64,000 bases of DNA from Centroscyllium fabricii (lineage: Eukaryota), in NCBI GenBank assembly GCA_051313645.2, contig JBNRSN020000026.1, forward strand, positions 51,398,001-51,462,000, given 5' to 3'. A program made the position numbers and the translations under genes. The notes beneath the pieces were generated by a model. It was not told the DNA's origin. It searched no databases and saw only the letters and a program-made list of their open reading frames with translations. Positions 1-64,000 of the stretch are shown piece after piece. Positions within the stretch are counted from its first letter, which is position 1. Each line of letters opens with the position of its first letter.

Positions 1-167
1 TCAGAGGTGTAAATTTCTCAAGTTCCCTCTCTCGCTGCGGGGACATGCCTGGCCTCTGCTCAATGACTCCTCATGTTGGCATGATTGAGATTGGGAAGCT
101 CACCATTTGGGGATTCATTGGCATCAAGCAAAGTCCTTTCACTCTATGGGATAGTGTGTTAGAGCTG

Positions 168-1006
168 CGGGGGGGGATTTTCAAGTCCCCGTGAGGCTGG
201 GTTTTCGGCGGCCCGGCCGGCAAAATAGCGGAACCGGCGGATCCCGCCCCTCCCCGCCGTATCCCTGCCGCTTTCTCATTTTCCCCTGCCCAGATTCCCC
301 GCCCCGAAACCTTCCCGCCGCTGACCGGCGGGGATGGGTTGTCACCTCGTTAAGGGCCCTTAATTGGCATCTTAAATGCCATTTTAAGGGCCCTCAGCCA
401 TTTTGCCCTGTTTCCCGCCCTAACCCCGCTACCCTAAACCCTGCTGTGTTTCACCCAGCGGGAGCACAGCGCTGGTTATTACTGTTGGACTATAACCTGG
501 TGTTGTGTGACTTCTTGCATTTATAACTTTGTCCTTCAAGGTGTGACGGACATGCTGCCAAATGCTTGGCATGCCTCCAGCACCTTAGAGGAGATAGTAA
601 CTCCATTCTGGCTGCAGCAGTAGCTGTGAGCAGAAACTGAGAAATCTCAGTTCTGCAAAGTTCCTGAGAGCTGCTGTGAGTTGTGAGGGATTCTGAGCCC
701 GCCCGCCCACCTGTCAGTCACCAGCACTTGGCCTTTCCCATTGGCTCCACTCCACTGTGATGTCACAGTGGAGTGTTTCCATGGGAACTGACAACAACCA
801 GTGCTGGAACTATCAAGCAAACTGCTCACAGGTCCGCTGCAGCCCGACTCGATTGACCTAATTACCTCCCGCTGCCGCAGTCGGGGATTTAACAACCTAA
901 TTAAACTAAAATTGCATGGCCTTCCCAGCTGTTTGGGCGGGCGGGGCCGGTGGCGGCCCAGACCAATCCCCGCCAGGTTCCCGCCCTTCCGGCAAAATCC
1001 CCCCCG
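168..1006. mobile_element. Harbinger/PIF-like non-autonomous DNA element (MITE)
   Basis: Terminal inverted repeats GGGGGGATTTT...AAAATCCCCCC, GC-rich subterminal palindromes, no coding capacity; contains a ~40-bp Penelope fragment at 481-522. Confidence 0.55.
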
Positions 1007-1769
1007 CAGTGTGTTGCCCCACATCCCTCAGCAGCCCCCGAGGATCTTTCTGTCAGACTTGTACGACATCTAAATTGCGGGTTTGAAAATATAAAGCATG
1101 GGCCTCACACTCCTGTTTATTATCACATTGAAAAGGGCCAGCCTCTGTTTCATGTGGCAACAAACCATACATTAAAAAGCAGACACATTTTCTCAGGTGC
1201 TCTCATCTGTGGTATGAAGTTAAAATGTTCTCGGATTTGGAAGGGAGTTCCTGTTTTCATTCCTTTCAAATTTACTACAGACATCTTGTTAATGCTGTGC
1301 TTATTCAGACCACCCAGAACTAAAAATAAGGCAGCAACTCCCTTGAAATACTAACTGCAACATATAGTTGACTGCAGATAGGTGTCGTAATAAGGAACTT
1401 CAAATTCAGGTTCCTCTATCAATTTTACAATAATGTAGGTTACTTTTCATTGGTTTCCTCCCCTTAAATTTTTCCATGGCCAAGTGTTCAGCCAATGAGC
1501 TGCAACCTGCTCTGTCTATCGATTATCATTTAGCCCTACAGGGATAGGGTTTAACATGGTTAACAGGACATACCAAAATACTGGGGCTAAAGTATTACCC
1601 AAGTAACATGAGATACTGAAAACGCAAGGATACGGGTCCCACGCAGCTGGCGAGCCGGCTAATAAATTGAAAAAACCCCGCGTGCGTGGAATTTTGACTG
1701 GGCCACGCAGCCCACTAAAGGGACCACGAGGCCCCACCTCAAACAAAAATTACAGGGAACATGGATAAT

Positions 1770-2056
1770 GACCAGATTATCTGTTTTTTGTGATGTTGAG
1801 TAAGGGATAAAAATTGGTCGGGGACATCAGGGAGAACTCCACTGCTCTTCTTCGAAATAGTGCCATGGGATCTGTTAAGTCCACCTGACAGAGCAGACTT
1901 TAATGTCTCATCTGAAAGACGGCACCTCCCACAATGCAGTGCTCCCTCAGTATTGCGCTGGAGTGTCAGCCTAGACGTTTGTGCTCATGTGTCTGGAGTG
2001 GGAACCCACAACCTTCTGACTCAGAGGCAAGAGTGCCACCGACTAAGCCACGGCTG
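1770..2056 (-). mobile_element. Deu-domain SINE remnant (SacSINE1/AmnSINE1-like)
   Basis: Recalled Deu-core motifs (AATAGTGCCATGGGATC...TCTGAAAGACGGCACCTCC...CTCAGTATTGCGCTGGAGTGTCAGCC) followed by a tRNA-like head. Confidence 0.6.
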
Positions 2057-2193
2057 ATACTGGGATAGGGTATAACGCAGCAACAAACCAGGTACTGAAA
2101 TATCATTGATAGGGTGTAACCTAGGCTACACCCAGTGACTGAAACACCAGGAATAGAGCATAACTCAGGGCATAGCCAGATATTGAAGTACCA

Positions 2194-2952
2194 TAAGAAC
2201 ATAAGAAGTAGGAGCAGGAGTAGGCCATACGGCCCCTCAGGCCTGCTCCACCATTCAATAGGATCATGGCTGATCCGAACTTAGACTCATGTCCACTTCC
2301 CTGCCCGCTCCCCATAACCCCTTATTCCCTTATCAGCTAGGAAACTGTCTATCTCCGTTTTAAATTTATTTAATGTTGCAGCTTCCACAGCTCTCTGAGG
2401 TAGCAAATTCCATAGATTTACTACCCTCTGAGTGAAGAAGTTTCTCCTCATCGCAGTTTTGAAAGGGCAGCCCCTTATGCTAAGATTATGCACCCTAGTT
2501 CTAGTCTCACCCATCAGTGGAAACATCCTCATGCATCCACCCGATCAAGCCCCCTCACAATCTTATATGTTTCGATAAGATCGCCTCTCATTCTTCTGAA
2601 TTCCAATGAGTAGAGGCCCAACCTACTCAACCTCTCCTCATAAGTCAACCCCCTCATCTCCGGAATCAACCGAGTGAACCTTCTCTGAACTGCCTCGAGA
2701 GCAAGTATACCTTTTCTTAAATATGGAAACCAAAACTGCACGCAGTATTCCAGGTGTGGCCTCAACAGTACCCTCTATAACTGCAGCAAGTCTTCCCTGC
2801 TTTTATACTCCATCCCCCTTGCAATAAAAGCCAAGATTCCATTGGCCTTCCTGATCACCTGCTGTACCTGTGTACTAACCTTCTATGCTTCATGCACCAG
2901 GACCCCCCAGATCCCTTTGTACTGTAGCACTTTGCAGTTTCTCTCCATTTAG
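2194..2952 (-). mobile_element. CR1 LINE 3' fragment (degenerate)
   Basis: ORF pieces RPHLEYCVQFW...RRMRGDLIETYKI and [14 protein letters not shown]; (TTCTTATG)n-type tail. Confidence 0.9.
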
Positions 2953-3039
2953 ACCAGGGATAGGTATAACAAGGTACAGAAATATCATCAGTAGCAGTGA
3001 TACACAGGACCTGGTGAAGCTTACTGGGTTATTTTCTGA

Positions 3040-3895
3040 AATAGTTATGGCACTGGATCAGCAATCCAGAGGTTGTGAGTTTAAATCCCACCTTATCAAA
3101 TGGGGGTACAGGTTGAGCACCGTTAATCGGGCACGGGCGGGACCAGGCCCGTGCCAGGAAATGGAAAAAACCGGGAGAACGAGTTTGGACACTGCGCATG
3201 CGCGCCAGTCAAAATGGCCGCGCGCATGCGCGCAGCATTGCGATTGGCTGGCGCGCGCATGCGCAGATCGGGCCCGGGTCCGCCGTCCCTCTCCATCGCC
3301 TTTGGGGTTGCTGCTGCCGCCGAGCGGGACTCAGGCTGACAGCTGTTGCCTAGTGACTGTCCGCCACAGTCACGGGGATCAGCTGTCGAGAAAATAACGG
3401 GCGGCCGTATTGAATTATCTGCGCATGCGCTAACCGTCCGGTGACGCATGCGCAGATCATTCAAAACACCCGCAGCTGTTTTGAATGATCTGCGCATGTG
3501 CTCGGCGCATGCGCAGATCATTCGCTGAAGCCACGATGGGGGCTGCCATTTTGCGCATGCGCAGTGCAATCGGGGCAATTTGTGCCGGCAGACTGAAGCT
3601 GCCGGCTATTCAGGACACGGATTAACGGTGCTCAACCTGTATTGACTTAACTAGTGGCAATTTGTGAGCTAGCACCAGATAAAATAACAATGAGATGTGT
3701 TGGATTCTTGTTACACCCCAGCTAGTTCACTAATATTCCCCAGGGAAGGCAACCTGCCACCTCTACCCAGTCTGGCCTACATGTAACTCTAGTCCCACAT
3801 GAAATGGGTGTCTTTTAATGCCCTCAGGGCACCTAGAGATGGGCAATAAATGTAGCCTTGCCAGCATTGTCCATATCCTCAGAACATATATTTTC
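3040..3895 (+). mobile_element. LF-SINE-like element interrupted by a MITE
   Basis: GTTCACTAAT...GGGAAGG.AA.CTGCC...TCTGGCCTACATGT...GATGGGCAATAAATG matches the recalled LF-SINE body. Confidence 0.6.
3109..3639. mobile_element. Tigger/pogo-like MITE
   Basis: TIR CAGGTTGAGCACCGTTAATC / GATTAACGGTGCTCAACCTG, TA flanks; interior rich in GCGCATGCGC. Confidence 0.85.
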
Positions 3896-3974
3896 TTAAA
3901 TGTTCACTCTGTTTCGATCTTACTCTTAATCTTTGAGTGTTGTAATCTATTCTACACAATTGTCATTCTTAACT

Positions 3975-5010
3975 ACTACAACAACAATTTGTATTTATAT
4001 AGCGCCTTTAATATACAGGTACAGGTTGAGCACCGTTAATCCGGCACGGTCGGGACCAGGCCCGTGCCGGATTACTGAAAAAGCCGAACAAGTGAAGCTT
4101 TGGCGAGCACATGCACGGACCATTCAAAATGGCCGCCGTGAAAGGCCGGCGGCCATTTTGAATGGTCTGTACATGAGCTCGACGATGCATCAATTGTTCA
4201 GGACCATTCAAAATGGCCACTGCAAAAGGCCAGTGGCCATTTTGAGTGGTCTGCGCATGTGCTCGCCGAAGCATCAATCATTTGGGACCATTCAAAATGG
4301 CCACCGTGAAAGGCCGGCAGCCATTTTGAGTGGTCTGCACATGCACTCACCGAAGCATCAATCATTCTGGGAGGTTCGGGCATGCGCAGCCAAGCGCGGT
4401 GGCCATTTTGCGCATGCGCAGACCAGTCGGGGAGCGGCCCACAAGCGCGGCGGATATTTCGCACATGCGCAGACCAGTTGGGCAGTCGGGGAGAAGCCTG
4501 GGCATGTGCAGCCAAGCGCGGCGGCCATTTTGCGCATGCGCACACCAGTCGGCCGGATTCATTCCAGATGACTGAAGTTGCAGGACTACTGGTGTCCAGA
4601 TTAATAATGCTCAACCTGTAGTAAAACCTCCCAAGGCACTTCACAGGAGAACTTTAAAACAAAATTTGAAACCGAGTCACATAGGAGAAATTCGGGTAGA
4701 TGACCAAAAGCTTGATCAAAGAGGTAGGTTTTAAGGAGCTTTTTAAAGGAGGAGAGAGAGGTAGAGAGGTTTCGGGAGGGAATTCCAGAGCTTAGGGCCT
4801 AGGCAGCAGAAGGCACGGCCACCAATGGTTGAGTGATTAAAATCAGCGATGCTCAAGAGGCCAGAATTAGAGGAGCGCAGATATCTTTGGGGGGAGAGGG
4901 GTGGGGTGGTGTTGTCAGGCTGGAGGAGATTACAGCGATAAGGAGGGCCGAAGTCATGGGGAGAACTTGAAAACAAGGGTGAGACTTTTTAAATTGAGGT
5001 GTTGCTTAAT
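3975..5010 (-). mobile_element. L2-like LINE 3' end, interrupted by a MITE
   Basis: (ACA)n-TTGTATTTATATAGCGCCTTT tail; peptide LRSSNSGLL...GGRAFCCLGPKLWNSLP typical of the L2 C-terminus. Confidence 0.75.
4022..4618. mobile_element. Tigger/pogo-like MITE
   Basis: Same TIR as 3109-3639, TA flanks, internal tandem units (~90 bp). Confidence 0.85.
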
Positions 5011-5119
5011 ATTACCGTGTATGATTAACATGATACGTTAAAATGTAGCTGGGTAAAACAAAGGATACATATAATCTCACAGGTTTGCATTGCGTTTTGC
5101 CTCTATATCTATAAACATA

Positions 5120-5990
5120 GGGGTCAATTTTCCTTGGGCCATGGGGCGGATTTTTGGGCGGGCCTGCAATGAAAATAGCTGAAATGGGGGTCCGCAACCC
5201 CTCCTGCCGCCTTCCCGCCTGCTTGTCAATTTCACCCAGCGGGTCCAATCGGCCCGCCTCCGTCCCGCCCGGCATCGGTGGAGATGCTCGTTAGGCTCAT
5301 TAGGGGCCCTTAATTGGCATCGGTAATGCCATTTTAAGGGTTTCTTGCTATTTTGAGCTTCTTCCCACCCATAACCCACCTGGTGGGAACACCGCCATTG
5401 AAAGCTGGCGGACACCCAATCAGTGTGGTGACTGCCACCTTCAAGGCATAGAAACAGCAGCCAAACCATGGCTTGCTAGCCTCCAACATACTGGAGGTGT
5501 AGCTGTCTCCCAAGGGTGCAAAACTTCAATGGCCAAAAACCTTTAAATCACTTACCTGCCAGCTGCGTCCAACTGACTCTGAGAGAATGCGCTGCGAGCT
5601 TGTCTATGAAGCAACTGTCAATCATCCAGTGGATCAGTTTCTGTTTACATTCCACTGAAACCACAAACAAACAGAGCCAGCCTAGTTAAAGCTGTCACTC
5701 TTAGATTTGTGGTTTTGTCTGTTGACATTGCATTATGACATCATAATGCCCTGAAATCACAGAAAGAGAAGCACCAAGCCTACCACTACAGCTGCCTATC
5801 ATTGGCTCTGCTGCTGACACAATGCAAAGCCCGCACAGTTTCTATGTAAAATCCATCAATTGCCAGTGTCTTCCCACACTCGGGGACTTAATTGGCCAAT
5901 TAAGCCAAAATTGCGTGGGCCTTCCACACCCTTCAGAAAGCAGGAAGATAGAGTGATCAGTGGGGATCCCACCCATTCCCCACACCTTTG
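5120..5990. mobile_element. Degenerate Harbinger-like MITE
   Basis: GGGGTCAATTTTCC start and GGAAAATGACCCC-like end near 5990-6004; shares GGGCCCTTAATTGGCATC with the 168-1006 element. Confidence 0.45.
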
Positions 5991-6682
5991 GGAAAATGAC
6001 CCCAAAATGTAGTAAAATGCTGGAAATGCACAGAAGATCAACATCCAGAAGAGAAATCTAAGTTGATCTTGTGGTGATAGTTACAGATCTTCGGATAGAA
6101 CCATTCTCAGAATCCCTCATCACCTGAAAATATCCACATTTAGTTATAAACTAGTGACACTGACTTAAAATCAACTTTGGAATAGATGAATAATGAACCT
6201 GCGTTTAGAATTTGGCAAATATTACCCATCAGCAAGAGTAGGATATTTATTTGCATGGAATTTAAAGCAAACCCCTTTTGTTCCATTTAGACCCTAGATT
6301 TTAATATCACTTACGTGTGTTTCCTCTACCATTCTATCAAAAAAGGTTTAAAATATTTAAATTAGCACAGTTGTATGAGGATTCACTATGAGAAATGACC
6401 CAGCCTCATTATGCAAAACGTCTGTACTGCCAGTTTTCAAACTGAACACTCTAATACGATCAAGTGCATTTCGGGAAAGGGACATTTTGCTGCTTTCATT
6501 GTTGTTTGCATTATATCCCAGGCTGCCACAAGACGTAAAAGCAAACGTTTTCTGTTTTTTGACCTGCATGTGTAGTATTTGAAAGCCTCTTAGAATGAAT
6601 TAAAAGGCTTTAATACAGAAAAGGGGCTAATAATTCAGCTTTTTAAAAAGAAAATAACAAGATATGTTATAACAAGCCCTGT

Positions 6683-6963
6683 TCCTGGGACTAGGGACAG
6701 GGTCACTGGCAAGGCTTGGAAGCTAAGCAGAGCCAGGCCTGGTTAGTACTTGGAAGGGGGAATACCAGGTGCAGAAGGTCATGAAAGGAGCCCCGGGGAG
6801 GGACGGTTGGCTGAAGATTGTCGGAATGATGGAAAGATGGAATGGCGGCGCGCACAGACGCAGCGGCTTTGCTGGACTCTTGGGAGCTTGCAAGATCACA
6901 TTTCGTTGTCCATGTACTTGTACATTGTATAATGACAATAAAGATTAATTATTATTATTATTA
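6683..6963 (+). mobile_element. 5S rRNA-derived SINE (SINE3)
   Basis: GAAGCTAAGCAG..CAGGCCTGGTTAGTACTTGGA..GGGAATACCAGGTGC is the 5S internal promoter region; GACAATAAAG-(ATT)n tail; second copy at 62376-62671. Confidence 0.85.
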
Positions 6964-7126
6964 TATACAGCAAGGAACCTGCAAACTACTGCAAACACAT
7001 AAAGGCCAGACCTGAAATGGTATCTGCAGAAGACAAAATTCTCCAGCCTCCTTGTTCACACACACTCAATGTGGTGCCATTGGAGATGGTAAGCTAATCC
7101 TGGATTATCGTGCTTCATATTTCCAT

Positions 7127-7592
7127 TGTTGGGTGAAAATAAATTCACGTATGCTATAGCAGAGGTAAAACAGACAGCTTTATTTGTTGACTGAGATCTG
7201 GGAGCAGCGTCTGAGACCCCTCGGTCTGCCAGAGCACCTTCTCCCCGAGTGTCGAGTGCAACAGGCTTATAAACGGTTACAAAAGGCGGGTTAATTGCAT
7301 TTACATACAGCCAATCGATACATATGGCAACGCATAGAATTACATTCTTGCAATCATAGCATCGCACTTCTAACCTAGTCATGGTAGCTCTGCCTGATCG
7401 TGATCGACGATTAAATTTATTGGTCTCATAGTAATTAAATTTGTTGATCTCGTAGTGATTAATTTTGTTGGTCTCGTAGTGATTAAATTTGTTGATCTCG
7501 TAGTGATTAAATCTGTTGGTCTCGTAGTAAGATAGGATGCAGCTGGTTTCGAGCAAAGTCTGTGTCAGCAAGTCCTGGTTGTTATTTTGACA
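7127..7592 (-). mobile_element. Solo LTR (Gypsy/ERV-type)
   Basis: TGT...ACA termini, flanks CCAT/CAAT (4-bp TSD with 1 mismatch), TATA-like TTTATAA then AATAAA on -, about five 24-bp tandem repeats in the putative U3. Confidence 0.65.
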
Positions 7593-8058
7593 CAATAGTC
7601 AAGTATCCCATCATTCCGCTGAGATCCAGAATTCACTCCAACACCCATGTATCTCAAAAAGGAATTTTCGCGTTCTTCATATTAGTAGGAATATACTTTT
7701 CCATTCCAAGCTCCACACTGCATCCATTCTGATTGATTTACTGTGTCTGTTTGGCTTCATGGTAGCTCTCTCACCTCTGAATCAGAAGGATGTGGGCCAA
7801 TGATCCCGCTTATTTTTTTCGGTGCAAGGGCCCTTTAATGGGCTGCGCAGCCCATTCAAATGTTTGTGCATGTGTGGTTTATCTCATACAAACACCAGTG
7901 CACAGCTAGCACGGGACCTCCAGAGCGCTGAGCGGCCGCACGGCCACACAGGTAATGGGAACATTGATGTGGGTTCATCTCCACTCCTGGACTTCACCGC
8001 ATAACTGAGGTGCACACTCCAGTGCAGTAATGAGGGAGTGCTGCACCGTCAGAGATGC

Positions 8059-8895
8059 TGGGCTGGATTTTCATTGAGGAGGCGGCTAGGAGGCGGGACT
8101 ACAACTTTCGGGGTTGTAGTTCCACCTCCATCGAGTTGTGGCCAACCCACGCGATTTCAACTTGATTGACCTTGTTGAGCCCGCCCAGTGGGCTCAGCAG
8201 GCTAATTAAGGGCCACCCGGCAACAGGTGACATCACAGATTGACATTTTATCTGTCAAGGCCTTTTGACATGAAATATCAACGTTTCACAGCTGTTTTGA
8301 AGCTGTCAAACACTGACAATCTGTACTCCAGGTTAATTCCTTCCTCTCAGGCTGATTTAGAGATCTCCCCAGAACAGAAAGCTGAGGCTGCAACTTTTGA
8401 CAGCTGGCGGCCATTCTGCTTTCTGTGCCGGTGAGATGAGGGACTCCCGAGACCTGAAGGAAGGAAGGAAGGCTGTAAAGGTAAATAAAACTTCTTTAAA
8501 CACTTTACACACACCAAACACACTTACCTCTGCACTCATGCACCCATCACTCACCTGAACACCGGACACCTCGACCCCTCCAAGCCCTTCATCCCGGCGG
8601 CCCGCCTCGCTAACTCGCCGTGGTTTGGAGCCGTTGGGAATCACACACTTCAAGAATGAAAATATGGATTAGGCTAAAAACTGTCTGTTAACTACCTGTT
8701 AACAGGCAGTTAATTGGCACTAATCACCTTCCCGCCTCAGGAAGGTGGGTCCCAGTGCGGGTCGGGTACCCACCTCCTTTGAAACTGGCATGGAGGTGGG
8801 TTGGGGGCAGGATGGGTTTGTGCCCCCCGATTTCAGGATTTTAACCACCCACATGCCTCCAATCCCGCCTCCACAACGCAATAAAAATCCTGCCC
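8059..8895. mobile_element. Harbinger-like MITE inserted in a Deu-SINE (7745-9200)
   Basis: TIR GGGCTGGATTTT...AAAATCCTGCCC; flanks rejoin into a Deu-SINE; right half repeated at 16120-16480. Confidence 0.6.
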
Positions 8896-9527
8896 ACTGT
8901 CTTTTAAATGAACTCTCAAGCCGAGACCTGCCTGCCTATTTCGGTGGGCATAAATGTTTCCGTGGCATTAGTTGAATAAGAGCAGAGAGTGTCCCCCCAT
9001 GTCCTGGCCATTATTCATCCCCTCGACCAACAGCACCAAAACAGATTAGCTGGTCATTCATCTCATTGCTGTGTGTGAGACCATGCTGTGCATAAATTGG
9101 TGGCCGTATTGTCTACAAAACAACAGCAAGTAATTAATTGAAGGTGAAGGTCTTGAGACATCCTAAGGATGTGATAGGTGCTATATGGCTGCAAGTTTTC
9201 TTTACATGGTCTAAAATGAAGTGAATAAACATGTTCTAATTTGAAGAATCAGTAAGAAGATACAATAGTGTGGAACATTTAATTGAGAAAAAACTCTCTC
9301 TTGTATGACCGAGCAATAAATTACCCACTCTTATGCAAAGATACTGATTAATTTGACTTGCATGCATTTGCCTTCACTCACTGGTTGCAGTTTAGTGGTA
9401 AAGAGCTGTTAACTTTAAACAAATTGAAAAATGAAGTTTAGAAAGTTCCCAAGCAGTCATTTAGATTGTAGATTGTGGTGAAGCAAAAGCAAGGAGAGAC
9501 AAACTCCTTGAAGAATACTGTTTGAAG

Positions 9528-10943
9528 GATAGAAACATAGAAAATAGGTGCAGGAGTAGACCATTCGGCCCTTCGAGCCTGCACTGCCATTCAACACGTT
9601 CATGGCTGAACATGCTACATCAGTACCCCGTTCCTGCTTTCTCGCCATATCCCTTGATCCCCCTAGTTGTAAGTATTACACCTAACTTCCTTTTGAATAT
9701 ATTTAGTGAACTGGCCTCAACAACTTTCTGTGGTGGAGAATTCCACAGGTTCACCACTCTCTGGGTGAAGAAGTTTCTCCTCATCTCGGTCCTAAATGGT
9801 TTACCCCTTATCCTTAGTCTGTGCCCGCTGGTTCTGGACTTCCCCAACATTGGGAACATTCTGCCCGCATCTAACCTGTCTAAACCGGTCAGTATTTTAA
9901 AGGTTTCTATGAGATCACCCCTCATTCTTCTGAACTCCAGAGAGTACAAGTTCAGTTGATCCAGTCTTTCTTGATATGTCAGTCCGGCCATCCCGGGAAT
10001 CAATCTAGTATACCTTCGCTGCACTCCCTCAATAGCAAGAACGTCCTTCCTCAAGTTAGGAGACCAAAACTGCACACAATACTCCAAGTGTAGTCTCACC
10101 AAGGCCCTGTACAACTGTAGCAACACTTCCCTACTCCTGTACTCAAATCCCCTCACTATGAAGGCCAACATGCCATTTGCTTTCTTAACTGCCTGCTGTA
10201 CCTGCATTTCCACCTTCAGTGACTGATGTACCATGACGCCCAGGTCTCGTTGCACCTCCCCTTTCCCTAATCTGTCACCATTCAGATAATAGTCTGTCTT
10301 TCTATTTTTACCACCAAAGTGGATAACCTCACATTTATCCACTTTGTACTTCATCTGCCATATATTTGCCCATTCACCTAACCTGTCCAAGTCACTCTGT
10401 AGCCTCTTAGCATCCTCCTCGCAGCGCTCACTGCCTCCCAATTTACAGTCATCCGCAAATTTGGAGATACAACATTTAATCCCTTCGTCCAAATCATTAA
10501 TATATAATGTAAACAGCTGGGGCCCCAGCACCGAACCTTGCGGTACCCCGCTGGTCACTGCCTGCCATTCTGAAAGCTGCCCATTTACTCCTACTCTTTT
10601 TTTCCTGTGTGCCAACCAGTTCCCAATCCACGTCAACACATTACCCCCAATCCCATGTGTTTTAACTTTGCACACCAATCTCTTGTGTGGAACCTTGTCG
10701 AAAGCCTTCTGAAAGTCCAAGTATACCACATCCACTGGTTCTCCCTTGTCTATTCTATTGGAAACATCCTCAAAAAATTACAGAAGATTTGTCCAGCATG
10801 ATTTCCCTTTCACAAATCCATGCTGACTTGGACCTATCATGTCACCACTTTCCAAATGGTCTGCTATGACATCCTTAATAATTGATTCCATCATTTTGCC
10901 CACTATCGATGTCAGGCTGACCGGTCTGTAATTCCCTGTTTTC
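9528..10943 (-). mobile_element. 5'-truncated CR1 LINE with RT domain
   Basis: 371-aa open frame 9620-10735 with KAFDKVPH, GVPQGSVLGP, KFADD; (TTTCTATG)n tail. Confidence 0.95.
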
Positions 10944-11160
10944 TGTTGTAGTTCTGTCTAAAAGATTAATTAAAAAATAGACAGTGAAGCTTCATTTTTA
11001 TGAATTCCTGGGCACTGACAAGCTGATTCTTTTAATATGGGCTTCATCTGGCTAAGATTTGAGGAGGCTCATCTGAACCTGGCAAAATATTTGTTACTGC
11101 GAGAGGGGATTTGAAGTTTACACTTTTAGGATTAGTGTCACCTTAAATAAATACCTACTA

Positions 11161-11503
11161 CAGGTTGAGCACCGGTAATCCGGCACGCGATGGTCCGGTA
11201 GCTTCAGTGGTCCAGCACGATTGGAAACCGGCGCTCTTCATTTTGCTGAGCAGCCGCTCGGCGGCGCCACCGTTCACCGCGAAGGGTGAGCGAGCGCTGA
11301 AGGCATCGGACGTTTGGGTTTCTGTTTTTTAGGGCTTGCAAGTGTTCTATCTCTGGACTCCCTCCCGGGGAGTGTTCTAACCGCACGCTCCGAGCCCCGG
11401 GGAGTGTTCTAACCGCACGCTCCCCCCAAACCTTCAGTGGTTTGGAATTTTCAGTGGTCCAGCCACTGGTCCCGAGGGTGCCAGATTAACGGTACTCAAC
11501 CTG
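11161..11503. mobile_element. Tigger/pogo-like MITE
   Basis: CAGGTTGAGCACCGGTAATC...GATTAACGGTACTCAACCTG with TA flanks; interior differs from the other copies. Confidence 0.8.
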
Positions 11504-11535
11504 TATTACTAACAAGTTAATTAACGATATGGTTA

Positions 11536-11946
11536 ACATAGAAACATAGAAACATAGAAGATAGGAGCAGGAGTAGGCCATTCGGCCCTTCGAGCCTGCT
11601 CCGCCATTCAATGAGATCATGGCTGATCATCCAAACCCAGTACCCCGCCCCTGCCTTATCCCCATTTCCCTTGATCCCTATCGAGCCTGCACTGACACAC
11701 ATCCCACCCTATCCCCGTAACCCCACATATTCAATCCCCCTAACACTAAGGGTCAATTTATCCTGGCCAATCAACCTAACCCGCACATCTTTGGACTGTG
11801 GGAGGAAACCGGAGCACCCGGAGGAAACCCGCGCAGACACGGGGAGAATGTGCAAACTCCACACAGATAGTACCCGAGGCTGGATTTGAACCTGGGTCTC
11901 CAGTGCTGTGAGGCAACAGTGCTAACCACTGTGCCTCCGTGCCGCC
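11536..11946 (-). mobile_element. HE1/V-SINE (tRNA-derived)
   Basis: tRNA head with A/B boxes, V-core GTGGAGTTTGCACATTCTCCCCGTG, CR1-type tail. Confidence 0.9.
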
Positions 11947-12660
11947 GTTAAGATGCACACTTCTAACTGCTGGGGACTTCAGGGGCGATTTTCAACTGCC
12001 AGCTGCCCGTCCTCGCCTGATAAATGGGCGGCCAGTAATTGAAAATCGAGGGGAGGGTGCAGCACCTTGGCCACTCCATTAATGCCCAAAGCCGGCCTGA
12101 TACATTTTTCAAGCGGGTCTGTAAATGGGTGAGCAGCACCCCTGTCTGGAACAGGCAGGAGGCTGTGTAAATATGTAAATTAGGTGTCTGCGCCAGTTGC
12201 AAGGCCCTGATTGCAGTTTTCAGGTACAAATGGGCAGAGTGGGTGCCGCGCATCCTCTGCTCATTTGAACCGGCCATTGAGAGGCCTAACCGGCAGATCT
12301 TACAGAGAGGGCTGGAAGCCGCTCAAATAACAGCCCAGCAAACTTTTAATTTGTTTTGGGCAGGGCTCTTCTTGGACCCTCCAAACGTTCTGGTGTACTG
12401 CTGGCCTGTTTGGGACCCTCGCCGGTATCATCAACCACCCCCCCGACAAAGTATGCATTTCATCCAATTGAAGACTTTAAGAGGCCAGAGGAATATCGGC
12501 ATTTCCGAAAAATGTACCCAAGTAAGATAAACAGAATTGTTCGAGGGGCGCCACCTCTGCCACCTGTGGCGAGGTGATCTGGGACTGTGTGGATTTGGCT
12601 ATTCCCCGCTTTCCCTGTTTGGAAGACTAACGCATTGGCTTCCTTTTTTATCCTGGTGTA

Positions 12661-13317
12661 CAAGTTCAAGTTCAAGTTTAATTTGTCACATGTACGAAAT
12701 ACAACGGGTGCAATCTGGACAGTGAAATGCTTACTGCGATCCGAACGCACCGCACAACAAAGGACATTAAGCTGCCCGGCACGCACGGAGCCCGCAAGAC
12801 ATCAGCCATATTTCGGCGCAATCATCGTGAGACCCGCTCTCGCTCTGGCTTCCCTGTTTGATGTTCTTCTTCTTCTGCCGCTCCGTTTACTTTCACTCCG
12901 CCGCTGTCTCTACTGTTGTGTCGCTCATCGATTCATCGTCGCAGATGTAAAGCGGGAGCGGCGTCCAACGGCCCGGGGCCTGCTTCTCGGCCCGGCACCG
13001 TGCCGGCTTCCCCCGAATCCTCCCGAACTCCCAGCCCACTCCCGACGGACATCCAGTGATGGCCCGCATCCCTCCAGCTACGCCGTCCGACCAGACTCCC
13101 TCCCAGCGTTTCTCGTGGGCGGATGGCGGCGGATTGGCGCTTCGCCCATTCCAGCCCTCACCCGCTCGCCTCCATGGCGGCCGCTCCAGCCGGAACCGGT
13201 CCAGGATCCTGAGCATGGGGGCCGGCCAATTTCCCTCCCACAACTGGCAAGCTGTTCGTGAGGCCCAGGGCTCAAAATGGCTTGGGCCGCGTGTGAAGTG
13301 GTTGCTCCACCATCTTC
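12661..13317 (-). mobile_element. Non-autonomous LINE-related retroelement (Rex1/L2-like ends)
   Basis: On -, ends ACATGTGACAAATTAAA(CTTGAA)n; GC/CpG-rich non-coding body starting AAGATGGTGG. Confidence 0.5.
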
Positions 13318-13777
13318 GCACCCATTTCGGGAGGAAGTCAAAGGTCGCCCCCTTTGCGTTTAAGTCGCATCAGCAGCTGGCAACTGGGTATTTTCCGGTG
13401 ATTCATTCTGTGAGAGCGCAGCAAAACCGCTGCAATGAAAGCTGTGAATTCCATCAGACTCATAGGATTCCTCCTGCTGACAGAGTACCCAGGAGTCACT
13501 TACCTAATTGCCCACTAACTCAGCTTCCACAGGTTGAATGGAGACAAGCAGTTATGACAGACAGATGAGGAAAAGTAATAGCTAATTCAAAGCATATTTT
13601 CTGAACGGTTCAGCTTGCATTTTTGAACAAATTCAACACTAAGTGGGTGAAATTCCTCCCATCAATAATTGATCAAAAATGTTGATGTTTCAAAAGGGAT
13701 TTCCCATGTTGTGCTCGTAGCAAGTTTCTTTTTGGTAAAATTACTGACAGGAGGAATTTCACTCTTAAAGTGATCTG

Positions 13778-14152
13778 AGAAACACAGAAACACAGAAGAT
13801 AGGAGCAGGAGTAGGCCATTCGGCCCTTCGAGCCTCCTCCGCCATTTCTGATGAGATCATGGCTGATCATCCAAACCCAGCACCCCCCTCCTACCCTCTC
13901 CCCATATCCCCCGACACCCCCAACTCTAAGAACTATATCTCACACACATACTCATGGGCAATTTTTAGTGTCTCCAATTCACCTAACCTGCATGTCTTCG
14001 GGTGGTGGGAGGAAACCGGAGTACCCGGAGAAAGCCCACATGAACACGGAGAACATGCAAACTCCACGCAGCGAGGTCCCGGGCCAAGCAGGATTCGAAC
14101 CCAGGAGCTCCTTATTGTGAGGCAGCAGTGCTAACCACTGCGCCGCCGTGCC
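13778..14152 (-). mobile_element. HE1/V-SINE (diverged)
   Basis: tRNA head, V-core, CR1 tail. Confidence 0.8.
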
Positions 14153-14629
14153 ACAAAGATGGAATGTTGTCTATTCATTTCACAACAGTGAATGGATAGG
14201 AAAGTTGTTCTGTATAAGAAGAAGCCGCACTGGAGTATCAGTCTAGATTACGTGTTCAACTCATACAGGCTTAAATCCATAATCTCTGCTGGTCAATATT
14301 TGGATCAAAGAGCAGTTACATATAACCCTTGACAGGGTCATGATCGAGTTCTGTAATACATCTAGCTAGATCTTGGTTGAAACCCAACGTGACGCAAATA
14401 ATTGTCTTAAAATCGAAAGTGGTCGAGACTATGCTAATGTTCAAATGTTCTTATGAAATTCCTTAGTTCCCTGTTTTACTGAAGGGGTTAACCCATTTAA
14501 AATAAGTGGGTAATAGGCTGAGCATTTTTTTTTTGCTTCCTTTGAAGTACAGTAAATGGGTAAAGCTTTCATTAAAAAAGTAGACAAAGAATGTTATCCA
14601 AGCATGTTAACATGTTTGTTTCCCAGTGT

Positions 14630-15055
14630 TTTTTACTTGTGTATTTATGTAGCACTCTGTCATACTCGCAGGAAATCTCAAAGTGCTTTATATGCATTGA
14701 ATTACTATTTTTTTGAAGTGTGGTTTATTATTTTAAGCAGGCAAACACTGCAGCCAATTTGCACACAGCAAAATCCCAGAAACAGGAGAAATGACCTGTT
14801 TTTGGCAGTGTTGAGGGAGGATTGTTGACCAAGATAAATTCCTGCTCTTCCTCCAGTTATACTAAAGGGACTTTTATGTCCACTTTAACAGGTGGGCAGA
14901 GACTAGTATTAACATTTCATCCCAAAGATGGCATCTCTGACAGTGCAGTGTTTCCTCGGCACTGGAGTATCAGTCCAGATTACGTGTTCAACTCATACAG
15001 GCTTAAATCCATAATCTTCTGACTTAGAAGCAAGAGGACAACCAACTGCGCCAAA
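14630..15055 (-). mobile_element. Deu-domain SINE remnant
   Basis: Similar to 1770-2056, with an L2-like tail. Confidence 0.5.
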
Positions 15056-15347
15056 CTGTAGTCATTATAAAATAAACTCACCTACAGCACAACAAGTCTC
15101 ATTATCATTCAGTGAGTCTCACTGTTTTGGGACTGTTCTCACTAAATCTGTTGTGTTGGTATAAGTTATGCACTACTGTGTGCTTAAATTGATTTGTAAT
15201 ATGAGGAGTCATTTGTACTCTAAGTACCAGTCTCACTGGGGCAGTCAGCTCTAGGTGAGATCAAAAATGTTAAAATTAAGCTTTTAAACTTGGATTGTGC
15301 CAGACTTTAATTAAATTGCAGCAGGTGCAAAGCCTAAGCAGTGTTGA

Positions 15348-15897
15348 ATGCAAGAAGTCACACAACACCAGATTATAGTCCAACAGTTTTATTTTAAATC
15401 ACAAGCTTTCGGAGCTTTTGCCCCTTCGTCAGGTGAAAGGGAGAGACTGACTTGAAGAACGCACATATAGAACGAAGGGAGAAATTCGATCTCACCCGCA
15501 TCTCACCTCAGCAGAGCCAGACAGAGTGCACAAAGGCGTATTAACATATTCAAAGAGATTCATTTAAACATAGCATATATATAGAGAGAGAACAATGTGG
15601 TCTCTCCATCTGTTTCACATCACACCTCAGCTGAGGGACATCAAAGCAATTAAAGGTGTTCTAACATATCAGTCAGCCTGAGATCAAAGGGTGCAGTCAC
15701 AAAGGGTCAAACGATACAGTCTGTTGCCCTTGAAAATCCCACAGAATGATTTTTTAAAAAACAAGGATTTTTCTTCCTTAAAATCGCAGAACAAGCCAAA
15801 GATGGTTCGAGTCTGGATGACTCTACATCAGGCGGGGTCACATGTAGCGCAACATAAATCCAATATCACGGTTGAGGCCATGCTCATGGGTGCGGAA
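15348..15897 (-). mobile_element. Penelope-like element 3' end (endonuclease C-terminus, 3'UTR, hammerhead)
   Basis: - strand 15897-15838 reads FRTHEHGLNRDIGFMLRYM*, typical of the PLE GIY-YIG C-terminus; downstream TCACCTGACGAAGGGGCAAAAGCTCCGAAAGCTTGTGA hammerhead core. Confidence 0.8.
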
Positions 15898-15907
15898 CTA
15901 GTGTGCA

Positions 15908-16116
15908 GAGTCTGCGTGGGTTTCCTCCGGGTGCTCCGGTTTCCTCCCACAGTCCAAAGATGTGCGGGTTAGGTTGATTGGCCATGATAAACTGACCCTT
16001 AGTGTTAGGGGGATTAAATATGTGGGGTTACGGGGATAGGGTGGCATTAGTGTTGGTGTAGGCCCGATGGGCCGAAATGGCCTCTATCTGCACTGTAGGG
16101 ATTCTATGATTCTATG
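15908..16116 (+). mobile_element. 5'-truncated HE1/V-SINE with (ATTCTATG)n tail
   Basis: V-core; tail resembles that of the 17362-19362 CR1. Confidence 0.8.
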
Positions 16117-17361
16117 AGGCACTCCCGGGACCTAAAGGAAGGAAGGCTGAAAAGGTAAGAAAAGAAATGTAAAACTTATTTAATCACTTTAGACACACCA
16201 AACACACTTACCTTTGCATTCATGCACACATCACTCACCTGAACACTGACATCTCGACCCCTCCAAGTCCTTCAACCCGACGGCCCGACTCCTCTAACTT
16301 GGCGGGTTTGGAGCCGGCAGAAAACTCACACTTCAACGTTTAAAATAGGGATTAGGCTAAAAACAGGCAGTTAATTGGCACTAATCTCTTCCCACCTCGG
16401 GTAGGCGGGTACCCGCCTCCTTTGAAACTTACATGGAGGCGGGTTGGGTGCGGGATGGGGTCGGGACCCCAAAATTCAGGACTTTAATCCCCTGCACACC
16501 TCCAATCCCAACTCCACGGGTCAATGAAAATCACCCCCTGTGTCTCTCTCCACAGATACTGCTTGACCTGGTGAGTATTTCCAGCATGTTCTGTTTTTAT
16601 TTCATAGAGTCATAATAGAGTCATAGAGTTTTACAGCACAGTAAGAGGCCGTTCGGCCCATCGTGCCCGCGCTGGCCATCAAGCCCTGTCTATTCTAATC
16701 CCATTTTCCAGCACTTGGTCCGTAGCCTTGTATGCTATAGCATCTCAAGTGCTCATCCAAATGCATCTTGAATGTTGTGAGGGTTCCTGCCTCTACCACC
16801 CTTCCAGGCAGCGAGTTCCAGACTCCAAGCACCCTCTGGGTGAAAAAGTTCCTTCTCAAATCCTCTCTAAACCTTCTGCCCCTTACCTTGAAACTATGCC
16901 CCCTGGTTATTGACCCCTCTACGAAGGGAAAAAGTTCCTTTCTATCTACCCTATCTATGCCCCTCATAATTTTGTATACCTCAATCAGGTCCCCCCTCAG
17001 CCTTCTCTGCTCCAAGAAAAACAACCCCAGCCTGTCCAGTCTTTCTTCATAGCTGAAGCACTCCAGCCCAGGTAACATCCTGGTGAATCTCCTCTGTACC
17101 CTCTCCAAAGTAATCACATCCTTCCTATAGTGTGGCCACCAGAACTGCACACAGTATTCCAGCTGTGGTCTTACTAGCGCTTTGTACAGCTCCATCATAA
17201 CCTCCCTGCTCTTATATTCTATGCCTCGGCTAATGAAGGCAAGTATCCCATATGCCTTTTTAACCACCTTATCCACCTGCCCTGCTGCCTTCAGGGATCT
17301 ATGTGCATGCACAACAAGGTCCCTCTGATCCTCTGTCTTTCCTAGGGTCTTACCATTCATT

Positions 17362-19362
17362 AATGAAGAAAAAAAGGGGGGCTTTTAATGAATATAAACG
17401 GCTAAAAACTGAGGAGGCACTAGGGGAGTATAAGAAATATAGGGGGGATTTAAAGAAGGAGATAAGAAAAGCCAAGAGAGGTCATGAGATTACAATGGCC
17501 GGTAAAATCAAGGATAACCCTAAGGCATTTTATAGTTATATAAAAAACAAAAGGATCACGAGGGAAAGGGTGGGGCCCATTAAAGACGATAGCGGAAAGC
17601 TGTGCGTCGAGCCTGAGGAGGTGGGGGAGGTACTAAATGAATTCTTCTCTTCAGTATTCACAAGAGAGAGGGACGATACCGACATCGAAATCGGACAGAA
17701 TGTAGGGGGGGTAATTGAGGATATTACCATTACAAGGGAAGAAGTTCTAGAAATCTTGGGAGGCTTAAAGGTGGACAAATCACCAGGGCCGGACGCAATG
17801 TTCCCCAGGCTGCTGTTCGAGGCCAGGGAGGAGCTTGCGGGCCCCCTGTCTCAAATCTTCAGGACCTCTCTCGCGTCAGGGGATGTACCTGAGGACTGGA
17901 GAACGGCTAATGTAGTACCCCTGTTTAAAAAGGGTAGTAGGGACAAACCGGGCAACTACAGGCCAATCAGTCTTACATCTGTAGTGGGGAAAGTAATGGA
18001 AAAAATTCTGAGGGATAAAATCAATTCGCATTTGGACAACCAAGGTCTAATAAGAGACAGTCAGCATGGCTTCGTCCAAGGTAAGTCGTGCCTGACCAAT
18101 CTGTTGGAATTCTTTGAGGAGGTTACAAAGAGGGTGGATGAAGGGAGTACTGTGGACGTAGTGTATATGGACTTTAGCAAAGCTTTTGATAAAGTCCCAC
18201 ATAGGAGACTAATAACAAAGGTTAGAGCGCACGGGATACAGGGTAACTTGGCACAGTGGATCGAAAATTGGCTGGGGGATAGGAGACAAAGGGTAATGGT
18301 AGAGGGCTGCTTCTGTGACTGGAAACCAGTAACCAGTGGCGTCCCCCAAGGATCGGTTTTGGGACCCTTACTGTTTCTAGTATACATCAACGATTTGGAT
18401 ATGGGAGTAGGGGGTACGATCAGCAAATTCGCTGATGATACGAAAATCGGAAGGGTGGTAAACAACGATGAGGATAGTAAGGGGCTTCAGGAGGATATAG
18501 ATATAATGGTTAATTGGGCAGAAAAATGGCAAATGGAGTTCAACCCAGAGAAATGCGAGGTCATTCAATTCGGTAGACCAAATGGGGTAAGGGAATATAC
18601 CATGAACAACAAAACGTTAAATAGGACCGAGGAACAGAGGGACCTGGGGGTACAGGTGCACAGCTCCCTGAAGGTTGCTGGACACGTTAACAAGGTAGTT
18701 AAGAAGGCATACGGAATTCTCGCCTTTATTAACCAGGGCATAGTATACAAAAGTAGGGAGGTAATGTTAAACTTGTATAACACACTGGTGAGACCTCAGC
18801 TGGAGTACTGTGTGCAGTTCTGGTCACCGCACTACAGGAAGGATGTGGCTGCCCTGGAGAGGGTGCAGAGAAGGTTTACCAGGATGATACCTGGTCTGGG
18901 GGACCTGTGCTACGAGGAAAGGCTGGACAGGCTGGGGTTGTTTGCCTTGGAGAAGAGAAGGTGGAGGGGTGACATGATTGAGGTGTACAAGATCATGAGG
19001 GGACACGATAGGGTAGACAAAGGTGCATTGTTTCCCCTGGTGGGAGAGTCAAGCACTAGGGGACATAGATTCAAGATCAGGGGGGGGAGGTTTAGGGGGG
19101 AGGTAAGGAGAAATTTCTTTACCCAGAGGGTGGTGGAAGACTGGAACTCCCTGCCTGTGAGGGTGGTGGAGGCAGGAACCATCACAACATTTAAAAAATA
19201 CTTGGACCAGCACATGAAGGACCATAACATACAGGGTTATGGGCCAGGTGCGGGCAACTGGGGTTAGTACAGTGAGGAGTTTTTCTGGGCCGGTGCGGAC
19301 TGGATGGGCCGAATGGCCCTTATCCGCACTGTAAAATTTCTATGATTCTATGATTCTATGAT
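17362..19362 (+). mobile_element. Young 5'-truncated CR1 LINE with uninterrupted ORF2 (RT + C-terminal domain)
   Basis: Open frame to 19267 with KSPGPD, NYRPISLTS, SQHGF, GVPQGS, KFADD; 3' stem-loop and (ATTCTATG)n tail. Confidence 0.95.
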
Positions 19363-19809
19363 TGTGTATTCCCCTGCCTTGTTAGTCCTCCCAAAATGCA
19401 TCACCTCACACTTTTCAGGGTTAAATTCCATTTGCCACTGTTCTGCCCATCTGACCAACCCATCTATATCGTCCTGCAGACTGAGGCTTCCCTCCTCGCT
19501 ATTTACCACCCCACCAATTTTCTTGTTGTCTGCGAACTTACTGATCATACATTTTACGTTCATATCTAAATCATTAATGTAGACTACAAACAGCAAGTGA
19601 CCCAGCACTGATCCCTGCGGTACCCCACTGGACACAGACCTCCAGTCACAAAAACAACCTTGTACCATCACCTTCTGCCTCCTGCCACTAAGCCAGTTTT
19701 GGATCCACTGTGCCAAGGTGCCCTGGATCCTATGGGCTCTTAACTTCTTGACCAGTCTCCTATGCGGGACTTTATCAAAAGACTTACTGAAATCCATGCA
19801 TACCACATC

Positions 19810-20068
19810 CATCCAAAGATGTGCAGGTTAGGTTGATTGGCCGGGATGAATTGACCCTTAGTGTTGGGGGGATTAAATGTGTGGGGTTGCGGGGGTAGGG
19901 TGGGATATGTGTCGATGCGGGCTCGATAGGGATCGAGGGATATGGGGAGAAGGCAGGGACAGGGAACTGGGTGGGGATGATCAGCCATGATCTCATTGAA
20001 TGGCGGAGCAGGCTCAAAGGGCCGAATGGCCTACTCCTGCTCCTAGTTTCTATGTTTCTATGTTTCTA
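19810..20068 (+). mobile_element. HE1/V-SINE, 5'-truncated
   Basis: CCAAAGATGTGCAGGTTAGG...(TTTCTATG)n. Confidence 0.85.
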
Positions 20069-20168
20069 TTGCACTACCCTCATCCACACGCCTAGTCAGC
20101 CCCTCGAAAAATTCAATGAAATTGGTCAGACATGATCTTCCCCTGACAAAGCCATGCTGACAATCCTT

Positions 20169-20572
20169 GGGCGGCACGGTGGCATAGTGGTTAGCACTGT
20201 TGCCTTACAGCACTAGAGACCCAGGTTCAAATCTGGCCTCGGGTGACTATCTGTGTGGAGTTTGCACATTCTCCCCGTGTCTGCATGGGTTTCCTCCGGG
20301 TGCTCCGGTTGACTCCCACAGTCCAAAGATGTGCAGGTTAGGTTGATTGGCCAGGATAAATTGACCCTTAGTGTTAGGGGGATTGAATATGTGGGGTTAC
20401 GGGGATAGGGTGGGATATGTGTCGGTGCAAGCTCGATTGGGATATGGGGACAAGGCAGGGACAGGGTGCTGGGTTTGGATGATCAGCCATGATCTCATTG
20501 AATGGCGGAGCAGGCTCGAAGGGCCGAATGGCCTGCTCCTGCTCCTATCTTCTATGTTTCTATGTTTTTATG
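20169..20572 (+). mobile_element. HE1/V-SINE, full length
   Basis: GGGCGGCACGGTGGCATAGTGG tRNA head, V-core, CR1 tail. Confidence 0.9.
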
Positions 20573-22316
20573 TAATCCTTGCCTCTCCAACTGGAGACTA
20601 ATTCTGTCCCTCAGAATTCCAGCATCTGCAGTATTTTCCTTTTGAACTAGTAATTGGTTTGTCTCTGAGAAATACTTTTGAAAAACTTGTCAATTCTGCT
20701 CCTAACAACCTTTAATTCCCCCAAAACGAAAGAAACAGAGTCAATGTTGAGGAGCCATGCTTCGTGAATATCCATATTGGCATCTGGCTAAATATGTTAA
20801 ATCGAACCAGCCAAGTTTGTAAACTTTATTAAGATTGGATTTCAAAACATGTTGAATAATATTCCTTCACGGGTGTGACCCTCAAACACAACACCTCACA
20901 TCATAAGCCCAGCACGTACCGACATGTGCCAGACACCCACGCTATTTTTAAAAAAAGCGTTAATCAAACGTTTGCATGTGACCTGCCTCTGAATGTCCGA
21001 CAGGTTTCACGTTCGATTGAGCCTGGTGCTCAACACACAATCTGCGCCTGTTTCTGCCTTTCACAGTTGCCCAACATGTCCCCTTTAGGGTCACTTGCGG
21101 GATTTGCAGGGGTGGTATTTTAAACGTTTTCACTGTATCTGACTGAACGCTCAATGATATAAAAATGCAATTGCTATCAACTTTTCAGCTGTTTTAAACA
21201 AAGTTTAAAACATGATCTATTAAATTATTGATCTAATCGTGTGAGATACTTCTCTCTACTGGACAATAATGAACCGCTAGTTGCAAGATTGCTTATGGTG
21301 AGCCTTTGATTCAGAAAGATTATTAGTAAACGAAGATAAATTTATAAATTATGGAGTGGCCGATTCTATACTGAAAAAGCACTAGGTGGCACCATTGCAC
21401 ATCGAATAATGGCTCGACAGACAACAACACTGGTTAAAAAAATGGGGTTATCATTCATGTTTCTCGACTCAATCTCCTAGTAACAGAAATGTCCTTACAC
21501 TGTTCGGTAACTTGAAAACGATCAGTGCCCTTTAACTCACAACTACTGAAACGTGTAATAATAAAATAAAACTAGTATTAATCATCTATGAATTGAATTT
21601 ACTGTTTGCTTTCTATTAGCGTCAAGAATCAGTATTCGAATGATGCATGTTGTTGGAGAACTGGGTCCTGATTAGGATTATAAATTAACTTTAGTCACTG
21701 TGTTTTCTAACTAGTAAATTAATTGTATCGCAACGTGTTCCCGTGATCTATAAGGAAAACTACATCAGTTCAGCTTACCTTGCGCTAATTATAGTCCTGC
21801 TGCATTGATTAAGATTGTTTCTGACATCTCGGGACAGGCAACAACTGAGAAAATAGTTCGATAAACTGCAGCTAAATTTCGTAAAACGATATAACGGGAG
21901 CAGCAGACGTATACTGGCAGTTGGCTATTTTATTTCCCTGGCGCTCTCCACCACTGTCTCAGTTAAAAAAAGCCCCGAAAGATAAAATAGGCGCAGTCAC
22001 ACAGTGACTGTAAACATGCCTTTCTGGAGCAAGCATTGCTGTACATTGATGTAAAGGACATCATTAAGTTGGATGTGAAATATTGCAAGATAAAAGGACA
22101 TGTGGTAATTTGTAGGGACTGTCAGTCTGTATTAAGCGCATCTTAAAATAAGTACAATTGGATCTGTTGAGCCAGCTACACTGTTCTCTAAAATAAGGGA
22201 CCCCCTTTCATATGAGTCACTTTTCACATTCTGCAGGTTTTTGGGGGGGGTTTTGAACCAACAGTTTAGTTTCCTTTACTTGCACTTATAAGTTTTTCTC
22301 GACCCTCATAAAAGAG

Positions 22317-22619
22317 CCATGATGTGGAGGTGCCGGTGTTGGACTGGGGTGGACAAATGCAAGAAGTCACACAAACACCAGATTATAGTCCAACAGATTT
22401 ATTTGAAATCACAAGCTTTCGAACCGCTGCTCCTTCCTCAGGTGAAGTAGAGAGATGAATATAGGCACAGCATATAAACACATATAAACACATATCAACA
22501 CATATACTGTGCCTATGTGCATCTCTCTGCTTCACCTGAGGAAGGAGCAGCGCTCCGAAAGCTTGTGATTTCAAATAAATCTGTTGGACTATAACCTGGT
22601 GTTTGTGTGACTTCTTACA
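22317..22619. mobile_element. Fold-back Penelope-derived element with hammerhead cores
   Basis: Inverted arms; TSD CTCATAAAAGAG (22305-22316 / 22620-22631). Confidence 0.85.
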
Positions 22620-22880
22620 CTCATAAAAGAGGACATATTTCCAAGGACCAGAATTCATTGTGTTCACGGCTTTGTTCGCTCCATTTTTCGTGGCACATCA
22701 GATAAACAATTAGTTCAAATCAATTCAATTCAATTCAGGTTTTATTGTCATTGCAGAGTATTAGTACAATACAACGAGACGAAGACTCGACGCTCCCGAG
22801 AGTAGTGCAAATAAATTACATGCATCTTCTGACACCCAGTCCACGCACACTCGGCGCCGCTCGGCGCTGTCACTCTGCGG

Positions 22881-23812
22881 NNNNNNNNNNNNNNNNNNNN
22901 NNNNNNNNNNNNNNNNNNNNNNNNNNNNNNNNNNNNNNNNNNNNNNNNNNNNNNNNNNNNNNNNNNNNNNNNNNNNNNNNNNNNNNNNNNNNNNNNNNNN
23001 NNNNNNNNNNNNNNNNNNNNNNNNNNNNNNNNNNNNNNNNNNNNNNNNNNNNNNNNNNNNNNNNNTCCTCTCCTGTCCTCTCCTATCCTCTCCTCTCCTG
23101 TNNNNNNNNNNNNNNNNNNNNNNNNNNNNNNNNNNNNNNNNNNNNNNNNNNNNNNNNNNNNNNNNNNNNNNNNNNNNNNNNNNNNNNNNNNNNNNNNNNN
23201 NNNNNNNNNNNNNNNNNNNNNNNNNNNNNNNNNNNNNNNNNNNNNNNNNNNNNNNNNNNNNNNNNNNNNNNNNNNNNNNNNNNNNNNNNNNNNNNNNNNN
23301 NNNNNNNNNNNNNNNNNNNNNNNNNNNNNNNNNNNNNNNNNNNNNNNNNNNNNNNNNNNNNNNNNNNNNNNNNNNNNNNNNNNNNNNNNNNNNNNNNNNN
23401 NNNNNNNNNNNNNNNNNNNNNNNNNNNNNNNNNNNNNNNNNNNNNNNNNNNNNNNNNNNNNNNNNNNNNNNNNNNNNNNNNNNNNNNNNNNNNNNNNNNN
23501 NNNNNNNNNNNNNNNNNNNNNNNNNNNNNNNNNNNNNNNNNNNNNNNNNNNNNNNNNNNNNNNNNNNNNNNNNNNNNNNNNNNNNNNNNNNNNNNNNNNN
23601 NNNNNNNNNNNNNNNNNNNNNNNNNNNNNNNNNNNNNNNNNNNNNNNNNNNNNNNNNNNNNNNNNNNNNNNNNNNNNNNNNNNNNNNNNNNNNNNNNNNN
23701 NNNNNNNNNNNNNNNNNNNNNNNNNNNNNNNNNNNNNNNNNNNNNNNNNNNNNNNNNNNNNNNNNNNNNNNNNNNNNNNNNNNNNNNNNNNNNNNNNNNN
23801 NNNNNNNNNNNN
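22881..23812. other. Assembly gap / masked Ns
   Basis: N runs with a 36-bp (TCTCC)n island at 23066-23101; left flank is a retroelement tail (CAATT)n. Confidence 0.99.
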
Positions 23813-24739
23813 CCGTGACTCACACACACACACACCCTGTGCTTCGCCGCCTGTGTGCAGCCTCTTTGGGCGCACCGTGGAAGGGTGGTTTTGTTTTGCA
23901 AAAGGTAGAGAGACAGCATTTGCATTTGTTGTTTTATGGCGTCTGAAACCATGGGAAAAACCTGCAGCACAGGTTAGACCACACCTAACTTCCTGCAACC
24001 AGAGCAGTCTGCTGGATAGCTGGCGGTGGGTTTGGAATCGGTTTCATAGTTTTACACAACATTAAAAAGAACACAATTAAATCTCCGGCATGGACTGGTT
24101 AGACCGAATGGCCTCTTTCTGCGCCGTATACCGATGTACATTATACAAACGGATTAAAAGTGGAAGATCTACGATTTTCAGATTAAAGGATTTCGATATT
24201 TATGTGACAGCGGCTGATAAATTGTATCTTTTTTTTTTAAGTTTCAGTTTAAAGCTCATCGCAGCTATTCAACCGCCGTGAAGTTTGAGTTGCATCCAAC
24301 CTTTAAAAAAATTATAAATATGATTCTTCAGTGGACCCCGTCAATGTGGGTTAAACACAGATTATCAGACCACCTCTCGTAACATGTCTACATTTCCTTT
24401 GTAGTTTTTTCCCTCGAATACGTAACTTGCCATCAACAAAACCTATCCGGAGTTAACACCCCCCCCCCCCCTCCCCCACCCCCCACCCATGCAGGTCGGA
24501 TATCTCCCTTTTAAGAACTAAAGCCAGAGTTATCAAACTGAGAAGTGAAAAAAAATACGAGTCGGAACCTGTTCCGAATTCTGTTTAAATTCTTCGAGCC
24601 CCTTAAAATGAATGCTTGGTGGGACCATCGACAAACAGGCAGACACTTTTAATAGTTGAGGAAGAGTGATAATAGACTTGGCTCCACAAATATGAGCGTG
24701 GGAAGTCTGAAAAAACTTGGACTGGTTCTCTGGGCGACA

Positions 24740-24800
24740 TCTCTGGAACCAATAAGCTTCCTGTATCCACCCTTCTGTTCCATATAATTAGGGGTTTAAC
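24740..24800 (+). promoter_or_regulatory. Putative Dlx3 core promoter
   Basis: CCAAT at ~24749 and TATAAT at ~24783, about 170-210 bp upstream of the ATG. Confidence 0.5.
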
Positions 24801-24956
24801 CACGCTGGGCTTGTTGGGTTACATCAGTTTGCTTTGAGTTGCAGTTGCTGTAAGGATCTCGTCTCCACGGCGCAGAGTGATGTGTGCATAGTTTGATCTT
24901 TGAAAGATTAAATCGTCTATTTTTAATATATACATATATATATATTGTTTGGAACA

Positions 24957-25281
24957 ATGAGTGGAACCTATGAGAAAAAGCTGCCCGGTGTTCTGACGGA
25001 CATCCAGGGCTCCATGGGATGTCACCCTGCGAAAGATTCGCCAACTCTGCCAGAGTCTACGGCTACAGATGTCGGTTACTACAACCCGCAGTCCTGTCAT
25101 CCTCAGCACGATTATTATCCGACTTCAGCCTATTCTCAGCCGGTGAACCACTATCCGTACCATCAATTCAACATCCCCGGGCCTGGCTCCTATTCACAAA
25201 AGCCCGAGTATGCTTACAGTAACTCGTACCGTCAGTATGGGCATTTCAACCGGGAGCATCCAATATCCGCAGCCGAGAGAG
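24957..25281 (+). CDS. DLX3: Distal-less homeobox 3, coding exon 1
   Basis: MSGTYEKKL...KDSPTLPES.ATD.GYY (Dlx2/3/5 N-terminal motif, closest to Dlx3); donor G|GTAAAG, phase 1. Confidence 0.95.
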
Positions 25282-26022
25282 GTAAAGGCGCTTTAAAAAA
25301 AAAAAATCCCAATCGCTGTCTGTAGCCAGAAACCAACTGGAAGACATTCCAGAACGCTCGGCGCGAACTAATTCCTGGTTAGTCGTATAATGAATGCTGC
25401 ATTCCCGTACAGGAGAGAGCGTGAGATCTGGGGGAGGTCTGCTGGGTGAATGGCTGTTTAAAGGGAGAATGCGGTGTAGTCTTTCAATCCGAGCCTTCAC
25501 ACCTGACCGGACGCTTCTTAAAGCCATCATTCAGTAACTGCAATTTTACTAAACCTATCCATGATCTGAGATAGCTGAAACACTGCGGAGAGAATGCGTG
25601 CATTAGAATGGAGTGTTTGACTCGATAGAATATGCACATGTAATCTCCAGAGCTGAACCTTTCCAGGTAGTCCGGCGCTGTCATTATACGACCACAGTAC
25701 GGTGCCAGGTCATGCTGGATGACCGGGTGTCCGGTACTTTGTCAAGGGGGAATGCATTGTCATTGTCTTGCACCGCCCGGGGTGAATAAAACGTTTCACG
25801 GGTTGCAGAATACTCCGGCGCGCGTTTGACAATATCAACTAAGAAATGAGACAAATGTTCATTCGATCAGTGGCCGGAACTGGTGCGAAATCAGTTGCAC
25901 GGGGACTCGAGCGAAAACCCAAATTCATTTGTGAATGTGAAAATCAGTTTGCATATTTAACTGGGGCTTTCTTCTGAATGCGAAAAAAGTGGAAATTACC
26001 ACCAATCGAAAGCGGAAGTTAA

Positions 26023-26444
26023 ATGCAAGAAGTCACGCAACACCAGATTATAGTCCAACAGTTCTATTTTAAATCACAAGCTTTCGGAGCTTCTGCTCCT
26101 TCGTCAGGTGAAAGAGAAGCTGACTTAAAGAACGCACATATGGAAGGGAGAGAGAAATCTGATCTCTCCCACATCTCACCTTAGCAGAGATAGACAGGGC
26201 ACACAAAGGCGTAATACGCCTTTGTGTGCACTGTCTATCTCTGCTAAGGTGAGATGTGGGAGAGATCGGATTTCTCCCTTCCTCCCATATGTGCGTTCTT
26301 TAAGTCAGTCTCTCTTTCACCTGACGAAGGGGCAGAAGCTCCGAAAGCTTGTGATTTAAAATAAAACTGTTGGACTATAACCTGGTGTTGTGTGACTTCT
26401 TGCATTTGTCCACCCCAGTCCAACACCGGCACCTCCACATCTAA
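26023..26444. mobile_element. Fold-back Penelope-derived element (Dlx3 intron 1)
   Basis: Near-perfect ~190-bp inverted arms, TSD GGAAGTTAA, two hammerhead cores. Confidence 0.85.
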
Positions 26445-27465
26445 GGAAGTTAAGACGCGATCACGATTAAACGCACTGTTTAAACCTGTTGCTCTGTATT
26501 TCTTAGCAATGAGGCGAAGATTTATTCAGAGTACAAGCTTGTTATGTCTATAGGAATGAGACAGTCCAAAAAAACAACCTGTTTATAGAGACAGTTGAAG
26601 CCAACAGGGGCTGTGAGGCCAGAAACTATAGGTCGGGGCATTGGGTTCGAGTTGGTGCATGGACCATAAAGTGGTTTCAGCACTCGGCCGGAGTGAACTC
26701 TGTCTCTTTGTTCAGGCTCGCTGTTAACCTGCAGACCCGACTATAGTGAAGCTAGAACGTGCTGCAAACGTGCACATTGCGGACAGGGAAAGTTGAGTTT
26801 TAATCCCGAGTAATGAATAGTTCTTCCCGCCACTATTCTAAAGGGACAAATGCAGGCGAAAATAATAAAATGGTCACACCATTCCACTGTCAAGATTGTC
26901 CTATGGTTAGTTTCCTGGCTGCGGCACTGTGCACCTTCCACTGTGTCAGGATGGCTTGTTTAATCGTTTAAGGATTTCATTACCCCATGGGCACACTCCA
27001 TATGTAAAATACATAATGTCATTAATAAATAAAGATTAGACTGTGTAGGAATGACGCGGAACAGGAAACCTGAAAAGGGATTTCACTATTCAAATGAGAT
27101 GATAAAGCTTTGGTTTGCATCTTGCAATAATAATTAACAATAATAATAATTAGCAGTTTCCTCCCTCTTTCTATAATTTGTGCCATTAAATAAAACATTG
27201 ACTTAACTAGTGTAATGAATTCGGCACAGAGTTTTGAAGTGTTGCTCTCCGGAAGGACTGTAACAATATAAGATGAGAACTCTGTGTTGCATTTGCTTGA
27301 CTTTGCATTCCCAACGTGAATTGGAATTCTTGCAGTGAGGAAGAAATTATTTTACCTCGTCTGACCTCTCAATTGCTGCGTTGCTTTTTTAAAAAAAACA
27401 AAGGTGAAATCTCGATAGTTCAGAGAGTCCTGTGTTTAATTGTTTGTGATGTGCTTAAGTTTCAG

Positions 27466-27650
27466 TGAAAGAAGAACCGGAGCCCGAAGTGAGAATTGTC
27501 AACGGGAAACCCAAAAAGATCCGCAAACCCAGGACCATCTACTCGAGCTTCCAGCTGGCAGCCCTGCAGAAACGCTTCCAAAAGGCACAGTATCTGGCCC
27601 TACCTGAGAGAGCGGAACTGGCTGCTACTATGGGACTTACGCAAACACAG
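27466..27650 (+). CDS. DLX3: Dlx3 exon 2 (homeodomain N-part)
   Basis: TTTCAG|TG acceptor; [27 protein letters not shown]...GLTQTQ|GT. Confidence 0.97.
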
Positions 27651-27845
27651 GTACACCCTCCACCCTCGCAGTATCGGTGCACCCATTACCTTTACATTTC
27701 ACTCAATACCCCCGGGCTAAGGCTTGCCCTGGGACGATTCAATGAGAATCAGTATTGATTTAAGCTCCACACACACCCGTTTTATTGCTGAGAGGCCTCG
27801 CTTTTTTTTTTCTACATTCTCAAAAGCAGGTACACCAACAACCTA

Positions 27846-28102
27846 TGCAAGAAGTCACACAACGCCAGGTTATAGTCCCAACAGTTTTATTTGAAATCAC
27901 AAGCTTTCGGAGCGTTGCTCCTTCATCAGGTGTAAAGAGAGATTCATTTAAATACAGCTTATATATGTTTAAATGCATCTCTCTTACACCTGAGCAACGC
28001 TCCGAAAGCTTGTGATTTCAAATAAAACTGTTGGACTCTAAACTGGTGTTGTGTGGTTTCTTGCATTTGTCCACCCCAGTCCAACACCGGCACCTCCACA
28101 TC
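27846..28102. mobile_element. Fold-back Penelope-derived element (Dlx3 intron 2)
   Basis: Inverted arms, TSD CACCAACAACCTA; + strand hammerhead partly deleted. Confidence 0.85.
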
Positions 28103-28762
28103 ACACCAACAACCTAAAGCATGTTACCTGAGATAATGGGACACTTTAAATGCAAGCTTTTTCTCCATACTTGTTTCTCAAAACATTCCTCACAATCTCG
28201 CATTACCATATTAATACACGTACTTGCATTTTCCCATTGCTTTTTCTGTAGCTCAAATAATCATTCATATGGGGGATGTGGGGAGAGGGTAGGACGGGAG
28301 TGCTGGGTTTGGATGATCAGCCATGATCTCATCAAAATGGCGGAGCAGGCTCGAAGGGCCGAATGGCCTACTCCTGCTCCTATCTTCTGTGTTTATGTAT
28401 AATTATTTATGTTTTTATGTATGCTTTACGATAGGTATTTAAATCGTTAGTTTTTCACTGGTTGACTAACTCTGGTTGCTAGTACTGTCTATCTAACTTT
28501 AGAAAATAAAAGTTGACGAAATGATGACAGCGGAAACCTGTTAGATACAGTAGGTAGGGCAAATTCATGATCAGGCATAGAACTGGATTGGTTTTACAAG
28601 AATGTACTCAGCGACAAAGAGGGATTGAGCAAATATTTGCACAGATCCGGCACTGTAACTATCTACAGACATGTGGCGTTCTCTAAATGCGCTAGAAATC
28701 ATTGGGACAATGTGAACATATTTCAGCCAAAGGGCCTCAGAAGCGAGTTTTCTACATTGTGT

Positions 28763-28793
<31 letters not shown>

Positions 28794-29135
28794 GGGGGCG
28801 GTGTGTGATTGGGTTGGTACTGAATGTACAAGAATATCCATGGAGTAAAAGAGACTCGGATCGAGTTTTATTTTTTAAAAGATTACATGTATTAAGTAGA
28901 AAGTACTAAATAATGAACAACAGAAAAATGTGTCATTTAAGTCCCAGACACCAGAAAGGGACAACAGTAAAATTATTTCTACAATAATAGTTATATCTAT
29001 CTACGTTTGAGGGGTGAATTTGTAATGGTGCCTTTTGCTAAGTATTTATATGCTTTCTCTGTCATCTTCTCGGTACTTGACACCAAAGTCTTACCCACCG
29101 GTTCTCTTTATGTTTTTTCTTTCCCGCCTGATCAG

Positions 29136-29432
29136 GTGAAAATCTGGTTTCAGAACAGAAGATCCAAGTTTAAGAAGCTATACAAAAACGGAGAGCTCAC
29201 GATGGAGCACAGTCCCAACAACAGCGATTCGATGGCGTGCAACTCACCCCCCTCCCCGGCCGTTTGGGAGAGCCATAGCTCGACCAGGAACCCCCTCCAA
29301 CATCAGACCCCGCTCAACTCGTCTCAGAGCTACCTGGAAGACTTCAATCACTGGTACCCCTCAGGCTCTCACTTACCAGCAACAAACTCACTGCACCAGC
29401 CGCCACCTCAGAGTACTGGAGCAGTCTATTGA
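29136..29432 (+). CDS. DLX3: Dlx3 exon 3
   Basis: CAG|[20 protein letters not shown]...[16 protein letters not shown]...GAVY*, diagnostic of Dlx3. Confidence 0.97.
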
Positions 29433-30357
29433 AACGCTTTGTTTTTTCTACTTCAAAACTTTGAAACTCTTGGAACTTTTTATCATTTACTGTTTCGGAA
29501 AACGACAACAACAACTACAACAACAACAACAACAACTTGCATTTATATCGCGCTTTTCAGCGTAGGGTGGGTGTGGGGGAAGAAATGTCCTAAGGTTCTT
29601 CTTCACAGAAGCGTCAAAAAACATAAATAAATAAATAAAACTGGACGGCCACGCGTAATGGAGAACCAGGGTAGAAAATAATTAAAATCATCAGGACAAT
29701 TAATTCACTTCCAGACTTTCCCCCATTCAGTTCTGTAGTAATACACGTTAGTTCTGTATATAATACCACAAACTGTATATGAGGAACAAAAATCAGGGTA
29801 TTTTGTAACTCTGTCAGTTGTCAGATCTCCACTGTACACTGAACTGTTATCATTGTTCCCAATTTCAATAACAAACAACATTCTGCGTTGCTTTGCCTAT
29901 GTTTTGTTATATTATTTAAGTTTTTTTTTGATCTATTGGAGTGGTTAAATTATTACTGCCTGTATATTATTAGAGTAGCGGCCAGTTTGTTTGATGTAGC
30001 AGATAGGATGTATCCATTGAACTATGTCCAATGCAGTATGATAAAAAAAAGAACGGTGTTCACTGTAAAATAGGAACTCAATTTCCAATAGACAATATGA
30101 TAGAGCACAAACTGACAAATATCAGGAACTGTATTTATGATGCTCTGAGGGTATCTTTTTCTAAAAAAAAAAGTGTACATAAAATTTTACAGGTCAATTG
30201 TAAAATAATAATTAAGAAAAATCCTTGCGGGTAATTTCTAAGAATATATGTGACGCTGGGAGGAATCCTCAAAGACACCAAAATTTTATCGCAACTATTT
30301 GGCTTGTAAAGGACACCCAATACACACAAACCTCTGTTGTAACTTGCATTCTGTTTT

Positions 30358-30410
30358 GTAATAAATCTTTGTTTGCCGATGTTCTTGAGAATAATGTTAA
30401 TAAAAAGTCA
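30358..30410 (+). terminator. Probable Dlx3 polyadenylation signals
   Basis: Two AATAAA (~30360, ~30399) followed by T/GT-rich sequence. Confidence 0.5.
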
Positions 30411-31369
30411 TAATTCCACGGCTTGTTTTACCCTCTTTATTTCGGAAATAGAAATGATTACGACTTGAAATCTATTGACACGATGGCTTATCCAAAATGA
30501 AACTCTGCCTGACTTGAACCCTCGTTTTCACATCATGGCCTCGTCACCAAGTTATACAAGTCGCCGTACAGTAATTAAATGTTCATACTTCCACTTGAAG
30601 TTGCATTTTAATCGGAGTGACATCTTCGACAGTACTTATTTCGGCCATACATAATCTGAAAGTCACATTTATGCAGTGTGGGGTGATCCAGAGTTACACC
30701 TGCATATCACTGAGGAGGAAGGGTTTCTATATACATATATATATATACACGTGGGTCAGTTCACCGAGATACATTGTGTTCCATCTCCTGAATCATGGTT
30801 AGGTACAATAACAGAATGGACGAAAATATTACACACACACACTCACATTAAAACAAATGAGAACTCCACATAAGGCTAGCATGTGGCGAGTGAATAGTTA
30901 AACGTACACCCATCTCCTGCTATTAAAGGCAGTTTGGTTTGAGGGCTGCGTGCAAAAGCTCTATAGGCGACAGCCAGGCAGACATTCTGGAGACATTGAG
31001 TTGTGTGGAGCAGGATTTTATTAGGCGCGACTGCCAGAAAAAAACTGCTCCATCGCCTGGGGTTAATATCGTGCTAGAGCTCACATACCAGCAAGTGCAT
31101 CAAAGCTGTTGCAATTGCCAGGCTGACTGCAACAGGAGCTGCCTGCTTTAACCCTATTCTTACCGAACTCGACCTCCGAATAGAAGACAGGTCCGCGTTT
31201 CCAAGGCAAAGGACCTGTACACTCGGGGACAGGGGTGGGAGGGTTTGGGGGAAAGTGGGGTTGGCGAGGGAAATATTTGAACTTCATCCAAATGACAGCA
31301 CTGTCTCGTTATTTCTCCCTCTGTTGTGTCTAATGCCTCAAAGTGACGTTTAATATGGAAAGACACTTC

Positions 31370-31900
31370 AACATCCTTCAAGGTAAGGGGCGGGAGGTTT
31401 AGAGGAGATTTGAGGAAGAACTTTTTCACCCAGAGGGTGGTTGGAATCTGGAACTCACTGCCTGAAAGGGTGGTGGAGGCAGGAACCCTCACAACATTCA
31501 AGAAGTGGAGGTGCCGGTGTTGGATTGGGGTGGACAATGCAAGAAGTCACACAACACCAGGTTATAGTCCAACAGTTTCATTTTAAATCACAAGCTTTCA
31601 AGAGTTCCATATGTGCGTTTTTTAAATCAGTCTCTTTCGCCTGACGAAGGGGCAGACGCTCCGAAAGCTTGTGATTTAAAATAAAACTTTTGGACTATAA
31701 CCTGGTGTTGTGTGACTTCTTGCATTTGTCCACCCCAGTCCAACACCGGCACCTCCACATTATAGGGATGCCATAGCATACAAGGCTACGGACCAAGTGC
31801 TGGAAAATGGGATTAGAATAGACAGGGCTTGATGGCCGGCACGGACAGGATGGGCCGAAGGGCCTCTTTCTGTGCTGTATAACTTTGACTCTTTGACTAT
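31370..31900 (+). mobile_element. CR1 3' fragment containing a Penelope fold-back (31505-31762)
   Basis: [10 protein letters not shown]-type CR1 end; both full Penelope arms present. Confidence 0.8.
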
Positions 31901-33254
31901 AACATATCTCAGTTTCTTCAGGTAATAAATTAAATTTGAAGTTCGAAATAATGCACTGTTTAAGATGCGAATCTATACAGGTTTTGAGGTCAAACAGCAG
32001 TAAACCTGATAATTACGTTTTAGTCCTGACAATCTCGAAATAATTCGAACACTTTAGTTTCGGGGGTCGCCTTTTGAAAGTCTATATACACAACATTAAC
32101 TGCACTGCCCTCATCCACTCTCTCTGTTACCTCATCAAAAAAACTCAATCAAGTTAGTCAAACAGGACTTTCACTTAACAAATCCTCGCTTCCCCTTTAT
32201 TAGTCCATGCCTGTCCAAATGGCTGTTAATTTTCTCCCAAAGCTTCCCCGCCATCGAAAAATGAAGTAAATAATATTACTGGAACAACGAATGTAATTGC
32301 TTTCAGTGCCAATGCGGTACATGTTTTAAAACGTATAATAGATGTGTTACCTACACCGTTGTCGGTATTGTATTTACACAGTCCTATCTATATATAAACA
32401 GATCCGCAGGTGGTCCACGTTATACGGTTCCTGGATATAGTTGCACTGGTTTGCGCATCTATAGGTGGATAGTGAGGACCCTCATATTCTCTCCACAGAA
32501 TGTAGATACGTGCGCGGTGCCTAGTTACAAATCAGAGCATAAATCCGTACTATTTGCAACAACAAGGGCATTCGTGAGTCACGGGTATTTTTCTCCACTT
32601 GTGTGCATAATGGTGCTAGCAATAAATGAGTCTGAGTAATAGACACGCTGCATTAGGAAATATCTTGGGTAGTAATTAAAATGACATGACGAAATCCCAA
32701 CAGCGGTCTCTTAGATACAGTTGAAGGGACTGTGTGTGTGTGTGTGTCATGTTGCAAAATATACGCCTTTAATAGTATTAAATCTATTGCACGGAGAAAC
32801 CCAAAGCCCACGGGAAAAGGGAGTTGAGAACTTTTTAGAATTGTTCTGTTTTGCAGGATGCGCCGGGGGTACCAGAGGCAAAACCAACATTGATGTCCCT
32901 GTTATTGCGAGCACGGTGTAATTAATGGCGGTGCCCACTGAAGTGATATTTTGAATAACTCCAGCAATTCCCAACAACTCTAAACCAGATCACTGGAGGG
33001 AAGAGCTTGGACCTCTATTGAATCATTTCTGTTTCAATCGGCAGTGGCACCTGTAAAAATCAGGAAACTTTCCGAATGCATCATTCAAAAGAATTAACTT
33101 AACGTCGCCCGATCATATACAAGGGCGGCGGCTGTGTAGGAGGCGTTAAATATCAATTGCAAGCTGCAGTTAAAATGTAATGATCATTCATCAGTCATTA
33201 TTAAATATGCAGACATGTCGGTTGCATTGTTTCACTGACAACATTGTCCATTAT

Positions 33255-33785
33255 CCAGGGATGGGGGACTTGAGTTATGTGGGTAGACTGGAGAGGCAGG
33301 GGTTGTTCTCCTTGGAGCAGAGAATGTTGAGAGGAGATTTGATAGAGGTGTTCAAAATCATGAGGGGTCCAGGCAGAGTTGATAGAGGGAAACTGTTCCC
33401 ATTGGCAGAAGAGTCGAGAACCAGAGGACATTAAGGGGGATTGGCAGAAGAACCAAAGACTACCTAAGAAAAAACTTTTTTTTGCAGAGCCAGGGGTTAG
33501 GATTTGGAATGCAATGCTTGAAAGGGCGGTGGAGGCAGACTCAATCACGGCTTTCAAAAGGGAATTGGATAAGTAACTGAAGGAAAAATAATGAGAGGGG
33601 GGCAGTGGGATTAGCTGAAATGTCCTTTGCAGAGCTGGCACGGGCTCAACGGGCCGAATGGCCTCCTTCCGTGCTGTAACCATTCTCTGATTCTCTGATT
33701 CTCCTTGAAGTGGAGGTGCTGGTGTTGGACTGGGGTGGACAAATGTAAGAAGTCACACAACACCAGGTTACAGTCCAACAGTTTT
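33255..33785 (+). mobile_element. CR1 3' fragment followed by a Penelope terminal fragment
   Basis: LFSLEQRMLRGDLIEVFKI; (ATTCTCTG)n tail. Confidence 0.8.
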
Positions 33786-34620
33786 AACCGGATATGATTA
33801 TCCTGATCACATTACATATTGTTGCGATGTCCCAGTCACTACACTGTAGTCTTAGCGATGAGTTATGTATGTTCAGCTTTCCCGCATGCACACAAAATGT
33901 CCAGTCCCGTATAGGGTGCACGCTTTTAAAAGAAAAACCACCTGCATTTATATAGCGCCTTTCACGACCATCGGACGTCTCAAAGTGCTTTACAGCCAAT
34001 ACCGTACATTTTTTTAAATGTAGTCACTGTTGTAATTGTTGTAATGTAATTGTTCGAACAAATTACTATCATGTTCTGATCGTATCATATCAATGAATAA
34101 TGGCGCTACTTCCATTGATAAACCGCCCATGTAGATATGCGCAGATGTATTTGTGTCTGTGTAGATGCAAAGTGCAGAGAGAAGCCGATGAGAAGTGATA
34201 CATTTATGGCTGATTGGTGACATCGTTTGATTTGTCCTCACCACGAGTGCACATATCATCTCGGGGAGATTGCAATTTTGTCCAATTTTGAGTCAAACGC
34301 AACGTAATCGGGTCGGCAATCTGCAAAATCTGCACGAATTCGGGATGTTGCACACTTTGTAATCGTGCAATAAGCCATCTTTTAACACACGGTCTGTGTG
34401 GAAATGTCCAACATTTTAATGCAGTTTCTGCCTGGAGAAACCAGCCGAGCAATGGCATCATATTTCCACTGTTTTAATCGCTTGTGCTTCCTCGGGATTG
34501 CAATTCATAAAAGGTTAACCCAAAGGAACTGTATAGACTGACGCTGCGGCCGAGCTGTGGAATGATTTGCATTATTAATTTCACTTACACTTTACTGTAT
34601 AACGTATAGTGTATATACAT

Positions 34621-35024
34621 GGGCGGCACGGTGGCATAGTGGTTAGCACTGTTGCCTTACAGCACTGGAGACCCGGGTTCAAATCGAGCCTCGGGTGACT
34701 ATCTGTGTGGAGTTTGCACATTCTCCCCGTGTCTGCGTGGGTTTCCTCCGGGTGCTCCGGTTTCCTCCCACAGTCCAAAGATGTGCGGGTTATTGGCCAG
34801 GATAAATTGACCCTTAGTGTTAGGGGGATTGAATATGTGGGGTTGCAGGGATAGGCTGGGATATGTGTCGGTGCAGGCTCGATAGGGATCGAGGGATATG
34901 GGGACAAGTTAGGGACAGGGTACTGGGTTTGGATGATCAGCCATGATCTCATTGAATGGCGGAGCAGGCTCGAATGGCTGAATGGCCTACTCCTGCTCCT
35001 ATCTTCTATGTTTCTATGTTTCTA
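34621..35024 (+). mobile_element. HE1/V-SINE, full length
   Basis: tRNA head, V-core, CR1 tail. Confidence 0.9.
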
Positions 35025-35145
35025 TATAAAACAATTAGTCATTCATACCGAATGACTAGTTATTATACCTCGAATACCTAATAAAACAGACCGTTTCACC
35101 AGTGTTTGCACCCAGACAACGACACAAGCGCTGTTGCTTTATTAA

Positions 35146-35458
35146 TGTTAGAAGTCACACAAACACCAGGTTAGAGTCCAACAGTTTTATTAGAAATCAC
35201 AAGCTTTCGGAGCGTTGCTCCTTCGTCAGGTGAAGTGAAGAGATGCATATAGGCACAGCATATATAGTCAGAGAACACTGCCGAATGGCAGTGTTCTCTG
35301 ACTATATATGCTGTGCCTATATGCATCTCTTCACCTGATGAAGGAGCAACGCTCCGAAAGCTTGCAATTTCAAATAAAACTGTTGGACTCTAACCTGGTG
35401 TTTGTGTGACTTCTAACATTTGTCCACCCCAGTCCAACACCGGCAGCTCCACACCATG
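35146..35458. mobile_element. Fold-back Penelope-derived element
   Basis: Inverted arms, two hammerhead cores, degenerate TSD GCTT.AT.AAT. Confidence 0.8.
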
Positions 35459-37254
35459 GCTTGATAAATTCACCTCGAGTTCTATAAAGTAATTTCTGTG
35501 GATTTCGATCAACTTGATTCCCAGTTTGTAAGATCAGGCTCGCATTCCAGGCACAAAACTAAAGAACAAGCCAGCCCTGCCTCGACATTACGAGCACTTA
35601 ACATTTGTAGTGAAACGCAGCGCAGAGACCCGACGTATCAAAGACAGGTGAACTGGTTTGCTGACCTGCTCAGTTTTATTGGCTATTTCGCCGTGGGACA
35701 ATTGTAGTTTCTTTTACTTCGAATTTCGCATTGGAAAAGATGTATAAGGAATGAACAATCTCTAACCCATTTATAAAGTGGTTAACTTAAGATTCTGCGT
35801 CTGCGTAGTATCGAAATAGACACAAAGATGTTGAATGTGGAATATATTGCAAATTACAGACGCGGACCGGTGTGCACATATACAGTGCTTGATACCGTGT
35901 GCTGAGGTTGGATTTCATTGTACACGGTGTTTCGTGGGTGTAGTCGATGGAGTCGAGTATGACAGGGGACAAAATCGTTTTTAAAAAGTGACTGAAAAAA
36001 AAAATCAAAGTGGAGGCCAGCTTTCTGAATCCTGGTATATGTTACGTGATACAGGTAGAGGGAGCAGTGAACTGCATCGTTTTAGTAAGGATCTCAAAGA
36101 TAAGGCTTTTTTTTTAAAAGACGCTTTGCAAACAGCAGCTCGTACATACTTCGGTTAAAGCTGTGATTTAAAAATAGCCCGCCCATTGACAGAAAGAAAG
36201 TGAAACTGGGTGGGGGGTGGGGGGGGCGGTGGTAATTAGAAATTGGGTTCAGGCTCCAGATTCATTGTTGCAAAGCGTTCATGTCTTCAAACATTGCACG
36301 AAGTACCTCACAACGGTAGGATAATTTTTTTGCACCAGACGAATCGAAAGGAAACGATCAGTGTGCATCGAATTGTTGGCAATACGCGTGCATATCAAAT
36401 CAGAAATACACGGCACATCACAGCATTTTGAACTCATAACATAACATTTAGGCTGTAAGAGCGTCCCGAAAAGCAATCTGCCCGTGTAACCCTTTGCGGA
36501 CTGAAGAGCATCAGTTGCAGTCAATGACATTCCGACACATGTGAACCGTGACAGTCGTGACTGAGGTCCCTGCAGTACCGCGGTGTGCTTCGGTGAAATG
36601 GGACCACTCAGAATCGTGTACATCACGGCAGGATGCTGTGCCGAGCGGCCCGCTGCAGTCTGCCGAGGGTTAAAAGAATCAGCTTCTGAGAGTCTTGACA
36701 ATTGAACCTACTGTACCATTCGGGTGGGGAGCTGCAGGGCTGGTGACTCTGCCCCGAGGCGGCAAGCAAACTTTCACCCCGTTTAAAAACCGGAAAAATA
36801 TGGAAATCCGGTGCGGGGTGGGGGGGGGGGGGGTACTGATTAGAATTTTATTTACAGCGTTTCAAGATCCCGGTCGTTAGACATCAAAGCGAACAGCAGA
36901 ATTTCATTTACATTGTAGGAGCCCAGTCTGACCTCAACAACTTTTTTCTTAACGATTACAATGGAAAGTATTTCAACTATGTCCATGGTAAGACCCATCA
37001 CCTCACCTTAAAAGGCCACTGTCCCAACCTCTCGACACTCACCCACATCTGTAAATGAGAAAAAAGCAAGAGGGGGAGGGGAGGGGAGGGGGGGGGGGGC
37101 ACAGTCTGATCTCGGCTCCTCACTGTGGACAAGCAATATCCTTCTTAGAGTTACTGGAGAATGTGTCCCAGAGGCTCATAATAATAATAAAAAAAATAAT
37201 CCGAACTGTAATTATATCTGTACGATTTGTATTCATCAAACAGCCCCAAGTTCG

Positions 37255-37700
37255 TCAAAGAGAAGAGTAAATAATGAATTCAGTCCTCTGGAGTTCCTAA
37301 GCCTTTCCAGTAATTATGCTGTTTGGAAGACTATACGTAGGCTGTCCAGATTGGACTGCTATTATTATAATCTCAAGCTTTAAAATTACCTATAATTTGC
37401 AAAGATGAGCAATTTCTCTATTCAACACATTTTATCCCATCTCTCGATGAGTAAACATGGCCAGTAATAATGGCTAATTGAGCTGAGAATATAAAGAGGA
37501 CGTTGATAGCGGAATTAATTCACACTTGGAGATTTAACCAGAGCTAGCAGCACCGCCGTTGTTAGCTCGATTTCCTACACTTTTTACTGCATGTATTTCA
37601 GGGGCAGAGGAAAAAAATTAAAGGCTGACAAATTGCCTTTCTTTGCAGGCTGCAAAATAATTTGTGAGTAAATACCAGCCACAGCAGGTAAGCCATACTC
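37255..37700. promoter_or_regulatory. Candidate intergenic enhancer (I12a-like)
   Basis: Repeat-free, dense TAATT/AAATTAC motifs; resembles the recalled Dlx1/2 I12a. Confidence 0.5.
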
Positions 37701-38939
37701 TTCGCTTATGCTCGTCGTATTCTCTGAATCAGATTTTTTTTTTCTCCAGTAGAGTTAAGAAATATAATTGTCCTATATATGTTGAATGCGTTCGATGATG
37801 GGGTGGGGGGTGGGGGTGGGGGGTAGGCTGGGATGTCCAGCAATATTGCAAAGCGACATCTTAAGTTTCGGTCTGGGAGACGAATGCGCCTTCTGCTCAC
37901 CCCTGTGGTTGTATGTGGTATGGTTTTTATTTGTTGCCTCGAAGGCGTTCTTTTCTTAACGTTTGGCAATCTGATTCGGCCTAAGTGATCTATATTCGTG
38001 ATACATGTTTTCTGTATCGATGGGCGATCTGTAAGGGCGCGTTTTCTGCAAACTGCGGACAGGAAGATCGACTCATTGTTCAAATGACATTAAGTGCTGT
38101 GCGCGGGGGTCAATGGAAAAACGAATAATCTACCTCGATTACATCAGCCAAGATGCAAGTTTAAAAAATAATAATAATTCCACCCCCACTTATGACTTTC
38201 TGATGTGTTCTATCCCCCCCCCCCCCCCCACCCCCCCACATCCCCCCTAAAGGCAGACCAAGTGCACCAGCATGATTTGCCCATTCTTTTGTCAGGCAGC
38301 CGGTTTGCTGATAGATTATTTGCTGACTATTCGAGTACACGAAAATTACTTACAGGCCCGATGCTGCAAATGTGTCGACTAAACTGAACTCAACAGGCAG
38401 GTCACTTGAAAATATATGCTAACGTTTAAGAGGGGGAAGTATACGATTTAAAGCATTTTAAGACTCAATGTGTCCTAATAAACGGAAAGGAGAAAGGGGA
38501 AAATCAGATGGCATTTTAAGTGAAATGGCAAAAGGAGATACACTTCCACAAAAATGTGTTGGAAACCAGAATAGTGACGATCAAATCGCACTTTTGTCTT
38601 GGAGTCTCTAATTATTTTATATCTCGGCCATCGTTTGAGATCCAATGTTATTGGCTTTATTTGACCTTTTTACCATTTACTGGGGGGGGGGGGGGCTTAT
38701 CTTTTTTCCCTACAAGGTAAAGAAAGTGAGGAGTTAACATTTCAGTGAAATATTGCGCCGTTTTCTATTCAATTGTCTTCAATAGGTTGTCCATAGTTAC
38801 AGAAACTGCCTTTTACTGAAGAAGCAAAACAATCGCAGATTCCGTTTAGCAATCCTGTCGTATCATCAAATGCCTTTGTAATGCAGATTTCCCTGGTTTG
38901 CTTTTTTTACATCGATCCAAAGCTTGTTTCTTTTTCTTT

Positions 38940-50906: not shown

Positions 50907-53031
50907 GAATCTAGAATTGGCTGATACCGGGTCTATTCTTGCAAACTGGCTGGCTATCTGACATCGCCGATCTGAATATTTAACTTTTCTCTTATTTATT
51001 TATTATTATTATTATTTTTTTGCACAGCATAAAAGCCAACCGATGATATAAAAGCGCGTTGCTGGCCGTCAGCTTTTTAAACATTCTGTTCTACGCCCCT
51101 TTGCCATTTGCCATTTTGCGAAAAGATCCCAAACTATTCAGAAAATCTCGCCTGACAATCACAACCCTCGGTTGGTTGTTCAATAACGGGCAGATTTTGT
51201 TCCTGAGATCTCAGAACAAGCTAAGCACGGAGCAGCCTGACGCCCGGCGAGAACAGGTGAATAAAGCCACAATTTTCGACGTGTAACGCGGACAGAACTC
51301 GAATGCTTGTAAATCGAAACATTTTTTTTTTAAACTCCTGTATCGAAGCATGTTCCCTTATATCCATACTTTGTCGAGCTTTCAGTACTATTTTTAAATT
51401 GCTTTGTAAAATAAAAGAACGCTGCGGGGTGTAGTCGGTATTTAACAATTTTTGCCTTCTAGCGGTCCGTAATTACCACTGATCTGTGCAGCATGAATAA
51501 ACCCCTCATTGTGAGCAGCTCGTTCCGTTCCCGACGTTGTCTTTCTCCTGCTGAGAAGATGATTTGCAGCCTTCCAAATGTACCAGGACGGCCATTCAAA
51601 CCCAGCCAAAGAAAGGATTTTCAACGAAAGGAGAGGCGAGCTGTTAAATAGTTAATGACATAACAGGTGCAACCGGCTTACGAAAATTGGGGATTATTTT
51701 CGCGATTTTGCTTGCTTTCAATTTTTACCTCATATTGCAAAAGCACTGGGCTCGAGGCGAATTGGAAATATTATTCATTTCCAATCCGAAGCTTGTTGAT
51801 TGCGACACACACTTTATATAAAAGGTTATTGAAATGAAGTCTAGCCTTTCTTTAGAGTGAGGATGATATAATGCCGGTTATTTACATTGACGGGATAGTA
51901 ACCAAAATACAGCAAGGATTGTGTATTCAGAAGCAACAGCATCTTCCTGTTTACATACACGCTCTCTGTTGACCATTCTGTAGCTTAATGTTGTGTTGCT
52001 TACCCTCAATAAATACATTCGTGTTATACACATGAAGCATACTGTGCGTCTCCTTTTTAAAATAGTGTTTGCAAAGTTTTTTTTTTATATGAGTCTAGGT
52101 TAGATGTTAACCAGTACTTTGCGGATCCCCCTGATACTACTCGGCGCTTCAGTTTGATTTTACGGTTGGAGGTGTATCCATTTAATCTGCGGTTATATAA
52201 ATTTAATCTGCGGGTGCATTTGTTTAATCGAGGGGTACAACGAGCAGCGTTGCTTGACGTTTTAATGGATTGGAAGAATTCACATTTTCCACTGAACAGC
52301 CATCAGCAAAACAAAAATCAGCCTCCTCTCCTGTCCAATCTCGCCGACAATTATTCTGATCTGGAGAGAGAGGGTGCAATTGGCAAATCGTGCACACGCA
52401 CATAGCTGGCAATGCCTTAAACTGCCCCTCACCTTCATAAACCACACGGACACAATTTGAGGTGTACAGACATTTGCCTTTCCAGCCTGTTCAACTCCGT
52501 TTCACACAAAAGACATTTGATTTGATCCTGGACTGAACACAGCACAGTGGGTGTTTTTCCACCACATTTAGCAACTATTCCCCAAGACATGTCTGGTGGG
52601 TTAATAACGATCAAAAGTGCCATACCTCCCCTTGTGCCCAGATGCTGTTTGTGTCCATGCGGTAGCGAATGATGTTAACTCGCCAAATAACTTGTAGTAC
52701 AATGTGTTATGTAAACAAGTAATCAGAAGACTGTGAAAGTTAAAGCGTTGGGAGAGTTTCCATTTGCCAGTCATGGGAGCTTTAGAGGAAGTTTAATATT
52801 GGTGCAATTTGATTTAAAATTCTCGATCCTTCCTTCCATTTGGGGCCAAAATATATTTTGACTGAATAAATGAAAACGCGGAGAGTATGGACTGCAAATC
52901 TCGGCTACGTTAACATGCTTCACAACTGCAGTGCAATCTGAGCACTTAATTCTCTTGGAGAAACTTTAGATGGAAGGTCATTTCTGCAGAACAGTTGTCA
53001 TGTTCTTTGCATTAAGCAGGTATAATCGTTT

Positions 53032-53140
53032 CGATAACAAAATACTGGGGATGCTGGAAATCCAAAACATCAACAGAAAATGCTGGAAAAATCCAGCAGT
53101 TCAGGCAACACCGATGCTGCCTGAACTGCCGAGTTTTTTC
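53032..53140. mobile_element. Second Penelope-type family, short fold-back
   Basis: AGAAAATGCTGGAAAA arm; TSD CAGGTATAA(T/C)CGTTT. Confidence 0.6.
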
Positions 53141-54078
53141 CAGGTATAACCGTTTGTTTGATTACATCCAACCAACACGAGGGCACTGGTATTGTCGTTT
53201 TCGTGTAAGATTCATACACCCAGTGTTAGTCTAACACGCGAAATACAGCGATACATCTCAACATTAGGCCATGGTCTTAACTGTTCCCTTTAAAAGCTAT
53301 TCAACCAATAATTCCACCGCTCGTCCTGCATATGATATCGAATAGAAGGATATTGCGATACTAATGCATCGATTTTAAAATCTATGTCTGACACAAGAAG
53401 AAAACAATTTGCGAAATGCAAACTTGCTGCAATAATTAAGGTCAATTTTGAACCATGATGGCCGGCTACACCGCTTCATCGTTATTCCACTTTATGTTTG
53501 TTTTGGACATGGTTTTAAAGGTAAAATCAGTGTTCACGCGATAAACTTGCTTCTGTACGTTTCCTGCAAGGGCAGGGCGACATCCTGGAAACGTCTGGTC
53601 TCGTCCAATTGGTACATTTAGGACTTTTACATACAGTTTGGAAACGCATCCGCTTTTTTGAACGACTTACGGAAGACATGTGTAACTTCATTTAATAGTT
53701 AATAGCTTATGATGCCAAAACAAGTAGAAACCCAAGCACTTTAAAAACAATGTGGCGTTCAATCCAAAATTACTGAATAGATTGGAAGAATAAAGTAAAG
53801 TTTGAGGTGAGAACGTGTGGCCGAAAAAGTTAAGGAACATATTAAATCAGTAATTGTAGACAAATATCTTCCAGAAATGTTCGTTTGTACTTTATGAACT
53901 GTTCTGGTGAGTTAAAAAAAACTTTAAAAGACGAACTTTTAATAGTTAATATTCGCTGACTAATTTAGTGGAACAGCTATTATGACAATTGTTGCAAGTC
54001 CGCTGCCCTGAATAAGTCCATTCTTAATCGCAAATCAATTGTACGTCCCAGCTTGGAAGTGTATTCCAATATAAATTT

Positions 54079-54225
54079 ATGCAAGAAGTCACACAACACC
54101 AGATTATAGTCCAACAGTTTTATTTTAAATCACTGATTTAAAATAAAACTGTTGGACTATAATCTGGTGTTGTGTGACTTCTTGCATTTGTCCACCCCAG
54201 TCCAACACCGGCACCTCCACATTAT
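54079..54225. mobile_element. Minimal fold-back Penelope-derived element (hammerheads lost)
   Basis: Perfect palindrome centred at ~54133; TSD AATATAAATTTA. Confidence 0.85.
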
Positions 54226-55238
54226 GAATATAAATTTACATATACAATTGCTCACAAACTTTGGTTTTCCAGTTAAAAGCATGAAGGCAGCTTCAGAGAG
54301 ACGATTAATTTACTTTTGCTGATCCAGGTAGACTAGTTTTTACCAAGTCATTAAGCCGTCGTTAACAGTCTAATTTGAACACATATCCTCGAGTTATGAT
54401 GCTATTGAAGGGATTGTAGGAACATGCAATCACATTAGGTAGCAACGTAAATACCTTGGCCCAGATATAGGGGACCTATACAAATGCACTGAATATCAGC
54501 ACAGCATTCCCCCAAAGCATGCTCTATATAGTATATTTTATCACTTTCCTTTAAGCTAAAAACATTAAAAGGAGACACTGTTTCGTTGTTGGAAGTTGAA
54601 ACATATTTTCGCAAGCATTACTTGTATATGTTGGTTCTTTAATTTTGTTAGACTTTGTTGGATTTGCAAAACATAAATGTAAAATGCTGGATTAGCAAAT
54701 CGTGCAGCGCAGGACGTAAATCATTTTGGTGACAATTCAAAGTGGTTGTCATAACACGGAGAAGCACCGAGAAAAGGAAAGGTACCCTCTTTTAAAAGCT
54801 ATAATTATGGATACAGGACGAACAAAGGCGAGCCCTGGAGCCATGCATTGGAGGCAGAGGCTTCAATGCGGAGTAATCGGAGGAGAGGAGCTCCAATAAC
54901 TAGACATGGGAACGTCAGAGCAGACATCCAGGCGTCGCAACACCCCCACTGCACGACTTAGAAACGAATTAATACGTTTTAAATACAAGACCAACAAGCA
55001 GGGTGTAAGATAAGCATAAATATCTAAATGTCCTATTCAGATCCACTAAAGGAACTGGACTTGTTGATTGCTGGGCAGAGTCTTAATTCACCAAACCAGA
55101 ATCTGCTCTTTAATTAAGATAAATATGGTTTATATTGCCAGAGTCAAGTTAAAGTGGGCAACCTTGGCTTAAGGAAAATTAATGAGTTTGACTATGATGA
55201 CACGGAAAAAATGCATAGCAGCCGCTTTGTTCCAACTA

Positions 55239-55489
55239 CAAGAAGTCACACAACAGATTATAGTCCAACGGTTTTATTTTAAATCACGAGCTTTCGGAGC
55301 TTCTGCCCCTTCGTCAGGTGAAAGAGAGTCTGACGAAGGGGCAGAAGCTCCGAAGCTTCTCTTTCACCTGACGAAGGGGCAGAAGCTCCGAAAGCTCGTG
55401 ATTTAAAATAAAACCGTTGGACTATCATCTGGTGTTTGTGTGACTTCTTGCATTTGTCCACCCCAGTCCAACACCGGCACCTCCACATT
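55239..55489. mobile_element. Fold-back Penelope-derived element with duplicated hammerhead segment
   Basis: TSD TTGTTCCAACTA; CTGACGAAGGGGCAGAAGCTCCGAA occurs twice on + and once on -. Confidence 0.85.
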
Positions 55490-57728
55490 ATTGTTCCAAC
55501 TAGAAAGTCTCTTCCCTGTTTGACTTTGCTGCAATACACCCAATAGGCAGGATGCACTTATCTGGGCTGATTGCATTGAACTCCAAACTAAATAACCAGA
55601 ACACCCGGATTTTACACTTGTCCATCTATGCATACAAATTTACACCTTGGCCGCGAATAACCCAAATTTAAGCTGTCGTTAAAATTGATAATCTCTAAAT
55701 AATTATCTGTTTTAGTTGCTTGCTTTGTGAAAAGTGAACTTTGTACATGAAATATTCTTTTAAAACGTGCCCTTTGTTTTAAACTACTTTGACATTCGTA
55801 TTTTCATAAATGTATAATGGCAATCTAGGTTGCCCACATGTATTAGTAAAACTGGTTAACTATGCCATACTACTCATTATAAAAATACAGATTTAAAATT
55901 CGTAAAACTAAAACCGTAATCGTTATTGCAGCCTTTTGAACACTGCACTTTATACAGTAACACATCTGATAAATCGACACTTAGCTGACACGGTGGTCAG
56001 AACTTTTTTCCCGACTGTGAGTTAATGCCATGAACAGAATTTTACCTGAAAAGCAGATTTTCTACAGTTGGAAGATGAAAGAGGGGCACTGAGCTAAACA
56101 GGTGACCGATTCAACCACTCCACAAACCTGAGCCAAAGACAAACATTTGAACCGGTTTGGGTAGGAATGTTAGTTCATCCACAGAATAATGCTCAAAACC
56201 AATTGGGGACTTTTTCACCTCAATATAGCGGAAAATACAAATTGGAATTTGACAAATAGAATCCAATTATCCGAACCATTAAACGAGTCTTTGCCTGTGA
56301 ATGAGAAAACACATTTAATTAGAGTTCTTATTGCTGATTTTAGGCGGTTGAATTACTATCAGTCTTCAGTCCGTTCACTTACTTTTCGGTACTGGATTTT
56401 TTAAACAGTGGTTTTTACGATTACAGACGAGAACATATCTTAATCTGACTATTAAACCGACTAGGGTTTGTTTTATTTGTGTTGGGGGGGGGGGGGGGTC
56501 GAGATTGGTAGACATTCAAATTAATCGCCATGCACGTTCTGGCTCTGACACTTCGGATTTGGCCAGTGCTGCTCTCAGCAACAATGATCTTTTCCTGATG
56601 GCACAAAAATGACTATAATCGCGACTGGATTAGTTTGAACTATGTAACAGCTACACACAAAGAGCAGCTGGGCTTCGCGACGATTAAAAAAAATAAATAA
56701 AAGGCTCTTCAAATTCAATGGGCATGATCGGCCCCCATCTTGTGAGACAGGCTGAGTTTGCATTGACTCATTCAAAAAGACCGGAGCTGAATGCCCAGAT
56801 ATCATTTCGTTACTTTCTGCACTCACAACCTATATTCAGGGAAACTCGAATTGCGGATAAGCTGTTTAAAATAATGGCTGCTACCTCATCACTTGCATTT
56901 TCATTCGGTAATTCCGTGTCACCCAAAAGTCCCAAATCTTAATTTGTATTTTTAATAACACCAAACACGAGCCACACACCAAAGACCACAACGACTGTTG
57001 TTTAGCATATCATATTATTTAATGTTTAATTTTCTGCTTCAAATAATGGAGCGCTCACAATGGTTTTGTTAACCTTAACGTATTATTAACATTAATGTAT
57101 TGTTCACCTCCTAATCAGCACTTTTGATCTGTAGTTTACAAATAACAGCCCATAAGCAAACATATAATCAAATTCGAGTTTCAATTCGTGCACAAAAAAA
57201 AAGAATCTAAACACAACACAGCTTCCTCCTTTAAATGAGCGCGCACTCGCGCCTATTTGCGAATACAAAGATGAGCCTGATGTTTCTGCGGCTCAATTTG
57301 GAAAGACAGTGCGGTTTCTCTTCCGTTTGTGGTACTGGATGGTGGCCAGCTCGCACATAACCACGGGATGTGTTTAAGCTTGCAGGTTTTGGAAAGAATT
57401 TGCACAGAGCTGGATGGCGACAGGAAGGACACTAAATGCTCTGGTTCCTGGGCACATGCGTCCCTCGTTTCAGAACCACTCTTGCTCCCGCCATTTATCT
57501 CCTGATGAGGCCAAATTGCTCTGTTGCCTTGGCTGCTTACAGAAGCGAATGGCAGAGGGGGGGGAGGGGGCGGGAGAAGCCGAGAGAGTCGACCGAATTA
57601 AAGGGGGGGGGGGCAGTCCCTGATGAACACAATCTACTTCTGCTCCCAATTCAATTCAACTCAATTCATTATAGCAAAACACTGCGGATGTTGGAAATCC
57701 GAAATAACAACAGAAAATGCTGGAAAAA

Positions 57729-57958
57729 AATGTTCCCTCGAAGCGGTGTGCGCGCGCGTGCACACGTGTTATGCAACCAGTGCACAAAGTAAATTAAACT
57801 GCGCACCAAAAAATTGAGATATACGCCAAAATTATCTTAATTTCACGTTTACATGCGCTCAAGAATTCAGTGCGCACATATTTTTTTGTCACTGGGACAA
57901 ATTTGCACAGCTTAACATTTTTGTGCAGATAGACCATTTAAAATGAAAGGGAATGTTG
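57729..57958. mobile_element. hAT-like MITE nested in a Penelope-type arm
   Basis: AATGTTCCCTC...AGGGAATGTTG ends; flanks rejoin as GGAAAAA|CTCAGCAGG. Confidence 0.5.
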
Positions 57959-58028
57959 CTCAGCAGGCCAGGCAACATCCGTGGAGAGAAATATAGAGTC
58001 GACGTTTCGGGTTAACCCGAAACGTCGA

Positions 58029-58785
58029 CTCTATATTACTCTCCACGGATGTTGCCTGGCTCTATATTACTCTCCACGGATGTTGCCTGGCTCTATATTA
58101 CTCTCCACGGATGTTGCCTGGCTCTATATTACTCTCCACGGATGTTGCCTGGCTCTATATTACTCTCCACGGATGTTGCCTGGCTCTATATTACTCTCCA
58201 CGGATGTTGCCTGGCTCTATATTACTCCACGGATGTTGCCTGGCTCTATATTACTCCACGGATGTTGCCTGGCTCTATATTACTCCACGGATGTTGCCTG
58301 GCTCTATATTAGTCCACGGATGTTGCCTGGCTCTATATTACTCCACGGATGTTGCCTGGCTCTATATTACTCTCCACGGATGTTGCCTGGCTCTATATTA
58401 CTCTCCACGGATGTTGCCTGGCTCTATATTACTCTCCACGGATGTTGCCTGGCTCTATATTACTCTCCACGGATGTTGCCTGGCTCTATATTACTCTCCA
58501 CGGATGTTGCCTGGCTCTATATTACTCTCCACGGATGTTGCCTGGCTCTATATTACTCCACGGATGTTGCCTGGCTCTATATTACTCCACGGATGTTGCC
58601 TGGCTCTATATTACTCCACGGATGTTGCCTGGCTCTATATTACTCCACGGATGTTGCCTGGCTCTATATTACTCTCCACGGATGTTGCCTGGCTCTATAT
58701 TACTCTCCACGGATGTTGCCTGACTCTATATTACTCTCCACGGATGTTGCCTGGCTCTATATTACTCTCCACGGATGTTGCCTGG
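58029..58785. repeat. 31/29-bp minisatellite CTCTATATTA(CT)CTCCACGGATGTTGCCTGG, ~25 copies
   Basis: Tandem array within the right arm of a Penelope-type hairpin. Confidence 0.97.
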
Positions 58786-60418
58786 CCTGCTGATTTTTCC
58801 CCAGCATTTTCTGTTATTTCTGCTCCCATTATAGTTCATCTTGTTTGTCCCCAGCCCTACATCGAATTTACCGTTATTAATACTGGAGTCACATTTTTTC
58901 TTCTTTGCAGTTTCACTTTTCAAGATGTTGCATTTGATGGCTTGCGTGCTAATATTTCTGAAGGCAATTATGTCCATAAATAGGACGAGTGTCTAATTAT
59001 TAAATGGAAGAATAAATGGCACAGGGCCAGACCAGCACACTGCTCGTGTAGTGCGTTCTGTTGCTGGATGGAAGCTTTGGGATTCGTTGGTTACCTTTCT
59101 CTGCACCAGAGTTCCAATCTTGGTGTGTGTGTGTTGGGCAGGGAACACTTTTAGAATCAAGTTTAAAAAAAAGACAAATTAAATCTCAAGTATGTCTGTG
59201 ATATTCGTTCACTGGTAACTCGTGCAATATTACTGCAATTTCAATTACGTTGAATAGAAAGATGGAAAACGGGTTCAATGAGCTAGGCTGCTCTTAATCG
59301 CCTTAGATACAAAATAAAATGTCGCTAAGACGGCGTTCTGGCCCTTGGTTGGTCCAACGCGTCTTCGCTAGTCAACTTTGTCAAATGAATCCAGCCTTAT
59401 TTTGGTTCGGTGAAGGTTTTAGTTCTCATTAGGGATTGTCCTGTGAATTCATCAAGAAACATGTTTTTTTTATATATATAAAATGCAACTGGGAATGTGA
59501 AAATGTGTCTTCAAAAGCAAGCAAAGAACCCAACGAATATCTCCGAGACAATAGCAACGGTAAAAAAAAAGCAGCTTTGATCAGTATAATAAAGCACTGT
59601 ATGGGAGGAAAAAGAGAAATCTAATCAAAAGCTCAATTACAGGTCGAGACGGGCCTTCCTTTCAATGTTTGTACCGCTGCCCGGCTCTGCCAGTAAATGG
59701 AGAGCGGATTGTACACCTATCCCGAAAAATTGTGTACATCTCATCTGGGTGTTCGCTTTCCCCTCGACATAAGGGGGGGGGGGGGGGGGGGTGGCTATTC
59801 AGGTCAAAGTCCCTGCCACAAACAAGCACAATGAGCACGAAACGTCCATTGACCTTGAAATTCCAGCGACATTGGATGATTGATGAGCCAGCCTGTGCTG
59901 CCGGGGTGCTCAGTTTTGCAGCATCAAGCGGAACATTTGCACCTCAGCCCGTTTCATTTTCCAACCTCCACACGCCGTTTCTGAAAATGATGGCTCGAAA
60001 CTTCAGATTCCCGCGTCAGAACATAATATCCTCGTGATTTTTACTCCACCTGCCTGGTTGGGCTTTCTGACAGCGCACCCTGTCCCGATGCCCCCCCCCC
60101 CCCCGCCCCCATCACCCTTTCGCTTCCCTTTCTATTTTAAGCAGATGCAACATGAGGGCACGCGTTTCGCGCAGAGCAGTAGATGGTCAGCAGCAGATCA
60201 AACACGGGAATTGGAATTTCCGATATTCACATTTGCGTTCAGTCTTCGGGCAGAGACTGACCTGCAGCCACCTTAGACTTCTGCCCACTTCTGCAATTCA
60301 CCAACTATCCGTTATTCTGTACAGAGAGAGAGAGAGAGAGAGGAGTGCGAGAGTGGATCATTAAACATGGTCCCTTCTGTGCAGAACTGCACTCAACACC
60401 AGCAGCGGAAAAGGCAGA

Positions 60419-60812
60419 ATAGAAACATAGAAGATAGGAGCAGGAGTAGGCCATTCGGCCCTTCGAGCCTGCTCCGCCATTCAATGAGATCATGGCTGAT
60501 CATCCAAACCCAGCACCCTGTCCCTGCCTTGTCCCCATATCCCTATCGAGCCTGCACCGACACACATCCCACGCTATCCCCGTAACCCCACATATTCAAT
60601 CACCCTAACACTAAGGGCCAGTTTATCCTGGCCAATCAACCTAACCCGCACATCTTTGGACTGTGGGAGGAAACCGGAGCACCCGGAGGAAACCCACGCA
60701 GACACGGGGAGAATGTGCAAACTCCACACAGATAGTACCCGAGGCTGGATTTGAACCTGGGTCTCCAGAGCTGTGAGGCAACAGTGCTAACCACTGTGCC
60801 ACCGTGCCGCCC
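60419..60812 (-). mobile_element. HE1/V-SINE, full length
   Basis: tRNA head, V-core, CR1 tail. Confidence 0.9.
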
Positions 60813-62375
60813 GGATGTTTCCCATGCACATCAGTGACCAGCACGGGCACATCCAAATTGTGATGATTGGTCCAATGTGTCCTGAAACAAAACCCCATCC
60901 AATTGGCGCTTACTAGATTCACATGATTCCTCGAAGCAATTCCATCGTGCTATTCCAACATCACTTATTAATTGTTTGTGTGCCGCAATGAGCTACCTCA
61001 CCTGTATAGGTAATCATTTAGGTGGAGATGTCAATGGTCCGTGCGAATCAGTGTTTTTGAAGTTAAACGGACACATATACTCCCTCCAAACTAAGTAGGA
61101 TCTCATGCAAGTTGCCAATATTTTATATTTTCCACACTTCACACTGCATAAGCTAAAAAGTCAGTAGCCACGAATAAAGGCCCTGAAATTCAGAATAGAC
61201 GATATTTGAATCGTTAACTGCTAATTGAATCCAATGCACTGATTATTTGAATTGAAAATACATTCTCCTCATTTTAATCAACCTATACTACACTATGGTT
61301 AATTTTCTTAATTAATCCTCAGATAATAAAAGCTTAACAAAAATAGTCACAACTCAAATTTTGACTTTTGAGTAACTATTTTGGGTATAATTGCTTTAGC
61401 TTATTTAATATTTTCAAAGCATATTCCATTTTCATACCAGTTGAATACATTTAACAGAAAATATAATTCATATCCAGGTATATTATTAATAAGGTCATAT
61501 TCGCTCATGTCTTTTGAAGATTGATACATGCTATTTTTGTTCGTTAAATACATGGTAATTTATAAATTAATACAGTACCTCTGTATTTCTACAGTAATGG
61601 ATGGATTTAGAATTGTATTTGAGCAGATTCACAGGGATTAAAAATTCAGCTGGGGGTGTAATGATTGGATAAGAATGTACATAACATAACTTAGATTACA
61701 AATAGTTTGTTACATAGAGAATGACATATACATTGTGATGATTACAAGAGAGTAATGTGATTCGGCAATTTAGTTGACATAAACCACAAATGTGAAACTT
61801 AAGCACGTTGATCATTCAAACACCTTAGACTAGCCTTAAGATCGCAACAGAGCATCTCATTATTCTGTTGATATATTATGAAGTTTGTCAGTGATTTTAT
61901 TCAGTTCTGTATCCTTTTTGCTTGCAGTGGCTTTGTGGCATAGGTGATGAGATTCACATTAAAGGTTAATGACTGTGACCTGATCACTACAAGCTCATTG
62001 AGAAACATGCAGTGAATTACAGGGGAAAAACAAGGTGAATATCTGTATATATTAATTTATACCAGTTTTTATGTTTTTTTAAATCAGTGGGGCTCTGCTG
62101 TCCAATCAAAAGAATCAATTTACTATCAAAAACTTAGTGAAAATTAGATTGTACAGACACTTTTGAGTCACTGAGAGGCAGTTTACATCTTGCAGGGAGG
62201 CATAAACGGTCACAATATAACTCTGCAGCCAGGTTGTGATCTGATGGGAGCGCAGTGATGTGAAGCCTCCCTCTTGGGGCCTATCTACTTCGACTGGACA
62301 CAGCATGAAGTAGAACTCCAGTGCAGTGTCAAGTTGGGTTTCAGAAATGCTCAGGGGTGCAAACACTGGATGACC

Positions 62376-62671
62376 TAATAATAATAATAATAATAATTCA
62401 ACTTTATTGTCATTATACAATGTACAAGTACATGAACAACGAAATGTGATCTTGCAAGCTCCCAAGAGTCCAGCAAAGCCGCTGCGTCGGTGCGCGCCGC
62501 CATTCCATCTTTCCATCATTCCGACAATCTTCAGCCAACCGCCCCTCCCCGGGGCTCCTTTCGTGACCTTCTGCACCTGGTATTCCCTGGTGGTCACCCA
62601 TCCAAGTACTAACCAGGCCTGGCTCTGCTTAGCTTCCAAGCCTTGCCAGTGACCCTGTCCCTAGTCCCAGG
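62376..62671 (-). mobile_element. 5S rRNA-derived SINE (SINE3), intact copy
   Basis: A box AGCTAAGC, C box TGGATGGG, (ATT)n tail, possible GACCT TSD. Confidence 0.85.
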
Positions 62672-62812
62672 ACCTGAGCACCTTCTCAACTGAAATATTT
62701 TTAAAAAATGCTTTGAGAGTGTGGATCCAGTCTAACCATGTCGATCCAGTCTTATCCACTTAGCCTCTTTATACAGCTTTCAAAATACTTTTCCCCTATT
62801 TTACTTAAGATA

Positions 62813-63215
62813 TGGGCGGCATGGTGGCGCAGTGGTTAGCACTGTTGTCTCACAGCACTGGAGACCCGGGTTCAAATCCAGCCTCGGGTGCTATCTGTGT
62901 GGAGTTTGCACATTCTCCCCGTGTCTGCGTGGGTTTCCTCCGGGTGCTCCGGTTTGCTCTCACAGTCCAAAGATGTGCGGGTTAGGTTGATTGGCCAGGA
63001 TAAACTGGCCCTTAGTGTTAGGGTGATTGAATATGTGGGGTTACGGGGATAGCGTGGGATGTGTGTCGGTGCAGGCTCGATAGGGATATGGGGACAAGGC
63101 AGGGACAGGGTGCTGGGTTTGGATGATCAGCCATGATCTCACTGAATGGCAGAGCAGGCTCGAAGGGCCGAATGGCCTACTCCTGCTTCTAGTTTCTATG
63201 TTTCTATGTTTCTAT
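62813..63215 (+). mobile_element. HE1/V-SINE, full length
   Basis: tRNA head, V-core, CR1 tail. Confidence 0.9.
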
Positions 63216-63467
63216 ATACAGAATTAGTACATTATTTTTTTTCTTTGGTCAGAGTTTGTTATAAAAAGTTTTAACAACAGGGGATTTGAACGCTGATGAT
63301 GGCAGGTACAGAAGCTCTCTTCAATCAAGCAAAAGATTCTGGACAGAAATCGAGACTCTAGCACAGAAGTCGGGGAGACCATGGGCAGACCAGGAATTTG
63401 ATTGACAGTGATTTCATCATTGCAATTTAGTAAATGTCAGTTTTTGGGTGGAAATTCAATAAATATA

Positions 63468-63718
63468 TAAGAACATAAGAAATAGGAGCAGGAGTTGGCC
63501 AATCGGCCCCTCGAGCCTGCTCCGCCATTCAACAAGATCATGGCTGATCTGATCCTAACCTCAAATCTACTTTCACTCTCAATCCCACCCAAACCCATGT
63601 GATCACCCGGGAGAGGCGAAAAACCTGATAAAAAACCCATTGGCCAATTTGGGAGAAAAAATCTGGGAAATTCCTCTCCGACCCTTCTAGGCGATCGAAA
63701 CTTGTCCAGGAGATCACA
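63468..63718 (-). mobile_element. CR1-tailed short retroelement fragment
   Basis: CR1 tail 63468-63555 joined to a GTGATC...GATCAC-bounded segment. Confidence 0.5.
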
Positions 63719-63909
63719 TTGCTGATGTAATTAGTAATTTTGATATCCAGGATTTTATCCCTCATAATCAGTAAAAACTGAAAGTTATGTGAAGGATGCT
63801 TTCTATCTTTTGGTGTGATATATTTATACTACTTGTGCAACACTGAAAATAATGAATGAAAAATGATGGGACTTCCATATCAGGTCAATTTTTGATCAGT
63901 ATATAGATA

Positions 63910-64000
63910 CAGGTTGAAGTTCGTTAATCCGGCACCCAAAAAACCAGAAACTTCGAACGTCCGGCAATAATTTCCCCGGCTACCCTGCGCATGCGCAAAA
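63910..64000. mobile_element. Start of a Tigger-like MITE (truncated by window)
   Basis: TA|CAGGTTGAAGTTCGTTAATCCGGCAC, TGCGCATGCGCA. Confidence 0.7.

Follow-up and report, generated by a model that had tools for sequence, protein, structure and literature searches.

The nine short palindromic repeats scattered across the Dlx3/4 cluster of Centroscyllium fabricii are, judging from their sequences, almost certainly heavily 5'-truncated insertions of an abundant Penelope-like retroelement (PLE). The source retroelement is recently active, and the nine insertions are dead on arrival. Truncated PLE insertion, twin priming, a hammerhead motif buried in the resulting hairpins and passive crowding at the genes together make up an explanation that is very probably correct as a whole. 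The window analysed is a stretch of 64,000 nucleotides (contig JBNRSN020000026.1, positions 51,398,001 to 51,462,000), and copies were located and counted genome-wide by sequence patterns.

The Source Element

The full unit repeats in tandem every 3,096 bp and contains an 890-aa open reading frame (ORF) for a reverse transcriptase (RT) and a GIY-YIG endonuclease (loci L131 and L132). A Pfam search of the ORF identified the RT domain (RVT_1, E 9e-10) and did not recognise the GIY-YIG domain, which was read by eye at the C-terminus of the translation. The translation contains VVYLIRCRKGCSGAWYIG, a feature of EN+ Penelope-like elements, and the linker between RT and endonuclease carries the CX2-5CxxC motif, here CHSNLCKTC, a Neptune and Nematis feature (both as defined in PMC8557442); the putative endonuclease is of the Neptune/Nematis type. 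L132 is a direct tandem with a period of 3,096 bp and three pseudo-LTRs (pLTRs), and L131 is a partial tandem, head-to-head at the 2.5-kb scale with arms 99.1-99.7% alike. Each fold-back arm is the 3' UTR/pLTR end of the 3,096-bp unit; the window arms match the full-unit pLTR at 81-94%, and in L024, L025, L028, L031 and L050 the arm is immediately preceded by the end of the endonuclease ORF. In the full unit the hammerhead is located ~120 nt before the ATG, at which the tail carried by some arms ends. Exact matches to one 16-nt core motif number 176,625 genome-wide; arms run to hundreds of thousands and fold-backs to tens of thousands. The Penelope origin proposed by the sequence-only reading, from a retroelement and not a DNA transposon, is thus upheld, the arms being the 3' end of a unit that encodes RT and GIY-YIG.

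Architecture and Target Sites

All nine copies listed by the sequence-only reading were found in place by pattern and sequence inspection; the three single arms in Table 1 were absent from that list. In 9/9 window copies a minus-strand arm is followed by a plus-strand arm, with the 5'-truncated ends meeting centrally; the spans range from 144 to 421 bp, and the centre is different in every copy. The arms of fold-back 6 are 98-99% complementary, with a 6-nt palindrome at the centre. Arms have two possible outer ends, both fixed in position and separated by 35-41 nt. The tail had been described as usually present on one arm, and it is on exactly one arm in eight of the nine window copies (both arms at 31505) and in 23/26 fold-backs of a set not selected for tails (binomial p 4e-5); it is absent from 20/34 single arms. 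Target-site duplications (TSDs) were sought at all nine window copies and found at the claimed number of seven, with a variable length of 9-15 bp and 0-1 mismatch, and none at 31505 or 35146. A TSD is present in 16/19 fold-backs examined, and a repeat of at least 9 bp was found at 15/293 random control intervals. Fold-back 4 is bordered by short fragments of other repeats. Since reversed control patterns gave 0-1 matches genome-wide, chance is excluded for the fold-back matches.

Short, palindromic and TSD-bounded copies resemble MITEs or non-autonomous palindromic units mobilised by a DNA transposase, and elsewhere one Penelope end sits inside a Harbinger-type transposon. The probability of such an identity is nevertheless close to nil, given the spread of TSD and element lengths, the shifting centres, the asymmetric ends and the derivation of the arms from an RT-encoding unit; as TSD length varies and the source encodes an RT, a DNA transposon with fixed TSD, symmetric TIRs and uniform length is refuted. 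Nor are the fold-backs one family moving as a unit, as each is a fresh truncation product of the 3.1-kb element.

Table 1. Penelope-derived insertions and Dlx genes in the window (window positions).
Feature	Position	Strand	TSD	Description
3'-end stub, 42-bp	481..522	+		single arm; embedded in another dispersed repeat
Longer 5'-truncated copy	15347..15899	-		single arm; outside cluster; 3' UTR, hammerhead, short end; last endonuclease ORF codons at 15790-15899
Fold-back 1	22317..22619	.	22302-22316 / 22617-22631 (15 bp, 1 mismatch)	~2.3 kb upstream of Dlx3 ATG; left arm tailed; two cores, stem II of the left one mutated
Dlx3 coding span	24957..29432	+		three exons; introns host two fold-backs
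Fold-back 2	26023..26444	.	26014-26022 / 26445-26453	Dlx3 intron 1; 193-bp arms, variants of two different subfamilies; tail right; both cores
Fold-back 3	27846..28102	.	27832-27845 / 28103-28116	Dlx3 intron 2; tail right; right-arm core with 7-nt deletion
Fold-back 4	31502..31763	.	none	intergenic; both arms tailed; core in right arm only
Single arm stub	about 33703..33786	-		has tail; truncation downstream of hammerhead
Fold-back 5	35144..35460	.	not found	intergenic; right arm tailed; two cores, helix I of the right one mutated
Fold-back 6	39782..40051	.	39770-39781 / 40052-40063	intergenic; tail left; both cores
Fold-back 7	42119..42369	.	42105-42118 / 42370-42383 (14 bp, 1 mismatch)	tail right; both cores
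Dlx4 coding span	42951..47700	-		three exons; start position approximate
Fold-back 8	54080..54226	.	54068-54079 / 54227-54238	upstream of Dlx4; the shortest copy; core absent from both arms; right arm tailed
Fold-back 9	55242..55490	.	55227-55241 / 55491-55505 (15 bp, 1 mismatch)	upstream of Dlx4; right arm tailed; C at position 17 in both cores; centre rearranged

The Hammerhead Motif

A predicted minimal type I hammerhead was recovered, at motif level, as the sequence-only reading had it. Its placement on both strands holds in part: the core is whole in 14/18 arms, but both strands carry one in only six of the nine copies (54079 has none, 27846 and 31505 one each). Stem III had been given as AAGCTT; in hammerhead numbering the helix III of the dimer is the 4-nt AGCU, not AAGCUU, and cleavage is predicted after CUU. 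The motif was spanned by 70 of 97 anchored arms, and in these, tallied with a pattern that allowed one change per box and thereby inflates conservation, CUGANGA is exact in 65 and GAAA in 66, N7 is C in 42, G in 15 and T in 13, the extra base between 9 and 10.1 is always A, the G10.1-C11.1 pair is kept in 67 and the palindromic 15.2-16.2 is GCU in 66. Helix II has 5 bp. Across helices I and II of 17 aligned cores 96.7% of cells pair, with changes that are one-sided only (A-U/G-U) and no two-sided compensatory change.

A hammerhead motif without helix III is not expected to match a covariance model. The covariance-model check proposed earlier returned no Rfam hammerhead at gathering score in the whole window, and at E up to 10 there was none among the 21 matches in 39700-42450. 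The miRNA matches in the latter interval fall below the gathering score and reflect the palindrome only. Position 17 is almost always U; genome-wide it is a pyrimidine in 176,625 cases, G in 385 and A in 174, and as G outnumbers A there is no sign of G avoidance and no hammerhead signal. Truncation at the predicted cut site, which copy 54079 suggested, is not in excess (by eye, 2-3 of the 100 arms that make up the first 50 ultra-short fold-backs out of 2,181).

Read-through RNA had been supposed to acquire both a hammerhead and a hairpin. RNA folding predictions do not support this, as the core is buried in the hairpin for 14/14 sense cores, each with a stem II probability of at most 0.10, compared with at least 0.89 for 11/14 cores folded alone; the predicted hairpin energies are -94 to -367 kcal/mol. 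The antisense arm, which is always the first to be transcribed, buries the core, and one fold-back gives only one sense copy, so that no dimer can form in cis. The hammerhead would be a passenger, serving the tandem source transcript and buried in the fold-back hairpins.

Formation of the Inverted Copies

The mechanism that produces inverted PLE copies is considered open (PMC8557442); for the shark fold-backs we lean towards twin priming. The endonuclease would make a staggered cut at the target, and both target 3' ends would serve as primers for reverse transcription, in most cases of one and the same RNA. The outer RT start would yield the arm with a tail and the inner start the arm without, and both cDNAs would stall early and then join at a short microhomology or palindrome. 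In published work both strands are cut and extended, and two RT start sites span the tail (PMC11167929). No subfamily-diagnostic difference separates the arms in 15/20 pairs, random pairs averaging 5.0 differences; a template common to both arms, together with a tail on one, fits two priming events per RNA. Two templates as the rule are rejected by these 15 pairs and by the scarcity of clear two-source hybrids (2/39 pairs). The hybrids favour twin priming, since a single cDNA copying itself cannot make them, although they could be products of later gene conversion.

It is possible, if rather unlikely, that one cDNA (or antisense template) of the same element snaps back at its truncated end and copies itself. 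A model of this type was proposed for rotifer Penelope, palindromic junctions have been interpreted in print as self-priming (PMC3846280), and both shark arms nearly always come from one template. The commonest junction of ultra-short fold-backs, the GAAA/TTTC class (8-9/50, by eye), forms a hairpin with an 8-nt loop, which suits snap-back as well as twin priming. Self-copying, however, would have to halt at another fixed point, 35-41 nt before the end of the first arm is reached, whereas single and tandem copies also end at the inner point (L132 and the tailless single arms); zero-loop junctions at the 6-nt palindrome (6/50, by eye) and the hybrids likewise argue against it. With tens of thousands of fold-backs available, counts of tails, junctions and hybrids could separate snap-back from twin priming.

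Crowding at the Dlx Genes

Homeobox exons, a DLL_N domain and the presence of a Hox cluster on that contig confirm Dlx3 (+) and Dlx4 (-); the paralogue names are those we presume from synteny. The earlier claim of crowding in the gene cluster stands, with 10 elements in 33 kb at Dlx3/4 vs. 1.3 expected. The crowding is not general: HoxA, HoxD, Dlx1/2 and Dlx5/6 have none in 300 kb, so that a bias towards developmental clusters at large is rejected, and HoxB is the only other cluster with copies (at its 3' end, 3/3 short fold-backs). Other dispersed repeats are scarce in the cluster, as had been stated, the longest run being 453 bp within 22.3-55.5 kb, compared with 3,130 bp at 17.5-20.6 kb outside. 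Short fold-backs account for 9/10 elements at Dlx3/4 vs. 7/28 outside (Fisher p 5e-4). The presence of several subfamilies and an arm-to-arm divergence of 0-7% among the cluster copies indicate that insertions recurred over time.

In all probability the crowding is passive. The region would be insertion-prone, with long insertions purged and short ones tolerated, and retained copies would escape break-up by later repeats. Passive filtering alone leaves the zero copies in four equally repeat-poor clusters unaccounted for; the excess at Dlx3/4 over these comparable clusters points to weaker constraint or easier access. CpG content does not set Dlx3/4 apart (o/e 0.73 vs. 0.73-0.78 in Hox clusters and 0.65 in random DNA). 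Local duplication is rejected, since no non-partner arm in the cluster is closer than the best copy from outside it, for 16/16 arms of sufficient length.

The crowding might instead be a chance clump of an overdispersed repeat, unconnected to the genes, a reading that is rather unlikely. The high density extends ~35 kb beyond the window (nine elements), the 100 kb downstream lie 4-fold above the genome mean, and the window was chosen post hoc. Within 8.9 Mb of contig C1, the densest spot selected holds 5 elements/25 kb, in repeat-rich DNA. Against a clump stand the local density, the several subfamilies with insertions spread over time, and the preponderance of short fold-backs at Dlx3/4 and also at HoxB.

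Retention by selection, as dsRNA hairpins in the Dlx3 introns and Dlx4 3' UTR or as insulating or terminating elements between convergent genes, appears very improbable. Long hairpins are now present in the Dlx3 introns and probably also in the Dlx4 3' UTR, as fold-back 7 lies 580-833 nt past the Dlx4 stop and ahead of the first canonical poly(A) hexamer; these positions and the strength of the predicted hairpins favour selection. The decay is neutral-like, however, with core deletions, broken helices and arm divergence up to 7%, and paralogous clusters do without copies. Improbable too, if a little less so, is the bolder view that Dlx3/4 is a true recurrent landing site in sharks, with hairpins that are edited or diced and tune the genes, and with fold-backs recording two priming events by an RT dimer. 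If it were true, the mature Dlx4 3' UTR would contain a ~100-bp double-stranded hairpin, and the Dlx3 pre-mRNA two long ones.

Comparison with Known Systems

Each of the inverted truncated copy, the tail, the TSD and the minimal hammerhead has been described in PLEs before; the element itself is of small import, every structural trait being already in print. EN+ PLE complex insertions (Arkhipova et al., 2013, PMC3846280; Craig et al., 2021, PMC8557442) share the head-to-head inverted 5'-truncated copy, the one-sided 30-40-bp tail, 8-10-bp TSDs, partial tandems and an RT with C-terminal GIY-YIG, and TSD-flanked inverted pLTRs with palindromic junctions are described in PMC3846280. Unlike the insertions described there, the shark arms are too short for any ORF and number hundreds of thousands, and the two arms have separate sources in a minority of pairs.

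The motif resembles the minimal hammerheads in pLTRs of metazoan PLEs (Cervera and De la Pena, 2014, PMC4209133) in its type I core, extra nucleotide at 9/10.1, G10.1-C11.1 pair, palindromic 15.2-16.2, short helix I and lack of a helix III loop. In Schistosoma, dual motifs occur on opposite strands 100-700 bp apart, and helix II has 7-8 bp, more than in the shark; the predominance of U at position 17 also differs from that set, and sharks are not named in the results and discussion of PMC4209133. Poseidon PAc of Anolis carolinensis (Frangieh et al., 2024, PMC11167929) likewise has a tandem organisation, a pLTR hammerhead, a tail between two RT start sites and AT-rich targets. However, its ORF starts inside the hammerhead and its tail lies in coding sequence, and Penelope/Poseidon lack the CX2-5CxxC linker of the shark element. 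Non-LTR retrozymes, reported in one chondrichthyan, are also short, hammerhead-bearing and derived from PLE pLTRs (bioRxiv 10.64898/2026.07.22.740005), but they are head-to-tail tandem monomers, whereas 9/9 window copies are head-to-head single insertions, and a retrozyme identity is rejected.

A literature search found no account of such Penelope insertions from the Dlx or Hox clusters of sharks; the supplements of PMC4209133 and bioRxiv 10.64898/2026.07.22.740005 may list this shark family. A parallel for the location is the green anole, in whose Hox clusters PLEs are the main repeat entering a repeat-poor homeobox cluster, as at Dlx3/4 (Di-Poi et al., 2009, per PMC3899998). In the shark, by contrast, HoxA and HoxD are empty, copies being confined to Dlx3/4 and HoxB's 3' end.

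Fold-backs around Dlx3 and Dlx4

All nine fold-backs that the sequence-only reading had placed in the window, named here by their starts, lie where it put them (9/9). In each, an arm on the minus strand comes first and one on the plus strand second, 3' ends outward, over a span of 144-421 bp. As that reading held, the extra outer end, or tail, usually occurs on one arm only (8/9 copies; both arms in 31505), and seven of the nine copies are flanked by TSDs, of 9-15 bp (a repeat of at least 9 bp occurs at 15/293 random intervals). Three single arms were absent from its list (see table). The stub at 481-522, 42 bp of Penelope sequence, is embedded in another dispersed repeat (170-1006), and since the same join recurs at two flanking loci (L010:6165-6239 and L019:1674-1748), that repeat carries the stub too.

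The claimed crowding also holds: the interval 22.3-55.5 kb contains 10 elements, 9 of them fold-backs, against 1.3 elements expected in 33 kb (Poisson p 1e-6), although the window was chosen after the fact, which calls for caution with such statistics. A random sample of 200 kb (twenty 10-kb stretches at round positions) contains 8 elements, including 2 fold-backs, but random DNA is 64% repeat, so that older insertions are diluted there up to ~3-fold; 200 kb of flanks contain 18 elements, 5 being fold-backs by a stricter script. The fold-back share is thus 9/10 in the cluster versus 7/28 outside (p 5e-4), and the exact 16-mer count at the cluster is 12 versus 0.81 expected. Element density is still high 35 kb beyond the window, and the densest spot picked from 8.9 Mb of contig C1, 25 kb of repeat-rich sequence, holds 5 elements, so the family does clump. 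ORF-bearing copies are absent from the cluster but number four across the flanks and the window's left part, a distribution that would fit a size filter at the cluster. Local duplication of the cluster copies is ruled out, as all 16 cluster arms have outside copies as close as, or closer than, other cluster arms (the pool of outside arms being larger) and arm-to-arm divergence within cluster elements ranges from 0 to 7%; judged by sequence, the copies are independent insertions over time. The local crowding is a real lead.

Among the other homeobox clusters, Dlx1/2 and Dlx5/6 (50 kb each) and HoxA and HoxD (100 kb each) hold no copies versus 7.3 expected, and HoxB (100 kb) holds three short fold-backs at its 3' end. 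No other Penelope copy occurs in these 300 kb of Hox sequence, and the three lie on the contig of Dlx3/4. Three Hox clusters were found among the 150 scored of 379 homeodomain candidates; no fourth was seen there. Together with genome size and repeats, the three clusters point to a shark.

Genes, additional arms and related loci (window positions unless a contig or locus elsewhere in the genome is given)
Feature	Location	Strand	Remarks
Dlx3	ATG 24957	+	homeobox exons, DLL_N, Hox cluster on same contig
Dlx4	stop 42951	-	homeobox exons, DLL_N, Hox cluster on same contig
Single arm	481-522
Single arm	15347-15899		endonuclease ORF end directly upstream
Single arm	about 33703-33786
HoxB fold-back	L079:7440-7617		TSD-bounded
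HoxB fold-back	L079:9130-9353		TSD-bounded
HoxB fold-back	L080:7475-7614		TSD-bounded
Hox cluster (genome G000)	C1377:121.69-121.79 Mb
Hox cluster (genome G000)	C933:239.75-239.85 Mb
Hox cluster (genome G000)	C778:78.18-78.38 Mb
Penelope end between DDE_Tnp_4 and MADF ORFs	L021, L033, L034, L037, L044, L047

Host genes

The paralogue names Dlx3 and Dlx4 are assumed from synteny. Copies 26023 and 27846 lie within Dlx3 introns 1 and 2, respectively. Copy 42118 begins 580 nt past the Dlx4 stop; the stretch between them has neither AATAAA nor ATTAAA, though it has one weak AATACA (+160). The AATAAA inside the copy (+794) is fully paired in the predicted fold, and the first host ATTAAA follows at +1,225, comparable to +1,148 in the C1377 paralogue. 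The copy is probably within the Dlx4 3' UTR, and the likely hairpin there is a second real lead. Elsewhere in the window are nested CR1-type LINE pieces in both orientations (15878-20582, with a 667-residue open frame at 17264-19267), two minisatellites upstream of Dlx4 (49717-50650 and 57967-58930, units about 20 bp and 31 bp) and two inverted copies, separated by 55 kb, of a SINE-like repeat (6675-6964 and 62381-62675; 207 bp, 97%) whose head has a 5S-rRNA-like look.

Hammerhead motif and read-through RNA

Most arms had been said to contain a hammerhead, and a whole core is indeed present in 14/18; cores on both strands, also claimed, occur in only 6/9 copies. Downstream sequence served to anchor 97 arms; 70 of them span the motif, the other 27 being truncated, mutated or false anchors. 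CUGANGA is exact in 65/70 arms, GAAA in 66/70, G10.1-C11.1 is present in 67/70 and GCU at 15.2-16.1 in 66/70, conservation that is inflated because a single change was permitted in each box of the pattern and two near-identical loci supplied six of the arms. N7 is free (C 42, G 15, T 13), loop II is variable, and all 70 arms have an extra A before helix II. These features are traits listed for minimal hammerheads (min-HHR), for which dual motifs on opposite strands, 100-700 bp apart, and only low cleavage by dimers are described (PMC4209133). Against a hammerhead, the covariance-model check proposed earlier yielded no Rfam hammerhead match in the window search, no compensatory two-sided helix change occurs among 17 cores, and G at position 17 is not avoided (G 385, A 174). 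By form and place the motif is a hammerhead, a putative ribozyme.

In either transcription direction the antisense arm comes first. When each element was folded with 30-nt flanks, hairpins of -94 to -367 kcal/mol were predicted for the nine elements, and helix II had a probability of 0.0 in 13/14 sense cores and 0.10 in the other; folded alone, 11/14 cores reached at least 0.89. As each element has a single sense copy, no cis dimer forms. Of the hairpin and hammerhead proposed for any read-through transcript, the folding model thus predicts the hairpin and not the ribozyme, and a dual function is not supported.

Source element and copy number

In the 7.2-Gb genome, exact matches number 33,049 for a strict 33-nt core pattern and 176,625 for a 16-nt pattern (reversed controls: 0-1). 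Eleven minus/plus pairs <400 bp apart, counted by eye among the first 100 listed 16-nt matches, extrapolate to roughly 19,000 short fold-backs; a further 2,181 are too short for the core. An endonuclease ORF end lies directly 5' of the arm in at least 5/30 core-pattern loci, and a genome search with this protein end gave 94,360 candidates, many of the 150 scored having 919-residue open frames. The full element carries a linker motif that, according to PMC8557442, marks Neptune and Nematis. In the full unit the hammerhead lies ~120 nt upstream of the ATG, at which the tail ends, and window arms are 81-94% identical to its pseudo-LTR. The arms are the 3' end of this unit, and the short palindromes are thus the smallest truncated insertions in a graded range of sizes. 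Two loci found with the protein end show the full unit: L132 as a direct tandem (period 3,096 bp), and L131 as a head-to-head copy whose 2.5-kb arms are 99.1-99.7% alike. Five full units stand in direct tandem at C822:192,546,093-192,559,150 (3,095-bp period), a second long tandem lies at C700:17,365,400-17,372,500, and many full-element ORFs are 98-99% identical; from these tandems and identities, the family appears young and probably still active. At 6/30 core-pattern loci, a Penelope 3' end with hammerhead has a DDE_Tnp_4 (PIF/Harbinger-type) transposase ORF on one side and a MADF ORF on the other, and L016 and L069 share the upstream sequence of these loci; one such end was apparently multiplied as cargo of a DNA transposon.

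Formation of the fold-backs

In 26 fold-backs chosen without regard to the tail (a count that excludes 13 pairs from tail-selected loci), the tail is on exactly one arm in 23, on both in two and on neither in one (p 4e-5). One PLE protein has been shown to cut both strands and to extend each, with two start sites spanning the tail (PMC11167929). Twin priming, mostly on one RNA, would make the two arms and is the reading we favour with some reserve; formation of the second arm by snap-back, proposed in PMC3846280, is possible but distinctly less probable. Twenty of 39 arm pairs offered 80 or more comparable columns; 15 of these 20 lack any subfamily-diagnostic difference, versus an average of 5.0 in random pairs. 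Among 10 pairs inspected closely, 26023 and one HoxB copy show several arm differences, both variants of which recur in other copies, indicating either two sources or later conversion. By eye, the first 50 of the 2,181 ultra-short fold-backs include 8-9 joined by GAAA/TTTC microhomology, 6 loop-free joins at the AAGCTT palindrome and 2-3 arms ending at the predicted cut. At the centre of copy 55242-55490, part of the hammerhead helix II region has been copied again, short and inverted, which is a sign that the template was switched as the arms were joined. In the L113 fold-back, both arms include the first ORF codons joined to the 3' UTR and are copies of one internally deleted tandem template.

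Comparison with known elements

PMC8557442 and PMC3846280 already describe an inverted truncated copy, a tail on one side, a TSD and a palindromic junction, and the Penelope-like element and its hammerhead are ordinary in kind. PMC3899998 summarises the accumulation of PLEs in anole Hox clusters, and an insertion preference of anole Penelope is listed as possible in PMC7561263. In the literature searched, no published account of Penelope fold-backs in shark Dlx clusters was found. Retrozymes, as a bioRxiv preprint describes them, are head-to-tail derivatives, whereas the fold-backs of the window are head-to-head.
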